IMG/VR virus record: IMGVR_UViG_3300023049_000574 | Location: 64,001-128,000 of that record | DNA length: 64,000 nucleotides | Strand: one strand, 5' to 3' | From: a virus | Notes under the pieces: model-generated | Databases searched by the model: none | Told to the model about the DNA's origin: nothing | What the model saw: only the letters and a program-made list of their open reading frames with translations | Translations under genes and position numbers: made by a program | Part shown: in pieces, positions 1 through 64,000 of the stretch | How positions within the stretch are numbered: the stretch's first letter is position 1 | Layout of the letters: each line of letters starts with the position of its first letter

Positions 1-527
1 CCCCCACTTCCTGTAACCGTGAATGGACTAATAATAGTTTCTTGGAAGTCTTGAAGATTTGTCGGAAGCGTCATCTCGACTATGCCTGAGTCGCCCATGA
101 AATAATATTTGTTATTGCTTTGTAAATAATATGGCTGCTGTAAACTAAGAGGGTTTACATAAGCAGATGTGATGAAATCTAAAAAAGAGAAATCTTGTGA
201 ATGGTATCTAGCCAAGATTATACTACCACCTGTTCCTGATAAGTTAACTGATGCTAAATATAAATAGTTGTTTGTTCTATCGAATTCTTGTGTTTGTACA
301 TAACTAAAGTCAACACCTAACCCTGTTACTTTAAAGAAAACTTTTAAAAAGAAATCTAGTAGTATATTACCACCCGCACCTGCTGCGGGACTAAATACTT
401 CTTCGTTTATTATATCATTTGATCTTATCCAAGCATATCTTCTTACTATTTCTTGTGATATTGATTTATTTGCTGCTCTAACTTGATTTACTATTCTATT
501 ATATAGTTGACGGAAATACCCAAACAT
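1..527 (-). CDS. Partial ORF running off the window edge, possibly a virion protein
   Basis: Open frame MFGYFRQLYNRIVNQVRAANKS... from the ATG at 527 to the window edge; TAATATATA upstream on the minus strand. Confidence 0.6.
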   Translation of the reverse strand, partial: MFGYFRQLYNRIVNQVRAANKSISQEIVRRYAWIRSNDIINEEVFSPAAGAGGNILLDFFLKVFFKVTGLGVDFSYVQTQEFDRTNNYLYLASVNLSGTGGSIILARYHSQDFSFLDFITSAYVNPLSLQQPYYLQSNNKYYFMGDSGIVEMTLPTNLQDFQETIISPFTVTGSG

Positions 528-554
528 ACTTTAATGCTTTATTTAGTTTATATA

Positions 555-1211
555 TTAATTATAAACAGCCCTTTCGACATCTATGGATGCTGAAATATCA
601 GCTTCACAGTACTTCTTAATTCGCTCTAAATCATTTTCCCAAAACACTCTATGTACGTCCTTTCCCGACATATCAAATTTAGGTGTATCGATTCCTAGCT
701 CATAACAAACTTCTTCGAAGCTATATGTTGAATATGCTCTTTGTTTCCAATCTTCATAAATATCTACGATCATGGTTTCCCACGGTTTCTTATTGTATAT
801 ATCCAATATAGGAGCAGGTTGTATCCCGTATTTATGCATCTTATGTAATACCCAAGGAATATCAAAGTGTTTAATGTTATATCCCGATAGATGGAAACCA
901 TTACGTGAGATCTTTTCTAAGCTTTTATTAAATCCTTCTATGATCTTTTTTTCTTCATCGCCATATATGGATTTTATTTCCTTTTCACCACCAGCAGTTT
1001 GGAATCCCATAGATATACAACATATACTCCCATATGTTGATACAATAGAACAACGGCTTAAGTACGCTTCTTCTATTGTTTCATCTTCTTTGTGCCAATA
1101 CGTATCATATTTGTTTCTAAATATTTTAGCTCCTTGTGGATCGTTAGATTCAAAGGTTTCGAAGTCTTTATATTGACCCCTTGTTTCGATATCAAAATGC
1201 ATTAATTTCAT
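555..1211 (-). CDS. PolB-type 3'-5' exonuclease (DEDDy), stand-alone
   Basis: ExoI FDIET, ExoII GYNIKHFD, ExoIII YCEAD; start placed at MKLMHF, just after an AAAC-N17-TATA motif. Confidence 0.85.
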   Translation of the reverse strand: MKLMHFDIETRGQYKDFETFESNDPQGAKIFRNKYDTYWHKEDETIEEAYLSRCSIVSTYGSICCISMGFQTAGGEKEIKSIYGDEEKKIIEGFNKSLEKISRNGFHLSGYNIKHFDIPWVLHKMHKYGIQPAPILDIYNKKPWETMIVDIYEDWKQRAYSTYSFEEVCYELGIDTPKFDMSGKDVHRVFWENDLERIKKYCEADISASIDVERAVYN

Positions 1212-1487
1212 GCTATGTATATACAATAATTAATATTTGTTTAAAATTAATTGTTAACAACTTGTGTAAAAACGTGTATATTTGTATAAACCTTAATTTT
1301 TTTATTATGGAAAAAATCATTATTAAAGAGATAAGAGATAATACAGTTCTTCCTGATTGTCAGAAACTTATCAATACACAGGGAAGAAGTATTTGTAATA
1401 TATAATCCAATTATAGAATCGGGAAGTACTTAAAAAAGTTCTAAACTTTTTGATTACAAGTACTATAACAAAAAATATTACACGATA

Positions 1488-2303
1488 ATGAGTGATAATA
1501 AAAAACAGTTCTCAGACCTATTAAAACGGTTTGCAGACGAAGGGTTAATCACTTTCAACAAAGACATCAGTTCTTTGGAGGAAATGATAGAAGACCCAAA
1601 TACTAGTGGGGAGTCGGACGGGGTATATGATGATGATTTAGTCATTTCTATTGATATAGAACATGAGCAATTCATGAACATCTTTTTAAAAGATGAACAT
1701 ATATTCGATGAGTTATTTAACTGTAACACTGTATATGGGTTACAAAAAAATATTAACAAAATTTCAACTAAGTACAAGAAGATCGGCTACAACGATGATA
1801 ATGGTAGTAGCGGAAAGAACAAATTCGCAGGTGATTTATTTGAGATATTTGGTGAAATATTTTTTAAATTAACCTCAACCGATTCAAGAGTTGGTGTTAC
1901 TGAGTACCATCCTATTAAGGACAAAGATGACTTTGGTGTAGATGGTATAGGTAAAGCTATGAACGGAAAAAGGTGCGCTATTCAGATAAAGTTCAGGACT
2001 AATGTAGGAACAGAACTCATAGCAGAAGATTTAGGTAACTTCCAAGGGCAAGCATATAGAAAGTATAATGTTCCCGTAGATACTACTGAGAATTTAATAA
2101 TACTAACTAATTGTAAAGGATTACATTGGAATACAGCAACAAACGTTCTTGATGGGACAGTTATATGTTTCGATTATAATAATCCGAAGTCAACACATTC
2201 TTTAAATGACTTACTCAACCAAAATGATTCGTTTTGGAAATCAGCAAATAGTGTTATACGATATAACATAGATAATATAATGAATACATATGGGATTAGA
2301 TAA
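1488..2303 (+). CDS. PD-(D/E)xK (Mrr-like) restriction endonuclease domain protein
   Basis: GDLFE...DDFGVDGIG...AIQIK matches the E..D..QxK pattern of Mrr-like nucleases; first gene of an operon with a helicase and an MTase. Confidence 0.7.
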   Translation: MSDNKKQFSDLLKRFADEGLITFNKDISSLEEMIEDPNTSGESDGVYDDDLVISIDIEHEQFMNIFLKDEHIFDELFNCNTVYGLQKNINKISTKYKKIGYNDDNGSSGKNKFAGDLFEIFGEIFFKLTSTDSRVGVTEYHPIKDKDDFGVDGIGKAMNGKRCAIQIKFRTNVGTELIAEDLGNFQGQAYRKYNVPVDTTENLIILTNCKGLHWNTATNVLDGTVICFDYNNPKSTHSLNDLLNQNDSFWKSANSVIRYNIDNIMNTYGIR

Positions 2304-3900
2304 TCTGATCAAAACAATGAATAGTGATCAGGTTCGTGTGTTTAACGAAATTGATCGAAACAAAAGACTTCAAATCTGTATGCCTACGGGTTGGGGGAAG
2401 GGGTATATCATGATGTTATCTTTATTACATAAGTTCCTTAATAAAGATGAAGATATAGCTGCTATTGCCTCACATAGATTAACTCTTAACCACCAACACA
2501 TTGGTGATATGATATCTACCTACGCTGATGATATTGACAAACTTGGTTTCATATTTGTAGGATCGGATGGTTTTGATTTCTCTTCTATTTTATCTAATCA
2601 AGACGACAATTATATATCTAACCCTGAGACAAAAAAGAAAATATTTCAAATACTTTATAAAAATAAAATAAGTTTTAAAGATATTGCTGTTAATACTCTG
2701 TCTAACAAAGATGTATTAAATGCTGTGGCTAGATATAGATCAATGGGTAAAAAGATAATTATCGTAAGTACTTATCATAGTTTAGATAAATTATCAGATA
2801 TCAATATAGATAGCCTTTATTGTGATGAAGCACATACCTTAGCATCAGAAGATTCGAGAAGTAACTTCAAAGTTAATTATGATTTAATCACAAAAAAGAA
2901 TTGTTATTTCTTTACAGCTACACCTAAGGATTGTGCGGATGACCTGATGGGTCAGTTTCTAATGGATAATGAGCATATATTTGGTAACCGAATTGAGATG
3001 TCATTAAGAGATGCACACAAAGGAGGATATATCGCTAAACTAATGTTACATACATTAGAACCCGAAAATTATAACCATGAAGACTATGATAATATAACCA
3101 ATAAGATTCTTCTTATAGAGAGTGCGTACAAAGAACATACTAAAATATTAAAAGAAAATTCTTCTTTTCCTGATGACATAGAACCCAAACTTCTTATCAA
3201 GTGTGATTCTGTAGATACGATGTGGATGTTAAATAAAAGATTAGTGAATAGAAACCTTGGAACAGGGGTTAGGATATTTTCAGGCGCATCTAGGAAATTT
3301 AAAGAGAAAGCTACTTACGAAATAGATGGAGAGAAGGTAGATAAAGGAACTCACCTTAGGGTTATGAAAGATCTTAAAGACACAGAAAGAGCTATTGTAT
3401 TACACGTAGATACTTTATCAGAAGGCGTAAATGTAAAAAGCTTCACAGGTGTTTTATTCTTATCAGATAAAGTTCCTACAACAACTAAGATATTACAGAA
3501 TTCGGGTAGAGCAGCTAGGTTAATGAAACAAGATAGAGAGAATTTAAGAAAGGGTAAGATCACCACTGATAGTTACGAAGGTTGGTTGAAACCATGTGCT
3601 TATGTAATATTACCTTGTTATAATCCCGAATCATTTTATAGTCAGAGAACGGTTGCTAATATTATACAAAAATTCCAAACAGGTGATAGTGCAGAATATT
3701 ATATCTCGATAGGGTCTGATACTTGTAAAGTACATAATAACCAAATAGAAGATATGAAAGGAACTTTTATAAGTGACAAAGATTTTAAAACTAAAGTGGA
3801 TAAGATAACACATAGTATAGAGAGAATAAATATAAGTGAAGATGACCTAAGATTAAATAGTCTTAGTAAAATAGAACTACTAAAAGAAAAATTTAACTAA
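2290..3900 (+). CDS. SF2 helicase/translocase (restriction-type)
   Basis: MPTGWGKG (motif I variant), DEAH, TATP, LSEGVN, QNSGRAAR. Confidence 0.85.
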   Translation: MGLDNLIKTMNSDQVRVFNEIDRNKRLQICMPTGWGKGYIMMLSLLHKFLNKDEDIAAIASHRLTLNHQHIGDMISTYADDIDKLGFIFVGSDGFDFSSILSNQDDNYISNPETKKKIFQILYKNKISFKDIAVNTLSNKDVLNAVARYRSMGKKIIIVSTYHSLDKLSDINIDSLYCDEAHTLASEDSRSNFKVNYDLITKKNCYFFTATPKDCADDLMGQFLMDNEHIFGNRIEMSLRDAHKGGYIAKLMLHTLEPENYNHEDYDNITNKILLIESAYKEHTKILKENSSFPDDIEPKLLIKCDSVDTMWMLNKRLVNRNLGTGVRIFSGASRKFKEKATYEIDGEKVDKGTHLRVMKDLKDTERAIVLHVDTLSEGVNVKSFTGVLFLSDKVPTTTKILQNSGRAARLMKQDRENLRKGKITTDSYEGWLKPCAYVILPCYNPESFYSQRTVANIIQKFQTGDSAEYYISIGSDTCKVHNNQIEDMKGTFISDKDFKTKVDKITHSIERINISEDDLRLNSLSKIELLKEKFN

Positions 3901-5558
3901 TGGAAGATTTAATAAATAAAAATTTAGATTTCACAAAAGATAACCTCGGTGTAGATAATTCGAATAGTTTCACTTATTCTGATCAGGCTTATGATACTTT
4001 TAATAAGAGTGGCTATAGTAATATCTTCCAAAGGTCGATAGATAGTGTGATTTTAAATAAGTATGGTAAGCTAGAAGAGAAGGAATATATTAATGCTATG
4101 AAAACTGAACAAAAGAGAATGTCAATTCTATCTCTTTTGAATAAAGATAACGCACTATGGTCTAAGATATTTGATTCTGCTTATAACACACAATTGAATT
4201 TTAGTGAAATAGAATTATTAGTTCCTTATTTAAGACAATATACTAATGGCTTAGTAGACACAAAAAGATTTGGTGATATTAAAACACCTGTCTTTATCGT
4301 AGAACATATGTTAGATAAACTTCCTAAAGAGGTATGGTCTGATCCACATTTGAAGTGGTTAGATCCTGTTGTTGGTATGGGTATTTTCCCAATTTATGTA
4401 ATAGATCGATTGATGAAAGGACTTCGTTATTATAATGACGGTAAATTAGATCTAAGTGATAGTAAAATGAGGTATAAGCATATTGTTGAGAATATGATTT
4501 ATACTGCTGATATACAAGCAATTAAACTATTCGAATATAACACATTAGTTGACCCGAAAAATCTATATAATATGAATCAATATTGGGGTTCTTTTACGGC
4601 TTCTGATTTTGATAATTATATGGAAAGGGTATGGTGTGTAGATAGCTTTGATATAATCCTTGGTAATCCACCATATCAAGAAGAAAACCCAATCAATAAG
4701 AGAAGTAAAACAATTTACAATGATTTCTTCACTAAGGCTATGAGTATATCTGATAAGACAATATTTCTAACACCTAGTAGATGGATGACAGGTGGATTTA
4801 AATTAGACACTTTTAGAGAAACTATGATCAAGTCTAATATAAGAGAGATCATTCATTACGAAGATGCTAGAGATATATTCGGATATAATGTTAAGATACG
4901 TGGTGGGGTATCATTTACGTATGTAGATAAAGATTATAACGATTTACCTAAGTTCAATGGTATGGAAATTGATTTAGATCAATTTGATATCATAGTAGAT
5001 CCTAGGTATACAGACCTTTTAAATAAAGTGATTGAAATCACAGATAGTTCTCTTTCTAGTAGGGTGAAGAGTCAAAACTATTTCGGTTTCCCTGCTAACG
5101 AAAGTCTTTTCAAAGAAGAAGAATCTGAAGATAGTGTTAAAGTATATGTATCTAAGAAAAAGGGAGAAACTATGTGGGTTAATAAGAATCATATTAGGGA
5201 TAGTTATAAATTAGAAGGCTATAAAGTATTCACACCTGCTGCTTCGGGTTCTACAAAAGAGTTAGGCGCATTTGGTAATAAGATAATAGGATACCCAAGC
5301 GAGGTTGCTTCTAAGTCATATGTAGTAATTCCTGTGGATTCAGAACAAGAAGCACAGTCATTAGTATCATATATGAATACTAAATTTTGTAACTTCTTTT
5401 TATCATTGAGGAAGAAGACACAGAATATAAAACCTGATACGTGTAAGTGGATTCCTAATATACCACTTGATCGAATTTGGAACGATGAAGAATTATATAA
5501 CTGTTTCGAACTAACGAAAGAAGAAATCGGATTAATCGAAAATGGGATTATTCTTTAA
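3900..5558 (+). CDS. N6-adenine DNA methyltransferase (Eco57I/gamma-like) with C-terminal target recognition region
   Basis: WLDPVVGMGIF (SAM-binding) before GNPPY; LTPSRW; TAATG stop/start overlap with the helicase. Confidence 0.85.
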   Translation: MEDLINKNLDFTKDNLGVDNSNSFTYSDQAYDTFNKSGYSNIFQRSIDSVILNKYGKLEEKEYINAMKTEQKRMSILSLLNKDNALWSKIFDSAYNTQLNFSEIELLVPYLRQYTNGLVDTKRFGDIKTPVFIVEHMLDKLPKEVWSDPHLKWLDPVVGMGIFPIYVIDRLMKGLRYYNDGKLDLSDSKMRYKHIVENMIYTADIQAIKLFEYNTLVDPKNLYNMNQYWGSFTASDFDNYMERVWCVDSFDIILGNPPYQEENPINKRSKTIYNDFFTKAMSISDKTIFLTPSRWMTGGFKLDTFRETMIKSNIREIIHYEDARDIFGYNVKIRGGVSFTYVDKDYNDLPKFNGMEIDLDQFDIIVDPRYTDLLNKVIEITDSSLSSRVKSQNYFGFPANESLFKEEESEDSVKVYVSKKKGETMWVNKNHIRDSYKLEGYKVFTPAASGSTKELGAFGNKIIGYPSEVASKSYVVIPVDSEQEAQSLVSYMNTKFCNFFLSLRKKTQNIKPDTCKWIPNIPLDRIWNDEELYNCFELTKEEIGLIENGIIL

Positions 5559-5568
5559 TATATAACAT

Positions 5569-6063
5569 GTGAAATATATTAAAGTCTTCGAACAACACAC
5601 TAATAATAATCCATACACTGACTATTGTAATGCACAAGATTTAGACTCTGTTAAAGAATTAATACAAAAGGGAGTAGATCCAAGTGTGAATAATAATGTT
5701 GTATTGGTGTGGGCATCCTATTTTGGTTATTCCGATATTGTTGAACTTTTATTAAATGATAGTAGAGTAGATCCAAGTGATAAACATAATGAAGCACTTA
5801 AAGTAGCTATAAGAAAAGGACACATTAATATAGTTAAGCTGCTACTAAACGATAGTAGAATAGATTTAAGTGATTTAGATAAGTATGATGCGGATTTTAA
5901 TACCGAAGTAGATAAATTGTTAAACTCAGCCAAATCTATAAATGATGATATATTAATTCTACTTTTGAGACAACCTTATATAAAAAATAATATATCAGAC
6001 AGAAAGTTACTACATTATATGAAACCATTCTTAGATGATGTTTTTATAAAAATGAACGAATAA
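5569..6063 (+). CDS. Ankyrin-repeat protein with MKYIKxFE N-terminus
   Basis: DPSxxNN/GHINIVKLLLNDSR repeats; GTG start; ends in IKMNE. Confidence 0.8.
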   Translation: MKYIKVFEQHTNNNPYTDYCNAQDLDSVKELIQKGVDPSVNNNVVLVWASYFGYSDIVELLLNDSRVDPSDKHNEALKVAIRKGHINIVKLLLNDSRIDLSDLDKYDADFNTEVDKLLNSAKSINDDILILLLRQPYIKNNISDRKLLHYMKPFLDDVFIKMNE

Positions 6064-6078
6064 TTTTATATATAGGAT

Positions 6079-6501
6079 ATGAACAATTATATTATTAATA
6101 ACTTTAAAGCCTTTTCAACTGAATATTATGATTCTTTTAAGGAATCTGATTTCCCAAAGACTATTGAATTCAATAAGCCATATAAGATCAAATTCAAGAA
6201 AAGCCATTTGGTTGCAGGATCTAATAAATTCTATTTAGTTTATGTATTAGAGGGTGGTCAACCACAAGATAATAATCCATATTCGGGTGATATTCCTGAA
6301 AAAATAACTATTGATGTTGGGTTTACCTATAAAGAAGAAGGCACTAAGATCTATGTCACAATAATTGGTGGTGTTAGGAATTGGTATGGGTTCTCTTATG
6401 AAGATAAGAAGGTTAAAGACATCGAAGTAACTGAATATAAATTGACTAAAGGTTCAAAGGATAAATTAATCAAATCTTTAAATAAATATTCTAAGAATTA
6501 A
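6079..6501 (+). CDS. Hypothetical protein
   Basis: ORF with TATATA motif upstream. Confidence 0.6.
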   Translation: MNNYIINNFKAFSTEYYDSFKESDFPKTIEFNKPYKIKFKKSHLVAGSNKFYLVYVLEGGQPQDNNPYSGDIPEKITIDVGFTYKEEGTKIYVTIIGGVRNWYGFSYEDKKVKDIEVTEYKLTKGSKDKLIKSLNKYSKN

Positions 6502-6518
6502 TCTTACATTTGTAACCT

Positions 6519-6848
6519 ATGGGTTCAATTGTCTTTAAAATGGATTTACTGCTTGCGTATGCTATGGATGGTGATGTAAAACACGTTAAAAACTTATTAG
6601 ATGCTAATAGCAAGCTAATGGAATTAGACATATTCTATTTAGTGGGGACTACTATAAGAAGACATCTAGTGGATAATCGAAAAAGAGAAAATATGATTGA
6701 AATAGTTAATCATATTTTAGATCAACCTTATGTTGATATCAATGTTCTTATTGAGAACAAAGACGATCTTTTAGGAAGAAGATTAGTAGATGAATTAAAA
6801 GAACTCAAAAGAAAAAGACGTAATAATTTAATTGATAAAATCATATAA
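6519..6848 (+). CDS. Hypothetical protein with C-terminal RxxxID tag
   Basis: TACATTTG at 6505-6512; ends RRNNLIDKII. Confidence 0.6.
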   Translation: MGSIVFKMDLLLAYAMDGDVKHVKNLLDANSKLMELDIFYLVGTTIRRHLVDNRKRENMIEIVNHILDQPYVDINVLIENKDDLLGRRLVDELKELKRKRRNNLIDKII

Positions 6849-8468
6849 ATGGGACATTATTCACATAGTTGTCAGCTCAGTGGGCTACCTATCACAGATA
6901 ACGAAAAGGTATATTTTCAAATACTAATAAACAACGTATATTATAAATATACTGAAAATGGATACGGTAAATCTAATATAATTTCAAACGATACAACAAG
7001 GCTAAAATTTAATCCATTCGCATTGCCCATTAAAGGTGAGTATAATGGATACGGTAGATTAGAGAATATAGAAGAAGATGAAAATACTAAAATACTAGAA
7101 AAGTATTTTGGGATGCCTATTAAAGAAATAACAGACATCATCTGCTCAAACAGAAAAGATGATGGTTATGACGATATATTAAAGAAACTGAAAACCAATC
7201 CTGAACATGAATATGGGGATAATGTAAAATATAAAGAAGAGTATAAAGAAATCCTATCCTTATCGGCTACTTGGTTTAGAAAAGATGTAGTTGATAAACT
7301 AAATAATAGAAAAAGAGAATATCTTGAGTACCAAATAGGAGAGCCTTATATAGTAGAATACTTAGGGTTTAAACATAAACAAGAAGATACCTATGAAAAA
7401 GATGGAATAGAGCTAATGTGTGGTACATATATAATAGAAACCGAGAAAGGCACACTTTATGATATTAGTAATCTACAACAATATTTGAAGAATAAAAGAA
7501 TTGACACCAACGGAAAGATGGACGAATTAATGGAAATGGATTCTATTGATATATTCTACAATTTCGGTGTGAAAAATATGATAGATTATGAAAACTTTAC
7601 AGAGGAACAAAAAAAGAAGGCTTTAGCTATAATCGAAAAAACATATCCTACTATGTACAAGGTAATAAAAGAAACGGATGGGGATATTATAGATATAATC
7701 AAGAGTATTATGTTATCAGGAGGTAATAATGAATTTGATCATTTTATCCTAAAGTATCAGAATTATGAATCTCCTCTTTATTCTAAGTATGTATCTGTTG
7801 CTAAGAAAGGAGAATTAAAAGAATTAGTTAGGTCTAATAGAACGATAAGTAATTATTTATATGTTACAGGTAGATATTATGACTACGTAGGTACATCGCC
7901 ACAAGATGGTGATTTCGACGAAGTTCAGAACCTATTGAAAGTTTCTTTAGAACTTAATATTAATAAGTATGAAGATAGAGAAGCGGGCGATGTAGATTAC
8001 AATGGTTATGATAACCAATTCCTAAAAGTATCCTGTAAGAAAGGATATCTTAGTGTTATTGAAGACCACTATGAAGAGAATGATTTCGATGTTGAATTAT
8101 TTCGAGTTTTATCAGATCAATCTATATTATATGACCAAGTAGAGATACTTGAGTTCCTTTTTCGGTTAGTATCAACAGAGGGTCACGTGAGTAATTCTTT
8201 CCGTATAGCAGTGGAAAATAATGCTAAGAAGTGTATTGATTTTATAATGAGCCATAATAAGTTCATAAACGAACATATAACCGATAGATTAGTAATTGCT
8301 CATAAAAATGAAGAAGTTTTAATTCGATTATTAAATCACCCTGAGTTTGATTTAGATAAAATAGATTTTGAAGGTTATTATTTGAAACATAATGAGGTAA
8401 CTAAAGTAAGTTTATCGGGTATAATTGCTGATATTAGGGATCAAAAAATAGACGAAATATTATCATAA
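6849..8468 (+). CDS. Hypothetical phage protein with degenerate ankyrin-like C-terminus and RDxKID tag
   Basis: 539-aa ORF; N-terminus CQLSGLPI; ends RDQKIDEILS. Confidence 0.65.
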   Translation: MGHYSHSCQLSGLPITDNEKVYFQILINNVYYKYTENGYGKSNIISNDTTRLKFNPFALPIKGEYNGYGRLENIEEDENTKILEKYFGMPIKEITDIICSNRKDDGYDDILKKLKTNPEHEYGDNVKYKEEYKEILSLSATWFRKDVVDKLNNRKREYLEYQIGEPYIVEYLGFKHKQEDTYEKDGIELMCGTYIIETEKGTLYDISNLQQYLKNKRIDTNGKMDELMEMDSIDIFYNFGVKNMIDYENFTEEQKKKALAIIEKTYPTMYKVIKETDGDIIDIIKSIMLSGGNNEFDHFILKYQNYESPLYSKYVSVAKKGELKELVRSNRTISNYLYVTGRYYDYVGTSPQDGDFDEVQNLLKVSLELNINKYEDREAGDVDYNGYDNQFLKVSCKKGYLSVIEDHYEENDFDVELFRVLSDQSILYDQVEILEFLFRLVSTEGHVSNSFRIAVENNAKKCIDFIMSHNKFINEHITDRLVIAHKNEEVLIRLLNHPEFDLDKIDFEGYYLKHNEVTKVSLSGIIADIRDQKIDEILS

Positions 8469-8544
8469 AACTTTATTTGATAAGCGAATAAAAAAAAGAT
8501 ATAAAATAATTGACGATTTAATTTAATAAACAAGAATTCATTCT

Positions 8545-8552
8545 TATATTTG
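8545..8552 (+). promoter_or_regulatory. Bacteroidota-type -7 promoter element TAnnTTTG (representative copy)
   Basis: Same motif shortly upstream of starts at 1277, 6505, 24599, 30260, 40668, 42511, 43077, 47373, 60190, 62647 (+) and 14426, 28776, 33414, 35544 (-). Confidence 0.75.
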
Positions 8553-8569
8553 TACAAAATAAAAAATAA

Positions 8570-9160
8570 ATGAACACTAGTAAAGAAGAATTCATAGTAT
8601 TAAGACCTGATAATGAAGAAGTATCACAGGAAAAGTTATTTGAGGTGATTGATGAATTTAGGAAAAATGCTGATGAGATCAAAGAGCTGAGTAAAACAAA
8701 TGATGCTAATAAAGCGTTATTAAAACAGATAGGTACTGATGCTTATTTAGAAGAATATAAATTGAGATCTGAAAACCCTGGTTCTGTTATCATTGAAGCT
8801 ATAAAGGACAATAATGTTAAGAGTTTCATGTTTATTCCGAAAGACCAATATCTTCAAATTAAAAGTAAGATGCATGTAGATGATCTTAAAGAAAAATATG
8901 GTGAAGATATTATAGAGAGTTCTAAATCTTATACTTTTAACACAAAATTATTCGAAAAATATAGAACCATATTTGAGCAATTTATTGAGGATTCATTTGA
9001 GATAGAGGAAGAAGATAAGAAGGAACTTATCAAAGAACAAGAAAAATTTTCCATAAAAAAGGGAACAATTGAAGAGATTTCGCATATAAGCTTAGACACG
9101 GGTGAAGAGATCGAAGAAATCTTCGAACAAATTAGTGTCGTAAACAACATAAAAGTATAA
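8570..9160 (+). CDS. Hypothetical acidic/coiled-coil protein
   Basis: ORF preceded by TATATTTG (8545-8552). Confidence 0.6.
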   Translation: MNTSKEEFIVLRPDNEEVSQEKLFEVIDEFRKNADEIKELSKTNDANKALLKQIGTDAYLEEYKLRSENPGSVIIEAIKDNNVKSFMFIPKDQYLQIKSKMHVDDLKEKYGEDIIESSKSYTFNTKLFEKYRTIFEQFIEDSFEIEEEDKKELIKEQEKFSIKKGTIEEISHISLDTGEEIEEIFEQISVVNNIKV

Positions 9161-9176
9161 AAATTAATAATTAAAC

Positions 9177-11273
9177 ATGAATAATATGAAAGATCAAAAC
9201 TTAGAAATTTCGAATTCATCAGCAACTCCTGATGAAGACAACCCGAATGACGACAACAACAGAGGTGGAAAGGATAATAAGAAACGAAAGGAAAGCACAA
9301 CTCCTGTTTTAGATCAGTTTGGAAGAAATATTTCTGAGATGGTTGAAGATGGTAAAATCGATCCTATCATCGGTAGAGATAAGGAAGTCGAAAGGGTTTC
9401 TCAAATTCTTAGTAGAAAGAAGAAAAACAATCCTATTTTGATAGGTGAACCAGGTACAGGTAAATCTGCAATTGCGGAAGCATTAGCACTTAGAATTTAC
9501 CACAAGAAAGTATCTCGTGCTTTGTTTGATAAGATAATTATCAACTTAGATCTTGGTTCTTTAGTTGCAGGTACTAAATATCGTGGACAATTCGAAGAAA
9601 GAATGAAAGCCGTTATCGATGAATTAACAGCAAATGATCACATCATTTTGTTTATCGATGAAATCCACACTATTGTTGGTGCGGGTGGCACATCAGGTAG
9701 CTTAGATGCTGCTAATATGATTAAGCCTGCTTTAGCAAGGGGTGAGCTACAATGTATTGGTGCAACTACTTTGGACGAGTACAGAGAGAACATCGAAAAA
9801 GATGGCGCACTAGTAAGACGTTTCCAAAAAGTAATGATCGAGCCTACTTCGGAAGAAGACACAATAGAAATTTTACGTTCTATTAAAGAAGTGTATGAAA
9901 ATCACCACAATGTAAATTATACAGATGATGCAATTGATGCTTGTGTTACATTGACTTCTAGATATATTACAGATAGGTTTCTTCCCGACAAGGCTATTGA
10001 TGCAATGGATGAATCAGGTAGCAGAGTGAATATCTCTAATATCGAAGTTCCTGAAAAAATCACAACTTTAGAAGAAAAGATTGCGGAACTTAACGTGGAG
10101 AAGAAAACTGTTATCAAGCAGCAACAATATGAGAAGGCTGCTAAGATCAGAGATATGGAAAGAGAACTCCAAGATGAACTCCAAGTTGCTAAAGATGAAT
10201 GGGAAGATGAAATGAAAAAGAACAAGAAGACAGTAAGTGCTTCTGATGTTGCCGAAGTAGTTTCTATGATAACAGGAATTCCTGTTACTAAAGTTGACTC
10301 CGCAGAGGGTTCTAACTTAGCAAATCTTGATCAAACTATCATTGATAAAGTGATTGGTCAGGACGATGCGGTAAGAAAAGTAGTGAAAGCTATTAAGAGA
10401 AACCGTGCGGGTCTTAAAGATCCAAACAAGCCTGTGGGATCATTTATCTTCTTAGGTGCTTCAGGTGTTGGTAAAACACAGCTTTGTAAAGTTATCGCTG
10501 AGAATATGTTCGAAGGTGTTGAAAGCTTAGTGCGTGTGGATATGAGTGAGTATATGGAAAAATTCTCTGTAAACAAACTTATCGGTTCACCTCCTGGTTA
10601 TGTTGGACACGACGAAGGTGGTAGATTAACAGAAGCAATCAGAAGAAAGCCTTATAGTGTTATACTATTGGATGAAATTGAGAAAGCTCACCCTGACATC
10701 TTTAACTTACTTCTCCAAGTATTGGATGAGGGACACTTAACTGATGGTCTTGGTAGAAAAGTAGATTTCAAAAACACGATTATCATTATGACCTCTAACG
10801 TAGGTGTGAGAAAAATCGCTGATTTTGGTGCAGGTGTTGGTTTCCAAACCACTAGCAGATCTTCTCAAAAAGATAAGAACAACAGAAGTGTTCTTGAAAA
10901 AGAAATGAAGAAGAAGTTTGCTCCTGAGTTCTTAAATCGTGTTGATGACATCATAGTATTCAATAACTTGAAGAAAGAGGATATCAATAAGATTGTAGAA
11001 ATCGAACTTCGTATTCTTGAAAAAAGAATCAACAAATTAGGCTTTGATATCACAGTACGTAAAAAAGCAATTGAATTCATCTCAAATGAAGGATTCAACC
11101 CCGAATATGGTGTTAGACCGCTTAAAAGGGCTATTCAGCGTTATGTTGAAGACCCTATTGCAGAACAAATGGTGGATGATCCATCAGTTCAAAGTGGTAA
11201 GATCACTATAACCCACAACAAGGGAGATGACGAATTGACTGTTACCCTAAAGGGTAAGAAAGTTAATAGCTAA
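9177..11273 (+). CDS. clpC: ClpC-type AAA+ unfoldase lacking the N-terminal Clp repeat domain
   Basis: GEPGTGKS and FIDEIH (D1); UVR middle domain QQYEKAAKIRD; GASGVGKT and LLDEIEKAH (D2); VGF ClpP-docking loop; only about 40 disordered residues before TPVLDQFG. Confidence 0.93.
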   Translation: MNNMKDQNLEISNSSATPDEDNPNDDNNRGGKDNKKRKESTTPVLDQFGRNISEMVEDGKIDPIIGRDKEVERVSQILSRKKKNNPILIGEPGTGKSAIAEALALRIYHKKVSRALFDKIIINLDLGSLVAGTKYRGQFEERMKAVIDELTANDHIILFIDEIHTIVGAGGTSGSLDAANMIKPALARGELQCIGATTLDEYRENIEKDGALVRRFQKVMIEPTSEEDTIEILRSIKEVYENHHNVNYTDDAIDACVTLTSRYITDRFLPDKAIDAMDESGSRVNISNIEVPEKITTLEEKIAELNVEKKTVIKQQQYEKAAKIRDMERELQDELQVAKDEWEDEMKKNKKTVSASDVAEVVSMITGIPVTKVDSAEGSNLANLDQTIIDKVIGQDDAVRKVVKAIKRNRAGLKDPNKPVGSFIFLGASGVGKTQLCKVIAENMFEGVESLVRVDMSEYMEKFSVNKLIGSPPGYVGHDEGGRLTEAIRRKPYSVILLDEIEKAHPDIFNLLLQVLDEGHLTDGLGRKVDFKNTIIIMTSNVGVRKIADFGAGVGFQTTSRSSQKDKNNRSVLEKEMKKKFAPEFLNRVDDIIVFNNLKKEDINKIVEIELRILEKRINKLGFDITVRKKAIEFISNEGFNPEYGVRPLKRAIQRYVEDPIAEQMVDDPSVQSGKITITHNKGDDELTVTLKGKKVNS

Positions 11274-11303
11274 CCCTAGTTGTTTTTAGTTCATGTTGTT
11301 TTT

Positions 11304-11332
11304 AAAGGCACTCCTTCGGGGGTGTCTTTTTT
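11304..11332 (+). terminator. Intrinsic terminator after clpC
   Basis: AAAGGCACTCC-TTCG-GGGGTGTCTTT followed by a T run. Confidence 0.8.
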
Positions 11333-11346
11333 GTTATATATATGAC

Positions 11347-11793
11347 ATGAAATATCTAAAAAACAGAAAAAAAACATTATTAATAAGTGCTTTCCCAGGT
11401 TGTGGTAAATCACATTTTTATAACAACTGTAAACATTTAAAAGTATTAGACTCTGATAGCTCCACTTTTGATAAAGAACACTTCCCACAGAACTACATGG
11501 ATCACATAAGAGATAATATAGACAAAGTTGATATAATACTAATCAGTAGCCATAAAGAAGTTAGAGACGTTTTAAAAGAAAATGAATTTGATTTCACTTT
11601 AGTGTACCCTGATAAAGATATAAAAGAAGAATATATTGGTCGTTACAAAGAGAGAGGAAACGATGATGCTTTTGTTAAACTCTTAGAAAATAATTGGGAT
11701 AATTGGATAAATGAAATAGAATCTGAGGATGGTTACCAAAAGATAGTTTTAAGTAACGGTGAATATTTATCAGATAAAATCGACATCGGCTAA
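11347..11793 (+). CDS. P-loop NTPase/kinase-like protein
   Basis: SAFPGCGKS Walker A; start moved to MKYLKN, downstream of the terminator. Confidence 0.7.
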   Translation: MKYLKNRKKTLLISAFPGCGKSHFYNNCKHLKVLDSDSSTFDKEHFPQNYMDHIRDNIDKVDIILISSHKEVRDVLKENEFDFTLVYPDKDIKEEYIGRYKERGNDDAFVKLLENNWDNWINEIESEDGYQKIVLSNGEYLSDKIDIG

Positions 11794-12147
11794 ACTTATT
11801 TTACTAGGATCTATTTTAGTAGTAACTACCCATTCATACTCTACTGAAACTATTATATCTAGATAGTTAATATCGGTTATATCTACTTTAAGTAATACTT
11901 CATCGTAGTCTTCATCATATTCTTCTTCCCACTCTTCTATTCTCTCACCCATCCATTGCGCTAATGCGCTCTTAACATCCTCTAAAGTTTTAAATAAATA
12001 AACACCTTCTATATCACCTTCTTCGCCATAATCTTTGGGTACTTTTGAGACAAGACCTTCTTCCATAATTTTTTTTAGATTCTTTCTCCTAGTAATATGG
12101 TAGCCATATTTTTTATCACTAGACTCAAATAATTTAATATATTTCAT
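11770..12147 (-). CDS. ADP-ribosyltransferase-fold (Tpt1/KptA-like) protein with MKYIKLFE N-terminus
   Basis: GYHIT...KIMEEGL...GVYLF...VLLKVD...EW...IDPSKI. Confidence 0.55.
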   Translation of the reverse strand: MKYIKLFESSDKKYGYHITRRKNLKKIMEEGLVSKVPKDYGEEGDIEGVYLFKTLEDVKSALAQWMGERIEEWEEEYDEDYDEVLLKVDITDINYLDIIVSVEYEWVVTTKIDPSKISLADVDFI

Positions 12148-12194
12148 ATACTATATATATTAATTTAATATATAAGGTAAATAAATAAAAACCA

Positions 12195-12926
12195 ATGGGG
12201 AGCTATAAAACCTTATTTATATCCGACATACACTTGGGTACAAGCTTAGCACAAGCTGATAAACTTATTGATTTTTTACAAAAAAACACCTTTGAGAAAA
12301 TATATTTAGTGGGTGATATTATAGATATGATCGCTATGAAAAGAAAATTTTATTGGAAAAAGAAACATAATAAATCGATACAAGAACTTCTTAAGTTAAG
12401 CAAGAAATCCGAAGTAGTTTATATTATAGGAAATCATGATATATATTTAGAAAGTTTTGTAAATGAAAAGTTTGGTAATATATTGATAAAGGAAAGGGAT
12501 GTACATATTACAGAAAGGGGAGAAAAGTGTTTAGTAATACATGGACATCAGTTTGATGGAGCAATAATGACTTACACGTGGTTATATTTAATCGGATCTA
12601 AAGCATATGATATTTCTATATACCTGAGTAACTTAGTTACAAAAATAAGAAGACTGCTAGGGTTAAGCCATTGGTCACTCTCTATGTATTTAAAAGCAAA
12701 GACTAAAAGTGCTATAAAGTTTATTAACAATTTTGAATATATTGTAGCCGAATACGCATTAGAACAAGGTGTTGATACGGTTATAGCAGGACATATCCAC
12801 ATGAAAGAAGACAAAGTATTTAAACTCGATAAAGAGGTTAGATATCTAAATTGTGGTTGTTTCACCGAGTTCACTTCTTGTGTTATCGAAACCTTAGATG
12901 GGGAGCTAAGATTAATAGACGTATGA
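12195..12926 (+). CDS. Metallophosphoesterase, UDP-2,3-diacylglucosamine hydrolase-like
   Basis: SDIHLG, GDIID, GNHD, HGHQFD, GHIH. Confidence 0.85.
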   Translation: MGSYKTLFISDIHLGTSLAQADKLIDFLQKNTFEKIYLVGDIIDMIAMKRKFYWKKKHNKSIQELLKLSKKSEVVYIIGNHDIYLESFVNEKFGNILIKERDVHITERGEKCLVIHGHQFDGAIMTYTWLYLIGSKAYDISIYLSNLVTKIRRLLGLSHWSLSMYLKAKTKSAIKFINNFEYIVAEYALEQGVDTVIAGHIHMKEDKVFKLDKEVRYLNCGCFTEFTSCVIETLDGELRLIDV

Positions 12927-13789
12927 AAACACTATTAATAATACAAGGAGAGGGAAGGGGTCATATATCACAAGCAATAGCTTATTGTGATAAATACGAT
13001 ATAGAAGTCAGTAAGGTAATTATATCTGATCAGAGAGAGATACCTAATGAGTTTTTGGATAAATTCAACAATGTTGATATAATAAAGCTGACTTCACTTA
13101 ATTTTCAATACGAAAGGGGTAAGGTAAGTTTAAGTAAGACTATAATATATAATATAAAGATCTTTCCTATATATCTTAAAAGTTTATATAGGACATATAA
13201 AGAAATGAAAGGGATGGATTTTGTTTTAAATTTCTATGAAATATTATCAATTGTTTCTATTTTCAGAAGAGTTAAGAAACATAGTATATCAAATCAATAT
13301 TTAATATTTCATTTACTATGGGAAAAAGAAATAACTTTATTTTTCTTACTAGTGTATTTTTGGACATATTTAACCAAATTCGGCTCAGAAATAATGATAG
13401 CTCCTTGTTTTAAATATTTACCTAGTTATAAAGATTTACAAGTAACTAAACCACTTATCAACAAAGATGTTGAGAAACTAAGACCAAACAAAGGGAATAG
13501 AATATTAGTTTATTTATTCGATAAGAACTTAATTGAGAAGTTTGTTGATCAAATAGACCCAAAAGAAGAATATGACTTATTTATAGAATCAACTGATTAT
13601 GGATTTCCACCCAATGTAGAAGTATATGATCTGAGTAGAAAATATTTCTTAAATAAATTAGAAAGTTGTAAGAAAGTGATTTGTTCAGGTGGTTTCCAAT
13701 TAATATCAGAAGCTAAGTATTTAAACAAAGAGGTAGAAGTTATACCACTTCATTATGAACAAAGGATGAATCAATTGAATTTAGGTTAA
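12923..13789 (+). CDS. GT-B glycosyltransferase (MJ1255/GT28-like)
   Basis: QGEGRGHISQA; C-terminal SGGFQLISEA...P..YEQRMN; ATGA overlap with the upstream gene. Confidence 0.75.
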   Translation: MKTLLIIQGEGRGHISQAIAYCDKYDIEVSKVIISDQREIPNEFLDKFNNVDIIKLTSLNFQYERGKVSLSKTIIYNIKIFPIYLKSLYRTYKEMKGMDFVLNFYEILSIVSIFRRVKKHSISNQYLIFHLLWEKEITLFFLLVYFWTYLTKFGSEIMIAPCFKYLPSYKDLQVTKPLINKDVEKLRPNKGNRILVYLFDKNLIEKFVDQIDPKEEYDLFIESTDYGFPPNVEVYDLSRKYFLNKLESCKKVICSGGFQLISEAKYLNKEVEVIPLHYEQRMNQLNLG

Positions 13790-14421
13790 TAAAAATCATA
13801 ACTATCAGCATCTCCATAAATAGTATCCCCATTAACATAGTCATCTTCACCAATGCCTAATTTTTTCTTTATATTCACGAAATCTACATAATCTTTATCT
13901 CTTTTATAAGATAGTTTATATTTTAAAGTATCATAATAATGGGTATGTAAAATACCATCTATTTCGATAGATTTCTTAATTTGGAATATATCCAACTTTT
14001 TCTTTTTGTGTTTAACTTTAATTCTCTTTTCTACGTTATCGTCTTTTTGGTCATAGTCATCGCTATTCCCATGAACAATATTATCATTTCTAATAATCCC
14101 GCTTTCTTTAGCAATATCAAGTTTGTGAATGACATCAACATCACCTGAGGGTCTATCTAATAATCCATATATTCTTAAAACATGACTACTTGTTACGACA
14201 ATCCCATCTTTAGATAGTTCTCTTAAATATATAATTTCTTTTTCGGGAAGTCTGTTAATATCAGCTTTGATATCATCATCATAAAAGATCCTTATTTTAA
14301 GATCTCTCAAAAATGCTTTTAGATCGGTGTCTGTATATTTTTTGACATTCTTTGGTTTTGGTATATGTTCAACCAATTTACCAAATATATAATCTATAGA
14401 CTTTATTAAAAATTTATTCAT
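13786..14421 (-). CDS. Putative nucleotidyltransferase-like protein
   Basis: TSS...LRIYG..DRPSGDVDV; K...RDKD..D. Confidence 0.5.
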   Translation of the reverse strand: MNKFLIKSIDYIFGKLVEHIPKPKNVKKYTDTDLKAFLRDLKIRIFYDDDIKADINRLPEKEIIYLRELSKDGIVVTSSHVLRIYGLLDRPSGDVDVIHKLDIAKESGIIRNDNIVHGNSDDYDQKDDNVEKRIKVKHKKKKLDIFQIKKSIEIDGILHTHYYDTLKYKLSYKRDKDYVDFVNIKKKLGIGEDDYVNGDTIYGDADSYDFY

Positions 14422-14483
14422 AATACAAACTTAATAGAAAATAACTACTTTTTATATATAGTGTAACAAAAAAGTTTTAAGAC

Positions 14484-17400
14484 ATGCAAAATTCGTTTAT
14501 ATCCATATCTGAACAGATCGTAAATTACAATAATAATGTATTAGATCTGCTTTCACAATTAAATTCTGTTTTCGTTTCATCCAATGAAAGTGTACAAGTA
14601 AATTTCACTGATGAAAACAGAAACTTAGCAACATATGATGTTCCATCTTGGGGATATCTACAAAGAGAGATCCAAAGAATGAACACTAATATAAATACTC
14701 TTTTCGCAATAGATGAAAATGGCGCAGAAATACAAACTGCTGAAAACGTATGGAGAAAGATAGTATTAGTAGATTTAAACGAAGAGCCAAATCAAATCCA
14801 ATCATTAGATAATATCAACGTATTTGAATCAAGAAGAAATCACTTTTTTGATGCTTTATTAAATCCTAGTTTAACCATAAGACTTGACTTAACGGATAAA
14901 GTTCAGTCTAATGTAAGACAAGTTTTAGTAAGAAGATACATAGTAAATTTTGACAAAAATCCTGATGGGTCTTTTACTAACAACGGACAAGTGGGATTAG
15001 ATAGTTTTAATTCTCAATTCAGAGGACAGAATGATATAAACTTTGGGGATTTCTTAGAGTGGTATGAAACTACGCCAGGTGTGAGTAACCCAACTACTCC
15101 ATATTTTGATCAAGAAACGTTTGATTTAGATCCTAACCAACCTTTATATGATGGTATATTCACAGTATTCAATACACAAGAAGATACTATTAACAAAAAA
15201 CTTTTCTATGTTTTCAACACAATCAATTATACGATTACGACAACAGGTGAAGAAAGGGAATTAGTAGTGGGTGATAGGCTTGTAATTAATCGTGAAAAGA
15301 CAAATACTATTTATGAAATTGACGAAGTATCTAAAGCAGATACTAATCCAAAATTAGTTCTTAGAAGAATCCAAGGTAATGAAATAGTGCCTATCGGTGA
15401 GGGAACGATGAAGGCTTACGGTCCTAGCACGGAGACAAAAACATTAAACGTTACAATTGGATATAATGAAAGAAACGTAATTTTTGTTAAACCTATTAAT
15501 GCTGAAAGTTATGTAATAGCTAAAAATTGGTCATCAGGTGTAGGATACTATACCAATGATCTTAATTTAAGTAGTAATAATAGTGATAATGGTAAGACAA
15601 TGGATGAATACTATACTAATAAAGTTAGTGATTATGGACTTGCTATTAAGGATTTAGTTCAAACTAAAACACCATTAGAACTTGGTAGGTTACCAAACAG
15701 AACCGTCTTATTAACAGACAACTTTAAGGTAGTTCAGATCAACAAACATTTAACAAACAATTTAGATAAAAAAGAAATAACTAATAGATTCAATCAAATG
15801 AACACTCTTAAAAATGAGTTAAACCAAATTGATAAATCAATAAGTAATAAAATGACAAAAATGAGGGTCGCTACTTTCAAATCAGATAACGAAAGAAGAA
15901 CTGCTGAAAGAGAGTTGAATGACTTAACTCAGAGAAAATCAAATAAATCGGAATTACTAAGAAGCACATCAAACGAGATCATAACATTAAGTAATGATCC
16001 AAATAGTTTAACAAAGGCTGCTCCTAAATTTAGAGTTAGGGGGTTTTGGGATATTCCTGAACCTAGATTAGTTAGAGGAACTAGACCACAGGAAGTAGTA
16101 CAATTCAAGATACAATATAGATATCTATCTTTAGCAGGTGAGGAAAGTGCTATTGAAACTTTCAAATTACAAAATGCTGATGGAACAGATGCGAATAATG
16201 CGGTTTTCTCAAATTGGGTAACAGTATTTTCTGATGTTAGAGAGAGGGTATTTAATGAAGATACGGGAATATACGAATGGCAGATTCAGGACGTTAGCGA
16301 AGCTGATACTCCTAATATCAACCAATTAGATATACCTATACAAAGTAGCGAAAGAGTAGAGATAAGAGTTAAGTCTTTATCAGAAGTAGGGTATCCTGAG
16401 AATCCACTAGAAAGTGATTGGAGTGAGATATTTACGATTGACTTTCCTGAGGATTTATCTTCGGTAGCAGGTCAAGATGACTTCATATTAAAAGAAGCAG
16501 ATAAACAAGATACTATAGTTCAACTAAGAAGCCAACTTGGTAATGTAGATGAACATTTAAATGATCAAACAACTGTTAATGATACTACTTATTGGCATAG
16601 TACTGATACTATATTAGCACTTATACCTGATGGTAGTGGAAACCAACAATCATTATTGAATTATTTGACTGCTCTTCAAGATAGATTAACATCATTAGAA
16701 GAACAATTAAATAGAACGAGAGGTATACTTCAAGTATATGTATACAGAGGTGATGAAGCTTTCTTAGTTAAAAACGATACAGAAGTTCAATTTAATGTTG
16801 AGTGTGAAGATTACTTAGATAAATATGATGAGGATAGTACGGTTACGGGTAGAGTATATAGAAACAATGTTTATACAATTAAAGATTTCTATGTAGAGAT
16901 ACAAAACGCATCGTCATCTTCTCCGTTGGGATTACTTAGTGATAAGACATATAACACAAACAATCCTACTGTATATAACCAAAATTCACCACAGATATTT
17001 TGGGTAAATGATAGAGATGAGTTAATATTTAACACAAGTACGGGTGCTACTAGAACACAATTAGATTTCCAATACACGTGGTCAGTGAATACTGATAGCG
17101 GTAACAACAGTAACAATTCTACTAAATTAGCAGAAAATATAGGAAATCAATTTACGATAGATAGTTCTAATTCGATTACTAGTGTATTAGCATCGACTGA
17201 ATATAACATTGGATATAGTGAAAACACAATATTAGAATTTAACAATAACAATAATTCATTATTAGATCTTAATAAGTGGGTAGATGATTCACCTACTGTG
17301 AATAGTGCATCTAAGCTTCTTACGTCTGTTCACCCAAGTGTACAGAATTTAGAGGATATTGTAGAAAATAATAGCGATAAAGTTAGAACCTTTAATGCGG

Positions 17401-17702
17401 GAGATAGTTTAATATTACCTCTTAATATTTACTTTAAAATGAATGCTTTAGATCCTAACGATGGTACAGGTAAAGATTATACTTATGTAGATTTAAATAA
17501 CTTATCTACAACAACAAGACATATTAAGAGAGTTAAAATTTTATTAGAAAATGAGGCTGAAAATAAACCTTTTATATTCAGAATTCGATTCACTATTAAT
17601 AGAAATAAAGTAGTAGTTCAAAAACTTGGACAGAATAATCAGTTGAGTCAGGTGAGTCAGTTTACATTCAGACCCTTTAATCCTGGTGCGGGTGGACAAT
17701 AA
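14484..17702 (+). CDS. Large putative virion structural protein
   Basis: 1072 aa, Asn/Thr-rich with coiled-coil segments; TATATA motif upstream. Confidence 0.55.
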   Translation: MQNSFISISEQIVNYNNNVLDLLSQLNSVFVSSNESVQVNFTDENRNLATYDVPSWGYLQREIQRMNTNINTLFAIDENGAEIQTAENVWRKIVLVDLNEEPNQIQSLDNINVFESRRNHFFDALLNPSLTIRLDLTDKVQSNVRQVLVRRYIVNFDKNPDGSFTNNGQVGLDSFNSQFRGQNDINFGDFLEWYETTPGVSNPTTPYFDQETFDLDPNQPLYDGIFTVFNTQEDTINKKLFYVFNTINYTITTTGEERELVVGDRLVINREKTNTIYEIDEVSKADTNPKLVLRRIQGNEIVPIGEGTMKAYGPSTETKTLNVTIGYNERNVIFVKPINAESYVIAKNWSSGVGYYTNDLNLSSNNSDNGKTMDEYYTNKVSDYGLAIKDLVQTKTPLELGRLPNRTVLLTDNFKVVQINKHLTNNLDKKEITNRFNQMNTLKNELNQIDKSISNKMTKMRVATFKSDNERRTAERELNDLTQRKSNKSELLRSTSNEIITLSNDPNSLTKAAPKFRVRGFWDIPEPRLVRGTRPQEVVQFKIQYRYLSLAGEESAIETFKLQNADGTDANNAVFSNWVTVFSDVRERVFNEDTGIYEWQIQDVSEADTPNINQLDIPIQSSERVEIRVKSLSEVGYPENPLESDWSEIFTIDFPEDLSSVAGQDDFILKEADKQDTIVQLRSQLGNVDEHLNDQTTVNDTTYWHSTDTILALIPDGSGNQQSLLNYLTALQDRLTSLEEQLNRTRGILQVYVYRGDEAFLVKNDTEVQFNVECEDYLDKYDEDSTVTGRVYRNNVYTIKDFYVEIQNASSSSPLGLLSDKTYNTNNPTVYNQNSPQIFWVNDRDELIFNTSTGATRTQLDFQYTWSVNTDSGNNSNNSTKLAENIGNQFTIDSSNSITSVLASTEYNIGYSENTILEFNNNNNSLLDLNKWVDDSPTVNSASKLLTSVHPSVQNLEDIVENNSDKVRTFNAGDSLILPLNIYFKMNALDPNDGTGKDYTYVDLNNLSTTTRHIKRVKILLENEAENKPFIFRIRFTINRNKVVVQKLGQNNQLSQVSQFTFRPFNPGAGGQ

Positions 17703-17724
17703 ATTAAAAAAAAGATTCTAATTA

Positions 17725-20700
17725 ATGAATAGTTTTACATTATTAAAAACAAATCCTAAATTAACTACGAACGTAAAGGTCATTTATAGTGATGATAAAG
17801 TGTATCTACAATCTTTTGAGGTATTACCCGAACTATCTGAGAGAAAGTATACTAAAAGGGTAGTAACACAAAACAGTGATATAAATAGTCAAATAGGTAA
17901 ATTTTGGCAGAATACACCAAAAGAGATAGCCTATTTCAATTTTGATGAATTAGATTTTGATGTTTCTTATAACACATATGATAAACAGATAGATGATACT
18001 TACATCAGTGGGGCATCTAGAATTAATAACTATGAAGAAGAGTTCGAATATTTCGCTCCTGTTCATATTTATAAAAATGATATACCTTGTAACTTTATTA
18101 TTTTCAGAGCAGACGGAGCAGGTGTACTTGATCTAAATACTCAAAACTTTAGACAAAATGTTCTTAATAAGATGAAGGTTGTTAGAAATTTTAATCTTAA
18201 ATCTGATAATAAGTTAGGTAAAATGATCACCAATACTTATTTAGGTAATGATGATTTACCAAATAGTGGGATATCGATTAACTTTAACCAAACGGAATTC
18301 ACATATTGGAATGGTATAGACTATGAAACAGGTGAATACACATCTAAGGGGAAGATATTAGATGATAACTTCGATAAAGAATTAACTTTCACACAGGGGT
18401 TTGATTTATTAACAGGAAATTTTGAAGAAGAGGGAGTAATATATCCTTTCATATTAAATATGAGCTTCTTATTCGATGATAAACCTGCTAGTCCTGAGGG
18501 TCTTAACACATGGTCAATAAATAGGTATTATGGATTTTATGGTGATCTAGAAAACGTAACAAGCATATCTCCTTATATGCCTCCTGCGTTAAAAGAAGGA
18601 CTTAAGTTAGATAGGAATAATATATTTACATTAAGTGGCGCAAGAGTTAACCCATTTAAAAGAGAATTTAAAGATGGTAAAACATATTATGTAGAATACA
18701 AAAATGATTTTTACTTAGTAGAGAAAATAGAAGATGGGTATAAAGTAATATCTGATGTGGCTTTACCTACGGATGTTGACAGTAACTTCAACTTAAACAC
18801 AATAACTTTCTTAGATAATAATGTAATTAAATACCAAAATGGGAATAATTATACATTAGATGAAGATTCTGACGTATTAATAATCGATATTGATGGTGTT
18901 TGTCATAGGTTTTTAAAAGATGGTGATAATTGGAGAGTTCTTTCAGATTATAAGTTTGAGATAAATAATAACATATTCAAATATTTTGTAAACAGAGGCG
19001 ACCCATCACAAACTACAATTCTTAATTTAAATGAGGTAACTAAAGACAATCCCCCAAAATCATTTAAGGTATGTAAATTTAATTTTAAGGAAGTAAAAAA
19101 CTTTGATCTAGATATATTAGATACGGAGTACTCTAAATTTGAATATGAGTTTAGTTCATTTATTACGAAGAGCGAAGAACCTAAGTTATATGAAGACGAT
19201 AACCTATTCAGTGGTTATGAAAAACCTATAGAAAAGTATATCTACAATAAAGAAGTTATCTCTATTCCTGTTGCTAATGAATATTTAGCTACTTCTGAAT
19301 TATTTGAATTGATCCAAAAAGGACAAAGACCAAATAAGTTTTGGGATAAGAATTCAGATATAGTAAAATGGGGTATAGAAAGTAGTGTGGGTAATAATGA
19401 TTATCCTTATATGTTTAATATAAACCAAAAGGGTGATGATTATAATAGAGTAGCTAACACAGATAATAGCATACCTAGTAGAGTAGACAGAAATTTAGAT
19501 TATTTCTATACATTAGCAAGTAGTGATTATAATTTTGGATACAATAATAATGTAATACATCAATCATTATCTATTATTAATGAAAACGATTTTAAAATAG
19601 ATAAATATTTTAACAGGAACTATGCTTCTAATTACTTTGATGAAATATTCTCAGGAGAGGAAACATATAATAATGTTATATCTAAGAGTAAGAAATTTTC
19701 TAACTTCTTACCTAGTGAGGAAAGTAACCCTAATAAAACTTGGTTTAAAGGATTAGAGTTTAGTATTTATAACGTAGATCAAATAGAAAAAGATAATAAT
19801 ACTATATTAAAGATGAATGTAAGTTCTTCTAATAGTTTCGAAAACTATAAGTTTTCTGTGTTATTATCCGCTAGATCAAATAATATAGAAAATGATTTTG
19901 CGCCAACAAATACATCCTCGAATTGGGTATTGATAAGAAATTGGGAAAGGAATACGACTTATTTCACAGGTAGTATAGTTCTATTTGATGGAACTAAATT
20001 TAAAGACAGTGATGGTCAGTATGGATTTCCAGGATATGTAGGAACAAGCTCTACTACGGGAACAGTAGATCCACAAGAATATGTTTACCCTAATGGTGAA
20101 ACAGAAACTTTAACAATAGACAGTGAAACATATGCGTTAACAGAAATATCACCAACAGGACCGAACAACGGTAATGCTGAACTCTTTATATGTACAGCTA
20201 CTACCTCGGTAATAAGTCCATTTGGAAACCCTGTTGATAGTACGGATTGGACAATATATCCACCTATTAGTTATAGATCTATTTATTATAGAAAAAATAC
20301 ATCATATTTGGCATTTGATTCATCTATTACTTATAATAGTTTAATAGATAGACCTGCCCTTAATTTTAACTATTTATCTTATTTCGTTTTATATAAAGGA
20401 CAATATTATAAAAGCGTTAGGGAACAAGGAAGCGCAGATAATATAACACCCGAAACAGTAGTTATAAGTGAATTAGACGGAAACCAAATAGTATATTGGG
20501 AGCAGGTAGAACAATATAATACGACTAAGAACTATATAGAAAATGAGATCGTTAGTTTAGATAGAGATTTATATTATTTTGATTCCGATACAGAGGAACT
20601 ATCATTAATATTTACTCTAAAACCATCGGTTGATACTTTATATAGTAGATATAATGTAGTAAGATTCAATGATGATTATTACACTAATTTAATAGATGGG

Positions 20701-21468
20701 TCAGTATTGGATAATGGTGTGAATATATATATCAACAAAAAGTGGAAAAACATTTTAATTAATCCATATTTTAATGATATCATAAATCCATTTAACACAA
20801 ACAGAGAACTTTTATATACACCCGAATTGCAACAATTGACTGCTTCTAATATGATAGAGATAATCAACAGTATTAATCTAAAGAACGGATTTGTGAAAAA
20901 TTTAGCGTATTATGTAATTGAAGAAGACGGAAGTTTTAACAAATATGATATCAATAATATTGAAGAAATTCCTTATATCCTGCAGGTTGAAGGACCTACC
21001 GAGAGAGAAATATATTCTCATAGTTTAATTAAAAAGGGGTTAAATGTTAACCGTGATGTATTTAATATAGATAATGTTTTAGAAAATAACAATATAGAAA
21101 TTTTAAATCAGATCAATTACTATAATGGTCAGCCATTAGCTTATAAGTTTGAGAATAGAAACGGTCTTACTTTTGAAGATAGAACAAGTATCATATATAG
21201 GTTTGGTGGTGAGTATAATCCTATATTTAGTAATATATCTTTATTTGAATCCGATGGAGATAATAATTATAAATTCAACGAGAACCTAAGGGGTTTCGGT
21301 GAGATAAAAGAAATGATGAAATCTAAAGTTAATGAGAATGATATACTAATAAACAAAAAGGGATATAGCTCTATTTACCCACAGATAGATGAAATTGGAT
21401 ATTTTGTAGATAGACATAACATCTTTAAGAGTACTTGGGATAAGAGTTATTATAAAAAAACTATATAA
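17725..21468 (+). CDS. Large putative virion structural protein
   Basis: 1247 aa, Asn/Tyr-rich; co-oriented with 14484 and 21472. Confidence 0.55.
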   Translation: MNSFTLLKTNPKLTTNVKVIYSDDKVYLQSFEVLPELSERKYTKRVVTQNSDINSQIGKFWQNTPKEIAYFNFDELDFDVSYNTYDKQIDDTYISGASRINNYEEEFEYFAPVHIYKNDIPCNFIIFRADGAGVLDLNTQNFRQNVLNKMKVVRNFNLKSDNKLGKMITNTYLGNDDLPNSGISINFNQTEFTYWNGIDYETGEYTSKGKILDDNFDKELTFTQGFDLLTGNFEEEGVIYPFILNMSFLFDDKPASPEGLNTWSINRYYGFYGDLENVTSISPYMPPALKEGLKLDRNNIFTLSGARVNPFKREFKDGKTYYVEYKNDFYLVEKIEDGYKVISDVALPTDVDSNFNLNTITFLDNNVIKYQNGNNYTLDEDSDVLIIDIDGVCHRFLKDGDNWRVLSDYKFEINNNIFKYFVNRGDPSQTTILNLNEVTKDNPPKSFKVCKFNFKEVKNFDLDILDTEYSKFEYEFSSFITKSEEPKLYEDDNLFSGYEKPIEKYIYNKEVISIPVANEYLATSELFELIQKGQRPNKFWDKNSDIVKWGIESSVGNNDYPYMFNINQKGDDYNRVANTDNSIPSRVDRNLDYFYTLASSDYNFGYNNNVIHQSLSIINENDFKIDKYFNRNYASNYFDEIFSGEETYNNVISKSKKFSNFLPSEESNPNKTWFKGLEFSIYNVDQIEKDNNTILKMNVSSSNSFENYKFSVLLSARSNNIENDFAPTNTSSNWVLIRNWERNTTYFTGSIVLFDGTKFKDSDGQYGFPGYVGTSSTTGTVDPQEYVYPNGETETLTIDSETYALTEISPTGPNNGNAELFICTATTSVISPFGNPVDSTDWTIYPPISYRSIYYRKNTSYLAFDSSITYNSLIDRPALNFNYLSYFVLYKGQYYKSVREQGSADNITPETVVISELDGNQIVYWEQVEQYNTTKNYIENEIVSLDRDLYYFDSDTEELSLIFTLKPSVDTLYSRYNVVRFNDDYYTNLIDGSVLDNGVNIYINKKWKNILINPYFNDIINPFNTNRELLYTPELQQLTASNMIEIINSINLKNGFVKNLAYYVIEEDGSFNKYDINNIEEIPYILQVEGPTEREIYSHSLIKKGLNVNRDVFNIDNVLENNNIEILNQINYYNGQPLAYKFENRNGLTFEDRTSIIYRFGGEYNPIFSNISLFESDGDNNYKFNENLRGFGEIKEMMKSKVNENDILINKKGYSSIYPQIDEIGYFVDRHNIFKSTWDKSYYKKTI

Positions 21469-21471
21469 TAC

Positions 21472-22161
21472 ATGAGAAGAAGCGGAATATCACCTGAATA
21501 CAGATATATAAACACAGCAGGAACTTTTAATATGATAGAACAAAAAAGTTTCATGGGATCTAAGTTAATGACAGCAGAGAACCCTATAGCTATAACTGAT
21601 CAGGATATAGTATATTATCAACAACTGAATGGTGAGCAATTAAACTTGAATCAAGAAATAAACATCAGTAAGATTATATTTTCTAGTTTAACAGAAAAGG
21701 CAAACAATCATCAAATAAATTTAGATGCTACTCAAACTGAAACTGATCAGAACGGAAGAACTAAGTGGATCATAAATATAAATTTAGTTGAGATACTAAG
21801 ATCATATATGTTTACTAGAATAAAAGAGAAAAGATCTTTTGGTGGTATATTAAGTGAGGAAACTTCTTTCAAATCCATAGATGATTCTATCAGACAATAC
21901 TTAAATAATAATATAATAGGTTTATATGATTTCAAAAACATGGATCTTTACATAGAGTACTTACCATTATCAGAAGAAGAAAGAAAGAGATATGAGGTGA
22001 GTTATGATCGAAAGGTTAAAGAAGATGGAAGCAAATCAAGTAAGTTCAGTTTATCCTTTAGTAAAGATCGATCATATGTGCAAGTATTCTTCACACAAGA
22101 AAAGAACAGTAAAGATTTTACTTTCAACTATTACTTTGATTTATACTACGAGCAAAAATAA
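21472..22161 (+). CDS. Hypothetical protein, probably structural
   Basis: Tightly coupled to the large upstream ORFs. Confidence 0.55.
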   Translation: MRRSGISPEYRYINTAGTFNMIEQKSFMGSKLMTAENPIAITDQDIVYYQQLNGEQLNLNQEINISKIIFSSLTEKANNHQINLDATQTETDQNGRTKWIININLVEILRSYMFTRIKEKRSFGGILSEETSFKSIDDSIRQYLNNNIIGLYDFKNMDLYIEYLPLSEEERKRYEVSYDRKVKEDGSKSSKFSLSFSKDRSYVQVFFTQEKNSKDFTFNYYFDLYYEQK

Positions 22162-22163
22162 TA

Positions 22164-22535
22164 ATGAATATGAGCTACGATAAGTTTCAGAACAATTTAA
22201 TCAGGCTTTTCAAAATATTTGAGAAAAGACCTAACCATTTAAGTCAATTTCTAATTGAAAACGATGCTTTTAATGAAGACTTCAAAAAGAATGTTATCAA
22301 AAGCGAAAACCTTAATTCGATCAATGAGTTATCTGAATCACTTATTGATTTCTCTGACTTTGATGAAATGAATGAATTTTTAAATGACCTTATTAAAAAC
22401 CATAAGAAAAATAAAATAGTGTCTGAAAGCAAGATGAACAAAGAGTTATTTAAATTAATTTCAGAAGAAAAATTCGAAGATGCTGCCGCTTTGAGAGATT
22501 ATATGAAAAAAAATCAAATAAAAATTAAACTTTAA
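22164..22535 (+). CDS. Small protein with C-terminal UVR (UvrB/UvrC) motif
   Basis: LFKLISEEKFEDAAALRDY. Confidence 0.7.
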   Translation: MNMSYDKFQNNLIRLFKIFEKRPNHLSQFLIENDAFNEDFKKNVIKSENLNSINELSESLIDFSDFDEMNEFLNDLIKNHKKNKIVSESKMNKELFKLISEEKFEDAAALRDYMKKNQIKIKL

Positions 22536-22552
22536 TCTAATCTCATATATAA
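22527..22552 (+). promoter_or_regulatory. Putative phage promoter AAAC-N17-TATAA (representative copy)
   Basis: Same spacing at 1443/1464, 37160/37181, 39073/39094 and 41215/41236; N18 at 29498, 31755 and 48991. Confidence 0.6.
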
Positions 22553-22579
22553 CAATTGAACATTTAAATTAATAAATAT

Positions 22580-23668
22580 ATGAGTAAAAAAATAAGCCCA
22601 ATCGGTGATCCAACTCTAACCGATGTATTCGAAGAGGAATTACCTATCGAACAACGTGATAAAGAACAATATGATCTTATCATGCAACACACAAATTTCC
22701 CTAAGCCTAACAGTGTAATGACTGCACAATTTTTAGGAAAGGACGAAACGCATTATTTACTTAATGCAAACTTAAAGGATGTAATCCGAGTTCCTGTTAA
22801 CAGAAGTGAAAAGAAAATATTCTCTACCCTAGCGGAAGGATCTGATATCGATGTACTAGTTACAGGTATTTCAGATGATACCAATGAATATTCTATTAAC
22901 GGAAGTGTTAGTCAGATTTACCAAGAAAAAGCATTCCAAATCCTCAGAAACATAAATGATGATGAGTATGTAAGCGTTAATATCTTAGAACTTACTCCTG
23001 GTGGGTACAGATGTGAGATCAACATGGAAAACTGCTTACTCGATGCGTTCTTACCACAGTTCTTAGCAGATGTGAATAAAATAAGAGACGAAGCTAAAGA
23101 TAATTTAGTAGGGAACACTTATAACATATGTATCGAAAGTTATTCAAGAGATAAGAGAACTTGGATTGTATCAAGAAGAAAATACTTGAAGCAACTTATT
23201 CCTTCTCACTTAAACGATCTCGATAAAGAAACTAACTATACAGGTCATGTTACAGGAACAGCACCATTTGGTATTTTTGTTCAATTTAACGAGTGTTTAA
23301 CAGGATTGATTCATAGCTCTAACCTTAATGATGATGTATTAGGAGAATTCGAAAACGGAAACATTAAAGCGGGTGATGAAATCACATTCAAAGTAAAAGA
23401 TAAGTTGAATAAAAACAAGATTATCTTAACACAAAAATCAACAGTTTCTTTTTGGGATACCATTGAGATAAACCAAGAAGTAGAGGCAGTGATCAAAGAT
23501 CATAAACCTTTTGGGACTCTTGTGAATTTGGATAACGAAACCCTTGGGTTAGTTTATAAAAACGAACAAAGTGAACAAGTGTTAAGCCTGAAAAAAGGAG
23601 ATCCTATTAACGTCAAGATCATAAAATTTAATCGAGATAAAAGAGATATATTTTTATCAGTTATATAA
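22580..23668 (+). CDS. rpsA: Ribosomal protein S1-like multi-S1-domain RNA-binding protein
   Basis: About four S1 repeats: AFLP..., VSRR, GHVTGTAPFGIFVQF..LTGLIHSS, KPFGTLV...GLV. Confidence 0.8.
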   Translation: MSKKISPIGDPTLTDVFEEELPIEQRDKEQYDLIMQHTNFPKPNSVMTAQFLGKDETHYLLNANLKDVIRVPVNRSEKKIFSTLAEGSDIDVLVTGISDDTNEYSINGSVSQIYQEKAFQILRNINDDEYVSVNILELTPGGYRCEINMENCLLDAFLPQFLADVNKIRDEAKDNLVGNTYNICIESYSRDKRTWIVSRRKYLKQLIPSHLNDLDKETNYTGHVTGTAPFGIFVQFNECLTGLIHSSNLNDDVLGEFENGNIKAGDEITFKVKDKLNKNKIILTQKSTVSFWDTIEINQEVEAVIKDHKPFGTLVNLDNETLGLVYKNEQSEQVLSLKKGDPINVKIIKFNRDKRDIFLSVI

Positions 23669-23671
23669 AAC

Positions 23672-23710
23672 AAAAAAAAAGAGAGAAGCGTATGTTTCTC
23701 TCTTTTTTTT
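23672..23710. terminator. Intrinsic terminator, possibly bidirectional
   Basis: A9-GAGAGAAGC-GTAT-GTTTCTCTC-T8. Confidence 0.8.
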
Positions 23711-23726
23711 AATTAATTTCACACCT

Positions 23727-23957
23727 ATGGACAATAACGATTTAATTAAGAAGATAAACGATCTACAAGAACGTCCTTTTATCCCATTCGAAGGAATGGA
23801 AGATAGTGTTTTCATGAAAGAAGGTATGCCTATACATCCATTAACTTGTGGTAACGATAGTAGACATAAAGTTCTTAGAGCTACCGAAGAAAACGGAAAA
23901 GTGATATTAGTGTGTGATGATTGTGACTATAAACAAAGTTATATACCTAATTTCTAA
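23727..23957 (+). CDS. Small Cys/His zinc-ribbon-like protein
   Basis: HPLTCG...H...CDDC. Confidence 0.55.
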   Translation: MDNNDLIKKINDLQERPFIPFEGMEDSVFMKEGMPIHPLTCGNDSRHKVLRATEENGKVILVCDDCDYKQSYIPNF

Positions 23958-23959
23958 TC

Positions 23960-24544
23960 TCAATTCTTAGAAAGTTTATCTAATATTCTCTTTTCATACT
24001 CACTAAGAGATTTCATACCAAACTTACTGATCTTATCTAAGATATCGTCTAATGTCATAGAATCTACTTCTTCTTTATCCACCTCTTCTAAAAGTTTAGG
24101 ACTCATTAAACTATATAACTCATTATTTTCTATATCATTAGGGATACTATCAATCACTTCTTTAATGTTATAGTGATTCTGCTCATACCTCATTATCGGG
24201 CATAATAAGAACGCAAAATCCTCTTCTATTAAAGGTGGTATAAAATCATCAACAATTTCTCCCCTGATATATTTATCATATTTTATATAAACTTCTACTA
24301 TTACCCTAGATAGCTCGTAGTCTAATCGGTCATCGTATTTCATTTTATATTTAGTATCCTCTATTATTTGGTCTTCCTCATCTTCTATTACGGGATATGT
24401 TCCCCAAGTATAGAAGAAATATAATTCTTCTTCATCTAATTTTTCATTAGCATAAGATTCAAGATCTTTTAGAAACCTTTCAGTTATATCAGGGAAATCA
24501 AGTTTGAATTCTTCGTATGACACAAGTATTTCTTTCATAATCAA
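23960..24544 (-). CDS. Hypothetical protein with C-terminal DUF6576-like motif
   Basis: LDDILDKISKFGMKSLSEYEKRIL. Confidence 0.6.
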   Translation of the reverse strand: MIMKEILVSYEEFKLDFPDITERFLKDLESYANEKLDEEELYFFYTWGTYPVIEDEEDQIIEDTKYKMKYDDRLDYELSRVIVEVYIKYDKYIRGEIVDDFIPPLIEEDFAFLLCPIMRYEQNHYNIKEVIDSIPNDIENNELYSLMSPKLLEEVDKEEVDSMTLDDILDKISKFGMKSLSEYEKRILDKLSKN

Positions 24545-24621
24545 CTAAGTCATTTATTTTATATATTAGAAAATTCTGTACCTATATGAAAAAATCAGTA
24601 TATTTGTATAAAAATAATTAC

Positions 24622-25197
24622 ATGAACATATTGAACAAAAAATCATTCAAGATACTTTTGATCATAAACAGTATCGTATTCTCAGCACAGATGCTTATTC
24701 CTTACACGAATTATGTTGTGCCATTATACCCTATGGGAACAGATAAATTCCTTGTTACTCAGTATCTTACGTCAATATTTTCACATGCTAATCTAATCCA
24801 TTTTGCTTTTAATATGCTAGGATTATATTTCATAATTAAGATGCTCGAACCTGCCTTTACGTGGAAAAAGGTTATTTTATATTACTTAATAACAGGATTG
24901 GCTTCTTCTGTTGTGTATCATCTAATTGGATCACCTGATAAAGCATTAGTTGGGGCAAGCGGTGCATTATATGGATTACTTACCATACTAGCATTTTCTT
25001 TACCTAATATTAGGGTGTATTTGTTTTTTATACCTATTCCGATTAAGTTAAAAAACATATTTTATGCATATATAGCAATTGAATTATTTTTGTTCCTTAC
25101 TATACAATCAGCAGATGGGGTGGCTCATATTGTTCACTTATTGGGAGCATTTTTTGGATATGTAACATTTTTACTAAACAAAAGAGGGATTATTTAA
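24622..25197 (+). CDS. Rhomboid intramembrane serine protease
   Basis: HANLIHFAFNM, GASG, AHIVHLLG; several TM segments; TATATTTG at 24599-24606. Confidence 0.9.
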   Translation: MNILNKKSFKILLIINSIVFSAQMLIPYTNYVVPLYPMGTDKFLVTQYLTSIFSHANLIHFAFNMLGLYFIIKMLEPAFTWKKVILYYLITGLASSVVYHLIGSPDKALVGASGALYGLLTILAFSLPNIRVYLFFIPIPIKLKNIFYAYIAIELFLFLTIQSADGVAHIVHLLGAFFGYVTFLLNKRGII

Positions 25198-25207
25198 TAT
25201 ATTTAGT

Positions 25208-25732
25208 ATGGATATTTTTCATTTCATATTAGGTGTAATATTTGGCGCATCCGCAGTAATTGTTGGGATTTCTATTAATGTACATAGGTCAGAATATAAG
25301 AAATATGTGCTACCTTTTAAAAAATTAATCGGTGAGCATATATCTAGTTTTACATTCAACACGAGAGTAGCAAATTTAGTTTACTTCAACCATAAAGATT
25401 ATACGGTTGTTCTAAACCTTAAAGAAAAAGAAGTTTACTTATACCAAGATACTACTATTATCGCAACTACTTTCAAAGAGAACACACAAGAAGTGAAGCA
25501 TCTATATACTTTATTAGAAACAGCATACCACGCAGATATTTATCTTAAGATTATTACAGCATCAAATGGTGTAGTAATGTCACAACCCAAGGAAACAGAT
25601 GTTAGTAAGAAAGAGAAAGAACATGTTCATACACCAAGCGTTGATGATATTTTAGATAAGATCAGCAAAGATGGGATGGATAGCTTATCTGAAATAGAAT
25701 TAGAGATCCTTAAAAATAATAGTGATGATTAA
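25208..25732 (+). CDS. Membrane-anchored protein with C-terminal DUF6576-like motif
   Basis: N-terminal TM helix; VDDILDKISKDGMDSLSEIELEIL. Confidence 0.6.
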   Translation: MDIFHFILGVIFGASAVIVGISINVHRSEYKKYVLPFKKLIGEHISSFTFNTRVANLVYFNHKDYTVVLNLKEKEVYLYQDTTIIATTFKENTQEVKHLYTLLETAYHADIYLKIITASNGVVMSQPKETDVSKKEKEHVHTPSVDDILDKISKDGMDSLSEIELEILKNNSDD

Positions 25733-26541
25733 TCTATAAAAGATTTAATTGCTTTAGCATCTTTTTTACTATAAAAAACACCTATATATCCAATTAATTG
25801 ACTATTATCATACATAGGGTTTATACTAAGATATACCTCTGTATTTCTCATATCGTTTCTATTTAGTTTTACTTTTTGCATAATATTTAAATTGTCTTCT
25901 GAGAATAGATTTTTCTTAGGGAACACATCATAAATGTGTCTTCTCATTATTTCCCCCCTAGTGTACCCGCTTAATTCTTCTGAGCGTTTGTTGAATTCTA
26001 CGATTTTTCCGTATTTATTAACACAAACCATACCTCCTGGGTAATTGTCCAATACTACGTTTTTATATCTAATAGTATCTCTAACCTGAGCGTTTAGTTG
26101 AACTTCTTTGGTTATATCTTCTCCGAATAAAAGATAAAGTTCTTCGTCCTCTAAATACATACCGTGCCATTTAATAGTATATGATTCACCGTGGGTAGAT
26201 ACAATTCTTGATACCATTGATCTTTCTTCCTTCTTTAATATTTCGATATATTGTTTAAAGTCATCAACATCATCAGGATGTATATCTCTTGTTAATAGAC
26301 CATTTATTAAGCTAGTGTGTGAAAGGTTTAATTTTTTCTTTAATAAGTAGTTGTACTTTTTAACACGTGTGTCTTCGTCTATTAATGTGTATATGAATGG
26401 ACACTTATCGAAATATTTCTGTAAGCTTTTAAGATCTTTAGTAGTTTGTAAATTTTTTTCTTTCAAAAAGGAGGACATGTTGCTTATTTCTTTTACTAGT
26501 TCCTCATCACTGTATTTTTTTGATTTATTAAAAATTCCCAC
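25729..26541 (-). CDS. PAS-domain protein (two PAS-like domains, no output domain)
   Basis: IHPDD; GEDIT; LDNYPGGMVCVNKYGKIVEFNKRSEELSGYTRGEIM. Confidence 0.7.
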   Translation of the reverse strand: MGIFNKSKKYSDEELVKEISNMSSFLKEKNLQTTKDLKSLQKYFDKCPFIYTLIDEDTRVKKYNYLLKKKLNLSHTSLINGLLTRDIHPDDVDDFKQYIEILKKEERSMVSRIVSTHGESYTIKWHGMYLEDEELYLLFGEDITKEVQLNAQVRDTIRYKNVVLDNYPGGMVCVNKYGKIVEFNKRSEELSGYTRGEIMRRHIYDVFPKKNLFSEDNLNIMQKVKLNRNDMRNTEVYLSINPMYDNSQLIGYIGVFYSKKDAKAIKSFID

Positions 26542-26600
26542 GTTGTTTATTATTTTAATTTATATATTAAAAGTAAAAGTTCATTTTTAATATATAGGGT

Positions 26601-27353
26601 ATGAGAAAGATACTAGAATTCGAAGAAAAGGACTTAAAACCCACAAATAGCTTTAAATTAAACGATACTTTAAATCCCGATTTATGGGAAGACATGAATC
26701 TGAAACAAGAAGTCAGAGAAAAATTAATCGAAATAGCTAATGAGTTTATATCAATGATACACGGAGAATTCTCAGTAAGTGATATTTATTTCACAGGATC
26801 TTTAGCTTCTTATAATTGGAGTGAGTATTCAGACGTAGATATTCATGTAAAGATTGATTTCAGTGAGATTAATGATGATACCGAATTAGTAGAAGAATAT
26901 TTGAAACTAGTAGCAAAGAAATTCAATAATGGTTATGACATTTCAATATATAAATATGATGTTGAAATATATTTAGAAGATGTTTCTGAAGAAAGGGAAC
27001 ACGTGAATGGATTATATAGTATTTTAAATGATAAGTGGGTAAAGAAAGCTTCGCCATTTGATCGTGAGATAGATGTTAAATTAGTTGAGGAAAAAGCGAT
27101 CAATTTAATGGAACAAATTGATGAACTCTTAGATAAAGATGAAAAGAATGAAATCGAGAAGGAAGAACTAATCGAAGAGATCAATAAGATTTGGCTTAAA
27201 ATAAAAAAGTCTAGAAAAGATGGGATCAGTTCCCCTGACGGTGATCTATCTATTGGTAATCTAGTATTTAAATATCTTAGAAGAAATGAATATATTTCTA
27301 AGATCATAGGAGTCAAAAAGGAAGTAGTAGAAGCTAAGTATAGCTTAGACTAA
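26601..27353 (+). CDS. Pol-beta superfamily nucleotidyltransferase
   Basis: TGSLASYNWSEYSDVDIH...DVEIY; N-terminus MRKILEFEE; TAATATATA at 26588. Confidence 0.75.
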   Translation: MRKILEFEEKDLKPTNSFKLNDTLNPDLWEDMNLKQEVREKLIEIANEFISMIHGEFSVSDIYFTGSLASYNWSEYSDVDIHVKIDFSEINDDTELVEEYLKLVAKKFNNGYDISIYKYDVEIYLEDVSEEREHVNGLYSILNDKWVKKASPFDREIDVKLVEEKAINLMEQIDELLDKDEKNEIEKEELIEEINKIWLKIKKSRKDGISSPDGDLSIGNLVFKYLRRNEYISKIIGVKKEVVEAKYSLD

Positions 27354-27713
27354 TTCGTTTAACTTTTTATCTCTAATAAGCTGTTTTAAATTATCACCAT
27401 TTTTTATACCAAGATCAGCATATCTATTTTTAACAATACGTATTTTATTATCTATAATTCTAATAAAAAGAGTAGCACCATATAACAACTCTAAGCCACC
27501 ACGGTCTATTATACGCTCTTCGGTTTGATATATAGTTGTATAAAAAAGGGTATTATCATCGCTTCTAACTTCTTTTGTGGTAGTCCGCATTGTAGTTTCG
27601 ATATCAACTACATTGTCAATATTAAACCGATGGAAAAGGTATCTGATGTTTTCTATCATATTCTCTTCTTTATAAGAATCATCATTTGTTGATATAACTA
27701 TTTTATTCGGCAT
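27345..27713 (-). CDS. Hypothetical protein with RDxK tag
   Basis: Ends IRDKKLNELV. Confidence 0.55.
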   Translation of the reverse strand: MPNKIVISTNDDSYKEENMIENIRYLFHRFNIDNVVDIETTMRTTTKEVRSDDNTLFYTTIYQTEERIIDRGGLELLYGATLFIRIIDNKIRIVKNRYADLGIKNGDNLKQLIRDKKLNELV

Positions 27714-28137
27714 CTTCTAATATTTCGTCTATAATATTATCTCTCTTTACCACAGTATCATATTTATGCCATGATATATTAGATGGCAACATTACAACTT
27801 CATTTTGCTCTATATCTGAGAAAATCATTGTTGTTTTATAAAAACTATATTTAGACGCAGTTTCTGTGTATCCCTCACTTATATGATTAATATCCTTACT
27901 ATTTATTCTACCATAATCATACTTATTCAGTTGTTTTATGAATATTGAATATCTTTGGTAGATAATGAAAGCGATACCTAAATTTATAAGCAGGTTAAAA
28001 ATACTAATATAGGCAAAACTTGTAAGTAAAAATATTATACCTATTGTAGTAGATATTAAAAAAACTATCATAAGGTCGTCTAATAACAACCCTATGATAG
28101 CTTTTTTATCTTTTATATCTAAGTCTTTAAACCGCAT
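27703..28137 (-). CDS. Membrane protein with RDxxID tag
   Basis: Two TM helices; ends RDNIIDEILEDAE. Confidence 0.55.
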   Translation of the reverse strand: MRFKDLDIKDKKAIIGLLLDDLMIVFLISTTIGIIFLLTSFAYISIFNLLINLGIAFIIYQRYSIFIKQLNKYDYGRINSKDINHISEGYTETASKYSFYKTTMIFSDIEQNEVVMLPSNISWHKYDTVVKRDNIIDEILEDAE

Positions 28138-28738
28138 GGATAGCCTGATTTACTTCTTCTATACTTAATATGACATTATATAAGAACATCTTAACACCAA
28201 TGGCGATGATAATAATACCGAAAATTCTTTCGATCAAATTAATACCAACTACTCCAAGTTTTCTTTTTAACCAATCTGCTGATTTCAACACAAGAAATAT
28301 GATAATAGAATTTATTAAAATTCCTGTAACAATTTCGATATCTTGGTATTCTGCTCTCATGGATATGATTACGGACAATGTGCCTGGTCCTGCAATGAGA
28401 GGAAAAGCAATCGGAAACACCGTAGCATTAGTAGCTTGTTTTTTAGTTTGTTTATTAGGACTTGACCCAACATCAATTACCATCTGCAGACCAAACCAAC
28501 AGATGAGTAAAGCCCCCGCAACACCAAAGTGGTGTGCATCTACACCCAATAGATTAAATATTGTTTTACCGAAGAAAAGAAACACGATCATTATTATAGT
28601 GGAGATAAGTGTTCCTCTGAAAGAATTGATATGACCTCCGTTGTCTTCTCTTAGTTTAATTATCAGTGGTATGTTGCCAAGCATGTCAATCACAGCAAAG
28701 AGAGTAATAGCAATAGTAGCGATGTTAACGTAGTTCAT
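28127..28738 (-). CDS. marC: MarC family membrane protein
   Basis: LFAVIDMLGNIP; FPIAFPLIAGPGT; ERIFGIIIIAIGV; start moved to MNYVNI. Confidence 0.88.
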   Translation of the reverse strand: MNYVNIATIAITLFAVIDMLGNIPLIIKLREDNGGHINSFRGTLISTIIMIVFLFFGKTIFNLLGVDAHHFGVAGALLICWFGLQMVIDVGSSPNKQTKKQATNATVFPIAFPLIAGPGTLSVIISMRAEYQDIEIVTGILINSIIIFLVLKSADWLKRKLGVVGINLIERIFGIIIIAIGVKMFLYNVILSIEEVNQAIHAV

Positions 28739-28808
28739 TTTATTCTTATATAATATTAGGCGCAAAATTGCGTGGCAAAGATAAGAATTAATTTTAAATA
28801 TATATGGT

Positions 28809-29495
28809 ATGATTAGTTTAAAAGAAGTAGATAACACATTAAAAATATTATTTAGTGAAGCCAAGGTATTATCGTTTGATTCAGTATATGAATTATCCGA
28901 AGATAAAAAATATTATAAATTAGTATTTTCACTACATAATTTAGAAGTAGAAATGAGTGATACTATCGATACTACTATTTTACATACTAAGTTTATATTT
29001 AGAACAGATTTAGAAAAAACTAAACTAGTTGAAAATAGTTTTTGGTATCTTAAAGATATCGATTGTTCTTATGTAAAAAAGAATTTTGATACTAACGATG
29101 ACTTAATCGATGTATTAGAAGAAATTATCAATGAGGATAACTTCGGGGAAGATATGTCAAACCTATCTAATTTTATATCAGAAGCACCTTCTAGTAGTAT
29201 AAATGATTTTCTAAGTCAAGTAGAGTATAGTTTATTTTCAGTAACTACTGTGATGTATAACCCATCTCTTAAATTAGCACCGTGTCAAGAAATGACATTT
29301 GATTTTGATATTACATTAAATAATGGAGAACATATAATTAAATTGAGTATAGAGAAGGTAGATTCAACAGATGTATTTAAGTTTTATTACCACTTATCTG
29401 ATACAGTAGAAGAAATAGATGTTGATGATATTAGCCAACTTGCACAAACTATTGGTGATCATTTAATTTTACTTTTCAATAAATATCTGAAATAA
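28809..29495 (+). CDS. Hypothetical protein
   Basis: ORF with TATATA motif upstream. Confidence 0.6.
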   Translation: MISLKEVDNTLKILFSEAKVLSFDSVYELSEDKKYYKLVFSLHNLEVEMSDTIDTTILHTKFIFRTDLEKTKLVENSFWYLKDIDCSYVKKNFDTNDDLIDVLEEIINEDNFGEDMSNLSNFISEAPSSSINDFLSQVEYSLFSVTTVMYNPSLKLAPCQEMTFDFDITLNNGEHIIKLSIEKVDSTDVFKFYYHLSDTVEEIDVDDISQLAQTIGDHLILLFNKYLK

Positions 29496-29538
29496 TTAAA
29501 CTATCTTTACAAACTATTATATAACATTAAAAAGAATT

Positions 29539-29790
29539 ATGTTTAGTATTCAATTTGATCACACAGTTGACGTAGATATTTGTATGACAGATATCATAGG
29601 AAATTTAAATAGCTTTAGTAGAAGTAACCTGATGGAATTAAAATCCGAAATAGAAGACGAAATAGGTGGTGTATATGTTCCTACATTAAATAGGAACGAT
29701 AACACTATCGAAAACGAAGAAAAAATTAAGTTTTTAGTTGATAATATTTGGAATATCGACTTAAAAGATCTAGAAACTATTAAAAAATAA
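29539..29790 (+). CDS. Hypothetical protein
   Basis: ORF after AAAC-N18-TATAA. Confidence 0.5.
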   Translation: MFSIQFDHTVDVDICMTDIIGNLNSFSRSNLMELKSEIEDEIGGVYVPTLNRNDNTIENEEKIKFLVDNIWNIDLKDLETIKK

Positions 29791-29795
29791 AAAAT

Positions 29796-29990
29796 ATGAG
29801 TTATTGTATTGTAAAAATCATGGAAAATAAAGATGGAGGTAGACCTATCCATCACATCATTATTGATAGCATGGCTGAGGTAATGGAATTCACCGAAGAG
29901 GAAACGGCTAAGACCTATAAAGATTTATTGGAAGCTAATTCAGATTCAGGTCATAAATATGTAGTAAAGAAAATTGGGGAAGCAAAATAA
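29796..29990 (+). CDS. Hypothetical protein
   Basis: Small ORF within a co-oriented gene run. Confidence 0.5.
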   Translation: MSYCIVKIMENKDGGRPIHHIIIDSMAEVMEFTEEETAKTYKDLLEANSDSGHKYVVKKIGEAK

Positions 29991-30255
29991 AGAATCAGAT
30001 ATAAGTATAGGAGATATAGTTAACCTTAATAGGGAGCTAGATAATATCTATATTGATTGGGGAGGCGAAACACCCAAAGACATTAAAGTGATTGATATCA
30101 AAAACTATAAAGGTATCACAGTGGCTATCATTGATAAAGAGTATACGAGATCTGATAATGAGAAGTCGAATGAAATTTCGATTGATTTTTTAGTTAAAGA
30201 TGTAGTAGAAACAAGAAATAATTTCATTGATAATCTTTTGGACGAAGAAGAATAA
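29974..30255 (+). CDS. Hypothetical protein with RNxxID tag
   Basis: Ends RNNFIDNLLDEEE; start uncertain (TTG). Confidence 0.5.
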   Translation: MGKQNKESDISIGDIVNLNRELDNIYIDWGGETPKDIKVIDIKNYKGITVAIIDKEYTRSDNEKSNEISIDFLVKDVVETRNNFIDNLLDEEE

Positions 30256-30283
30256 TTATTATATTTGCAGAAACTACATAACT

Positions 30284-30469
30284 ATGAACGAAAGAGAATT
30301 GAGAAAACTAGAAAGTAGAATCAGAAAAAACATGAGAGATATCAAAAGTGGTGAAACAACACCCAAGGAAAGTGGTATCGGAACTAAAATGAATATTCTG
30401 AAAAAATACGATGAAGCTCTTTTCGAAAAAATCATAGTTGAGTACAAAGAAATTTTAACAACCAAATGA
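30284..30469 (+). CDS. Small hypothetical protein
   Basis: MNERELRK... after TATATTTG (30260-30267). Confidence 0.5.
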   Translation: MNERELRKLESRIRKNMRDIKSGETTPKESGIGTKMNILKKYDEALFEKIIVEYKEILTTK

Positions 30470-31056
30470 GCTTTTACGTAAACCCATTCGAACGAATTGA
30501 TCATCAAGATGTATTTTTTACATCTGATATCCACATTGGTCATCAAAATGTTATAGGGTTCGATAGTAGACCCTTTAAAGACCTCGATGAGATGCATGAA
30601 GAAATGATCATCAGATGGAACTATAAAGTCCCATCTGATGCTATTGTATATCTCGTTGGGGATGTTTCTTATAGGTGTAATAACATGGGCTTAGTTAAAG
30701 ATATCATGAAGCAACTAAATGGGGATATTCGCCTTATTTTAGGAAACCATGATAGAATGAAGGAAATGGCTAAATTGGGTGTTTTCTCTGATATTCAGAG
30801 TTATAAAAGATTAGAGATATTACATGATGATGGCAATAATGGAGATCGTCAAGATGTTGTATTATGTCATTACCCGATACTTTCTTGGGATAAAGAATTC
30901 CACGGGGCAATTCATTTACATGGTCACTGTCACCAAAACCTTAAAGATAAATACCCTTGGTATTACGAGGAAAATAAAGTGATCGATGTCGGATGTATGG
31001 GTCACAATTACGAACCCATCTCTTATCAAGAGGTGAAAAAATTAATTATAGTATGA
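30466..31056 (+). CDS. Calcineurin-like metallophosphoesterase
   Basis: TSDIHIGH, VGD, GNHD, LCHYP, HLHGHCH, DVG. Confidence 0.88.
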   Translation: MSFYVNPFERIDHQDVFFTSDIHIGHQNVIGFDSRPFKDLDEMHEEMIIRWNYKVPSDAIVYLVGDVSYRCNNMGLVKDIMKQLNGDIRLILGNHDRMKEMAKLGVFSDIQSYKRLEILHDDGNNGDRQDVVLCHYPILSWDKEFHGAIHLHGHCHQNLKDKYPWYYEENKVIDVGCMGHNYEPISYQEVKKLIIV

Positions 31057-31211
31057 TATATTTATTAGGCATTGGAACATTTTTATTTATTATCCTATTC
31101 ATTTATTTACTAATAGGGAATGCTTATAAGAGAGGAAAAAGAGATGTTCTTGATAAACTATACAGAAACGGGGAGATATCTTCTCACATCAAAGGACATT
31201 ATAATAGGTAA
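31053..31211 (+). CDS. Small single-TM protein
   Basis: ATGA overlap with the upstream gene; hydrophobic N-terminus. Confidence 0.45.
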   Translation: MIYLLGIGTFLFIILFIYLLIGNAYKRGKRDVLDKLYRNGEISSHIKGHYNR

Positions 31212-31254
31212 GCCTTAAAAGTTAGGTTATTTAATGTTTACTCAGTTTATGATA

Positions 31255-31743
31255 TTAAACTATTCTTAATATACCTTCTTTGATTACGTTGATATTTCTA
31301 TCACTATCAGGTAAGAAAAGGAATGAATTCATTCTATTCAAAGGTGCTTCAATAGCATTGAATCCTAGTTCAATTAAAGTTTCATTCACATCAAGTTCTT
31401 CTCGTTCTAAATAAGCTATGAAGCTTTTTCCCCCCATATCTTTGTTTTCTTCTAAAGATTCAGCTAAATATTCTTGATCCATATCTCTTAATTTATCGAT
31501 AACAGATTCTACATTATTTATATCCCCAAAATAGTGTAAACTATTAAGTGGTTCAATAAGCTCTATTCTATATAGATTAGCACCATATTCAGAAGCAGCT
31601 TCCTTTGAGTTAGTAATATATATACCATCTCCTAAAAACTTAGATTCGCCACTGGTTTTAGGCATCTGTTTTAACTCAGATAAATCTTTATCTGTTCCAT
31701 GGTAATACCTTTCTTGATTATTATACTCTTTAATAAATTTCAT
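31255..31743 (-). CDS. ADP-ribosyltransferase-fold protein (PARP/PolyVal-like)
   Basis: YYHGT...LGDGIYITNSKEAASEYG; N-terminus MKFIKEY. Confidence 0.6.
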   Translation of the reverse strand: MKFIKEYNNQERYYHGTDKDLSELKQMPKTSGESKFLGDGIYITNSKEAASEYGANLYRIELIEPLNSLHYFGDINNVESVIDKLRDMDQEYLAESLEENKDMGGKSFIAYLEREELDVNETLIELGFNAIEAPLNRMNSFLFLPDSDRNINVIKEGILRIV

Positions 31744-31786
31744 ACAGTATATATAAACTTTTTGGTCTTTTTAAAATATATGTTAT

Positions 31787-32200
31787 ATGGATGAAAATAA
31801 AATCAAAGAACACCCCGATTTTAAAATGTACGTAGATAATAACGATGGAATAGAAGATCCTAATTTATTAGATTTTTGCTTAAAAACAGCAGACTACTTA
31901 CTTAAAGTTCCTTACGTTGATACTAATGGTTATTTTAAAATGCGGGCTACCGAAAACGGAGAAGAAGTAACTAAAACGATATACAAAGAGACTAAAGAGT
32001 TTGATGATTACACACAACTATTAGAATATGCGCTAAACATATGTGAAAAAAATTACTTCGTGTTACACAATTTAAGTGGTAATAAGTTGAGTTACTTCAC
32101 AATCGATGGTAATGTTACTTTCCCCAAACCAATGGAAAACAGAGATGCGGAAGCAGTAGTTAAACAAGTACACAGAAATAATATTATATCACAGATATGA
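31787..32200 (+). CDS. Hypothetical protein
   Basis: Ends HRNNIISQI. Confidence 0.55.
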   Translation: MDENKIKEHPDFKMYVDNNDGIEDPNLLDFCLKTADYLLKVPYVDTNGYFKMRATENGEEVTKTIYKETKEFDDYTQLLEYALNICEKNYFVLHNLSGNKLSYFTIDGNVTFPKPMENRDAEAVVKQVHRNNIISQI

Positions 32201-32946
32201 GAAACACTATTATACACGGGGATTGTTTGTTATATATGAAGGCAATCAAAGATAACTCTATTGATGCTATTATATGTGACCTTCCTTATGGAACTACAAA
32301 TTGTAAATGGGATAGTTTAATCGATCTCGATAAATTATGGGAACAATATAAAAGAATAGCTAAGGATCATTGTCCTATCGTTCTATTTGCTCAAACTCCA
32401 TTCGATAAAGTATTGGGAGCATCTAATTTAAAGATGCTTAGATATGAATGGATATGGGAAAAGACACAAGCTACGGGTCATTTAAATGCTAAGAAAATGC
32501 CTATGAAAGCACATGAGAATATATTGGTGTTTTATAAAAAATTACCTGTGTATAACCCTGTAATGACACACGGACATACTAGAAAAGTAAGTAGTGCTAA
32601 GAATAGAGCAGCTTGTATTGAGAGAAGAAACGACACTGATAATATTTACAACAATGAATATTCTGATAAGATAAATGATTACGATAGTACATCTAGATAC
32701 CCAAGAAGTGTGATTACCTTTCCTACGGATAAACAGACATCTAACTTACATAAGACACAAAAACCATTAGCTCTCTTAGAATACTTAGTAAAGACGTACA
32801 CAAATGAGGGCGATTTAGTATTGGATAATACTGCAGGTAGTGGTACTACGGGATTGGCTTGTAAAAATCTAAATAGGGATTACATCTTAATAGAGAAAGA
32901 AGAAGAGTATGTTGATATAATTACTGATCGGTTAAATGAAGGATAA
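32197..32946 (+). CDS. Orphan N6A/N4C DNA methyltransferase (beta class)
   Basis: DLPYG near the N-terminus; HKTQKP; VLDNTAGSGTT near the C-terminus. Confidence 0.9.
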   Translation: MRNTIIHGDCLLYMKAIKDNSIDAIICDLPYGTTNCKWDSLIDLDKLWEQYKRIAKDHCPIVLFAQTPFDKVLGASNLKMLRYEWIWEKTQATGHLNAKKMPMKAHENILVFYKKLPVYNPVMTHGHTRKVSSAKNRAACIERRNDTDNIYNNEYSDKINDYDSTSRYPRSVITFPTDKQTSNLHKTQKPLALLEYLVKTYTNEGDLVLDNTAGSGTTGLACKNLNRDYILIEKEEEYVDIITDRLNEG

Positions 32947-33408
32947 TTTATAATAACCTTCATTATCTTTTAATACTTCTATGATTTGATCATTCAGATC
33001 GCCTTTGATTTCTATGATTCTAGGATTTCTATCAGTTGGTGTAATATGACCGAAAGGAACATCAAAGTATTTACCATATACTAATGTATCATCTATATGA
33101 AAACTAAGCTTGTGTTTATTACAATACTTTGCCTTTGTTTCATTCCAAGTATTATCATCGATCCAAAAGCGTCCATTTTCGTCTGTCCACATTTCAGTAT
33201 CTTTATTTTTATGATATTCTAATATAGAAAAGATGTGATCATATTCAACATCATATCCTTTGAGTTCTGTTTTAATAGAACCATCGATAAGAGATCCCGT
33301 TAAGATATGGATCTCATAGTTTAGTTTCCTAAACTGCTTGATTATTTTTGAAAATAACTGAGGGTTCTGATCAATAACCCCATGTATATCGAATCCTATT
33401 TTGTTCAT
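32932..33408 (-). CDS. HAD-superfamily-like protein
   Basis: IGFDIHGVI, ILTG, K, HIDD. Confidence 0.6.
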   Translation of the reverse strand: MNKIGFDIHGVIDQNPQLFSKIIKQFRKLNYEIHILTGSLIDGSIKTELKGYDVEYDHIFSILEYHKNKDTEMWTDENGRFWIDDNTWNETKAKYCNKHKLSFHIDDTLVYGKYFDVPFGHITPTDRNPRIIEIKGDLNDQIIEVLKDNEGYYKLSFI

Positions 33409-33428
33409 ATTAGCAAATGTAATGATTT

Positions 33429-33899
33429 TTAATTACCCGATTCGATTTCTTCTAATATTTTTGTCAATTTAAAATCCCTAGATTTCATAGTTGTTTGTGT
33501 ACCAAATAGATTCTTATTAACAACTAATCTTTGATTGCCTCCCTTTGTTAGATAAATAAAGGCTAACCACACATTATCAATAGCATATATTTCCTTTAAT
33601 TTAGAAACCCTTGGGGATATTTTATCACAGGCTAATAATAGTTTTTTATCATCTGTCCTATATCGATGGAAGAAAGGGTCTAAAGATAGATCATTATCAA
33701 TAGTAATACCCTGTGATGGTTGACCGTTTGCACTGAATAAAATTTCAGCGTTATCATAATCTAAACAGACTAGGCTATCTTGCCAAGATATCTTATCTCC
33801 AATTCCCAATTTCTTTCCTATCATTTTATAATAGGATGGGGAAATAAGAAAATACTTATTTCTGAAACTATCTATTTCTTCGTGTATTATGAAATTCAT
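33429..33899 (-). CDS. Hypothetical protein with RDxK tag
   Basis: Start MNFIIH; ends RDFKLTKILEEIESGN. Confidence 0.55.
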   Translation of the reverse strand: MNFIIHEEIDSFRNKYFLISPSYYKMIGKKLGIGDKISWQDSLVCLDYDNAEILFSANGQPSQGITIDNDLSLDPFFHRYRTDDKKLLLACDKISPRVSKLKEIYAIDNVWLAFIYLTKGGNQRLVVNKNLFGTQTTMKSRDFKLTKILEEIESGN

Positions 33900-33935
33900 A
33901 TAATAATATATAAGATATACAAAAATAGTAAAAAA

Positions 33936-34193
33936 ATGGAACACATAAAAACATTTGAAGCACTTTCTAGAGATATGTCGATAAGACAACTTAAAAATGT
34001 TTCTAACCAACTAGGTAATATTGATGTTGGTAAAAGAGTATCAGACGCTAGTTTTGCTAATGCACTTAACACTAAAAGAAACATGGCTGATACGTATATT
34101 CAAAGTTACAGCGATTACTTAAAAGAACCATTCTCGGTAAACCAAAACAGAAAGCCGTGGAATGATCGTAAGAAAAAAAGCAAGAAAAAATAA
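33936..34193 (+). CDS. Small basic protein with MEHIKTFE N-terminus
   Basis: TAATATATA upstream; Lys-rich tail. Confidence 0.6.
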   Translation: MEHIKTFEALSRDMSIRQLKNVSNQLGNIDVGKRVSDASFANALNTKRNMADTYIQSYSDYLKEPFSVNQNRKPWNDRKKKSKKK

Positions 34194-35053
34194 TGGCAGC
34201 ACCTACTACACAAGCAACTAATTTAGAAGCGGCTTTAATCAATAGCCTTAGCGTTCGTTTGACCTTTAATGTGGGTAACGGAGAAAGGAGATTAGTGGCT
34301 GTAACCAAAGGATCTGATGTTAAGTATCCTATTAATGGGGTAAAATATGAAGGTAGTTTAAAATACGAAACAGGTGATCAGCTTATTGCAATAGAAGCGG
34401 GTACAGAAGGTGATCCTTATCCATACCCATATCCTGACCCTGATCCCGAAGATCCTGAAACAGATCCTAATTCATTAACATATGTAGTGTATGAAGGTTT
34501 TGATAATGGTCAAAATGGGTTGGATATTATTGAATTAAATCCAGGAACTACTTATACTATAATGGTATTCGAACATGATAATTTCTTTTATTCTAACTCT
34601 ACAAAACTTGTGATAACTACACACTATGCTCCTAATACTAGAAGAATGGATGTTAGAGTATATGACAACAATACTAGAAAAATAATCAAAGAAGCGGATG
34701 TTGCGATTAAAGATAGGAGAGGGTTTATTGCAGCGTTTGGTAAAACAGACAATGAAGGTAGATTTAGATCTTCTTTAGTTGAAGAAGGTAGATACGAAAT
34801 GAGTGTAGTTGCTAATAATTACGACCCTAAAATTATAACAGGTATGTTTGTTCAGAGAAAAGAACCCACTAGGGATAATAATTATAGGATATATACTAAC
34901 ACAGCACATACAGAATACGGTGGTACTGTTGAGAGAGAGCGTTACCGAAACCAAAATGACTATATTGTATATTTAGATACGGCTAATAATACAGGTAGAT
35001 CTTTCACTAGATATGAACCTAACGACAACCCTGATCATTTAACTAAACTATAA
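34193..35053 (+). CDS. Putative virion protein (Fn3/Ig-like plus carboxypeptidase-regulatory-like domain)
   Basis: LNPGTTYTIMVFE; GKTDNEGRF...GRYEMSV; Pro-rich insert DPYPYPYPDPDPEDP. Confidence 0.5.
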   Translation: MAAPTTQATNLEAALINSLSVRLTFNVGNGERRLVAVTKGSDVKYPINGVKYEGSLKYETGDQLIAIEAGTEGDPYPYPYPDPDPEDPETDPNSLTYVVYEGFDNGQNGLDIIELNPGTTYTIMVFEHDNFFYSNSTKLVITTHYAPNTRRMDVRVYDNNTRKIIKEADVAIKDRRGFIAAFGKTDNEGRFRSSLVEEGRYEMSVVANNYDPKIITGMFVQRKEPTRDNNYRIYTNTAHTEYGGTVERERYRNQNDYIVYLDTANNTGRSFTRYEPNDNPDHLTKL

Positions 35054-35536
35054 TTAAATATCTAATTCAATAAAAGTTAAATCACGTTGTATTAAGGTTC
35101 TATTGTATTCCATATTATTTAACCATCGTCCTAAGACAACAGATAATCCGTTAGAACTACCTACTATCGAAATAAATTTAGGTAAGTCATTATATATTTG
35201 ATTCCAAATTTCTTCACCACCATCCTCATATACTTCTTCTCCTATACTTATGATATTATCAATATTTTCTATACCATAGACTTTATCAAAAGCTTCTATA
35301 AGTGTAGATATATTTTCAACAGTTAGTGGATTTATACCATCAGCATTAGGCGTAGGTAAGTCTTTTAAATAAATTTTCACCAATTCCCACTCTGCTTTGG
35401 TTATATCTTTATTTAGATATCTTCTAGATTTCTCTTTTAAATAATCTAATATATGTGGATTATACTTTAACTCTACATCCCTATTTGTGTGAAATGTGAC
35501 TGTATAAAAAAATAATATGCCTAAAAACTGTTTCAT
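35054..35536 (-). CDS. Hypothetical protein
   Basis: TATATTTG upstream (35544-35551, minus strand). Confidence 0.55.
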   Translation of the reverse strand: MKQFLGILFFYTVTFHTNRDVELKYNPHILDYLKEKSRRYLNKDITKAEWELVKIYLKDLPTPNADGINPLTVENISTLIEAFDKVYGIENIDNIISIGEEVYEDGGEEIWNQIYNDLPKFISIVGSSNGLSVVLGRWLNNMEYNRTLIQRDLTFIELDI

Positions 35537-35602
35537 AGTTCTGCAAATATACTAAATAAGTAAGTAGAATTTTTAATATATAAATAAAATAACACTTAAT
35601 AA

Positions 35603-36751
35603 ATGGCAGATTGTTCACCAAGTACAAATAGATTTTTCTCACCTGTTCAAACACATATTAAGATGTACAACAGTACATTTGTGGCTGTTGAGGGAGCTAA
35701 TATGACACATAAAATGTCTTCACTTCCTTCAATAAGATTTCCCTATCAACAAGTATTAACAGGTAGAATTACTTTAAGAGCAGGACAAACTAACTATTTA
35801 TTGAACCATTTGGGATTAGGTGATAATGCCACATTCTTAGCGATCACAGCACAATATGATTCTAGTTCTAAATTCGAAGCAGATAATTACATTCAATACT
35901 CATATTACAGTGATAAAGGTAGATTAATGCCTTTCTCTCATATGTTAGTATTAACAGGTAATTCTGAGAATAGAATAGAACAATTATATTTACATAACCC
36001 TAACCAAAATGCAGCAGTTGTATTGGAAGTGATGGTTGGTGTAATTGATGAAACATATGATTTCTTCACTCAAAATGAAGAATCTACTAGTGGTAATAAC
36101 TCTACTACAATCAATAACTTAGTACACACTGATCTATCTCTTTGGGATGCCGATAGTGATATCATGGTTGTTACTAATAGCTTTAATCAACCTATATTAT
36201 ATCTAAACTTAAACGATATTAACAGCGTAAGTCAAGATGGTAAGATTGTTACAGTGGATGAAGCTAGTACAGGTCAAATATTATTAGTATTCAAAACAGA
36301 ATATGATGCTACACAAGCAAGAGGTAAAATAACACAATGGATAGATGATTATAATAATAATTCTACTCCACCTGTGGATGATTTCGAACCAATTATTAGA
36401 TTTACTACTAACGTTACTGATGATGATCCTGATGTTATTCCTTATGGTATATTTTATAGTATAGATGGAGATAGAGCATTTGTAGGCGATTCAACATTAA
36501 GTTTAGCTGATTACAGTAATACAATTACTAAAACTATATTAAGTAATTATCTAATATCTGAGGTTAGAGACTTTGAAGACACGATAGTAAGCGTCAGCCC
36601 TGCTAGTGATTTAACTATAAGAGATGTAAATGGAGCAGTATTAACAAGTATAGTAGCAGCAGGTGAATATTATATCTATTTTGATATTGCTGATGCAATC
36701 GGTAATAAAGTAGACCCCGCAGTTAATGTTAAAATTAATGTCGTTGCTTAA
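35603..36751 (+). CDS. Putative virion structural protein
   Basis: 382 aa, beta-rich; TAATATATA at 35574. Confidence 0.5.
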   Translation: MADCSPSTNRFFSPVQTHIKMYNSTFVAVEGANMTHKMSSLPSIRFPYQQVLTGRITLRAGQTNYLLNHLGLGDNATFLAITAQYDSSSKFEADNYIQYSYYSDKGRLMPFSHMLVLTGNSENRIEQLYLHNPNQNAAVVLEVMVGVIDETYDFFTQNEESTSGNNSTTINNLVHTDLSLWDADSDIMVVTNSFNQPILYLNLNDINSVSQDGKIVTVDEASTGQILLVFKTEYDATQARGKITQWIDDYNNNSTPPVDDFEPIIRFTTNVTDDDPDVIPYGIFYSIDGDRAFVGDSTLSLADYSNTITKTILSNYLISEVRDFEDTIVSVSPASDLTIRDVNGAVLTSIVAAGEYYIYFDIADAIGNKVDPAVNVKINVVA

Positions 36752-37139
36752 ACTTATATAATAAGCTCAATTTATCACATTCATTAAATCCATTAATTCG
36801 ATCTAGATCGAACTTATCGTCTATTTCACATATATATGCTAAACTTCCCCCAAAGTAAACAAAGGCTGCTTGAAGGAATTTATTAGTAATAACTACTGTG
36901 TAGTCTGTTGTCATAGCAGCACCACCTATCCCTTGCCATCCACCTGAGGTATTCCCCCAAGTTTGTTGAATAATATGAAAGTCAGTTCTATGCCAATTAT
37001 TGGTTTTATCGCTAAAGTAATCTTTTAATCTAGCACCATAATCCCCACCCATTTGGGTAATAGCGTATTGTAAGTTGTTATAACTGTTAACCGCAGATAA
37101 AAACTGCTCTGTTTCTCTTGTATCAAATGTATTTCTCAT
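36735..37139 (-). CDS. Hypothetical protein
   Basis: QTWGNTSGGWQGIGGAAMT motif. Confidence 0.55.
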   Translation of the reverse strand: MRNTFDTRETEQFLSAVNSYNNLQYAITQMGGDYGARLKDYFSDKTNNWHRTDFHIIQQTWGNTSGGWQGIGGAAMTTDYTVVITNKFLQAAFVYFGGSLAYICEIDDKFDLDRINGFNECDKLSLLYKFKQRH

Positions 37140-37144
37140 AAATA

Positions 37145-37185
37145 TTATAGAATAATTTTAAACTTTGTTTATATACTCGATATAA
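37145..37185. promoter_or_regulatory. Overlapping divergent AAAC-N17-TATAA promoters
   Basis: Plus strand: AAAC 37160-37163 and TATAA 37181-37185. Minus strand: AAAC-aaagtttaaaattattc-TATAA before the ATG at 37139. Confidence 0.6.
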
Positions 37186-37200
37186 TAATAAAAAATTTTT

Positions 37201-37752
37201 ATGAATAAGTATTTAAAAGACACAGAAGAGTTCCACGATAATTTTAATTTACCGATTAATGAAGAAATAGTTGATGATAATTTAGAAGATAGAAAATTAA
37301 GACTATCTTTGATCTTTGAAGAAATGGTAGAATTAGCTCATGCAATGGGTTGTACAAAACATTTAGAATCTTTATGTGATAAACACAAAGGTGGATCTCA
37401 TACTTGGTTATTCAACGGAGAAGAGTCAAGTGATGGCAATACATATAATAAAATAGAAACCTTGGATGCCTTAGGTGATCTACAATATGTAACATCAGGG
37501 TCAGTTATTTCTTTAGGGTATAAAAATGTATTTGATAATGCGTTTACTGATATCCATATAAGTAATATGACTAAACTTTGTAATAACACACAAGAAGCAG
37601 ATGATACTATTAAGTATTATAAGAAAGAAAGGGGAGAAGTAATGGAATTATCTATTCTACCAAAGGGAGATAAGTTTATAGTACAAAGAGAAGATGGTAA
37701 GATCATGAAAAATAAATATTACGAAGCAGTGGATTTAAAAAAATATATTTAA
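37201..37752 (+). CDS. MazG/HisE-like all-alpha NTP pyrophosphohydrolase
   Basis: EFHDNF, LIFEEMVEL, ETLDALGDLQYV, IHISNMTK, DGKIMK. Confidence 0.85.
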   Translation: MNKYLKDTEEFHDNFNLPINEEIVDDNLEDRKLRLSLIFEEMVELAHAMGCTKHLESLCDKHKGGSHTWLFNGEESSDGNTYNKIETLDALGDLQYVTSGSVISLGYKNVFDNAFTDIHISNMTKLCNNTQEADDTIKYYKKERGEVMELSILPKGDKFIVQREDGKIMKNKYYEAVDLKKYI

Positions 37753-38096
37753 TGGAAATAATAGAAATAGAGAGAGAACCACCCGTTGCTGACGAGTCAA
37801 TAAGAGGGTGGGTGTTCCAAATAATTCGACAACAAGTTTTTCTGTTAGCGGTAGATGATCATGCTATAGAATCATTAACTATGAGCGATGATATATATGA
37901 GCTATATGATGATCTAAAAGCCCACTTCTATTTTGAAATAAAGAAAAGCCATGGTCTTAAATATTCTGATAATTTAGAAACAGAATATATGTTTGATTTT
38001 ATAGTTAAAACCAATAAGATAGATATATATTATATAATAAACAGGGATATTAGAAAAGAAAGAGATGGTTATATTAATAGTATATTAAACAGTTAA
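37752..38096 (+). CDS. Hypothetical protein with RD tag
   Basis: Ends RDGYINSILNS. Confidence 0.55.
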   Translation: MEIIEIEREPPVADESIRGWVFQIIRQQVFLLAVDDHAIESLTMSDDIYELYDDLKAHFYFEIKKSHGLKYSDNLETEYMFDFIVKTNKIDIYYIINRDIRKERDGYINSILNS

Positions 38097-38158
38097 TTGG
38101 GGATATCGATTACCCGTAGAATACAATAAAAGGAAATAAAATATAATATATAGGGTAT

Positions 38159-38689
38159 ATGAAAAAGATATACTCTATATTACTTATTTTAGTACTTTCG
38201 ATATTACCTATATCACTTAATTCGAGTGAAATGGGAAACCCTGATGCTATTAAGTTCGGATCAATAAAAGCTGCTATGAAAAGTGGGCTGTTCACGTTAA
38301 TGAACACGATTGATCTTACGGGTTGGATGCCATCTGATAATAGTCAAAGTGGATATGGGAAAGGTAGATTTTTCTACAAAGTATCACGAACTGTATCTCC
38401 CGATAAAGGCGGTTACTATTATTTTGAGATAAGATTCTTATCTGATAGTTATTATCCTGCTAATTATTATACTAATGGTCAAGTAACAAGGTCTGCTACT
38501 AAGATAGATGTTATGTCATTGTTCGTTAATGGACAACCTACTATTAATATGTTAACTAATAGTCAAACTTTTTGGTTATTATTCCAAGGGAATTTTGACA
38601 GAGGTACAGGAGATTTGGGAATATATTTTAAAGCAAACAATCCTAATTCTAGGATAGATCTTAGATGGACGCAACCAAAACCTTATTAA
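38159..38689 (+). CDS. Secreted/periplasmic protein with signal peptide
   Basis: MKKIYSILLILVLSILPISLNS; TAATATATA at 38144. Confidence 0.6.
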   Translation: MKKIYSILLILVLSILPISLNSSEMGNPDAIKFGSIKAAMKSGLFTLMNTIDLTGWMPSDNSQSGYGKGRFFYKVSRTVSPDKGGYYYFEIRFLSDSYYPANYYTNGQVTRSATKIDVMSLFVNGQPTINMLTNSQTFWLLFQGNFDRGTGDLGIYFKANNPNSRIDLRWTQPKPY

Positions 38690-38693
38690 AATC

Positions 38694-39074
38694 ATGGCAG
38701 AGAAAAAAGAAAAATATGACGGTGATTATAAAGTAGGTTTATCTGACCAAGGAAGGATATCATTTAATCTGAATTGGAAATGGGCAGTTACTATAGCTAT
38801 TACTATATTGGGGTTTGTTTTATATTTAGTAATAGACAAGTATCATACTCAACCAATGAACGAACTGAAAGAGAAAAATATCGAACTTAGAAGTGAATTA
38901 AGTAAGATGAAAGAGAATAATGGTAAAGCTATTAACACGTTAACAAATAACCAAGGTATTCTTTTGGATAGAAGCGAAAGAACTCAAATGTTTATCAATA
39001 GATGGTTCAACGAAAATGATGATCAACCTGCTGCTGAGATCCAACCATTAGATCATAATACACCAGGAAATTAA
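38694..39074 (+). CDS. Single-TM coiled-coil protein (lysis role possible)
   Basis: WAVTIAITILGFVLYLVI followed by a coiled coil. Confidence 0.5.
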   Translation: MAEKKEKYDGDYKVGLSDQGRISFNLNWKWAVTIAITILGFVLYLVIDKYHTQPMNELKEKNIELRSELSKMKENNGKAINTLTNNQGILLDRSERTQMFINRWFNENDDQPAAEIQPLDHNTPGN

Positions 39075-39102
39075 ACTTTTTTTAATTTTATAATATATTA
39101 GT

Positions 39103-39522
39103 ATGTTTAAAATAATATTCAAAATAGCAGACTTTGCTTCTAAGGAAATAAAAAGGGATTTTAATATTGATCAAATATTAGAAGATTCCGAAAAAAAGTT
39201 TGATGATATAACAGAATATAATCAATATGTACAAGTAATTGAAAGGATATTCGAAAAAAACCAAAAACTAAATTTATACGGAAATGATTATAGTATCAAT
39301 GATTTAAAAACCATTACTACATCTAATTTATCCAATATAATATTAGAAGTTACTGTAATAGAATTTACTCCCCCAATAGATTGGGATCTAATAAATAAAG
39401 AATTAAATAGTAATAACAATTGGTATTTTACCTATGGTACAGGAACGACCAACCTACATGGTAATACTACTATGGGTGGTGGAACACAACAACTAACGAA
39501 TAATTATAATAATGCAGTATAA
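39103..39522 (+). CDS. Hypothetical protein, paralog 1 (RDFNID near N-terminus)
   Basis: KEIKRDFNIDQILED. Confidence 0.55.
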   Translation: MFKIIFKIADFASKEIKRDFNIDQILEDSEKKFDDITEYNQYVQVIERIFEKNQKLNLYGNDYSINDLKTITTSNLSNIILEVTVIEFTPPIDWDLINKELNSNNNWYFTYGTGTTNLHGNTTMGGGTQQLTNNYNNAV

Positions 39523-39886
39523 ATTAACATATGATGTAAACAGTTGCTCTAAAGAATTAAAAAGAGATTTTAATATTGATTCTGTTATGAGTGAAGATGA
39601 TTTATCTTTTTCTACATTAAAAGAATTTAAGTCCTATGTGGATCTTTTAAAAGAAATACAAAACGATAATTCTAATATAACTATCAATGATATTATATTC
39701 AGAATAAATCAACTAAATTATTCTATTTATGATAATACTACCTTTTGTATCATTAAGCTTTATTGTGTAGATGATAAGTATATAGACGAGGATGATGATA
39801 GAGGTGAGAATGTTTATAAGTATAGCTCCACGAATATAGATTCTTTAATACAAGCTTATACTAAAGCAGTTAATAGTCCTATATAA
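39512..39886 (+). CDS. Hypothetical protein, paralog 2
   Basis: KELKRDFNIDSVMSED. Confidence 0.55.
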   Translation: MQYKLTYDVNSCSKELKRDFNIDSVMSEDDLSFSTLKEFKSYVDLLKEIQNDNSNITINDIIFRINQLNYSIYDNTTFCIIKLYCVDDKYIDEDDDRGENVYKYSSTNIDSLIQAYTKAVNSPI

Positions 39887-39887
39887 T

Positions 39888-40202
39888 ATGGAAGAAACTA
39901 ATTACAAAGTATGTTTTATATTATCTAATAAGAATCAAAAAAATATACTAAGAGATTATAATCTTAACCTTATTGATAAAGATAATTTCAAGAATGAGAT
40001 ATATTTCACTTCCCCATTAGATATGAAAACTTATTTAGAGTTTTATAAAAAAGGAGATAGGGTAAATTTCAATGATATGTTATTTTATATTGAAGATATT
40101 TCATGTAATATGACAGATGGTAAGATTAATTTTGATATTAAGTTATTATATTTTAATACTCTTGAAGAAGATGGAAGTATGTACGGAGAAGTGTGGAGGT
40201 AA
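39888..40202 (+). CDS. Hypothetical protein, paralog 3
   Basis: NILRDYNLNLID. Confidence 0.5.
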   Translation: MEETNYKVCFILSNKNQKNILRDYNLNLIDKDNFKNEIYFTSPLDMKTYLEFYKKGDRVNFNDMLFYIEDISCNMTDGKINFDIKLLYFNTLEEDGSMYGEVWR

Positions 40203-40621
40203 TGAAAAGAATTTCACCAAAATATATTAAAGAACTAAACGAAAACGAAATATTTGTTTTTGGTAGTAATGAGGGCGGTAGACACGGAAGGGGTGCTGCT
40301 AAGTTAGCCTTAGATCAATTTGGTGCTATATACGGACAAGCCGAAGGTTTACAGGGATCTTCATATGGTATTCCCACTAAAGACAAAACAGTAAAAATTA
40401 CTCTTACTACAGAAGAAATCCAAAAGTATGTTGATAATTTTATTACCTTTGCGATTGATAACAACCATTTAATATTCCTAGTAACGGAAATAGGGTGTGG
40501 TTTAGCGGGGCATGATCCAAGAGACATTGCGCCTCTGTTTAAGAAAGTGAAAAGTGTAAAAAATATTTATTTACCCGAAAGGTTTTGGGATAATTTAGAT
40601 CTCTATGAAAGTATATTATAA
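40202..40621 (+). CDS. Macrodomain-like phage protein
   Basis: IFVFGSNEGGRHGRGAA, GLQGSSYGIPT, FLVTEIGCGLAG. Confidence 0.65.
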   Translation: MKRISPKYIKELNENEIFVFGSNEGGRHGRGAAKLALDQFGAIYGQAEGLQGSSYGIPTKDKTVKITLTTEEIQKYVDNFITFAIDNNHLIFLVTEIGCGLAGHDPRDIAPLFKKVKSVKNIYLPERFWDNLDLYESIL

Positions 40622-40717
40622 AATAAAAGATGAGTTTTCGGAGTTAGATTTTTAAAAAAATAATAATTATATTTGCAAAATAATTAAACAAAAGACAAAA
40701 AGTTTTATATATAGAGT

Positions 40718-40777
40718 ATGAAAATAATTAATGTAAATAGTTCGGTATCACGTATAACTTCTAGGAGTAGAGGGTGA
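40718..40777 (+). CDS. Attenuator leader peptide 1 (MKIINVNSSVSRITSRSRG)
   Basis: 19 codons with 5 Ser (AGT, TCG, TCA, TCT, AGT) and 3 Arg (CGT, AGG, AGA); TTTTATATATA just upstream; followed by a terminator and Arg/Ser tRNAs. Confidence 0.8.
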   Translation: MKIINVNSSVSRITSRSRG

Positions 40778-40804
40778 TATTACTATGTACATAACTTATA
40801 TAGG

Positions 40805-40836
40805 AAAAGCCTTCTACTTTAGTAGAGGGCTTTTTT
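40805..40836 (+). terminator. Attenuator terminator 1
   Basis: AAAAGCCTTCTAC-TTTA-GTAGAGGGC-TTTTTT; its 5' strand can instead pair with AGTAGAGGG at 40766-40774. Confidence 0.85.
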
Positions 40837-40845
40837 CATTTATAT

Positions 40846-40925
40846 GCTCCTGTAATCGGCTCTAGCTACGAACTAGATACCCGTAATCGGAATTGAAAAT
40901 GTGGGTTCGAGTCCCCCCAGGAGTT
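40846..40925 (+). tRNA. Non-canonical tRNA-Arg(ACG), no D-arm
   Basis: Acceptor GCTCCTG/CAGGAGT; anticodon arm TCTAG-CTACGAA-CTAGA; T-loop TTCGAGT; only 8 nt between acceptor and anticodon stems. Confidence 0.65.
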
Positions 40926-40933
40926 CAAAACAC

Positions 40934-41022
40934 GGAGAGGTGGCAGAGCTTGGTTTATTGCACTAGTCTTGAAAACTAGCATACTGTAAAAGGTATCGAG
41001 GGTTCGAATCCCTCCCTCTCCG
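40934..41022 (+). tRNA. tRNA-Ser(TGA)
   Basis: GGAGAGG/CCTCTCC, G73, CTAGT-CTTGAAA-ACTAG, long variable arm, GGTTCGAATCC. Confidence 0.93.
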
Positions 41023-41027
41023 CAAAT

Positions 41028-41116
41028 AGTAGGGTGCATGAGTGGCTTAAGTGACTTGCTTGGAAAGCAAGTGATCGTGTAAAAGCGATCCGTGGGTTCG
41101 AATCCCACTCCTACTA
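41028..41116 (+). tRNA. tRNA-Ser(GGA)
   Basis: AGTAGGG/TCCTACT, CTTGC-TTGGAAA-GCAAG, long variable arm, GGTTCGAATCC. Confidence 0.9.
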
Positions 41117-41120
41117 CAAA

Positions 41121-41209
41121 GGTGAGTTGGCAGAGTGGACGATTGCGCTTGTTTGCTACACAAGTGATCGTGTAAAGGCGATCCGAGGGTTCGAATCCCT
41201 CACTCACCG
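41121..41209 (+). tRNA. tRNA-Ser(GCT)
   Basis: GGTGAGT/ACTCACC, G73, CTTGT-TTGCTAC-ACAAG; variable arm nearly identical to that of Ser(GGA). Confidence 0.92.
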
Positions 41210-41254
41210 CTAATAAACAAAAGGGTTATTATTGATATAATAATTAAAAAAGTA

Positions 41255-41569
41255 ATGGGAAATAATATTAAAAAAATAGACATTAAAGAGTTTAGAGAAA
41301 AAGGATACTTACAAGAAGTTAACCGTATGTTTTTACATCCATTGGGATTAGTATTATCAGTATCAGTTGATGATAATGCTAATGAAAAATTAGATGGTAT
41401 TTGGGATTATAGAGATGATGAAGAAGGGATCATTTATGATATAGCTAACTCAGATACAGATAGACAAAATAGATTCAAAAAGAACATATCATTCATCAGC
41501 GATGAGTTAGAAGGAAGAAAGGAAAGGAGAAAGGAAATCCTTGGCTTCGATATAGAAAAAGTAAAATAG
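41255..41569 (+). CDS. Hypothetical protein
   Basis: GYLQEVNRMFLHPLGL; AAAC-N17-TATAA at 41215-41240. Confidence 0.6.
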   Translation: MGNNIKKIDIKEFREKGYLQEVNRMFLHPLGLVLSVSVDDNANEKLDGIWDYRDDEEGIIYDIANSDTDRQNRFKKNISFISDELEGRKERRKEILGFDIEKVK

Positions 41570-41571
41570 TT

Positions 41572-42066
41572 ATGGAAGAGTATAATAAAAACACGTATGT
41601 TGAGAATATAAAGATACAAGGTTATCTCACTAAGGAATATGCTATTCATAAAAATGGGGAAGTTAGAGAAAAGATAGATCGTTTAATGGATGTAATTAAC
41701 AACCAAAGAAAAGAAAGAGATATCGAGCGTTGGGAAAATCTTAATATGGAATTCAAAGAACCATGGGATGTTCCTTCGCTTCCGAGAGATGAAGAATTAA
41801 TGAATAATTATGTAATTCCTGCATTATATAGATGTGGTGCTATAGCTAAAAAAGACTTAAAGAAAGACCATTATTATTTCGGGAAGTATAGAAACAGCAA
41901 TTATGGTAAATGGAATGGTGAAAAATTTGAAATACAAAGATATGAATGGAATGTATTAGTTGATGATGATTGTTTTCACTTCGAAGACGATGACGGATTC
42001 GCATTATTTGTTCCTATAAGAGAGGTTACTGAAAAGGAATTCTTAGATAGAGAATTAAATATATAA
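41572..42066 (+). CDS. Hypothetical protein
   Basis: ORF within a co-oriented gene run. Confidence 0.55.
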   Translation: MEEYNKNTYVENIKIQGYLTKEYAIHKNGEVREKIDRLMDVINNQRKERDIERWENLNMEFKEPWDVPSLPRDEELMNNYVIPALYRCGAIAKKDLKKDHYYFGKYRNSNYGKWNGEKFEIQRYEWNVLVDDDCFHFEDDDGFALFVPIREVTEKEFLDRELNI

Positions 42067-42083
42067 GAAAAAGAACTTTTATA

Positions 42084-42503
42084 ATGAAGAAGATAAAGAA
42101 TTTCGAAGATTTCATAAACGAATCAATATACGGTGCTGACGTAGCCGATCCTATGGTAGAAAAAGAATGGGATGATCTATACGAAGAAGCCAAAGAAGAA
42201 CCAATTAAATCTAAGATCAAAGAGATGTTAGTTGAGATATATAAAGATAAAGACACTTTAGTTAAAGTTGCAGACCTTTTTGAATGGAGTGATGGATCTA
42301 ATGGTATCATTAACTTCAATGAATTAGACCACTTTTTAACAGACGTAGGATATAAATGCTACGCAGATGATCCTTCTAATATAGAAGACCTAGAAGATTT
42401 CAAAAAATGTATCCTATATGCATATGCTTCTACGGATTTAGGATATAAAGGAGAAAAACATAGAGATCATCAATATGATCCTAATAACGAATTTTCTTGG
42501 TAA
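42084..42503 (+). CDS. Hypothetical protein with MKKIKNFEDFINE N-terminus
   Basis: Member of the N-terminal motif family. Confidence 0.6.
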   Translation: MKKIKNFEDFINESIYGADVADPMVEKEWDDLYEEAKEEPIKSKIKEMLVEIYKDKDTLVKVADLFEWSDGSNGIINFNELDHFLTDVGYKCYADDPSNIEDLEDFKKCILYAYASTDLGYKGEKHRDHQYDPNNEFSW

Positions 42504-42522
42504 TTTTTAGTACTTTTGTGTC

Positions 42523-43065
42523 ATGAACACAAAATACGTAGAAACTTATATTAATAATATTCCTTCAGACTTACCTAATATTATTAATTGGGAAGAAAGA
42601 GAAGATGCGCCTAGAAAGGAGATTTTCATGGCAAATGAGGAATTGAGTTATACCTATGGTATGGGTAGAGGAATTAGAACATATGATTCTGTACCCATGA
42701 TACCTTTTGTCAAGGATGTAATGGATAAGATCAATTCGGATTATAACTATAACTTAGATATCTGTTTCTTAAATTATTATAAAAATGAAAAAATGTGGTT
42801 GGGTTGGCACTCTGATGACAGCCCTGAGATCGATCAAACTGAACCTATTGCGGTGGTCAGCATTGGCGCAGAAAGAGATATTTGGGTAAAGACTAAAGAC
42901 TATAAAGGAGTCATTCCTGATGAATGGAGATTTAACCTGAAAAGTGGATCTTTATTCATGATGTTAGCAGGATTTCAAGATAATCATTTACATAAAATTC
43001 CTAAATGGGATAAGAAATGTGATTGGAGAACATCATTAACATTCAGGAAATATAAGAAAATTTAA
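42523..43065 (+). CDS. alkB: AlkB-family 2OG-Fe(II) dioxygenase
   Basis: CFLNYY, GWHSDD, SIGAER, HKIPK, RTSLTFR. Confidence 0.88.
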   Translation: MNTKYVETYINNIPSDLPNIINWEEREDAPRKEIFMANEELSYTYGMGRGIRTYDSVPMIPFVKDVMDKINSDYNYNLDICFLNYYKNEKMWLGWHSDDSPEIDQTEPIAVVSIGAERDIWVKTKDYKGVIPDEWRFNLKSGSLFMMLAGFQDNHLHKIPKWDKKCDWRTSLTFRKYKKI

Positions 43066-43088
43066 TACTTTTTTCTTATATTTGTACC

Positions 43089-43490
43089 ATGGACATACTA
43101 TTAGACTACACAGGAGAGAAAGGAATCGGCTTTAAAGCTGCTAACTTTTACTTAGAAAACGATCAATCTATCTTCTTGTTAGGATATGATACGTTAGCTG
43201 ATTTATATGTAGTGCTGAATATCAAAGAGAATAACGAAAAGTTCTATTGGTGTCAATGTAAGATTTTCAGAGATGAGAAACACTATGAAGAAATCATCAA
43301 TAATCTAACTCCCGATTCTTTACATCAAGTGACTTCTGTATATCAAGATGGATATCCTGATGGGTTTTTTGATAACGTTAATAAAGTTAATTCACAGAAA
43401 TTGGATTACTTCCTTACTGATTCGACATTAGAACAATACAACTATCTAAAAGATGCGGATTTATATCTAGAACATAGTTATAGTAAGTAG
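43089..43490 (+). CDS. Hypothetical protein
   Basis: TATATTTG at 43077-43084. Confidence 0.55.
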   Translation: MDILLDYTGEKGIGFKAANFYLENDQSIFLLGYDTLADLYVVLNIKENNEKFYWCQCKIFRDEKHYEEIINNLTPDSLHQVTSVYQDGYPDGFFDNVNKVNSQKLDYFLTDSTLEQYNYLKDADLYLEHSYSK

Positions 43491-43683
43491 AACTATTAAA
43501 ACCAAGTTTATAATGTGTTTAAAGGTGATAATTTTTTGATTGGTAACAAGCATAAATTCAGGGAAGTAAAATGCTATGTTGATTAACTATTACTAATGTT
43601 TGAATATAAATAATAATGGTTATATTTGTATAAATTATAATAAAAGGTGCAACATTATAATATAATAAACTTTATATAATATT

Positions 43684-44031
43684 ATGACTTTTTTAACTTT
43701 TTTACACACATTAATAGATATTTTCCTACTTATTGTAGCACCTTTGATGATACTTTCATACGAAGTATTAACGTTCAGTGATAAGATAATAGGAAAGACT
43801 AATGAGGACGGAGTAGTTTCGCCTTTTTATTCTATGTGCGAATCTATGTATTTGTTATGGATTGTAATGGCTTATTTGTTCTTAGAGAATAGAAACGCAG
43901 TAATAATATTAGTGTTAATCAGTATTTTAGGAATCTTCTTTGGGAAGTATAAAGCCTTTAATATCTTTGATAATATCTTATCTATAATAATAGTACTTTA
44001 TGTAGTAATATTGAACTTTAAATATTTTTAA
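43684..44031 (+). CDS. Multi-TM membrane protein
   Basis: About four hydrophobic helices. Confidence 0.55.
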   Translation: MTFLTFLHTLIDIFLLIVAPLMILSYEVLTFSDKIIGKTNEDGVVSPFYSMCESMYLLWIVMAYLFLENRNAVIILVLISILGIFFGKYKAFNIFDNILSIIIVLYVVILNFKYF

Positions 44032-44049
44032 ACTAAGAACCTAGAAAAC

Positions 44050-44649
44050 ATGATTACAAGTATATCGAAAGAATTGAACCCAATTGAAATACCTTTCTTT
44101 GAGGGTGAGGTTAGTATGCTACCTTTTGATTTAAGTGATTTATCAACTCTACCTATAGAGTTTAGACAGACAGCAAAACAAATGATTAAAAACTTACCGA
44201 ATAAGGTAGGAGAGGCGTTCTTAACTATACATGGAAAGTTTGTTAAAAAAACTAAAACATTAAGACGTGGCGCACCCCATATCGATGGTAACTATTTAAA
44301 AGAAGTTGCTTCTTGGGGAAATGGTGGTGGAAACGGATGGAAGGTCGGTGAAAATGGTATGCAGTTAACAAGTAAAGAACACGCTATTTCTTACGAGAAT
44401 AAGAAAGGTGGGATGTTAATTGCTTCTGATTACTCGGCTTGTAAAGGATGGAATGGTGTATTTAATGATAAAGCAGGAGTCGGAGGCGATTGTAGCCATT
44501 TAAACTTAGATGATGGTTTTATGTTAGAAGCTAATAAAGTATATTATAGTAACTCTCAGTTCGTACATGAAAGTCTACCATTAGATAAAGACGTACATAG
44601 AGTTATGTATAGAATCACATTACCTATTGAACACGAATTTAAAGCATAG
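44050..44649 (+). CDS. 2OG-Fe(II) oxygenase-like protein
   Basis: RRGAPHIDG ... VHES ... HRVMYRI. Confidence 0.65.
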   Translation: MITSISKELNPIEIPFFEGEVSMLPFDLSDLSTLPIEFRQTAKQMIKNLPNKVGEAFLTIHGKFVKKTKTLRRGAPHIDGNYLKEVASWGNGGGNGWKVGENGMQLTSKEHAISYENKKGGMLIASDYSACKGWNGVFNDKAGVGGDCSHLNLDDGFMLEANKVYYSNSQFVHESLPLDKDVHRVMYRITLPIEHEFKA

Positions 44650-44653
44650 TAAT

Positions 44654-45010
44654 ATGAAAGTAACAATAGATAGAACGTTTAATTATGGTTTTAGGCAAAT
44701 ATGGCTCAGAAAGGATTTTGAGCTTCCCTACACCCCTTTCTATGGTATGTGGATCATAGATCAAGATAATGACCAAGAAATCAGTTTAGAACTAGTTAAT
44801 AACAGCTATGTAGCTACTATGATCAACTATTACCCAACAGAAGAAAAAACTACTATTGATATTAGGGAGGTTTGGAAACAGCCTGTAACAGAAGAAACAG
44901 TTGATGATATATTAGAAAGTTATACTAAGGCGGGTTGGGAAAGAATGGATCTTACTGATGCTGAGGAAATGAAAGAATTTATGCACGAACAATATTTAAA
45001 AACCAAGTAA
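44654..45010 (+). CDS. Hypothetical protein
   Basis: Start MKVTID. Confidence 0.55.
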   Translation: MKVTIDRTFNYGFRQIWLRKDFELPYTPFYGMWIIDQDNDQEISLELVNNSYVATMINYYPTEEKTTIDIREVWKQPVTEETVDDILESYTKAGWERMDLTDAEEMKEFMHEQYLKTK

Positions 45011-45567
45011 TGGGAAAATTAGACATAAGAATGGATGAAATACTTGATAGTATTTCTGAAAACGGAATAAATAATTTATCAAAAGAAGATAAGTTATTTT
45101 TAAAATATGAATCAGATGGAATGGATTATCAAAGTATAATCTATAAAATACATATAGAACTTAATCCTAAAGCAGAAGAAGAAAGGAAGATTAGTAATGA
45201 TATACTTAATATTTGTTTTCCTACTCCTGAGGAAGAAGGAACAACAGAGGATGAATTTCTTTATCGTTATAAATTGAGTGGTAAAATATATGCTTCTCTT
45301 GGTGAGAATTGGACTGAGGGGGAATATGATTTTAATTTAGGTCCTTCAACAACGAGAAACAAGTTGAGTGATGCTATTTTTATTGACGAATATTTAAAAG
45401 ATATTTGCCGAAAAATAAACATTAGTGAAAACACATTTGATGTTGGTATCGCTGAAAACGTTCATATGATATATGCTAATTCTGAGGACGAAGCTAAAAA
45501 AATAATTGGTCTTATTTTAAAGGAGATCAAAGCTGATGGATTTGAAATTGAATACGCAAAGACATGA
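45010..45567 (+). CDS. Hypothetical protein with N-terminal DUF6576-like motif
   Basis: MDEILDSISENGINNLSKEDKLFL. Confidence 0.55.
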   Translation: MGKLDIRMDEILDSISENGINNLSKEDKLFLKYESDGMDYQSIIYKIHIELNPKAEEERKISNDILNICFPTPEEEGTTEDEFLYRYKLSGKIYASLGENWTEGEYDFNLGPSTTRNKLSDAIFIDEYLKDICRKINISENTFDVGIAENVHMIYANSEDEAKKIIGLILKEIKADGFEIEYAKT

Positions 45568-45920
45568 TAAGAGAAGACTCAAAATATGTAGTTAAAGATC
45601 TTGGTTTAAAAGATATTGAATATTATGATGCTACTATCGATTATAAAACTAAACTAATCGCTTTGATTAAGTTTATCAGTGATAAAAAGGCTTGGTATTA
45701 TATATGTGATGATTTTATTGTAGCTTATCATAAGAAAGAAGGTATAGTGATTAGTACAAGTGATGTAGTAGATTCGTTATCTATTCCCGATATTAGGAAT
45801 AAGCTATCCCCTATTACACATATGATCTCTTTGTTGAAGATAGATAATTGTCCTCAGGGATATATTAAGGATTCAATTAAGTCAGCAGAGAAGGCAGTAA
45901 AAGATTTAGCACAGTTTTAG
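45564..45920 (+). CDS. Hypothetical protein; C-terminus weakly HisKA-like (DIRNKLSPI, no His)
   Basis: ORF within a co-oriented gene run. Confidence 0.5.
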   Translation: MIREDSKYVVKDLGLKDIEYYDATIDYKTKLIALIKFISDKKAWYYICDDFIVAYHKKEGIVISTSDVVDSLSIPDIRNKLSPITHMISLLKIDNCPQGYIKDSIKSAEKAVKDLAQF

Positions 45921-45968
45921 TAAACTTTTGATAAGTTTTTCAATAAGATATTTAAAAGAAATATAGAT

Positions 45969-46541
45969 TTGGAACTACTTATTATTACAGGAATGCCCTA
46001 TTCGGGAAAAGGCACACAATGCGAATTTTTAAACGACTACTTAGGATATAAGCATATCTCTATGGGAGATGTTTGTAGAGCAGAAAAAGAAAAAGGAACA
46101 GAACTCGGTAGAATAATGTCTGAGTATCATGAAAAGGGTAACTTAGTTCCTAATAAATATATCGAAGAAATATTTGAAAATCTTATTATAGATAATATTG
46201 ATGAAAAAGGAATCATCTTAGATGGACACCCTAGAACACTTTCACAAGTAGATCAGATAGTTAGTATGATCGATAAAATTCACGTACAGAACGTAATCAA
46301 TATTGATGTTGAAGAAACAACTCTTTTAGAAAGAGCTAAAGAACGAGCTAAAAATTCTGATCGCCCTGATGATAAAAACCCCGCCATTCATCTAAAGCGA
46401 ATAGAAGTATTTAAAGAAAGCACTCTACCTGCAGTTGAATATATGAGTAAAATAATGCCATTTGTGAACATTGATGGTAATGGATCAGTTGAAGAAACAA
46501 GAGAGAAGATAAAAGAAAACATATTTATCTTTGAGGATTAA
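45969..46541 (+). CDS. adk: Adenylate kinase (short LID)
   Basis: GMPYSGKGTQ, HISMGD, ILDGHPRTLSQ, RPDD; TTG start. Confidence 0.9.
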   Translation: MELLIITGMPYSGKGTQCEFLNDYLGYKHISMGDVCRAEKEKGTELGRIMSEYHEKGNLVPNKYIEEIFENLIIDNIDEKGIILDGHPRTLSQVDQIVSMIDKIHVQNVINIDVEETTLLERAKERAKNSDRPDDKNPAIHLKRIEVFKESTLPAVEYMSKIMPFVNIDGNGSVEETREKIKENIFIFED

Positions 46542-46551
46542 TATATACTCT

Positions 46552-47364
46552 ATGAAGTATATAAATAAATTCAATGAAAAGGTAACCGCAGCATTATTAC
46601 CCACTGAACTAAGACATAAAAACCTTTTATATCATTCTACTGATTTAGAATCATTTAAGAAAATCATAGAAAGTGATAAATTATACGGAACAGTTCAGTA
46701 TGATTGGGGCATATCTACTTCTAGAAATAAACATTATGCTTTTGGGAGAAACGACACTGATTATGATGTGATACATGACGGTGGTGATGTTCAATTAATA
46801 TTAGATCGAGATTTAGTTAAAAGACACCATAAAATAAAGGCTTATGATTGGGAAGAATTTAAAACAACTAAAGGTAAAACAGGTGTATATCATGATTATA
46901 TACAAGCAGAAGATAAGATATTAGCTAATTCATTAAAAAATGTAACGAAATATATAGTAGGTATTCATATAGTTAAAGACAAATTTATTGATGATATATT
47001 TGAAGACCCAATTATTAAAGACAAACTTTTAAGTAAGGATATAGTTGTGTTTAATGAAGATTGGGAAATAATATTTAATAGCAAAGTTAAAAATACTGAT
47101 ACCGAATTCGAAAAAATTAAAGATTCTAAATTCAATAGATTACCTGATTTAACTTTATCGGAAATAGTAAATAATTGGGATGACGTTAAAGACATAGAAG
47201 ATGATAATATTGAAACTATTAAATATTATGTAGACAACAAAGAACTATTACCTAAACAAATTCTAACATATGACAAAAAGGGATTATCTGATGGTTATCA
47301 TAGACTGATAGCTATGAAGATAGTAGGTGTAGATAAGTTTAGGTATAAAATTGATAATTGGTAA
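46552..47364 (+). CDS. ART-fold-like protein with C-terminal ParB-like motif and MKYINKFNE N-terminus
   Basis: LYHST...GISTSR...QAED; C-terminal LSDGYHRL; TAATATATA at 46539. Confidence 0.5.
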   Translation: MKYINKFNEKVTAALLPTELRHKNLLYHSTDLESFKKIIESDKLYGTVQYDWGISTSRNKHYAFGRNDTDYDVIHDGGDVQLILDRDLVKRHHKIKAYDWEEFKTTKGKTGVYHDYIQAEDKILANSLKNVTKYIVGIHIVKDKFIDDIFEDPIIKDKLLSKDIVVFNEDWEIIFNSKVKNTDTEFEKIKDSKFNRLPDLTLSEIVNNWDDVKDIEDDNIETIKYYVDNKELLPKQILTYDKKGLSDGYHRLIAMKIVGVDKFRYKIDNW

Positions 47365-47385
47365 TTAATTCTTATATTTGTTTTT

Positions 47386-47700
47386 ATGAAAGTATATATA
47401 GCAAGTCCTTACACTAAGGGCGACACTGCAATAAACGTTAAACGACAATTAGATACATTTGATATACTAATGGATAAGGGATATTTTCCTTTTGCTCCAT
47501 TGTATAGTCATTTCCAACATATGGCACACCCAAGACCATACGAAGATTGGATGACATATGATTTAGAATGGATATTAGTGTGTGATTGTGTACTACGTTT
47601 AGATGGCGAAAGTAGTGGTGCGGATAGAGAAGTCGCACATGCTAAAGAACACGGAATCCCCGTGTATTATTCATTAGAAGAATTATACGCAGCTACTTAA
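47386..47700 (+). CDS. DUF4406/nucleoside 2-deoxyribosyltransferase-like protein
   Basis: VYIASPY...CDCVLRLDGESSGADREV. Confidence 0.7.
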   Translation: MKVYIASPYTKGDTAINVKRQLDTFDILMDKGYFPFAPLYSHFQHMAHPRPYEDWMTYDLEWILVCDCVLRLDGESSGADREVAHAKEHGIPVYYSLEELYAAT

Positions 47701-48122
47701 TGGATCTAACTAAATATAATAACGATCTAAGTGATGTCACTGATTATTTATCAGAACTAGGATTATCTAAGTTAAAGGATAAACATGATGGTAGATACAA
47801 TAAATATAGTGTTCCTAAAGCAGACTTCGAAATACATGTATATAGTTTTATAAAGCAAGGTGACTCAGATTTATTTAAATATTGTGGTGATGAATTATTA
47901 ACTTTAGATATTGTTAGAAGGTTCATGAATATAAGTCATGAAGAATCCAAAGAATTCACAAAAGATATTAAAAGAGATATCCATATCATTAATATAATAC
48001 CTAAAGGATCTAGAGCAGGAATGGTTACTATAACCAATCTAGAAGATTTAGATAACTACTTAGTGGAATATATTCCTTTTTATAAAAGGGATACTAGAAT
48101 AAATAATATTTTAAAATTATAA
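47700..48122 (+). CDS. Hypothetical protein with RD tag
   Basis: Ends RDTRINNILKL. Confidence 0.55.
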   Translation: MDLTKYNNDLSDVTDYLSELGLSKLKDKHDGRYNKYSVPKADFEIHVYSFIKQGDSDLFKYCGDELLTLDIVRRFMNISHEESKEFTKDIKRDIHIINIIPKGSRAGMVTITNLEDLDNYLVEYIPFYKRDTRINNILKL

Positions 48123-48800
48123 ATGGATTTTTTCAAATTAATTTCAAGAGAAAATGTAGGTAAGACTTTCCATATTAAGTTCTTACCCGCTATTGGATCA
48201 GATGATATAATAGATAACTATCCTGTACCTTTTGGTAAGTATCATAAACAAATATACGTTTCTAATGCTATGGTTAACGGAGAGTTTAAACAACTTGTAT
48301 ATAATCAAGTGATGAGGGACTTTTTACAAATATTCTTTCTTGGGACGAGGGGATATATCATCCATCCTGATCCTGAAAAATTAGATTGTGATATAACATA
48401 TAATCATCATAGAATAAATACTACTCTTGAAAACGTATATTTAGATTTAGAGAATAGATATGATGTTACAAGAGATGAGTTAATATATGTTGACTATCCT
48501 GATAATGTACACCCATTTAATATATTATATCCTGCTAATAATGAATATATAATTAATCCTTATAGCTTTAAACTTACTGTAAGGGAGATAACTCTTTTTG
48601 GAACAAGTGGTTTATTAGATTTGGGAAAAATCGAAACGGTTAAATATGATCCTAATTTAATAATTAAAGATCAGAGTGATTCTACTATTAACGAAGCAAA
48701 CGATTTTATGAAAAGCAAACCTAGTTTAGAAGGATTGGCTAAGTATTATGTGGAAGCATACCACAGAGATAAATTCATCGATGATGTTTTAGAAGGTTAA
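48123..48800 (+). CDS. Hypothetical protein with RD tag
   Basis: Ends RDKFIDDVLEG. Confidence 0.55.
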   Translation: MDFFKLISRENVGKTFHIKFLPAIGSDDIIDNYPVPFGKYHKQIYVSNAMVNGEFKQLVYNQVMRDFLQIFFLGTRGYIIHPDPEKLDCDITYNHHRINTTLENVYLDLENRYDVTRDELIYVDYPDNVHPFNILYPANNEYIINPYSFKLTVREITLFGTSGLLDLGKIETVKYDPNLIIKDQSDSTINEANDFMKSKPSLEGLAKYYVEAYHRDKFIDDVLEG

Positions 48801-49045
48801 TTAGAATAAGATATGATGAAAAAGATACTATTAAAAAATATCTTAAAAATTTATTGAATATTAAATAAATTTTCTTATATTTACAGTCCTAATAAAAAGA
48901 GGTAAAGTAGAAACTTCTTATTCTGACTTTTTAATAAGGAGGAATATTGTATAGAATGCTAGAGTAAACTAGAAATCTCTTTTTATTTTTAAACTTTATT
49001 ATATTTACATCCTATAAGGAGAAGAAAACTTTTATATATACAACA

Positions 49046-49117
49046 ATGACAACATTAAATAACATAGCAATTATAGCGAGAGCGAGAGCTTTTAACAGAC
49101 CCCGAATTGGAGTGTGA
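49046..49117 (+). CDS. Attenuator leader peptide 2 (MTTLNNIAIIARARAFNRPRIGV)
   Basis: 23 codons including the run ATA GCA ATT ATA GCG AGA GCG AGA GCT; TTTTATATATA upstream; followed by a terminator and Ile/Arg/Ala tRNAs. Confidence 0.8.
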   Translation: MTTLNNIAIIARARAFNRPRIGV

Positions 49118-49140
49118 CTATAATTAATATGTCAATTTTT

Positions 49141-49179
49141 AAAACCTCAATTCGGATTTCCGAGTTGAGGTTTTTTTTT
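49141..49179 (+). terminator. Attenuator terminator 2
   Basis: AAAACCTCAATTCGG-ATTT-CCGAGTTGAGG-T9; CAATTCGG can instead pair with CCGAATTG at 49102-49109. Confidence 0.88.
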
Positions 49180-49219
49180 GTTATAGATCATCGGGTCGCA
49201 AATTGCGACCACAATAAAT

Positions 49220-49296
49220 ACTGACGTATCCCCGATGTCTTATATACATCATGAAGGTAGCGGTTGAAAACGTGGGTTCGAATCCCACCGTCAGTA
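49220..49296 (+). tRNA. Non-canonical tRNA-Ile(TAT), no D-arm
   Basis: ACTGACG/CGTCAGT, A73, GATGT-CTTATAT-ACATC, GTGGG-TTCGAAT-CCCAC. Confidence 0.7.
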
Positions 49297-49304
49297 CAAA
49301 ATAT

Positions 49305-49384
49305 GCATCAGTATCCGAGGGGAGCTTCTAACTCCTTATCCGTAATTGGAGATGAAAATGTAGGTTCGATTCCTATCTGGTGTA
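49305..49384 (+). tRNA. Non-canonical tRNA-Arg(TCT), no D-arm
   Basis: GCATCAG/CTGGTGT, GGGAG-CTTCTAA-CTCCT, GTAGG-TTCGATT-CCTAT. Confidence 0.7.
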
Positions 49385-49394
49385 CAAATTTTAT

Positions 49395-49469
49395 GGGGTG
49401 TAGCACAGGCGTAGCCTAAATCGTTTGCAACGATTTCAGAACAACAGGGTTCGATTCCCTTACACTCCA
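49395..49469 (+). tRNA. Atypical tRNA-Ala(TGC), possible 8/4 fold
   Basis: GGGGTGTA/TACACTCC with G3:U70 and A73; AATCG-TTTGCAA-CGATT; 4-bp T stem AGGG/CCCT. Confidence 0.7.
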
Positions 49470-49475
49470 CTAAAT

Positions 49476-49552
49476 GGTTCGGTAGCTTAATTGGATAAAG
49501 CAATCGGTTTCTAACCGATAGAGTGAGAGTTCGACCCTCTCCCGAATCACCA
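49476..49552 (+). tRNA. tRNA-Arg(TCT), canonical, with encoded CCA
   Basis: GGTTCGG/CCGAATC, D-loop TAATTGGATA (A20), ATCGG-TTTCTAA-CCGAT, ACCA end. Confidence 0.92.
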
Positions 49553-49559
49553 AATATAT

Positions 49560-49630
49560 GGGGGTTTAGCTCAGTCTGACCGTAAGCGGCACATTTGCAA
49601 TGTGCGTCACACATCGATTCGAAGAAGTGT
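49560..49630 (+). pseudogene. Degenerate/truncated tRNA-Ala(TGC)
   Basis: GGGGGTT-TAGCTCAG 5' half and GCACA-TTTGCAA-TGTGC arm are intact; T-arm degenerate; no 3' acceptor strand. Confidence 0.55.
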
Positions 49631-49823
49631 AAAAATATAGAATATGAAAATGAAACTAAAAATACTAACGTTAGATGAACTAAAAGAAAGAATTAAAACA
49701 TTCGATAAAAAATATGGAAAATATTATGAAAAAGAATAACAATAACTTAGGAGGACACCGCTACCAAGCATTGATACTCGACACCAAAGGAAACTAAAGA
49801 AATATTCTAAGAACTTCTTAGAG

Positions 49824-50234
49824 ATGTTTAACTTTTTCCTCAATAGTCATAGGAATGGGATATTAACCTTTTCGGGAACAAATGATTTCAGTGTCGAGTA
49901 TAAACAAGATGGATATGATAGTAGGTTATGTTTTAGGAAGTTTGATAATGGTGATTACCAAAACAAAGTTGTACATACTAAACACCCTAATATACTATTT
50001 AGTGTAATTAAAGGAAAGAAGTCATGGGGTCTATTTGTTAATGAATGGTCAGATGGAATCGTTGAATCTAGCTTTACTATCGATGAAATTAAAACAGTAT
50101 TCGATGAACAGAATATCAAAGTTCCCGATCCATTATGGAAAGACTTTTTAAACACAATTGGTAGAAAGAAAAGGATAAGAAATCAAAAATACTACAATGA
50201 GCTTATTAAAAATAGTATTATTTCCAATACTTAA
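49824..50234 (+). CDS. Hypothetical protein
   Basis: 136-aa ORF. Confidence 0.5.
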   Translation: MFNFFLNSHRNGILTFSGTNDFSVEYKQDGYDSRLCFRKFDNGDYQNKVVHTKHPNILFSVIKGKKSWGLFVNEWSDGIVESSFTIDEIKTVFDEQNIKVPDPLWKDFLNTIGRKKRIRNQKYYNELIKNSIISNT

Positions 50235-51012
50235 AACTCTTAACAGTCATTTCTGATCCGTTATGAGGATGTCCCTTATTAACACTCGTACCTATAATCG
50301 GTACTAAACCACCTTTGATTCTTTCTAAAATGTTCTTATTAGTTATCTTTCTAACTAAGAAACCATCGTAATATAATTCGATTTTATCATCGTTCCATAT
50401 AATAGCAAATGATACATCACGTCCAAATTCGTTTGGAATATAGTGAGTGTGTGCGCCAATATTTTTAGCGTTATCACCATAGTCTTCACCATAATGTATA
50501 TTGGTCTGTGGTTTAGATTTAGTTGCTTTATTTTTTGTATAAATTTCTATAACATCTATTTCAGGTAGAACTTTATAATCCAATTCTTTTTCTGTGCCAT
50601 CTGTTACGAACCATAATGGAGCATGCCAAATACCTGTGGCTGCTTTCATATTAACTATAACTTCCATAGCACCTTTAAAGTATGTTTTCTTACTAAATAA
50701 GATACCTGTTTTAAAGTCCATTGTCTTATTGTTCTTCTTGTTTAACTTAGGGCTAAATTCTGTTGATAACCTTACACCACCTTCTACAAGGTTAGTACAT
50801 GACTTATCGTTATATGATAGATCAGCATCGTCTGAATGTGTTCCCCACCATAAAGTTTTTTGCCACTGTTTAGTTAGTTTACTGAAGTCCTCATGTACAT
50901 CAAGTGTTAATCCCTTAGGATCAAAATCTTTAACCTTACTAGAAAGTCTTCTTCCTATGTTATTTTTATATAACAAGTAATAATTATATAACTTTTCTTT
51001 TAAATTTCCCAT
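50218..51012 (-). CDS. GH16 glycoside hydrolase (beta-glucanase-like)
   Basis: GIWHAPLW...PEIDVIE catalytic motif; WNDDKIELYYDG. Confidence 0.85.
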   Translation of the reverse strand: MGNLKEKLYNYYLLYKNNIGRRLSSKVKDFDPKGLTLDVHEDFSKLTKQWQKTLWWGTHSDDADLSYNDKSCTNLVEGGVRLSTEFSPKLNKKNNKTMDFKTGILFSKKTYFKGAMEVIVNMKAATGIWHAPLWFVTDGTEKELDYKVLPEIDVIEIYTKNKATKSKPQTNIHYGEDYGDNAKNIGAHTHYIPNEFGRDVSFAIIWNDDKIELYYDGFLVRKITNKNILERIKGGLVPIIGTSVNKGHPHNGSEMTVKSFKYWK

Positions 51013-51049
51013 ACTTTATATATTATTTTTTCAATTTAATATATAGCTT

Positions 51050-51622
51050 ATGAAGTATATTAAACCCTTTAATGAATCTATTAAATTCCCTGAGATTGAT
51101 GATATGTATACTAGACACAATCAGCTAAAGGTAAATAAAGATAATATTCAAGAAGAAATAAATGACATAGAACACAGACTTATTAAAACACAAGACGAAT
51201 ATATTAGTAAAATCGAAACTATATTAAATAAAGTTGTAGAACATTTTAGAATGAATGTTACATCAAACAAGGGGATAATGATAATAAAAACACAAAATGA
51301 TATTATACGACATGATACAAAAGAAAATGATGATGTATTCAATTTGTCTAACTTGGTTGATAATTTTAAATTTAAAACCGCTTATCCAGATAATCCAATT
51401 GAGGTAACACAAGAAGAATATGTGTTATATGATATTTTTGTAGAAAGGTCTATTAAAGACGGAAACAACGGAAACACAAATGTATTTTATTTGATTCCTA
51501 CTTATGATGAAAATGAACTTCATCTTCATTTAACTTATATTCATGTTAAGGATTTGATGAAGTTATATGAAAGATTAGTAAAGAATATTTCAGGTAATAT
51601 GTTAATGAAAATAAATAATTAA
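51050..51622 (+). CDS. MKYIKPFNE-family protein, single-domain paralog of the KKLNE family
   Basis: TAATATATA at 51037; ends LMKINN. Confidence 0.6.
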   Translation: MKYIKPFNESIKFPEIDDMYTRHNQLKVNKDNIQEEINDIEHRLIKTQDEYISKIETILNKVVEHFRMNVTSNKGIMIIKTQNDIIRHDTKENDDVFNLSNLVDNFKFKTAYPDNPIEVTQEEYVLYDIFVERSIKDGNNGNTNVFYLIPTYDENELHLHLTYIHVKDLMKLYERLVKNISGNMLMKINN

Positions 51623-51626
51623 ACTA

Positions 51627-51920
51627 ATGAAAAATATAAAAACATTTGAATCATTTATAGACGATCAGGGTAATATCAAAGACTTCAATCATAAAACATA
51701 TATTATAATTTCCAAGAAACATATTAATAATTTATATTTATCTCAATTAGATCCACCAAGGTTTACGGGAGAGAGTAGCGCAATGAGGAAAACTTATCAT
51801 TTCCCTTCATTAGATGATGCTTTAGAATATAAATCTAAACACCCTAAAAGAAATAAACATTGGAGTATACACGAATATAACCCAACTAAAACGATTAGTA
51901 TGGGTAATACGGTTGGTTAA
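51627..51920 (+). CDS. MKNIKTFE-family small protein
   Basis: N-terminal motif. Confidence 0.55.
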   Translation: MKNIKTFESFIDDQGNIKDFNHKTYIIISKKHINNLYLSQLDPPRFTGESSAMRKTYHFPSLDDALEYKSKHPKRNKHWSIHEYNPTKTISMGNTVG

Positions 51921-52625
51921 TTAATTAGACTTTCTATAATCGATTAAGAAATCATATAATTTTCTAATATTTTCATAGCTTGTACTATTCCTAAAAGCGT
52001 TTAGATCAGTAACCATTAACTCACCGTGTAGATCAAATAACCTTTTCCAATCATCAAATACGCCTTTATATTCAGGGTTATTTTCTACAAATCTTTCAAA
52101 GTTTGGTAAATTAATAACATCACCAATAAATATTTCAGATCGTGCTATATTACTTTGGTTTAAAGATCCATCAACTTCTATAATATTCTTAGAGTCTCGA
52201 TAAGCCTTTCCGATCTCTTTAGCTGAATGTAAATTCAATAAAGCTGTTTCCATATACTTAGATAGTGGTTCAACTAAGACATCATTACCTAATGTGGGTA
52301 TTATTAATTCTTCGAAATTCTCTAATGCTTTTTCGGCATTTTTAGTCTTAATCACTGTGATTAGATCTTCTCTTATCTTCTTAATAAGAGTATCAAGATT
52401 TTTTATGAACTCTTCGCTCTCATTATCCTTCTTCCAATCTCTGAAACCATTTGGGTTATCTATAAATTCATCTTGCTTCATATTCCAATCGAAATTATGT
52501 AAATAATGATGTCCGTATTCACCTCTTAGTGTTTTTAATACATCTTTAGGGAATGAATTAAAATCAACTAAATCCTTTGATTCTATATTATATTCGTTTA
52601 TCTTTGTAATTAAATATTTACCCAT
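51921..52625 (-). CDS. Hypothetical protein (MGKYLITKINE)
   Basis: TAATATATA upstream on the minus strand. Confidence 0.6.
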   Translation of the reverse strand: MGKYLITKINEYNIESKDLVDFNSFPKDVLKTLRGEYGHHYLHNFDWNMKQDEFIDNPNGFRDWKKDNESEEFIKNLDTLIKKIREDLITVIKTKNAEKALENFEELIIPTLGNDVLVEPLSKYMETALLNLHSAKEIGKAYRDSKNIIEVDGSLNQSNIARSEIFIGDVINLPNFERFVENNPEYKGVFDDWKRLFDLHGELMVTDLNAFRNSTSYENIRKLYDFLIDYRKSN

Positions 52626-52639
52626 ATACTATATATTAA

Positions 52640-53410
52640 ATGATAGATCAATTAATACAAGAACTTTATGATGAGGATGGTATTAATCTAGAGATCTCAG
52701 CAGGAGACAAATTAGATAATACCATTAAGTATGTGACAGATAAATTGATTGCTCATATACCCGAAGATTCTTATACTAAAATCAATAGGAATTATATAGA
52801 CATTAAAATAGAAAACAATAGTCGTTATTATAGTAACGTAAAGACAAATGAAGAATATAGAAACCAATTATTTGCAAACGTTAAGTCTGTTGAAATCCAT
52901 AAATTTTACCCACAAGTAGTTAAAAATTTACTTGTATTAAATTTAATTAATGGTTATGACGAAGAAAGGAGAGAATCGTCTGTTGTGTTCCAAGATCATA
53001 AAAAGGTATTTCTCTTTTTAATCAACAGATTTACTGAACAGGATACAGGATGTAAACATATCAATGCTTATATAAACTCTTTTTATGTGTTTGTCCAAGT
53101 ACAAACATCTCCTTATTTAAGAGGAATAAACGAGTTATTTTTAAAAGAATCTAAAGATAACTTGTTGTTTTATATAGACTCTTTGTATTACAAAGAAGTA
53201 AATAAGGGTCTTATCAACCAATTAGATAGGCTTGGGTTAAATTATAGTATAGAAGATATTGATTATATATACATCGGTGAAGGTATTCAGTTTTATGAAA
53301 AACGAAATGATGAAATTTATATGAAGGGGTTCAATCCAAAAAAACAGGAAGAAGTAGAAAATATGATTAAAGTTAGAGAAAGGGATAGGAAAATAGATTC
53401 TCTGTTTTAA
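52640..53410 (+). CDS. Hypothetical protein with RD tag
   Basis: Ends RDRKIDSLF. Confidence 0.6.
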   Translation: MIDQLIQELYDEDGINLEISAGDKLDNTIKYVTDKLIAHIPEDSYTKINRNYIDIKIENNSRYYSNVKTNEEYRNQLFANVKSVEIHKFYPQVVKNLLVLNLINGYDEERRESSVVFQDHKKVFLFLINRFTEQDTGCKHINAYINSFYVFVQVQTSPYLRGINELFLKESKDNLLFYIDSLYYKEVNKGLINQLDRLGLNYSIEDIDYIYIGEGIQFYEKRNDEIYMKGFNPKKQEEVENMIKVRERDRKIDSLF

Positions 53411-53416
53411 TATATA
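53408..53416 (+). promoter_or_regulatory. Putative late promoter TAATATATA (representative copy)
   Basis: Motif typically 4-6 nt before the start at 5556, 26588, 38144, 46539, 51037, 55745 (+) and upstream of 12147, 51012, 52625, 59290, 60171 (-). Confidence 0.7.
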
Positions 53417-53420
53417 CTCT

Positions 53421-53798
53421 ATGAAGTATATAAAACCAATCAATGAACATTTTGATCATCTTCCTAAAGATGAAATTATTGATAGATTAGAACGCCTTCT
53501 AACTATTGCATATATGCAATTAAGAGATGAGCTTATATATAGTAATGTTAATCAACTTTTATTAGATGAGGGGATAAAAAGCTCTGAGTTTATTAAAGTA
53601 AATGATGAAGGTTGGGCAATAGAAGGTTATTATTATACTATGAAAGAAGGTGAAGATGAACCTGCTTATCTTTATGACAGAAAAGAATTAAAACATTTTG
53701 ATAAAGATATACTTGCTAAGATACTTGAATTTCTTGGTAAAGAAGAGAAGTTTTCTCGTATCTTAAACCAAGAGATGTTTAAAAAATTAAATAAGTAA
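53421..53798 (+). CDS. KKLNE-family protein (1 domain)
   Basis: MKYIKPINE ... NQEMFKKLNK; TAATATATA at 53408. Confidence 0.6.
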   Translation: MKYIKPINEHFDHLPKDEIIDRLERLLTIAYMQLRDELIYSNVNQLLLDEGIKSSEFIKVNDEGWAIEGYYYTMKEGEDEPAYLYDRKELKHFDKDILAKILEFLGKEEKFSRILNQEMFKKLNK

Positions 53799-53799
53799 A

Positions 53800-55254
53800 A
53801 TGATAAAAGATTTTAAAACCTTTAGTAAAAACGTGAAATCAGATATAGATAAAATGGATGGTTATAGATCTAAGATTTATAAACTGAAACTACAAATGGA
53901 TGAAACATATAAAGAAGATATCATAGAGGGTGTAATGCTTTTGTTGAATGTTATTAAGGATAAGTATAAGTTTGATAACTTATTTAACTTTCTAAGAGAT
54001 GATATAATCAAAGATAGCACAGATATATTAGAAGCTATTAGAGAATTAGCTATATACGTTGATGACTCTTCATACGCACCTGAGAATATAAGATACATAA
54101 ATGGGAATTGGTATATCGATGTTTATTTCAGAAAATATGAAGAAGGGACGTTAATATTTTCTGAAATAGAAACAGAATCATTATTTGAAATATTTGAAAT
54201 ATTATTACACGGACTAAGTTCTGAATTGAATTCCGAAGCAATGAAAAAATTAAATGAGTCTACTGTATTCTTCGATATAGAAAATACTATTAGTAAAATC
54301 AATGATAAGAGAAAAGAGATCAAAGACACAAAGAAGAAATTAAAACGTTTGAACACAGAAACAATAGAACTCAGTAAAAGTATAAACAAGTATAAAGAAA
54401 AAATGATCTTTCAGATAGAAGACATTTTAATTAATGTAGTTAAAGAAGAAAATACATTAGAGGCTTATATGCGAGAAAACGACATGGAGATTTTATATGA
54501 TGAGATTTTTGATGATATGGTTAAGGTAGTCCATCAAGAATATCCTGATCATGATATATTTAATCTAACTGCAGAGAATGGTTATTGGGCATTTGATGCT
54601 GAGGACGGACAAGGACATGTTGATTCAGTAATAATTAGTGATGATTTAGATACTATATCTGTTTATAAAATATTAAAGATACTTGCTACTATACCACAAG
54701 TGAGTAAGTATATAAATCAGAGCGCAATGAAGAAACTGAATGAATCTAAATTAGAAGAAGTGGGTACTATCCTTAATAATAAAAGGGAATTAGAAGTTAA
54801 GTTAAAAGACTTACAACAAGATGTTAATAAAATAGACCAAACACTTCTTAATATAAAACTTGATCTTATGGTTAAGATAAACAACATATTCGAAAGTCTT
54901 ATGTCTAAATATAATTTAACACCTGATAAAAATGGATTTATTGTTATAGATAAAGCTCTCAAAGAAAAGGGAGTTGATATTTTAGATGAAATGGGTAATA
55001 TAGAATTTAGATTTACTGATATGGGTATTATAAGAAGTACTACATTTAATGACACACAGACAATATCTAATATAGTTCTTGAAACAAGAGATGGAGTATT
55101 AACAGATATTCAAATATCAGGGAATCCTAATATCCATAACTATAAGAGATTAGAGAATGTGGATGTGGGTGGGTTATTTAACTTATATAAATATTTACTG
55201 ATCAATATAGGTGGTAAGTATATTAAAAAAATGAACGAAATGAACAATGATTAA
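53800..55254 (+). CDS. KKLNE-family protein (3 tandem domains)
   Basis: AMKKLNES twice; ends IKKMNEMNND. Confidence 0.65.
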   Translation: MIKDFKTFSKNVKSDIDKMDGYRSKIYKLKLQMDETYKEDIIEGVMLLLNVIKDKYKFDNLFNFLRDDIIKDSTDILEAIRELAIYVDDSSYAPENIRYINGNWYIDVYFRKYEEGTLIFSEIETESLFEIFEILLHGLSSELNSEAMKKLNESTVFFDIENTISKINDKRKEIKDTKKKLKRLNTETIELSKSINKYKEKMIFQIEDILINVVKEENTLEAYMRENDMEILYDEIFDDMVKVVHQEYPDHDIFNLTAENGYWAFDAEDGQGHVDSVIISDDLDTISVYKILKILATIPQVSKYINQSAMKKLNESKLEEVGTILNNKRELEVKLKDLQQDVNKIDQTLLNIKLDLMVKINNIFESLMSKYNLTPDKNGFIVIDKALKEKGVDILDEMGNIEFRFTDMGIIRSTTFNDTQTISNIVLETRDGVLTDIQISGNPNIHNYKRLENVDVGGLFNLYKYLLINIGGKYIKKMNEMNND

Positions 55255-55741
55255 AGATTTTAAACAGTTTTCTAAAGATTTTCAAAATGCTATTTCTAAC
55301 ATAGATAGAAAACAAACAGAGATTAATAGAGAAAAAAGAGACGTAGAAACTAAGTATAAGAAAGAAATGTGTGACATCATCGATAAAATATTAGATGAGT
55401 TAAGAGAAAGATATGACTTCGATGATCTCATTAATTACCTAGAACAGAAAAAGACCAAGGGAGACGAAAAGCTTTTAAATGAAATTAGGTATATATCATT
55501 TGAGTTCTATGGTGGATATTATACTATGGGTACAATAACACATAATGACGAAGACTATGAACTTCTTATGTATGAAGACGAAGATAATTATAGAGAATTT
55601 GCTTTTATTGAAATGGATATTATGCCATTATACGAATTCTTCAAAGGTCTATTGAATTATTATTCTACTATTACGAACTCCGAAGTTTTCAAAAAATTAA
55701 ACGAGATGTCAAATAATATAGCATCCCATTTGGATAAGTGA
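55247..55741 (+). CDS. KKLNE-family protein (1 domain)
   Basis: MIKDFKQF ... NSEVFKKLNE. Confidence 0.6.
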   Translation: MIKDFKQFSKDFQNAISNIDRKQTEINREKRDVETKYKKEMCDIIDKILDELRERYDFDDLINYLEQKKTKGDEKLLNEIRYISFEFYGGYYTMGTITHNDEDYELLMYEDEDNYREFAFIEMDIMPLYEFFKGLLNYYSTITNSEVFKKLNEMSNNIASHLDK

Positions 55742-55757
55742 ATTTAATATATACTTT

Positions 55758-58292
55758 ATGAGCCGTATCAAAACACTTAGGAAATTTAAAAATTATGAAA
55801 GTCAGATAAAAACTATTGATGCCGAATTAGAAGGTAAGGATGGTTATATCAAACGAATGCTTATTAAAAGAAAAGAAGGTATTAGGGATAATATTGAACA
55901 AGATATCGTAAGATTATTACATAGTGTTTTAGATGATAATGGAATAGAAATAGGATCAGATGATACACCTGTTATCCAATTATTGAAAGATAAGAATATT
56001 GAAACTAATTTAACAGAAATTGTTAATATTCCAATAAGACACGGGAATGAAGAAACTAACATTAATGAAATATATCTTTATCGGGGTGATTGTCTTATTA
56101 TGTTCGAAGGTGAAAAATATAGGGAATTAACACATAATATAAAATTAGAAAAGATTTTAGCTATTTATAAAGCTATGATAAGTCTAATTAATAGACCTCT
56201 TTTGAAATCATTAAATGAAGATACTACTAGTGATTATAAAAAGATTTTAACAGAACTTGAACGTGCTGATAAAAATCTTAATGACTTTCGTGAAAAACTA
56301 ATTGATAGTGTAGAGAAAGTAGTAATGGGTATTATTAAAAAATATGAATTACCACTATATGCTGATGTAGCTAAGGAATTAAAAGGGAGGGGAATTGATT
56401 TAAAAATTTATATAGACGGAGAAAACGTAGATATATCATATGATATAGATGATGATTCCTTTTATATATTCGATCAAAGAGGAGCATACCATAGTTTTTT
56501 AAGTACTATGCACATAGAACATTTAATTCAATTATATGATCAACTATTAGCATCACTTAATAAAAATGCTTTCAAGAAACTAAATGAAGGTTTAAAAGAA
56601 GACTATTTAGAATCAGAAAGGGACATAAATGTTTACAGAGCAAATTACACTAGATTACAAAAAGAACTTTCAAAAAAGTATTATGATCTAATGAATATGA
56701 TTGTGAAACAATATGATATTGATCTACAACCCGAAGCACCGATATCATTTTCTATAATAGATAAAGTAATTGAGAAAGATGAGGATAATGGTTTAATCGA
56801 ATTGAAAAACAAGGAGTTAACAGCCATAGGTGATAATCACCATAAATTCATATTAACAGATTTGAGATATTGTCCTTACGAAGAAAAATTTCAAGTAAGT
56901 AAATTATACGGAGATACACATATGGTTACATATCCTTCTAGTATGCAATTTGATCAACTATATCCTATATATGAATCTATTATTAAAGCTTTAAATAAAA
57001 AACCATTAGAGAAATTAAACGAAAGTAATATCAAGGAATTAGAAGAAATGTATTTGAAGAATTTACATAAAGGTGAAGGAGATCATTATGAAATACAGAA
57101 GGAAGTACAAGATTCATTAGAAAAATTATTGGATATGATCATCGATAAATATGATTTAGATCTATCAGACCAAAAAGGACTCTTAGATGAATTAGAGAAA
57201 AAGGATAAAGATAATACTCTTTTAGATTTAAGAGGAAGGTTTTTTAATATGTTCGAAACAGAACACACTTTTTATTTCGTTGATATCCTTAAAACAGAAA
57301 CAGGAGGTTATTATATTAATATAAGAAACGAAGAAGATGGTGCGATAAAAAGAACTAAAGTTAGTTTCACAGGCTTCCATTTCTTATACCCGATATATAC
57401 CGCCCTCATAAGTACTATTAATAAAGAGGCATTTAGATCGATGAACGAAAGAGTGCTTTCTAGAGAAAGTTTCCTTATTAGAGAATCTTTTATACAAGAA
57501 GTAGAAGAATATCAAAATAAAGTAAAGGAGATAGAAGGGAAGATCAGTGATATGAAAAGAAAGAAGGAAGAACTTGATGAAAAATACAAAGGTTCTAAAG
57601 ATAAGATAGAGGGTCATATTGTGGATATATGTGAATACATTAAAAAAGAGTTAATTGAATTTAATCAAGACTTACATATTTATTTAGAAGATGATCAAGG
57701 AAAAATGGGAGATATTATGGCAGCTTTAGGTATATCAAGTGGTGCTTATATGTTTGTAGATCACGGAGATGTGATGTTCGATATAGAAGGTGATGATACG
57801 TATGATATAACAGAGTATAATGTTGACAAACTTTTCGAAGTCTTAAAAATACTTATATCAATACCTAAAGTGAGTGCTTATTATAACAAAGATATGTTTA
57901 AGAAACTTAATGAGTTATATGATAATGATGTAGCTGACACAAAAAGTGAGTATTTAATTAAAGCTAATAAGTTACTTAATGGAGTAATTACTTCATATAA
58001 TTTAATAGAAGAAGGCGAAGATAATGTATCACTAAAAGAAAAATTACAAGAAAAGGGAATTGATATTAATCTCTCTGATATCTATTTATACGATCAAGCT
58101 AGAGTCCAAGACATTATTGCTAAAAAAGCACCATCGGGTTATTCCTTTTTATTGAAATGTATTGAGTCTAAAACAGGTGATGTATTTGAAATTGAATTAG
58201 GACAAGTAGTTAGACGAAAAACTATGGTTAGAATATTTAATACTTTATCAAAGGCTATTAATGCTTTTTTCTTGAAGCAATTAAATGCCTAA
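55758..58292 (+). CDS. KKLNE-family protein (6 tandem domains; possible polyprotein)
   Basis: KSLNE, KKLNE, EKLNE, RSMNE, KKLNE and terminal KQLNA, spaced about 120-155 aa apart; TAATATATA at 55745. Confidence 0.65.
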   Translation: MSRIKTLRKFKNYESQIKTIDAELEGKDGYIKRMLIKRKEGIRDNIEQDIVRLLHSVLDDNGIEIGSDDTPVIQLLKDKNIETNLTEIVNIPIRHGNEETNINEIYLYRGDCLIMFEGEKYRELTHNIKLEKILAIYKAMISLINRPLLKSLNEDTTSDYKKILTELERADKNLNDFREKLIDSVEKVVMGIIKKYELPLYADVAKELKGRGIDLKIYIDGENVDISYDIDDDSFYIFDQRGAYHSFLSTMHIEHLIQLYDQLLASLNKNAFKKLNEGLKEDYLESERDINVYRANYTRLQKELSKKYYDLMNMIVKQYDIDLQPEAPISFSIIDKVIEKDEDNGLIELKNKELTAIGDNHHKFILTDLRYCPYEEKFQVSKLYGDTHMVTYPSSMQFDQLYPIYESIIKALNKKPLEKLNESNIKELEEMYLKNLHKGEGDHYEIQKEVQDSLEKLLDMIIDKYDLDLSDQKGLLDELEKKDKDNTLLDLRGRFFNMFETEHTFYFVDILKTETGGYYINIRNEEDGAIKRTKVSFTGFHFLYPIYTALISTINKEAFRSMNERVLSRESFLIRESFIQEVEEYQNKVKEIEGKISDMKRKKEELDEKYKGSKDKIEGHIVDICEYIKKELIEFNQDLHIYLEDDQGKMGDIMAALGISSGAYMFVDHGDVMFDIEGDDTYDITEYNVDKLFEVLKILISIPKVSAYYNKDMFKKLNELYDNDVADTKSEYLIKANKLLNGVITSYNLIEEGEDNVSLKEKLQEKGIDINLSDIYLYDQARVQDIIAKKAPSGYSFLLKCIESKTGDVFEIELGQVVRRKTMVRIFNTLSKAINAFFLKQLNA

Positions 58293-58814
58293 TTTCTTTC
58301 TTATTATTTCTTCTGCTTTTTCGTTATGTTCGATAGCTTCTTCTTCAGTCATATTAACAAATTCGACTTTTTTGACAGCACCCACTGTTCCAAAATCATC
58401 ATTTTTACCTACTCTAGCAACTCGATAACCAATTATATTTGGTACATAATTACCACCATCGTCACGACCCCAATGTTTTTGTACACTAACTATCTCGAAG
58501 ATATAATGTTTCTTAGCTAACCCACCTTTTTCTGTTAAGTTTTTAAACTTTATATACCTTCCAATGTCCTTTTTTAATTCGTGATCTTTAACAGTAAGAC
58601 CTACTACATCAGTTATTTCTTTAGCGGTTTGGTGTTTATTATCATGTTTTTCGGCTTCTTCTTCCTTATCGAAATCAGGGTTATCATAATTATCTAATAG
58701 TTCTCTTTCGTGGTTTGATAATGAATCTAAGCCCGTATCTGAGATTTTATCTAATATTGCGTTTAGTTCTGTTTGTGATAAATTAGCTTGTTCAAATGTC
58801 TTAACGTATTTCAT
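58281..58814 (-). CDS. MKYVKTFE-family protein with DUF6576-like motif
   Basis: LNAILDKISDTGLDSLSNHERELL. Confidence 0.6.
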   Translation of the reverse strand: MKYVKTFEQANLSQTELNAILDKISDTGLDSLSNHERELLDNYDNPDFDKEEEAEKHDNKHQTAKEITDVVGLTVKDHELKKDIGRYIKFKNLTEKGGLAKKHYIFEIVSVQKHWGRDDGGNYVPNIIGYRVARVGKNDDFGTVGAVKKVEFVNMTEEEAIEHNEKAEEIIRKKLGI

Positions 58815-58828
58815 TTTATTATATTTTT

Positions 58829-59290
58829 TTAAAAAGTGAATTGGTCTAAACCACCACCTTTCTTAACTATATTATTTACTGTTTTAGTAGAGGCTATTAT
58901 CTTTTCTAGATCAGTTATATCAACATCATTGTTCACTGTCAGTAAACCAAAAGGTTTTAATCCGTAACTTGGATTCACGACTTCTTGGATATTAAAAGTA
59001 TACCCAAGTCTATTTTTATTAAAGATATAAACGATCTTTTCTAATAAGTTCATATCAATCTTCATTTCACTTTCAGGATAAAATATTCTAATAGTTTTAC
59101 CTTCTTTAATTTCTTTTCCCTTTTCGTCAGTGCCAATGATTTTAACTTCTATCCTATATTTTTTATCTTCTTTACTAATGACTTCTAAATATCCTTCATT
59201 ATCGTTATCAGATATAAAGTTATAGTCCTTTAAGTATATTCTACCTAATTGGATTTTCTCAAATATTTTATAGCTAAGTAAATGCTTCAT
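58829..59290 (-). CDS. MKHLLSYKIFE-family hypothetical protein
   Basis: TAATATATA upstream on the minus strand. Confidence 0.55.
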   Translation of the reverse strand: MKHLLSYKIFEKIQLGRIYLKDYNFISDNDNEGYLEVISKEDKKYRIEVKIIGTDEKGKEIKEGKTIRIFYPESEMKIDMNLLEKIVYIFNKNRLGYTFNIQEVVNPSYGLKPFGLLTVNNDVDITDLEKIIASTKTVNNIVKKGGGLDQFTF

Positions 59291-59391
59291 AACGTATATA
59301 TTATTTATTTAGATTTAGTATTAAGTCAGTAGTAAGTAATTTACTATATTCGGCTATTTCTTCATCTGTTAGCTTATCCCTTACTCTTTTA

Positions 59392-60171
59392 TCACGTAAT
59401 AAATTCTTCTTGTTTACTATTATTCTCATTCATTTTCTTAATCATATCCTTAACAAGTGGTCTACCTTTAGCAAACTTTTTAACTTCCTCTTTAGATAAA
59501 CTAGTATATACTCTTGGATCATTAAGTAATAGATATACTACATCATCATGACCACCCCTTGCTGCGCTTCTAATAGCTCGGTTATACCTATCACTCGGAT
59601 CAACTCTTTTGTCTTGAAGTAATAATTTAACTATATCTAAATAACCATTTTCTGCTGCATCTAGTATAGTAATATTATTATTAGCACTCGGATCAACTCT
59701 TTTATCTTGAAGTAATAACTTAACAGTACTTAAACTTCTATTTTCTGCTGCTAACCTTAATGCATTATTATTATCAGCACTCGGATCAACTCTTACGTCT
59801 TCTAATAAGATTTGAAGTGCGTCTGTATATCCTCTTGCCGCAAACCACATTATAAGAGAATTATTATTATCACTTGGATCAACTCTATGGTCTTTTACTA
59901 AGGTTTTGAATATATCGTTATGATAATTAATAGCCGCATATTTTATTGCCCTTTTATTATCAGCATTAGGATCAACTCTTTCGTCTTTAAGTAATTCTTT
60001 AACTATATCATAGTGTCCTAATTGTGATGTTATTTTTAGAGCAACGTTCCCACTCTTACTAGGATCAACTTCTTTAATTAACTTTTTAACAGTTTTGATA
60101 TCACCTTCGCTACAAGCATCAGTAAATAGAACATCTTTAGAAATAGATTCAAATAATTTAATATACTTCAT
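59392..60171 (-). CDS. Ankyrin-repeat protein (31-aa repeats) with MKYIKLFE N-terminus
   Basis: DxRVDPSxxNN repeats; GGATCAACT recurs every 93 bp. Confidence 0.85.
   Translation of the reverse strand: MKYIKLFESISKDVLFTDACSEGDIKTVKKLIKEVDPSKSGNVALKITSQLGHYDIVKELLKDERVDPNADNKRAIKYAAINYHNDIFKTLVKDHRVDPSDNNNSLIMWFAARGYTDALQILLEDVRVDPSADNNNALRLAAENRSLSTVKLLLQDKRVDPSANNNITILDAAENGYLDIVKLLLQDKRVDPSDRYNRAIRSAARGGHDDVVYLLLNDPRVYTSLSKEEVKKFAKGRPLVKDMIKKMNENNSKQEEFIT
59597..60072 (-). repeat. Coding tandem repeat, 93-bp period (ankyrin)
   Basis: GGATCAACT at 59597, 59690, 59783, 59876, 59969 and 60062. Confidence 0.8.
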
Positions 60172-60202
60172 TTATTATATATTAATTCTTATATTTGTAT
60201 TT

Positions 60203-60706
60203 ATGAATTTGATAATGGGTAAAGGCATACTAAAGTTTGATCCACCGAACAAGACGAAAAAACATGACCGTCAAAGTTCTTGGAAAAAGACTGCTATGAT
60301 CCACATCAATGATGATGTATGTGAATATTACAGATGGATAATTTCAAAAAGGTATCCTTATACCCAAGGAGTTAAAGGAGAAAATAATTGGATCAATTTA
60401 CCTTTACGTGGATCTCATGTTACTATTCTTAATGATAGAATAGAGGATATTAATGTTTGGAATAAGATGAAAGAAAAGTATGACAATACTGAAATGTTTT
60501 TTTTTTATAATTGGGATGGGTTAAGAAATAATGGAGAACATATTTATTTCAAAGTAGAATGCCCAATGGGACAAGAAGTAAGGAACTATGGTAATTTAGG
60601 AGATCCTTATTTTCCATACCACATGACAATAGGGCTTGTACCCGAAGAAAGTGTAATTAAAAGTGAACACAATTTAAAGGTTCAGGACTATATGATAAAC
60701 AGATAA
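60203..60706 (+). CDS. 2H phosphoesterase-like protein
   Basis: Two HxT motifs, SHVTIL and YHMTIG; TATATTTG at 60190-60197. Confidence 0.65.
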   Translation: MNLIMGKGILKFDPPNKTKKHDRQSSWKKTAMIHINDDVCEYYRWIISKRYPYTQGVKGENNWINLPLRGSHVTILNDRIEDINVWNKMKEKYDNTEMFFFYNWDGLRNNGEHIYFKVECPMGQEVRNYGNLGDPYFPYHMTIGLVPEESVIKSEHNLKVQDYMINR

Positions 60707-60729
60707 CTAAAATAACTAAAATAAATATT

Positions 60730-60954
60730 ATGAACAATTATGAATTGATGGTCATATTAATGACCCTAGAAGTATTAAACTTATTCGCATCATATGGGAT
60801 GTCATTTTGGTTTGATAATGAAAAATTGTTGATTCCTTTTACTAATATTTGGGTGAGAAATCGATTAGTAAATAAAAGCAGGTTTCATAAAATGATTATA
60901 CCAAACACAGTAATATGGTTAGGTATAATTATAATTATGTTGATATATGTCTGA
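60730..60954 (+). CDS. Small two-TM membrane protein
   Basis: Hydrophobic termini. Confidence 0.5.
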   Translation: MNNYELMVILMTLEVLNLFASYGMSFWFDNEKLLIPFTNIWVRNRLVNKSRFHKMIIPNTVIWLGIIIIMLIYV

Positions 60955-61342
60955 TATTTTAATAGACGATCTTCCCGAAGACATATATGGTGACCATATA
61001 TGTGTGATCATACCTGAGGGATATGAAGATTTTAAATTAGGAAGTTCATATAGACCTAATGGGATGGGTGGTATGTTTAAGAGAAAGGGATCAACTAAGT
61101 GGGAAACTTCTTGGGGAATAGATATACCTGATGCTGAATATGCATATGGCTATAACATGAATGGTCACACTTGGGACGCAGTAACAGGAGCATCAACGGA
61201 AATAAATATTATGATACCATATGAAGTCTTGATCAGACATTTTAAACACGTTAATGCCTTCACTTCTAATGAAGAAGTACAAGCCTTTATTAAAAGGGTT
61301 AATAGAGATATTAAAATCGATGATATTTTAGATGAAAAATAA
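60947..61342 (+). CDS. Hypothetical protein with RDxKID tag
   Basis: Ends RDIKIDDILDEK. Confidence 0.6.
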   Translation: MSDILIDDLPEDIYGDHICVIIPEGYEDFKLGSSYRPNGMGGMFKRKGSTKWETSWGIDIPDAEYAYGYNMNGHTWDAVTGASTEINIMIPYEVLIRHFKHVNAFTSNEEVQAFIKRVNRDIKIDDILDEK

Positions 61343-61586
61343 CTGCTATATAATACCTTTTAGTAGAAGGAATTTAAATTTTGTGACTGATCATTTTTTA
61401 ATAGGAGACATTATCAGTAAAGATGGTGTTTTATTAGTTTCTGAATTCATATTAATAGATTTAAACCTAATGTTATTTAGTTTTCTTAATGAAGAAGAAG
61501 CCGAAGGTCATAAGGAAGTTAGTCGCAATGAGATAATAACATTAGCTAGGGATTATAAAATAAATAACATTTTAGATAATGAGTAA
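61332..61586 (+). CDS. Small protein with RDxKI tag
   Basis: Ends RDYKINNILDNE. Confidence 0.6.
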   Translation: MKNNCYIIPFSRRNLNFVTDHFLIGDIISKDGVLLVSEFILIDLNLMLFSFLNEEEAEGHKEVSRNEIITLARDYKINNILDNE

Positions 61587-61839
61587 GTATTATTTAATAG
61601 CAAATAAAAATGAAGTTGATTTTGTGTCTACTTATTTTAAGTTCACTTCTACTGAACATACCCACAAGTCTCTTGTAGGATATACTAATTATTTGTATAT
61701 TAACACAGATACTATGACTTATACATTCGAGGAATTGTTAGGTTTTAATGAAATGGCAGAACATAAATTGATCAACATTAAAGACCTTCGATATATAGCA
61801 AGAGATATTAAGATCGATAAAATATTAGAAGATGTCTAA
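61579..61839 (+). CDS. Small protein with RDxKID tag
   Basis: MSKYY...RDIKIDKILEDV. Confidence 0.6.
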   Translation: MSKYYLIANKNEVDFVSTYFKFTSTEHTHKSLVGYTNYLYINTDTMTYTFEELLGFNEMAEHKLINIKDLRYIARDIKIDKILEDV

Positions 61840-62098
61840 GTATTACTTTTTAAATTTATTTGGCTTAAGAAGTGAATTACTTGAACTTGGATTTAAGGAA
61901 GACGATAAGCGTATATTTCCTATGGAAATGAATTACATGGCAGTAGATCTAAATAAAAAAACTTTCTTCGCTGAGGAATACGCAGAAGCGGTAATAAAAA
62001 GGTTAGACTATAAAGCAATACCCGTGGAATATTTTATGAAGAAGTTAGTTGTGTTTCAAAGAGATAAGAAAATCGATAATATTTTAAACGATGAATAA
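61832..62098 (+). CDS. Small protein with RDxKID tag
   Basis: MSKYY...RDKKIDNILNDE. Confidence 0.6.
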   Translation: MSKYYFLNLFGLRSELLELGFKEDDKRIFPMEMNYMAVDLNKKTFFAEEYAEAVIKRLDYKAIPVEYFMKKLVVFQRDKKIDNILNDE

Positions 62099-62360
62099 AT
62101 ACGTAATTAAAATAAGTATGGAATCGACTACTTATCTAAAAGATTTGGGATTTTATTCAGAAGACGAAAAACACTTTAACAAATATTTTGAACACCTTAA
62201 CAAATATTTTGAATACTTCTCAATAAACTTAGAAAAACAATCAGTTATATCTCATACATCACACGATTTGTTATACCAAGAAGTTAGGTTGATTTCCTTA
62301 GCAGAACTTAAAGCTATACTAAGAGATAAGAGAATTGATAATATATTAAATAATGAGTAA
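62091..62360 (+). CDS. Small protein with RDxRID tag
   Basis: MNKYV...RDKRIDNILNNE; internal 21-bp duplication (HFNKYFE/HLNKYFE). Confidence 0.6.
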   Translation: MNKYVIKISMESTTYLKDLGFYSEDEKHFNKYFEHLNKYFEYFSINLEKQSVISHTSHDLLYQEVRLISLAELKAILRDKRIDNILNNE

Positions 62361-62646
62361 ATATTCTTTAATATTATCACCCCCCTTTAATACTGATGAT
62401 AGTATAGATCATATCGTTGGGTATATTATGGAAAACTTTGAGTATAGCGATACTATCCTCAACTATGATCAAATCAAATTTAAACTAAATATCGGTTTAC
62501 TTATAAGAAGCGTGTGGGTGGATACGGAAGAAATGACATGTGTAGTAGACTTGGAATTGGAAGAAGACGAAGATGATTATATAAATATATCCAAACTTAA
62601 ATCAATATTAAGGGAAGAAAAAATTGATAACTTATTGAATGATTAG
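62353..62646 (+). CDS. Small protein with RExKID tag
   Basis: MSKYS...REEKIDNLLND. Confidence 0.6.
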   Translation: MSKYSLILSPPFNTDDSIDHIVGYIMENFEYSDTILNYDQIKFKLNIGLLIRSVWVDTEEMTCVVDLELEEDEDDYINISKLKSILREEKIDNLLND

Positions 62647-62661
62647 TATCTTTGTCCTATT

Positions 62662-63666
62662 ATGGGAGGCAATGCAATAAAAATAGCGGAAAGAGTACCG
62701 AAAGATAAATTCTTTGAATATGCGAAGAAGATTATTCCTATGGTCGAAAAAGCATTTGATACTAAGGTATCAATGGTTAATAGTTTTAAAAACAAAACTG
62801 ACTTTGGTGATTTAGATCTATTAGTATTAGAGAATAAAAATATTTTGAATAGAAGAAAAGTTATTGAACAAACATTTGATCCACAAGAGATTAAAGTTAA
62901 CTCTCATATCATCAGTTTTAACCATAACGAATTACAAGTAGATTTAATTTTCACATCTAAGGAAGATTGGGGAACATCTAAGATCTTCTTCGAATGGGGT
63001 GATCTTGGGAACTTCATGGGCAAGCTAATTAATAACTATGGAGATTTAGCTGACCACGGATACTTATTGAAATACGGATTCGATGGACTAAAGTGTAAGA
63101 TCTTAGAACAAGGTAAAACCAAATTAGTCTTTATCTCTAAAGATAATAAAGAAGTATTCAAATTCTTAGGATTAGACTTCAATAAGTGGGAAGAAGGTTT
63201 TAATGATAAACTAGATATGTTTGATTACGTCATCACCTCTCCTATGTTTGACTATCCTGCTTTCCAATGGGAAAACTTAAACAGTATTAACAAGGATCGC
63301 AATAAAAGACGACCTGCTTATATCGAGTTCTTAGAATATATTAAGGATCATAAGAAAGTAATTCCTTGGAATAACCATCCAAAAGAATATTTAGATATTA
63401 TTAAAAATTTCTTTAGTGTTGATCTTTTAGAAGAAAGAAAGAATTTTACCAAAGATATTGTTATTAAAAATATTATCAAAGATAAGTTTAATGGTACTAT
63501 TATTAAGGAACTGATTCCTTATCTAGACGGAAAGGAACTAGGTAAGTTTATAGATAGTTATAAAAAATCAAAGGAAAATTTTGATCAATATGTATATGAA
63601 ACTGATAGAGTATATGTAGCACAAAATATTCTTGATTTTTGGCACACTATATATACTACCAAATAG
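62662..63666 (+). CDS. Pol-beta/PolX-like nucleotidyltransferase-fold phage protein
   Basis: MGGNA; KTDFGDLDLL; LQVDLI; TATCTTTG at 62647-62654. Confidence 0.6.
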   Translation: MGGNAIKIAERVPKDKFFEYAKKIIPMVEKAFDTKVSMVNSFKNKTDFGDLDLLVLENKNILNRRKVIEQTFDPQEIKVNSHIISFNHNELQVDLIFTSKEDWGTSKIFFEWGDLGNFMGKLINNYGDLADHGYLLKYGFDGLKCKILEQGKTKLVFISKDNKEVFKFLGLDFNKWEEGFNDKLDMFDYVITSPMFDYPAFQWENLNSINKDRNKRRPAYIEFLEYIKDHKKVIPWNNHPKEYLDIIKNFFSVDLLEERKNFTKDIVIKNIIKDKFNGTIIKELIPYLDGKELGKFIDSYKKSKENFDQYVYETDRVYVAQNILDFWHTIYTTK

Positions 63667-64000
63667 TTTTAAGCATTTCGGGACTTATCTTAACTATACC
63701 ATTATCACCTTTTAGGACATAAACACCAAGAGAAGTAAATTCATTTACGATGTTATTTACTTTCTCGATCTCTTTTTTGTCTAGATCTTTTAAACTTTCT
63801 ATTAAGTTAATCATTTCTTCATATCTTAATTCTATTCTATTCCCTAAAAAGTAAATTAGATTAAAGTTAGCGTCTTGGTACTTTTCTATTTCACCTCTTA
63901 TAGATAATTCATGTGAAAAGTGATTAAGGCTAGTTTCTACACCAATAGAAGGCATAGAAAATCTCCAACCATCAAAAACAAATTCTCTTGTCTGATGATC
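63656..64000 (-). CDS. Partial hypothetical protein; 5' end probably outside the window
   Basis: ORF track 63656..63955; the frame appears to continue to the window edge. Confidence 0.45.
   Translation of the reverse strand, partial: DHQTREFVFDGWRFSMPSIGVETSLNHFSHELSIRGEIEKYQDANFNLIYFLGNRIELRYEEMINLIESLKDLDKKEIEKVNNIVNEFTSLGVYVLKGDNGIVKISPEMLKTIW

Follow-up and report, generated by a model that had tools for sequence, protein, structure and literature searches.

Ribosome-mediated attenuators consist of a short translated leader with regulatory codons, together with an anti-antiterminator, an antiterminator and a terminator that are mutually exclusive. To our knowledge, every leader-peptide attenuator described so far controls amino-acid biosynthesis or synthetase genes; for tRNA genes, the usual view is that promoter strength and growth-rate signals set their expression and that attenuation plays no part, and the regulation of phage tRNA genes is, as far as we know, largely unknown. 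The leaders of ilvGMEDA (Ile/Leu/Val), thr (Thr/Ile), trpL, hisL, leuL and pheL have the same four-segment RNA and codon-rich translated leader that are proposed here for two phage tRNA cassettes, and they also share with them the masking of segment 2 by a ribosome at the stop codon and an OR logic over several amino acids. Unlike these enterobacterial leaders, the phage cassettes control tRNA genes, whose product would act directly on the sensed step; their match reaches down to synonymous codons and isoacceptors; and they are carried by a phage with Bacteroidota-type signals. In E. coli, phenylalanyl-tRNA synthetase (pheST, with the pheM leader) is controlled by leader-peptide attenuation sensing charged tRNA. 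Like the phage cassettes, this system attenuates a component of the translation apparatus, but that component is a synthetase, a single amino acid is sensed, and the gene belongs to the host.

The Bacteroidete tryptophan peptide leader (RF01692) shows that Bacteroidota, to which the host probably belongs, combine leader-peptide attenuation with intrinsic terminators; it serves Trp biosynthesis, and the cassette 1 region, at 26.1 bits against a gathering score of 49, is not a member. Nor is this region a member of Thr_leader (RF00506, 20.9 bits) or Phe_leader (RF01859, 21 bits), both with a gathering score of 55, and its match to the Rfam PyrR family is only sub-threshold. T-box riboswitches use competition between terminator and antiterminator, as is proposed for the phage cassettes, so that expression follows the state of one particular tRNA; unlike the cassettes, they bind uncharged tRNA directly, without translation, and control synthetase or amino-acid genes. 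The cysteine-responsive leaderless short-ORF attenuators reported from mycobacteria (bioRxiv 10.1101/834739) likewise have short ORFs, possibly leaderless, that consist of codons of the sensed amino acid and control downstream genes; they differ from the phage cassettes in sensing one amino acid and in controlling bacterial protein-coding operons. The phage cassettes differ from every described attenuator in their tRNA-gene target, their isoacceptor-level match and their phage carrier.

The cassettes lie in a window of 64,000 nt, that is, the whole stretch of DNA analysed, which covers bases 64001–128000 of the 145.5-kb IMG/VR virus record IMGVR_UViG_3300023049_000574. An earlier note on this window had described a leader ORF whose Ser and Arg codons match a downstream Ser/Arg tRNA cluster behind an intrinsic terminator, and had read the arrangement as attenuation. 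The sequence observation is confirmed, and the attenuator interpretation is supported by computation only, with translation, termination or read-through, and a tRNA-shortage signal inferred. In both cassettes, a short ORF with matched codons follows a promoter-like box and precedes a terminator; an antiterminator that is exclusive with the terminator and masked by the ribosome at the end of the ORF is also predicted in both, in silico only; and the genes behind both terminators are tRNA genes, not biosynthesis or synthetase genes. In the main reading, to which a probability of about 0.78 is given, each tRNA array is the distal part of a unit opened by a ribosome-sensed leader-peptide attenuator.

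Anatomy and codon match of the two cassettes

The record is 58% complete according to CheckV. PHROG matches (helicase, clamp-loader-like ATPase/protease, methyltransferase) and the gene layout fit a large tailed phage, and a similarity search of the GenBank phage collection found no close relative, only generic tRNA matches. The two tRNA clusters are the only ones in the whole 145.5-kb record. The features of cassette 1 are as follows.

40667–40677, + strand: promoter-like box TTATATTTGCA, which contains the Bacteroidota-type -7 motif TAnnTTTG
40707–40720, + strand: ATATATA-N4-ATG start context of leader ORF 1 (context count)
40718–40777, + strand: leader ORF 1, 19 codons plus TGA, ATG start (ORF scan, codon enrichment)
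Codons 8–12 of leader ORF 1, + strand: putative sensing run AGT TCG GTA TCA CGT (sequence)
40731–40792, + strand: anti-antiterminator (1:2-type) hairpin, inner stem 40758–40763 with 40768–40773 (minimum-energy fold)
40764–40775, + strand: segment 2, antiterminator strand over the last four codons and the stop, pairing with 40809–40820
40803–40836, + strand: intrinsic terminator 1 (segments 3 and 4), 15-bp stem, 4-nt loop, T6 (terminator scan, fold)
40846–40925, + strand: atypical D-arm-less tRNA-Arg(ACG)-like gene (Rfam tRNA 24.6 bits, fold)
40934–41023, + strand: tRNA-Ser(TGA) (ARAGORN and Rfam)
41028–41117, + strand: tRNA-Ser(GGA) (ARAGORN and Rfam)
41121–41210, + strand: tRNA-Ser(GCT) (ARAGORN and Rfam)

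The upstream gene stops at 40621, and from there to the terminator leader ORF 1 is the sole closed ATG/GTG/TTG ORF of at least 8 codons. The 19-codon leader with five Ser codons (AGT, TCG, TCA, TCT, AGT) and Arg CGT holds as it had been described; two further Arg codons, AGG and AGA, are present and had not been listed. The strong intrinsic terminator placed between leader and tRNAs is also there (15 pairs and T6), as is the repetition of AGTAGAGGG from 40766–40774 in the 3′ strand of the terminator at 40821–40829, with CCTTCTACT at 40810–40818; the pairing of segment 2 comprises 12 bp including G-U. As for the four tRNAs named in the earlier note, the three Ser genes stand, while the Arg(ACG) element is present but atypical: acceptor stem, T arm and an anticodon loop with ACG can be recognised, but it lacks a D arm, is not called by ARAGORN and stays below the Rfam gathering score of 29.

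Cassette 2 belongs to the second tRNA cluster (49220–49552: Ile-UAU, Arg-UCU twice, Ala-UGC) and repeats the layout of cassette 1.

48999–49009, + strand: promoter-like box TTATATTTACA
49046–49117, + strand: leader ORF 2, 23 codons (ORF scan, codon enrichment)
49098–49113, + strand: segment 2, antiterminator strand at the 3′ end of the ORF, pairing with 49143–49156
49141–49179, + strand: intrinsic terminator 2, then T9 (dG −20.3)
49220–49296, + strand: atypical D-arm-less tRNA-Ile(TAT)-like gene (Rfam tRNA 35.5 bits, fold)
49305–49384, + strand: atypical D-arm-less tRNA-Arg(TCT)-like gene (Rfam tRNA 33 bits, fold)
49395–49470, + strand: tRNA-Ala(TGC) (tRNA gene call)
49476–49552, + strand: tRNA-Arg(TCT) (66.9 bits)

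Codons 7–15 of leader ORF 2 are ATA GCA ATT ATA GCG AGA GCG AGA GCT, and 8/9 of them are cognate to the array. This is the only closed ORF of at least 8 codons between the promoter-like box and the terminator of cassette 2; one further closed small ORF, at 48813–48857, lies upstream of the box. Between terminator 2 and the array, a perfect 7-bp GC-rich hairpin at 49194–49210 precedes the first tRNA-like gene and might signal processing or pausing, and array 2 is followed at 49558–49640 by a degenerate tRNA-Ala(TGC)-like remnant that keeps an anticodon hairpin without acceptor stem or T arm. The distance from the T-tract to the first tRNA-like gene is only 9 nt in cassette 1 and about 40 nt in cassette 2, which makes an independent promoter between terminator and array unlikely; a separate promoter downstream of 40836, by which the earlier note would have been refuted, has no room in the 9-nt gap. 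This anatomy and its repetition in cassette 2 are observed directly, and translation of the leaders is inferred.

The signals upstream of the leaders were also counted. Boxes containing TAnnTTTG occur five times in the window against 0.54 expected, and two of the five stand upstream of the two leaders; from their sequence and position, they are inferred to act as putative promoters. A third copy of the promoter-like box is found at 48875–48885, about 125 nt upstream of the box of cassette 2, and is followed by a short AT-rich unit (48875–48998) with weak hairpins and without any ORF of at least 8 codons, which may encode a small transcript. The earlier guess of a Bacteroidota host is supported, as an inference and not as a demonstration, by the enrichment of this box and by the cultivated cassette-bearing phage Panino, which infects a flavobacterium. 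Meanwhile, ATATATA-N4-ATG has 15 sites in the window against 1.5 expected, among them 6068, 26590, 28798, 40707, 51039, 53410 and 55747. Since most of these sites are starts of long ORFs, and the context is common to the ATG of leader ORF 1 and at least 12 long ORFs, this ATG stands in the context of a genuine gene; the context may be a phage promoter making leaderless mRNAs or a translation-start context.

With codon usage in the 52 long ORFs of the window as background, cognate codons make up 6/18 of leader 1 against 0.067 (p = 8e-4) and 9/22 of leader 2 against 0.105 (p = 2e-4), and these cognate fractions are reached by only 3/446 and 4/446 of the small ORFs of the window, respectively. 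Taken alone, the two leaders are told apart weakly (Fisher p = 0.057), since each of them contains Arg codons. The best duplex between the leader and the 5′ strand of the terminator reaches −16.1 kcal/mol in cassette 1, matched by 0/2000 dinucleotide shuffles, and −13.6 kcal/mol in cassette 2, matched by 10/2000. Across the whole record, an upstream antiterminator complement is found at 2/17 strong terminators, both of them those of the cassettes (z = −4.2 and −3.3), with the other 15 between −1.2 and +1.2. The statistical specificity of codons and complements is an observation.

The atypical gene at 40846–40925 belongs to a recurrent tRNA-like class in which 7–8 nt replace the D arm and a variable region of 20–27 nt ends in TGAAAAY; further members are 49220–49296, 49305–49384 and genes in other viral loci (L082–L198). 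The class is usually missed by ARAGORN and scores 24–36 bits with Rfam. It has 89 unique examples, 68 of them with a readable anticodon loop, and in 67/68 the anticodon is that of Arg (TCT, TCG, ACG, GCG) or Ile (GAT, TAT), the exception being GAC (Val). The motif was considered as a clue to the host and rejected, as a scan of bacterial genomes matched many unrelated phyla.

Folding of the leaders and position of the ribosome

In the proposed mechanism, a Bacteroidota-type promoter would start transcription, and ribosomes would translate the short leader ORF behind the moving RNA polymerase. When the cognate codons (Ser AGT/TCG/TCA and Arg CGT in cassette 1; Ile ATA, Ala GCN and Arg AGA in cassette 2) are read fast, the ribosome would reach the last codons or the stop and cover segment 2, the terminator hairpin would form, and transcription would end before the tRNAs. 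When charged tRNA is scarce and decoding slow, a ribosome stalled upstream would melt the 1:2 hairpin, free segment 2 would pair with the 5′ strand of the terminator, and the polymerase would enter the array. The tRNA set would probably be transcribed only when ribosomes decode the cognate codons slowly and, as the products relieve the stall, the circuit would be a negative feedback on decoding capacity with an OR logic over isoacceptors. It is assumed, without transcript or translation data, that in the infected cell the polymerase responds to intrinsic terminators and works in coupling with ribosomes; a shortage of charged tRNA as the signal is likewise an inference.

In the minimum-energy fold of both untranslated leaders, a long 1:2-type hairpin sequesters segment 2 and stands beside the terminator; the whole-region folds have z = −4.7 (cassette 1) and z = −5.9 (cassette 2), and the hairpin, seen in both, has no significance figure of its own. 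Folding with the ribosome footprint masked, as the earlier note had proposed, gave a divided answer. At equilibrium, the terminator is dominant wherever the ribosome stands: P(term) never falls below 0.54, and it comes down to this value only with the A site on codons 8–10; the equilibrium view of the switch was rejected, because it cannot show switching when the terminator always wins. As in classical attenuators, the switch must then be kinetic, and competition between the hairpins in time is inferred. Equilibrium folding was replaced by a co-transcriptional model in which the transcript is truncated before the 3′ strand of the terminator. Here, the antiterminator of cassette 1 has a probability of about 0.95 with the ribosome at codons 1–12 (0.82 at 12) and of 0.57 and 0.23 at codons 13–14, and no longer forms once the ribosome is at codon 15 or beyond, up to the stop; in cassette 2, P(2:3) is 0.7 at codons 2–14, 0.6 at 15 and at most 0.01 from codon 16 to the stop. 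The cognate runs (codons 8, 9, 11 and 12; codons 7–15) end at or just before the switch point. The proposal that a ribosome at codons 8–12 frees the antiterminator and one at the stop masks it is thus borne out in the truncation model.

In cassette 1, the productive zone contains only four cognate codons. The codons TCT (codon 15), AGG, AGT and AGA are within or next to segment 2, so a stall there would mask this segment and favour termination; in terms of the model, these late codons probably reflect pairing constraints and not sensing, and it is doubtful that leader 1 senses the Ser(GGA) isoacceptor. These points also leave some space for an explanation in which the leaders are translated and matched to their arrays but the output is not classical, acting instead through transcript processing or stability, Rho access or timing, reversed polarity, or control of the downstream protein genes (41255 onward). 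In its favour, every modelled state has the terminator prevailing at equilibrium, segment 2 of cassette 1 includes several cognate codons, and sequence inspection and the terminator scan showed no terminator after array 1, so read-through may reach the protein genes. Such an output is nevertheless considered unlikely: the cognate runs directly precede segment 2 in the two cassettes as well as in 25 matched ones of the wider survey, which is what classical polarity predicts, and the antiterminator complement is specific to the cassette terminators.

Cassettes in other phages

Evidence for the attenuator reading from outside the window comes from the covariation of leaders with arrays. IMG/VR was scanned for the atypical-tRNA motif, chosen without regard to leaders, which gave 117 loci; together with earlier loci, these contain 894 ARAGORN tRNAs in 291 clusters. 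A terminator lies at most 420 nt upstream in 75 of the 268 clusters having upstream sequence, and 52 non-redundant cassettes combine a terminator with an ATG ORF of 8–45 codons ending near it. Array contents are incomplete, as ARAGORN misses atypical tRNAs. Over the 52 cassettes, the match score between leader amino acids and array set is 86.1 against 31.1 ± 5.2 in permutations, none of 20,000 reaching it, with phage kinship not fully removed; the match persists without the window. Synonymous codons readable by array anticodons number 107/149 against 76 expected (z = 5.3), and in same-contig comparisons the own array beats the other array in 24/32 cases (Wilcoxon 2e-4). The covariation of leader codons with array anticodons that had been predicted for related phages is therefore observed at the amino-acid, synonymous-codon and within-genome levels. 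In addition, 52% of residues upstream of segment 2 are cognate against 24% within or after it (p = 1e-12, 25 matched cassettes), the match is specific to the leader frame (44%, against 17–25% in the five other frames), and 72% of matched cassettes have a significant antiterminator complement despite differing terminator sequences.

As a negative control, 120 bacterial loci from the genome scan for the atypical-tRNA motif were run through the same pipeline; their 50 tRNA clusters included four with both a terminator and an ORF, and leaders and arrays did not match (score 1.1, null 1.6). It remains conceivable that the terminator ends an upstream unit or a small RNA, that the ORF is untranslated, and that the tRNAs arise from leaky read-through, since AT-rich DNA abounds in short ORFs (the window has 446) and Rfam leader families match only below threshold; however, such a coincidence would require two independent codon enrichments (p = 8e-4 and p = 2e-4) with two antiterminator complements, as well as covariation across 52 cassettes that 0/20,000 permutations equal, and it clashes with the frame specificity and the empty bacterial control, so it is regarded as very improbable. 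Direct sensing of tRNA by the leader RNA in the manner of a T-box, with codon-like triplets pairing anticodons and no translation, can point to triplets complementary to array anticodons in the leader but is the least credible of all, because no T-box (RF00230) match exists at E up to 10 in 40500–41400 or at E up to 1 in 48700–49900, the pre-terminator leader of about 90 nt is too short for a Stem I platform, the triplets lie in frame in an ATG-started ORF with gene-like start context and are frame-specific, and a single specifier loop would not account for the several differing triplets of each leader.

The attenuator reading can be followed into individual loci. Three leaders (L111, L124, L190) have the same N-terminal pattern and ATA/Ala codons, with Gly codons alongside Gly tRNAs; the counterpart in the window is AGA codons alongside Arg(TCT) tRNAs. 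In L109, a Ser-rich leader is followed by an atypical Arg(TCG) tRNA (Rfam 36.3 bits), Ser(TGA) and Ser(GCT); this locus lacks both a Ser(GGA) gene and TCT/TCC codons, and the window has both. No flanking protein genes are common to the window and the cassette-bearing loci, which indicates that distant genomes have either conserved the device or acquired it repeatedly. The upstream 142-aa gene has 80 homologues of at most 65% identity, none of them next to a comparable tRNA array; for the downstream 104-aa gene there is one homologue, which lacks an array and has only a lone tRNA, about 2.4 kb upstream.

Further leader types were noted in other viral contigs (L094, L103, L147, L159 and others). 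A Lys-rich leader precedes four tRNA-Lys genes, Pro/Gln/Asp leaders precede Asp/Gln/Pro arrays, and Leu/Asn/Thr/Val/Cys leaders precede matching arrays. An N-terminal pattern of Met, Lys/Arg/Thr, and Asn at about positions 5 and 7, with A-rich codons, recurs in differing leaders (window, L103, L105, L109, L111, L124, L140, L147 and L190) and may reflect a requirement of initiation or early elongation, or common descent.

Cassettes are also present in a cultivated virus, Maribacter phage Panino (PP540027.1), whose host Maribacter halichondriae belongs to the Flavobacteriaceae.

L201:3822–3951 and L201:4843–4962: the two Panino cassettes, codon-matched leader and terminator before tRNA blocks

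In the first of these, 4 nt separate the box TATATTTG from the leader ATG downstream of it, codons 4–13 of the leader encode only Gln, Arg, Leu, His, Glu and Pro, and the array after the terminator consists of tRNA-Pro, Glu, Gln, His, Leu, Leu and Arg. In the second cassette, a leader rich in Ala, Gly, Ile and Lys precedes tRNA-Ala, Lys, Ile and Gly. Leader 1 is annotated as CDS0063, with an upstream TTG start; leader 2 is unannotated and comes after a 49-aa hydrophobic ORF (CDS0064). The description of Panino counts 20 tRNAs and mentions no leader, terminator or transcription attenuation (PMC11590407), and neither that paper nor full-text literature searches yielded a published account of attenuation of tRNA genes.

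Meaning for phage tRNA arrays

It is considered likely that these arrays are expressed on demand under an isoacceptor-specific, ribosome-sensed feedback, that this is the first leader-peptide attenuation of tRNA genes, and that it is widespread in phages of Bacteroidota-like hosts. The demand could be created by host shut-off, by a mismatch of codon usage or, more speculatively, by tRNA-cleaving defence nucleases. The cultivated phage Panino makes this reading testable, and the leaders would provide a natural isoacceptor sensor, which might find use as a reporter, as well as a label, readable from the sequence, of the purpose of each array. If the reading is true, it would explain why arrays are split into blocks of particular composition, and it would tie phage tRNAs to the depletion of host tRNAs, anticodon-nuclease defences included; the phage would gauge the decoding capacity of its host codon by codon and supplement it only where needed.

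Follow-up and report, generated by a model that had tools for sequence, protein, structure and literature searches.

A probable leader-peptide transcription attenuator preceding a phage tRNA cassette

RESULTS

A leader ORF and an intrinsic terminator precede a tRNA array

The locus spans positions 49046–49630 of the window, which is the entire 64,000-nucleotide stretch of DNA analysed in this study and derives from an uncultured lake phage, and its features lie on the + strand. It begins with a leader ORF (49046–49117) of 23 codons that ends with a TGA stop codon and encodes the peptide MTTLNNIAIIARARAFNRPRIGV. As had been reported from a reading of the sequence alone (hereafter the sequence-only reading), this ORF carries the codon run ATA GCA ATT ATA GCG AGA GCG AGA GCT, which we place at 49064–49090 and refer to as the sensing block. 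The readers of these codons are the tRNAs Ile(UAU), Ala(UGC), and Arg(UCU). Leader codons that fall outside the sensor explanation are ATT (twice), CGA, and a late AGA at 49097. The hairpin of an intrinsic terminator (49141–49179) starts 23 nt from the leader stop codon, and consists of a 5′ arm (49141–49155), a loop (49156–49159), a 3′ arm (49160–49174), and a T-run that extends to 49179. Its sequence (AAAACCTCAATTCGG / ATTT / CCGAGTTGAGGTTTT plus the T-run) forms a stem of 15 pairs followed by T9, and the fold of the leader-plus-terminator stretch has a z-score of −7.5. The + strand of the 145.5 kb genome carries about ten strong terminators, and each of the only two tRNA arrays in the genome is directly preceded by one of them.

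The last five codons of the leader constitute an antiterminator strand, or segment 2 (49101–49114; CCCGAATTGGAGTG), and the distance from the end of the sensing block to the antiterminator is 12 nt. Complementarity between the 3′ end of the leader and the 5′ arm of the terminator had been noticed previously and is confirmed by the calculated energies. Specifically, the antiterminator core CCGAATTG(G)AG (49102–49112) pairs with 49146–49155, the duplex formed by 49101–49114 and 49143–49155 is worth −12.4 kcal/mol, and this pairing is the minimum free energy (MFE) fold when 49088–49159 is folded alone, with the 3′ arm of the terminator omitted. In the MFE fold of 49041–49159, the sensing block pairs with the spacer that follows the stop codon and the terminator arm is left free (z = −2.06 relative to shuffles). 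Downstream of the terminator, a gap of 40 nt precedes the first tRNA and contains a small hairpin, GGTCGCA-AAT-TGCGACC (49194–49210), that is absent from homologous units. No promoter-like motif was found in this gap, and the lack of an evident promoter belonging to the tRNAs implies that they are made only by read-through of the terminator.

The array was originally described as encoding Ile(TAT), two Arg(TCT), and two Ala(TGC) tRNAs. It indeed includes tRNA-Ile(UAU) (49220–49296), tRNA-Arg(UCU) (49305–49384), tRNA-Ala(UGC) (49395–49470), and a second tRNA-Arg(UCU) with a canonical cloverleaf (49476–49552; 66.9 bits with the Rfam tRNA model). However, the second Ala(UGC)-like element (49560 to about 49625) is a dead, truncated remnant that is called by neither ARAGORN nor Rfam, and which in alignment A2 retains its 5′ half and anticodon loop but is missing the 3′ acceptor strand. 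ARAGORN calls only Ala(tgc) at 49395–49470 and Arg(tct) at 49476–49552. The tRNAs that it misses, Ile and the first Arg (33 bits with the Rfam tRNA model), are present as claimed but had not been recognized as members of a rearranged-D-arm class. Neither one has the canonical D-arm hairpin that would separate the acceptor stem from the anticodon arm. Rather, the anticodon arm sits inside a split D-stem (10-11:47-48 and 12-13:37-38), an arrangement supported by covariation. In alignment A1, whose first row is the Arg at 49305–49384, 96.9% of the structure is paired and every helix shows covariation, and the class includes 45 distinct TAT members from viral and metagenome loci. These two RNAs are predicted to be real, non-canonical tRNAs. 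Matches to the Rfam tmRNA model at 49223–49299 and 49395–49472 are spurious, their 16–19 bits falling short of the gathering score of 47. When genome contigs were scanned with a tRNA marker pattern, the rearranged-D architecture was present in 4 of 120 matches, all on MAG contigs, and offered no clue to the host.

A conserved promoter-like block, GAAAACTTTTATATATA (49024–49040), is located 5 nt before the leader ATG and would make the leader mRNA leaderless or nearly so. The same block precedes the homologous leaders at loci L100, L026, L030, and L043. Within it, TTTTATATATA occupies 49030–49040 (5 nt 5′ of the ATG), and a copy at 40703–40713 lies 4 nt 5′ of the ATG in the second unit of this genome (attenuator 1). 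The sequence-only reading included this element in the shared attenuator architecture. It is present at both attenuators, but the context [TA]ATATATA-N4-start precedes 33 ORFs of at least 40 aa in the genome, compared with 2–5 at other spacings. The element is a genome-wide promoter-like motif of leaderless genes and is not part of the sensor. Farther upstream is a −7-like box, TATATTTA (49000–49007), that imperfectly matches the Bacteroidota-type TAnnTTTG. The corresponding match at attenuator 1 is perfect (TATATTTG, 40668–40675), and TAnnTTTG occurs 20–67 nt upstream in 22 of 53 non-redundant leaders. We take this element to be a promoter −7 box on the model of Bacteroidota promoters, the host itself being only presumed to belong to the Bacteroidota.

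A second unit of the same design precedes a different tRNA set

Attenuator 1 (40703–41210, + strand) comprises a promoter block, a leader ORF (40718–40777; MKIINVNSSVSRITSRSRG), a terminator (40803–40836), and four tRNAs, namely Arg(ACG), which has the rearranged D-arm, Ser(UGA), Ser(GGA), and Ser(GCU). Its antiterminator AGTAGAGGGTG is worth −12.6 kcal/mol. Cognate codons make up 6 of the 18 codons of this leader (P = 1.2e-3). In the leader at 49046–49117 the count is 8–9 of 22, compared with 2.4–2.7 expected (binomial P = 6e-4 to 1.4e-3 within this single genome). Crossed pairings, wherein each leader is assessed against the tRNAs of the other unit, are not significant. The commonest Ile and Arg codons of the phage are ATA and AGA, respectively. 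Evaluation of the leader codons against genome codon usage, which had been put forward as a check, thus gives P ~1e-3 per leader in its own genome, a modest match that is suggestive only, and it is the comparative tests that carry the case.

The two attenuators had been considered unrelated in sequence. This is probably not true in full, because both have this promoter block as well as the N-x-N-I theme that recurs at the N-terminus across leader classes. Analogues of attenuator 1 at L028, L199, and L165 have Ser/Arg leaders ahead of Arg and Ser tRNAs. A 142-aa macro-domain-like protein encoded 5′ of attenuator 1 is widespread and uninformative with regard to kinship.

Homologous leaders exchange codons when their arrays exchange tRNAs

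Direct homologues of the leader are present at L043, L030, L100, and L026. At L100, L026, and L030, the leaders carry the pattern ATA..ATA GCG/GGG .. GGC GCG GGG and the arrays encode Ile(TAT), Gly(TCC), Gly(GCC), and Ala tRNAs. The position of GGC GCG GGG in these Gly-associated leaders is taken by AGA GCG AGA in the leader described here, which is associated with Arg(UCU) tRNAs. Gly codons give way to AGA exactly where Gly tRNAs give way to Arg(UCU) tRNAs. The terminator stems are unlike (CTCAATTCGG versus CCCAGTCA), and the 3′ end of each leader matches its own stem. Among the homologues, RNA complementarity is conserved whereas the C-terminal peptide is not.

Other searches for relatives were less productive. 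A DNA search of phage records with 48800–49700 as the query returned only a 122-nt tRNA match in three Vibrio phages, and a degenerate pattern built on the N-I-A/S-I-I codons of the leader recovered only chance coding matches besides L030. The 225-aa protein encoded upstream has no match in phage records and no relative in IMG/VR, and Pfam analysis of nine large proteins of the window revealed no lineage marker. Contigs from four lake metagenomes, compared with 48800–49700, are identical over the leader and terminator region, and consequently supply no natural variants for testing compensation. A search of RNA runs found none that contains the locus.

Leader codons and antiterminators match their own units across phages

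A blind pipeline applied to IMG/VR, metagenome loci, and the phage's own genome yielded 104 terminator-tRNA units. A leader was defined as an ATG ORF of 15–45 codons that ends 15–45 nt before the hairpin. By this definition, leaders are present in 80 of 95 testable units, compared with 11.4 ± 3.3 in shuffles and 13 of 88 in an offset control. Homologous and analogous units were collected from 39 other phage loci, corresponding to 53 non-redundant leaders. The median gap between terminator and first tRNA in these 53 units is 14 nt, and a promoter-like motif is found between the two in only three. Fused arrays (Tyr/Glu + Ile/Gly/Ala) with fused leaders occur at L162, L168, and L199.

Leader codons covary with the tRNAs encoded downstream. 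The fraction of leader residues that match the unit's own tRNAs is 0.328, compared with 0.182 ± 0.013 for permuted pairings (0 of 10000), and enrichment reaches p < 0.01 individually for 15 of the 18 amino acids, although such permutation p-values overstate independence because the units are partly related by descent. The independent events are limited to some ten distinct classes of leader and to the swaps within families. The match also extends below the level of the amino acid: the use of ATA versus ATT/ATC in leaders tracks Ile(TAT) versus Ile(GAT) (Fisher p = 1e-4), the use of AGR versus CGN tracks UCU/CCU versus NCG anticodons (p = 0.03), and 81% of the codons for matched amino acids can be read by an anticodon of the array.

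The RNA structures show the same specificity. Antiterminators pair with their own terminator arm at −10.26 kcal/mol, compared with −7.22 ± 0.36 kcal/mol for the arms of other units (0 of 1000). In 44 units, matched codons account for 42–64% of codons in the stretch −45 to −10 nt relative to the antiterminator and for about 20% elsewhere, with values of 27% in the stretch −9 to −1 nt and 12–21% inside or after the antiterminator. This clustering at −45 to −10 nt is the pattern predicted by a ribosome footprint. Every structural feature listed in the sequence-only reading is thus found at the locus. That reading had also proposed a separate codon sensor for every tRNA cassette, and the proposal is supported in that leader composition and antiterminators both track their own unit, a pattern that suggests a sensing function.

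DISCUSSION

A ribosome-mediated attenuation mechanism

The locus contains a leader ORF before a terminator, clustered cognate codons, a terminator that is not followed by a promoter, and a mutually exclusive antiterminator, which are the attributes of an attenuator. We consider it very probably a ribosome-mediated (leader-peptide) transcription attenuator in control of a phage tRNA cassette. From this organization we infer that the leader is translated and that its translation is coupled to RNA polymerase, as well as the direction and size of the response.

Transcription would start at the upstream promoter block, so that the RNA begins with, or shortly before, the 23-codon leader, and a ribosome would occupy the leader while RNA polymerase approaches the terminator. 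When the Ile(UAU), Ala(UGC), and Arg(UCU) tRNAs are amply available in charged form, the ribosome presumably crosses the sensing block and reaches the TGA codon, where it would cover 49101–49114, allowing the terminator to fold and leaving the tRNA genes untranscribed. If any sensing codon is decoded slowly, the ribosome should stall within 49064–49090 and melt the leader's own hairpin. Segment 2 would then be free to pair with the 5′ arm of the terminator, which prevents terminator formation and might allow polymerase to enter the genes for Ile(UAU), Arg(UCU), Ala(UGC), and Arg(UCU). In the event that no ribosome is present, the leader could fold on itself, making termination the default. Thus, the tRNAs are probably made only when ribosomes slow on their codons. 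The net effect would be an anticodon-resolved negative feedback on decoding capacity that senses tRNA supply, beyond amino acid supply alone.

Several other explanations were weighed. The terminator could be a constitutive insulator that ends an upstream operon, with the ORF being a separate small-protein or sRNA gene that acts through its product. This would agree with the start context of the ORF, which is that of real genes, and with an N-terminus of the form M-K/T-x-x-N-x-N-I that recurs across classes and could mean a peptide function or an initiation requirement. However, such an arrangement leaves the tRNAs without an evident promoter. Moreover, the C-terminus varies among homologues while complementarity to the respective terminator persists, the composition of the peptide shifts with the tRNA set, and matched codons occupy a fixed window before the antiterminator. 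On balance, we regard this explanation as improbable.

A translation-independent RNA sensor, in which the codons bind tRNAs in the fashion of a T-box and the terminator is switched without a ribosome, seems very unlikely. Although the tRNAs are both the regulated genes and the sensed species, and a terminator/antiterminator switch exists, a search of 38000–52000 against Rfam (cmscan, E up to 1) identified neither a T-box (RF00230) nor any known leader family. In addition, the cognate codons always share a reading frame with an ATG and with a stop codon that is positioned 19–45 nt before the hairpin, and the presence of up to nine codons for three to eight tRNAs in series suits a ribosome better than a single specifier.

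Translation might also act by some other logic, for instance if stalling promoted termination or RNA cleavage, or if translation stabilized or processed a tRNA precursor. The linkage of ORF and terminator is clear and would be expected here as well. In some leader classes the stop codon is found as far as 68 nt beyond the antiterminator, meaning that the step in which a ribosome parked at the stop codon covers segment 2 cannot hold everywhere and that the textbook geometry is not universal. Nevertheless, the sensing codons are positioned as expected for stall-induced read-through, and feedback of opposite sign would turn the tRNAs off when they are needed. We give this possibility scant credence. 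Finally, the chance that an AT-rich short ORF merely happens to precede an ordinary terminator and a tRNA array is negligible, for although ATA and AGA are common codons and the single-locus P is only ~1e-3, this reading is contradicted by all comparative tests and by the within-family Gly-to-Arg swap, and as far as computation allows it is already refuted, in agreement with the initial judgement, now supported chiefly by the comparisons across units, that coincidence is unlikely.

Comparison with known regulatory systems

In Proteobacteria, leader-peptide attenuators include trpL, hisL, leuL, thrL, and pheL, and multivalent examples control ilvGMEDA and thr. The present leader-peptide attenuator resembles those of amino acid operons in its short ORF with clustered regulatory codons followed by an intrinsic terminator, and in an exclusive antiterminator that would be covered by a ribosome at the stop codon. 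Leader self-pairing that yields default termination may be a further similarity, proposed here from the predicted fold. As in the ilv and thr leaders, several codon types are combined in one leader. The regulated genes, however, are tRNAs rather than enzymes, and the units are phage-borne and modular, with one unit per tRNA cassette and a leaderless or nearly leaderless mRNA without a Shine-Dalgarno sequence. Because leader codons follow the downstream anticodons (ATA versus ATT/ATC), the sensed quantity would be isoacceptor supply.

The pheM leader of the E. coli pheST operon, which encodes phenylalanyl-tRNA synthetase, likewise places a component of decoding under a leader with cognate codons, but it concerns one amino acid and a chromosomal, protein-coding operon. 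T-box RNAs also relay tRNA status to a terminator/antiterminator switch upstream of translation-related genes. They differ in that uncharged tRNA is bound directly and translation is not needed, whereas the codons of the phage leader are in an ATG-to-stop frame. E. coli pheU/pheV was considered as a possible precedent but could not be confirmed and is not relied on here.

The mechanism of leader-peptide attenuation is treated in PMC1183508 and PMC3082878, and the one mention of a 'tRNA operon' in the latter is unrelated. As described in the abstract of bioRxiv 10.1101/834739, leaderless polycysteine short ORFs of mycobacteria are cysteine-responsive attenuators. At this level of description, they are similar to the phage leader in being leaderless, rich in cognate codons, and in control of downstream genes, but they respond to one amino acid and govern biosynthetic genes. 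A search of the full-text literature available without subscription found no description of tRNA genes under the control of a leader peptide. The best reading is that the mechanism is known and the target, tRNA genes, is new.

Implications for phage tRNA genes

Leader-peptide attenuation would in this way be extended from amino acid supply to isoacceptor supply, in mobile, modular cassettes. The presence of tRNA genes in phages is a long-standing puzzle, and proposed answers include compensation for codon usage, replacement of tRNAs that are lost upon host shut-off, and evasion of defences that cleave tRNAs. A sensor composed of the tRNAs' own codons points to selection on decoding speed at those codons, and terminator read-through could report which shortage the phage answers and when. 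More tentatively, it is possible, albeit somewhat doubtful, that expression of phage tRNA genes is not constitutive but follows demand, with each cassette switched on by an anticodon-resolved sensor of decoding capacity only when decoding of its own codons slows, leaders acting as detectors of damage or shortage and cassettes being exchangeable. If so, triggers might include a host tRNA pool that fails the AT-rich codons of the phage, or defences such as anticodon nucleases and tRNA depletion. Each module would then consist of a sensor plus its tRNAs, including the phage-only rearranged-D-arm type for Ile and Arg, and the leader would be re-edited with each change of tRNA content. The units are compact, at ~130 nt, with specificity apparently set by the leader codons, which would make them candidate components of in vivo sensors of tRNA availability.

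Architecture of the proposed second attenuator

The virus record is a single contig of 145,521 bases with 29.9% G+C, of which the window covers bases 64001-128000, and DNA of this phage is present in several lake-water metagenomes. By sequence reading, a leader ORF on the plus strand (leader 2) starts with ATG at 49046, continues for 22 more codons and ends with TGA at 49115-49117, encoding the peptide MTTLNNIAIIARARAFNRPRIGV. Its sensing block, the run ATA GCA ATT ATA GCG AGA GCG AGA GCT, occupies 49064-49090 on the same strand, and both features lie exactly where the sequence-only reading had placed them. A plus-strand terminator hairpin of 15 pairs followed by nine T residues spans 49141-49174, and the fold of the leader and terminator stretch has z = -7.5 relative to shuffles. 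A scan of the genome found only about 10 terminators of similar strength on the same strand. The genome has just two tRNA arrays, and one of these terminators directly precedes each of them.

The proposal that the last codons of the leader hold an antiterminator (49101-49114) is borne out by folding. The stretch 49088-49159, the RNA that would be free 3ˊ of a ribosome stalled on the sensing codons as long as the 3ˊ arm of the terminator has not been made, adopts the antiterminator as its MFE fold (-12.4 kcal/mol). The final sensing codon begins 14 nt before 49102, the first paired antiterminator base. When the untranslated leader (49041-49159) is folded whole, the sensing block pairs with the post-stop spacer and the terminator arm is left free, in a weak structure with z of only -2.06. 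No promoter motif was found in the gap that separates the terminator from the Ile(TAT) gene, and read-through is therefore the sole evident route to these tRNAs. Presumably, ribosome stalling in the sensing block would permit the antiterminator to form and transcription to read through into the tRNA genes. A ribosome terminating at the stop codon, which ends 3 nt past the antiterminator, would instead cover that element.

A 40-nt insert separates the terminator from the Ile(TAT) gene and contains a plus-strand hairpin, GGTCGCA-AAT-TGCGACC (49194-49210), whereas only 2-11 nt separate the T-run from the tRNA start in homologous units; the hairpin could be a remnant or a site of processing. Upstream, a promoter-like block (TTATATTTACA..CCTA..TAA..AG) is present in two copies 124 nt apart, at 48874-48899 and 48998-49020. 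The first copy is followed by just a weak hairpin and T-run near 48961-48990, with no leader, and may be a relic of an older unit.

tRNA genes behind the terminator

ARAGORN calls tRNA-Ala(tgc) at 49395-49470 and tRNA-Arg(tct) at 49476-49552, both on the plus strand. The sequence-only reading had also listed Ile(TAT), another Arg(TCT) and a degenerate second Ala(TGC). The Ile(TAT) and first Arg(TCT) genes (49220-49296 and 49305-49384) are genuine though unusual, with normal acceptor stems, anticodon arms and T-arms, only 7-8 nt at the D-arm site, and a segment of 21-23 nt on the 3ˊ side of the anticodon arm. The second Ala(TGC)-like sequence, at 49560-49625, is a truncated remnant that lacks the 3ˊ acceptor strand. 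Other phages from these lakes have contigs with about 85% identity to 49559-49620, and an intact homologue is thus present elsewhere. The Ala(UGC) gene called at 49395-49470 is itself atypical, in that the sole Rfam match there is a 16-bit tmRNA and the Rfam tRNA model gives no report at E values up to 1.

The Ile and first Arg genes belong to a class of tRNAs with a rearranged D-arm, which ARAGORN does not call and which has a third member in the window at 40846-40925. In an alignment of the class, a split D-stem (10-11:47-48 and 12-13:37-38) surrounds the anticodon arm, with a D-loop-like TAAYTGGA bulging from the 3ˊ strand. The 124 distinct sequences are nearly all Ile (anticodons TAT 45, GAT 20) or Arg (TCT 26, TCG 18, ACG 4, CCT 3). 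Pairing in this structure reaches 96.9%, compared to 62.8% for shuffles and 41-46% for slid controls, and the pairs 10:48 and 11:47 covary. Among 120 pattern matches in bacterial genomes, just 4 have this architecture, and the class is phage-specific.

Leaders change with their tRNA arrays

Because no close relative was found among deposited phages, the rearranged-D tRNA was chosen as a search marker. The pattern TGAAAAYGTRGGTTCGA recovered 117 IMG/VR loci, about 100 of them with the same tRNA architecture and several with a terminator tail immediately 5ˊ of the tRNA; an Ile(TAT)-specific pattern yielded 64 further loci from metagenomes. Glu/Tyr arrays are preceded by a Tyr/Glu leader (T-Y-Y-Y-E..). 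At locus L028, a Ser/Arg leader, MKVMNTTSSSSSSRSSNKIRRW, precedes Arg(TCG), Ser(TGA) and Ser(GCT), and is the analogue of attenuator 1, the sister unit at 40703-41210.

Homologues of leader 2 proper occur at loci L100, L026, L030 and L043, which have in common with it the GAAAACTTTTTATATATA block, an N-N-I-(S/A)..I-A opening, and a terminator followed by Ile(TAT). The block ATA..ATA GCG AAC GGC GCG GGG precedes Ile(TAT), Gly(TCC), Gly(GCC) and Ala in L100; L026 has the same block before Ile(TAT), Gly(TCC) and Gly(GCC), where the locus ends. In L030, ATA..ATA GGG AAC GGC GCG ATA GCG GGC GGT GGG precedes Ile(TAT), Gly(TCC), Gly(GCC) and Ala, and in L043, ATA GCA ATA ATA GCG ATA GGC AAA GGG precedes Ile(TAT), Gly(TCC) and Ala. 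The array behind leader 2 reads Ile(TAT), Arg(TCT), Ala(TGC), Arg(TCT), and AGA stands in place of Gly codons exactly where Arg(UCU) tRNAs take the place of Gly tRNAs. The terminators have different stems as well (CTCAATTCGG behind leader 2 versus CCCAGTCA in the homologues), and the last codons of every leader in the family are complementary to its own stem. Since leader ends fit their own, differing stems, it is the RNA pairing that is conserved and not the C-terminal peptide.

In L162, L168 and L199, Tyr/Glu and Ile/Gly/Ala arrays are joined with no terminator between them, behind one leader containing I, E, A, G and Y (for example, MKTITNITIAIEAIGGYEAGY...). This suggests that leaders are merged or re-edited upon cassette fusion. 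Otherwise unrelated leader classes have a common N-terminal theme, M-(K/T/R)-x-x-N-x-N-I (MKTTNLNINL, MKNLNLNIVV, MKIINVNSS, MTTLNNIAI), which suggests that the 5ˊ module descends from one ancestor or that these mRNAs need the theme for initiation.

Codon matching in one genome and across units

Judged against codon usage in 118 long ORFs of this phage genome, leader 2 has 8 of 22 cognate codons under strict wobble, or 9 of 22 counting GCT, where 2.4-2.7 are expected (P = 1.4e-3 to 6e-4). Leader 1 (40718-40777) has 6 of 18 (P = 1.2e-3), and pairing each leader with the other array gives no significant match. ATA and AGA are the commonest Ile and Arg codons of the phage; GCG is rare (0.26%), yet occurs twice in leader 2. 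The sequence-only reading had called coincidence unlikely on the ground that two sequence-independent instances each match their own anticodon set. The match in a single genome (P ~1e-3 per leader), considered alone, is at most suggestive.

Units were also defined blind, by a rule set before tRNA content was seen: a hairpin and T-run ≤90 nt upstream of a tRNA, with the leader taken as the longest ATG ORF of 15-45 codons ending 15-45 nt before the hairpin. This yielded 104 units, 83 with a leader; dropping leaders >70% identical left 53 from 39 loci. Leader ORFs are present in 80 of the 95 units having 220 nt upstream (11.4 ± 3.3 in dinucleotide shuffles), and a control window 400 nt upstream contains a leader-like ORF in 13 of 88. 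The fraction of leader residues with their own tRNA downstream is 0.328, versus 0.182 ± 0.013 when the pairings are permuted, a value that none of 10000 permutations raised to the observed one. Every amino acid is more frequent in leaders that precede its tRNA than in the others (p < 0.01 for 15 of 18), and 81% of the matched-amino-acid codons can be read by an anticodon of the array. The ratio of ATA to ATT/ATC is 44:20 in leaders of arrays with Ile(TAT) only and 3:15 in those of arrays with Ile(GAT) only (Fisher p = 1e-4), and the use of AGR versus CGN for Arg tracks UCU/CCU versus NCG anticodons in the expected direction (p = 0.03).

The best leader duplex with its own terminator 5ˊ arm has -10.26 kcal/mol, versus -7.22 ± 0.36 with the arms of other units (0 of 1000). 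The antiterminator is always within the ORF and 3ˊ of the matched codons, whose share is 42-64% at -45 to -10 nt from it, 27% at -9 to -1, 12-21% inside or after it, and about 20% at more distant upstream positions. A stalled ribosome must occupy the -45 to -10 nt window to keep the antiterminator free. The p-values of these tests overstate independence because units share ancestry, and the independent support is the roughly 10 unrelated leader classes together with the within-family changes. The leader/tRNA match, the tracking of Ile codons and the own-terminator pairing support the proposal that each cassette carries its own codon sensor.

Relation to known attenuators

A T-box was rejected, as Rfam gives no such match at the locus at E values up to 1. 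In every structural respect that was testable, the unit resembles the trp, his and ilv leader-peptide attenuators. Unlike these, it sits in a phage genome, would act on tRNA genes with resolution at the anticodon level, mixes codons in sets that are re-edited along with the tRNA content, and has a leader that probably begins leaderless or nearly so. Full-text literature searches turned up no account of leader-peptide attenuation acting on tRNA genes. Overall, the sequence-only reading holds with minor corrections: comparative and folding tests support a leader-peptide attenuator with a codon sensor for tRNA genes, whose regulatory function is predicted from sequence.

Leader start and probable promoter

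Across the whole phage genome, 33 ORFs of ≥40 aa have [TA]ATATATA separated from their start codon by exactly 4 nt, compared to 2-5 for other spacings. Examples in the window lie at 40703-40720 and 49030-49048; the spacing is 4 nt for leader 1 and 5 nt for leader 2, the latter shared with three real genes. No Shine-Dalgarno sequence was found before the leaders or the phage genes. This T-rich motif probably acts as a phage promoter whose mRNAs are leaderless or nearly so, and with this motif, its spacing and no Shine-Dalgarno sequence, the leaders start like such genes of the phage itself. Among the 53 retained units, the terminator-to-first-tRNA gap has a median of 14 nt, and 22 carry TAnnTTTG further upstream. 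We take this sequence to be the Bacteroidota -7 promoter box, and from it we infer a Bacteroidota host.

Follow-up and report, generated by a model that had tools for sequence, protein, structure and literature searches.

The window, a stretch of 64,000 nucleotides (positions 64,001 to 128,000 of the IMG/VR virus record IMGVR_UViG_3300023049_000574), contains between positions 51050 and 58292 five co-directional ORFs, here named by their first position, which hold 12 homologous units of 123-190 aa. The ORFs contain, in order, 1, 1, 3, 1 and 6 units, just as the preliminary description had it, which counted about 12 domains in singletons and in three- and six-domain fusions. The first two ORFs encode distant singleton units. 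One (51050..51622, +, 190 aa) starts with the leader M-K-Y-I-K-P-F-N-E and ends with L-M-K-I-N-N directly before the stop codon, without a terminal Glu; the other (53421..53798, +, 125 aa) has the leader M-K-Y-I-K-P-I-N-E and the C-terminus M-F-K-K-L-N-K, again followed by the stop. The three-unit ORF (53800..55254, +, 484 aa) has unit-end motifs at 54241-54258, 54727-54744 and 55222-55239, and splitting after each motif yields units of 153, 162 and 165 aa and a tail of 4 aa, M-N-N-D. Its end overlaps by 8 nt with the start of a further singleton (55247..55741, +, 164 aa), which consists of a unit of 153 aa with the motif at 55688-55705 and an 11-aa tail. The six-unit ORF (55758..58292, +, 844 aa) is split into units of 154, 123, 145, 142, 155 and 125 aa by motifs at 56202-56219, 56571-56588, 57006-57023, 57432-57449, 57897-57914 and 58272-58289, the last of which reads L-K-Q-L-N-A and is followed by the stop. 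Two neighbours also carry leaders, a 97-aa protein without homology to the units (51627..51920, +, M-K-N-I-K-T-F-E-S-F) and a 177-aa protein with a DUF6576 segment (58281..58814, -, M-K-Y-V-K-T-F-E-Q).

Splitting at the motifs, alignment and structure prediction had been proposed as a check of the family, and the units are indeed homologous by HMM and BLASTP. When only the six units of 55758 went into the HMM, it detected 53800 (E 1e-5), 55247 (2e-5), 51050 (1.6e-4) and 53421 (1.7e-3), and these four were its top non-self matches among 197 ORFs, the next match having an E-value of 0.011. With an HMM of 10 core units the two distant singletons were recovered at E 1.2e-7 (51050) and E 9e-5 (53421), and BLASTP aligned unit 1 of 53800 with 55247 over 153 aa (29% identity, E 4e-14). 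By HMM, every unit ORF belongs to one family. A 13th member probably lies outside the locus, at genome positions 26541-27041(-), where the HMM found a candidate unit with E 0.016. No unit ORF matched a Pfam family at E <= 1e-3, no PHROG family was matched by the units, neither scan revealed a peptidase family in the unit ORFs, and tblastn against 50,697 phage records gave no match to the units. The units have masses of 14-23 kDa and are acidic (pI 4.65-6.34), whereas the internal proteins of phage T4 are basic. In the predicted unit, a long helix (residues 2-56) forms the N-terminal part and another helix (residues 125-152), which carries the motif, the C-terminal part, in addition to a small sheet of four strands, in line with the earlier placement of a helix at the unit start and the motif at the unit end. 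The AF2 model of 55247 has a pLDDT of 89.6. In an AF2 model of two units, the motif forms a short helix (146-151) followed by coil (152-155), where the pLDDT dips to 65-68. A structure search returned no recognisable fold for the unit (best BFVD E 0.04, best VIA Z 6.5).

The unit end can be written as hydrophobic-K-K-[L/M/I]-N-E. The motif had been described as KKLNE, and it does punctuate the units, but only its hydrophobic-N-E part is invariant; in orthologs, [L/M/I]-N-E is kept while positions P4-P6 are variable. The proteome contains the pattern K-x-[FLIM]-N-[EQ] 34 times, compared to 10.6 +/- 3.1 times in within-protein shuffles (200 runs, maximum 20), which is above chance. The codons of the motif vary synonymously (AAA/AAG, TTA/CTG/CTA/CTT, AAT/AAC, GAA/GAG), which indicates that the constraint acts at the protein level. 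Conservation extends about 10-12 residues upstream of the motif end (N-x-x-x-hydrophobic-K-K-L-N-E, with a near-invariant N144). Known head-protease sites require less, and the helix may therefore have a structural role as well, or a structural role only.

Beyond the paralog family and the ankyrin proteins of the preliminary description, unit families without detectable homology to this one bear the same punctuation. It separates the five units of a 756-aa ORF that is unrelated to the family at the locus (family A); in a profile-profile comparison of family A with these five units, the alignment covers the last 9 residues only. It also punctuates a 540-aa and a 484-aa ORF of L150, neither of which is matched by the family-A HMM. 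Both ankyrin proteins end in the motif, as had been stated: a 259-aa ankyrin-repeat protein (59392..60171, -, Pfam Ank_2 6e-29) with the leader M-K-Y-I-K-L-F-E-S has I-K-K-M-N-E followed by a 10-aa tail, and a second, ankyrin-like ORF with a GTG start (5569..6066, +, 164 aa) has the leader (V)K-Y-I-K-V-F-E-Q and ends with F-I-K-M-N-E and the stop. Judged from these sequences, the motif is portable across unrelated domains.

The last position of the motif follows a simple rule. A count that took in the family proteins, their relatives, the 756-aa ORF and the ankyrin protein 59392 found Glu in 34/34 unit-end motifs with at least four further residues and in 0/6 motifs at the protein terminus, where N, K, A, T, K and Q are found, the number of independent cases being smaller, since three of the counted proteins are orthologs of others. 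If six loose matches within units are included, as in the table produced by the script, the numbers are 34/40 versus 0/6 (Fisher p 1e-4). Glu is retained ahead of short, unconserved tails of 4-15 aa, and a further terminal motif without Glu occurs in L150 (F-K-K-I-N-T, then stop). Exceptions are the ankyrin ORF 5569-6066, whose terminal motif ends in Glu, and one motif-like end in L150 that has Gly followed by 3 residues. Natural C-termini coincide with the predicted cut position. This pattern supports, indirectly, that the unit boundary would fall exactly after Glu.

The differences between close relatives comprise entire units, and the breakpoints lie at the motif, which fits the earlier notion of an expandable array. 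P0001, a relative of 55758, is 78% identical in units 3-6 and lacks exactly unit 2, the junction lying directly after L-N-E. P0004, a relative of 53800, has units 1-2 only (60% identical), and of unit 3 the first 3 and last 12 residues are left. P0009 is an ortholog of 55247 (85% identical).

The hydrophobic-N-E core also closes the leader M-K-Y-I-K-x-F-N-E, whereas the leader-like N-termini of 53800, 55247 and 55758 are without it. At least five of the six positions of the leader class were matched in 16/197 ORFs, compared to 4/802 internal Met positions. The 8-residue leader was found at no fewer than 124 IMG/VR loci, and in 120/127 matches no earlier ATG lies between it and the preceding in-frame stop. 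Unrelated proteins of the phage thus have a short N-terminal leader in common. Among 109 distinct M-K-Y-I-K-L-F-E proteins in IMG/VR, hydrophobic-x-E stands at positions 11-13 in only 21 (as hydrophobic-N-E in 11) and anywhere in positions 9-20 in 38.

PHROG scans and an S77 search found no head protease, capsid, portal or terminase gene on the 145.5-kb contig, a record that is about 58% complete (CheckV), and we therefore infer the protease from relatives. The window's 1072-aa protein has full-length homologs of 30-50% identity in 14/27 motif- or leader-carrying records; the link to the protease thus runs through relatives that are at most 50% identical in one protein. Peptidase_S77 was matched in 14/26 leader-bearing records, in open frames of 582-808 aa and eight times above Pfam's cut-off, and in 8/14 records with a homolog of the 1072-aa protein; the 12/26 leader-bearing records without a match are mostly fragments. 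The PHROGs labels of the three ORF types that were tested are head maturation protease, major head protein and portal. Hydrophobic-N-E occurs shortly after the protease domain in 9/9 fetched loci (residues 164-189) and is followed by Ser in 8/9. It was found 54 times in 6,205 aa of protease ORFs compared to 75 times in 39,599 aa of neighbour ORFs, a 4.6-fold enrichment (Poisson p 3e-19), with Ser next to it at 22/54 of the protease-ORF sites. The capsid protein starts, in 6/9 loci, with 4-19 variable residues that end with [L/I/M/V]-[L/I]-N-E before a conserved block, a site that is absent in the three closest relatives; at about residue 45 it has H-x-[L/I/M]-N-E in 7/9 loci and L-Y-E in the remaining two. 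The motif therefore likely matches the specificity of the T4-type head protease (Peptidase_S77, phrog_207) in related giant phages.

Taken together, the ORFs may be precursor polyproteins of a head-loaded protein family that is cut after Glu by a T4-type head protease, an interpretation to which we give about even chances. The Peptidase_S77 head-maturation protease of the phage would cut after the Glu of hydrophobic-K-K-[L/M/I]-N-E, the three- and six-unit ORFs would be released inside the prohead as separate proteins, and the same hydrophobic-N-E site would end the leader M-K-Y-I-K-x-F-N-E that is put on many unrelated proteins of the phage and its relatives. With its own site in each unit, duplication, deletion or fusion of units would still give a processable product, which would explain the whole-unit differences between close relatives. 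Three findings speak for cleavage after Glu, namely the rule at the last position of the motif, the whole-unit differences with their breakpoints, and the enrichment and placement of hydrophobic-N-E in the protease ORFs of relatives. That the units are cut at all, which protease of this phage would do so, their loading into the head and any role after ejection are what we infer from these patterns. The earlier proposal of head-packaged polyproteins cut into diversified effectors for injection is thereby supported in part and indirectly; the pI values, the Pfam and PHROG scans and the fold search gave no sign that the units are effectors or are injected. An extended version, which we regard as tentative and rather unlikely in its full extent, is that one N-terminal address tag loads three to six diversified proteins, and that strains reshuffle the number of self-sited units as a fast-evolving, injected arsenal, e.g. 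of acidic anti-defence proteins, with at least two to three unrelated unit families of this phage lineage punctuated alike.

A possible, but on balance unlikely, alternative is that the ORFs encode uncleaved modular repeat proteins, arranged like beads on a string with a fibrous, scaffold-like or decorating function, in which the motif is the end of the last helix plus a hinge, and that the N-terminal look-alikes arose when arrays broke into separate genes at the motif. The helix-rich units with their 55-residue N-terminal helix, the position of the motif within a helix in both the unit and the two-unit model, the conservation about 10 residues upstream and the failure to find a protease on the contig (~58% complete) are all in agreement with this. 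However, a structural helix end is not expected on unrelated folds such as the ankyrin repeats, the units of the 756-aa ORF and the two ORFs of L150. Uncleaved repeats also leave unexplained the retention of Glu ahead of unconserved 4-15-aa tails together with its absence from 6/6 true C-termini, and the enrichment of the tripeptide in the protease ORFs of relatives.

It is improbable that the motif is instead a signal for a host or another phage protease in the cytoplasm, or a docking peptide, e.g. for a ClpB-like AAA+ protein, with products that are not head cargo. The contig does encode a ClpB-like AAA+ protein (9177-11273) and a rhomboid (24586-25194), and most M-K-Y-I-K-L-F-E leaders have no canonical site in the first 20 residues, so that the leader may serve otherwise. 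Rhomboids cut membrane segments, however, which the units do not have, and the placement of the tripeptide in the head-protease ORFs of relatives and at the capsid N-terminus (6/9) and near capsid residue 45 (7/9) points to the head protease; in the T4 precedent, leader and site are tied together (PMC9026906). Production of the units by internal translation starts or by recoding at A-rich motif DNA, without proteolysis, is very improbable: the motif DNA is A-rich and A-M-K-K-L-N-E, which includes an in-frame ATG, is found at both junctions of 53800, but at 4/5 internal junctions of 55758 no Met stands shortly before the K-K-L-N-E core, the synonymous codon variation means that no fixed slippery sequence is kept, and the constraint sits on the residues N and E.

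If the units are head cargo, the closest parallel is the capsid targeting sequence (CTS) of phage T4 (internal proteins IPI-III and Alt, cleaved by the prohead protease gp21), likewise a short N-terminal leader on otherwise unrelated, fast-evolving proteins that ends with a hydrophobic-x-Glu site, and relatives of the phage carry Peptidase_S77, the family of the T4 protease. A T4 review describes a targeting sequence of 10 residues, of which 4 and 7 serve targeting and 8 and 10 processing, and cleavage of Alt at both ends (PMC9026906); in our reading, singleton units that have both a leader and a C-terminal tail would be trimmed in a similar way. In contrast to T4, P2 is almost always Asn, and the site is also found between homologous units in tandem, so that 3 or 6 mature proteins would come from a single precursor. 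What is new relative to known head-loading leaders is the arrangement as a polyprotein. If cleavage does take place at the motif, the T4 principle of "tag, load, clip" would be widened from single proteins to expandable polyproteins, and a domain flanked by hydrophobic-N-E could be added to or removed from a precursor, a grammar for head cargo. It would also provide a sequence rule by which the virion cargo of uncultured giant phages, and the ends of mature proteins, could be predicted, and the small acidic proteins would be candidates for early host takeover or anti-defence.

Large head-internal families are also known from giant phages (SPN3US gp53/gp54, "paralog B"; inner-body proteins of phiKZ and 201phi2-1), a cargo role that is proposed here. 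According to two papers, cleavage after Glu is common to all giant-phage proteases, with several cuts per protein, and diverged head paralogs can have identical N-termini (PMC5694885, PMC10052503). However, each of those paralogs has its own gene, and cleavage there frees a single mature protein of long propeptides. The preliminary description had ascribed hydrophobic-x-E sites to both T4 gp21 and phiKZ gp175, which agrees with the review text on gp21, while the motifs given for giant phages are S-x-E (phiKZ type) and A-x-E (SPN3US) (PMC5694885, PMC9026906). Comparisons with PHROG, BFVD and VIA gave no sequence or fold similarity of the units to these paralogs. In the polyvalent proteins that phages and conjugative elements encode (Iyer et al., 2017, PMC5512222), many domains are likewise joined in a single chain, which is predicted to accompany the DNA and to be processed into parts. 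They contain 2-15 different known effector domains and often their own peptidase, whereas the Pfam and PHROG scans found no polyvalent-type domain or peptidase in the unit ORFs, which hold paralogs of one domain. Picornavirus-like polyproteins resemble the units in that a short site recurs at every boundary within one ORF and the natural C-terminus lies at a cut position; here, in a DNA phage, the products would be paralogs rather than a fixed set of enzymes, and the protease would be encoded elsewhere in the genome.

Twelve homologous units, here called family A, are encoded in five co-directional ORFs between positions 51050 and 58292, and each ends with the motif hydrophobic-K-K-[L/M/I]-N-E. 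All five ORFs lie on the plus strand. Single units are encoded by 51050-51622 (190 aa) and 53421-53798 (125 aa), both distant members, and by 55247-55741 (164 aa), three units by 53800-55254 (484 aa), and six by 55758-58292 (844 aa). When split after the motif, the units of the three core ORFs comprise 123-165 aa; unit masses are 14-23 kDa, and the units are acidic (pI 4.65-6.34). An HMM trained on the six 55758 units alone retrieved the other four ORFs as the top four non-self matches in a set of 197 ORFs (E 1e-5 to 1.7e-3), followed by a match with E 0.011, and an HMM of ten units matched 51050 with E 1.2e-7 and 53421 with E 9e-5. A preliminary description had proposed KKLNE-punctuated paralogs in ORFs with one, three and six domains; this is confirmed, and it holds more strongly than had been stated. 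In the ten-unit alignment the N-E pair has an invariant Asn, and its Glu, like an Asn eight residues upstream, is conserved to at least 90%. A borderline 13th member (genome positions 26541-27041, minus strand) had E 0.016 with the ten-unit HMM, and its start and end resemble those of the other members. Two GH16 glycoside hydrolase paralogs (50218-51012 and genome positions 25712-26560, both minus strand) each adjoin a family-A unit gene, which suggests that the GH16 gene and its family-A neighbor (51050 and genome positions 26541-27041, respectively) are a duplicated two-gene block. The numbers of promoters and terminators were not above those in shuffled sequences.

Based on the ten-unit alignment, AlphaFold2 yielded a confident model of a unit (pLDDT 89.6). 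In it, the N-terminal helix spans 55 residues, two short helices and a sheet of four strands (84-118) are present, and the helix at the C-terminus (125-152) has the motif at its end. The long helix at the beginning of the units, which had been proposed from the sequence alone, is present in this prediction. When two units were modeled together (pLDDT 71.6), the motif was predicted as a short helix (146-151), and four residues of coil, where the confidence drops, separate it from the long helix of the next unit. No known fold was matched by Foldseek (best E 0.18 in the PDB and 0.04 in BFVD), the best Z score of a wide VIA-align search (6.5) was inside the stated noise range of the tool, and the best score in the ESM Atlas was 0.83; no fold was assigned. 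No Pfam or PHROG family matched the unit ORFs.

The best-supported explanation, to which we give about an even chance, is that the family-A ORFs encode precursors punctuated by protease sites. The main rival, that they encode an uncleaved modular protein, seems rather unlikely to us. The distribution of the Glu at the end of the motif bears on this choice. In the family, its relatives, a 756-aa ORF with a second unit family, and the ankyrin ORF 59392, Glu is the last residue in 34 of 34 unit-end motifs that are followed by at least four residues, and it is replaced (by N, K, A, T, K and Q) in all six motifs that close the protein. A scripted table, which adds six loose in-unit matches as followed by residues and non-Glu, gave 34/40 versus 0/6 (Fisher p 1e-4); the independent counts are smaller, because three of the proteins are orthologs of others. 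A seventh protein-terminal motif without Glu was found in L150, one of two loci of a metagenome relative. Glu is retained even ahead of unconserved tails of 4-15 residues. Two exceptions were observed, i.e., the ankyrin ORF 5569-6066, which ends with K-M-N-E directly before the stop, and one L150 ORF, which ends with R-L-N-G plus three residues. The Glu is kept when residues follow and is absent at protein ends, so it seems to matter only with a peptide bond after it. Natural C-termini coincide exactly with the bond after the Glu, and a cleavage site predicts such a pattern. A purely structural helix end accounts for it less easily. A signal at the DNA level was dismissed, because the codons of the motif show synonymous variation, and therefore the constraint is at the protein level.

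The loose core of the motif, K-x-[FLIM]-N-[EQ], was counted 34 times in the proteome, compared to 10.6 +/- 3.1 times in shuffled sequences. The exact form F-K-K-x-N-E is present six times in this genome, and seven times across 26 related or leader-bearing virus records versus four times for a reversed-pattern control. The sequence comparisons indicate that the motif is a portable element and not part of one fold. It splits the 756-aa ORF just past the window (genome positions 133567-135837; L005:6571-8838, minus strand) into five units of 138-166 aa, which align with one another and, in a profile-profile comparison, have only the last nine residues in common with family A. At one of its junctions, I-S-M-N-E is immediately followed by K-R-V-K-T-F-E-S-F, a sequence of the type of the short shared N-terminal leader (class M-K-Y-I-K-x-F-N-E), as would be expected from a fusion of separate genes. 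The two ankyrin-repeat ORFs, 59392-60171 (minus) and 5569-6066 (plus), begin with the leader and carry the motif at their C-terminus, the latter in agreement with the preliminary description. The metagenome relative (L149/L150, G+C 0.26-0.27) has two family-A ORFs with six units each (941 and 1080 aa), as well as ORFs of 540 and 484 aa that are punctuated by [M/A]-K-K-[I/L]-N-E and were not matched by the family-A HMM.

In a close relative, a single contig of 21.5 kb encodes three proteins which show that the array changes by units. P0001 (720 aa) has 78% identity to units 3-6 of 55758 and also matches unit 1; unit 2 is missing, and the L-N-E of unit 1 runs directly into unit 3. P0004 (333 aa) has 60% identity to units 1-2 of 53800, and only the first three and last 12 residues of unit 3 remain. 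The [L/M/I]-N-E core is constant across orthologs, and the three preceding residues vary. A profile search of 1.84 billion representatives yielded only eight matches at E <= 1e-3, including two of the window's own proteins, and word-indexed searches confirmed P0001 and added only P0009. P0008 (1486 aa), an unrelated repeat protein without the motif, was treated as a false match. No match was found in GenBank phages with blastn and tblastn of the region, and no related loci were found in viral contigs with the 844-aa protein and the related protein P0005 or in metagenome contigs with the 844-aa protein. P0005, together with P0006 and P0007, is encoded by a relative of 451 kb. Searched with the family-A profile, none of 26 virus records that are related or carry the leader gave a match at E <= 0.01; those phages therefore do not share the family.

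In this genome, at least five of the six positions of the leader pattern M-K-x-[ILVF]-K-x-[FLIY]-[ENDS]-x were matched by 16 of 197 ORFs versus 4 of 802 internal Met positions. The distant singletons 51050 and 53421 start with M-K-Y-I-K-P-[F/I]-N-E, and therefore have hydrophobic-N-E at both ends of the protein. The exact leader M-K-Y-I-K-L-F-E is widespread, and a pattern scan found it at no fewer than 124 IMG/VR loci; among the matches listed, the viral contigs have a G+C content of 0.18-0.48 and are up to 640 kb long, the downstream proteins are very diverse, the leader ATG is the first after an in-frame stop in 120 of 127 cases, and the frame stays open in 123 of 127. Positions 11-13 read hydrophobic-x-E in 21 of 109 distinct leader proteins among these matches and hydrophobic-N-E in 11. 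Only a minority of leaders thus run to a clear site, and therefore "tag plus cut site" is not a general description of the leader. The letters of the leader were found in no paper in a literature search that covered papers available without subscription. The leader-bearing 162-aa ORF 31258-31743 (minus) has a weak match to ART-PolyVal, the ADP-ribosyltransferase of polyvalent proteins (E 3e-6, under the Pfam cut-off). It is reminiscent of Alt of T4, an ADP-ribosyltransferase that is packaged and whose leader is cleaved.

The source record is a single contig of 145,521 bp with about 29% G+C, of which bases 64001-128000 were analyzed here; IMG/VR classifies it as linear, and CheckV estimates its completeness at 58%. 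It carries phage-type genes for replication, nucleotide metabolism, a methylase, an endolysin and tRNA. No capsid, portal, terminase or head protease genes were recognizable on the 145,521 bp, and therefore the head module is probably in the missing part of the genome. A phage-encoded ClpB-like double AAA+ protein was found at 9177-11273 (AAA_2 2e-64; phrog_4871 E 2.5e-240). A rhomboid protease gene (24586-25194, within 23963-25729) is flanked on both sides by ORFs with C-termini matching DUF6576, and the same segment is also present close to the N-terminus of ORF 58281-58814, which bears the leader.

Because the contig has no head protease, relatives were examined. Full-length homologs of the 1072-aa protein 14484-17702 (30-50% identity) are present in 14 of 27 motif- or leader-carrying records. 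A Peptidase_S77 match was found in 14 of 26 leader-bearing records, eight of them over the Pfam cut-off, and in three of the five with a completeness of 90% or more. Nine of the S77 loci (L140-L148) were examined, and PHROGs names for the tested ORFs were head maturation protease, major head protein, and portal; in the closest relative, L146, the phrog_207 ORF occupies 5767-7905. With 573-804 aa, the protease ORFs are long, and they contain 54 hydrophobic-N-E sites in 6,205 aa, versus 75 in 39,599 aa of neighboring ORFs (Poisson p 3e-19); Ser is the next residue at 22 of the 54. In all nine, such a site is located at residues 164-189, just past the matched protease domain. Excerpts of PMC5694885 and PMC10052503 describe that proteases of the T4 type and of giant phages cut off their own C-terminus in the region just after the protease domain. 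In the nine ORFs, a protease is apparently joined to a scaffold-like tail with many hydrophobic-N-E sites. One of these ORFs contains V-N-E-S three times in tandem, followed by I-N-E-N. In six of the nine capsid proteins, a conserved block is preceded by an N-terminal stretch of 4-19 variable residues that ends in [L/I/M/V]-[L/I]-N-E; the capsid protein of the three closest relatives has no N-terminal site. Near capsid residue 45, H-x-[L/I/M]-N-E is present in seven of nine proteins and L-Y-E in the other two, so that a hydrophobic residue and the Glu are kept. A separate T4-like record of 267 kb encodes an S77 protease (E 2e-28) and one protein with an N-terminal D-I-F-K-K-I-N-E; three such sites are present in a scaffold-like ORF of this record.

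For T4, excerpts of PMC9026906 and PMC3012670 describe a 10-residue N-terminal targeting sequence that brings internal proteins into the prohead, with residues 4 and 7 serving targeting and residues 8 and 10 gp21 processing. According to the same excerpts, a Glu to Asp exchange in the leader blocks cutting but not loading, Alt is cut at both ends, and T4-related phages have further proteins with similar leaders. For giant phages, the parts seen of PMC5694885 and PMC10052503 report large paralog families in the head and many head proteins cleaved after Glu, at A-x-E or S-x-E and often at several sites. Polyvalent proteins are packaged polypeptides, each of which combines many different effector domains (PMC5512222, in part). 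The T4 scheme would be alike in its working, but here the putative site sits between tandem paralogous units. Among papers available without subscription, no phage-head paper was found that joins "polyprotein" with prohead protease, ejection proteins or inner body. The units of family A may also be loaded into the head, injected and act as effectors, as had initially been proposed.

A second portable terminal motif, the C-terminal tail R-D-x-K-I-D-x-I-L, is present on 18 of 197 ORFs, versus two internal matches in 42,626 aa. It occurs in six small ORFs at 60947-62646, at 6849-8468, 37752-38096 and 47700-48800, and at genome positions 51110-52779, often where ORFs of 60-130 aa form tandem arrays and overlap at ATGA start/stop sites. 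The metagenome relative has a similar array of nine ORFs (L150:13259-15765).
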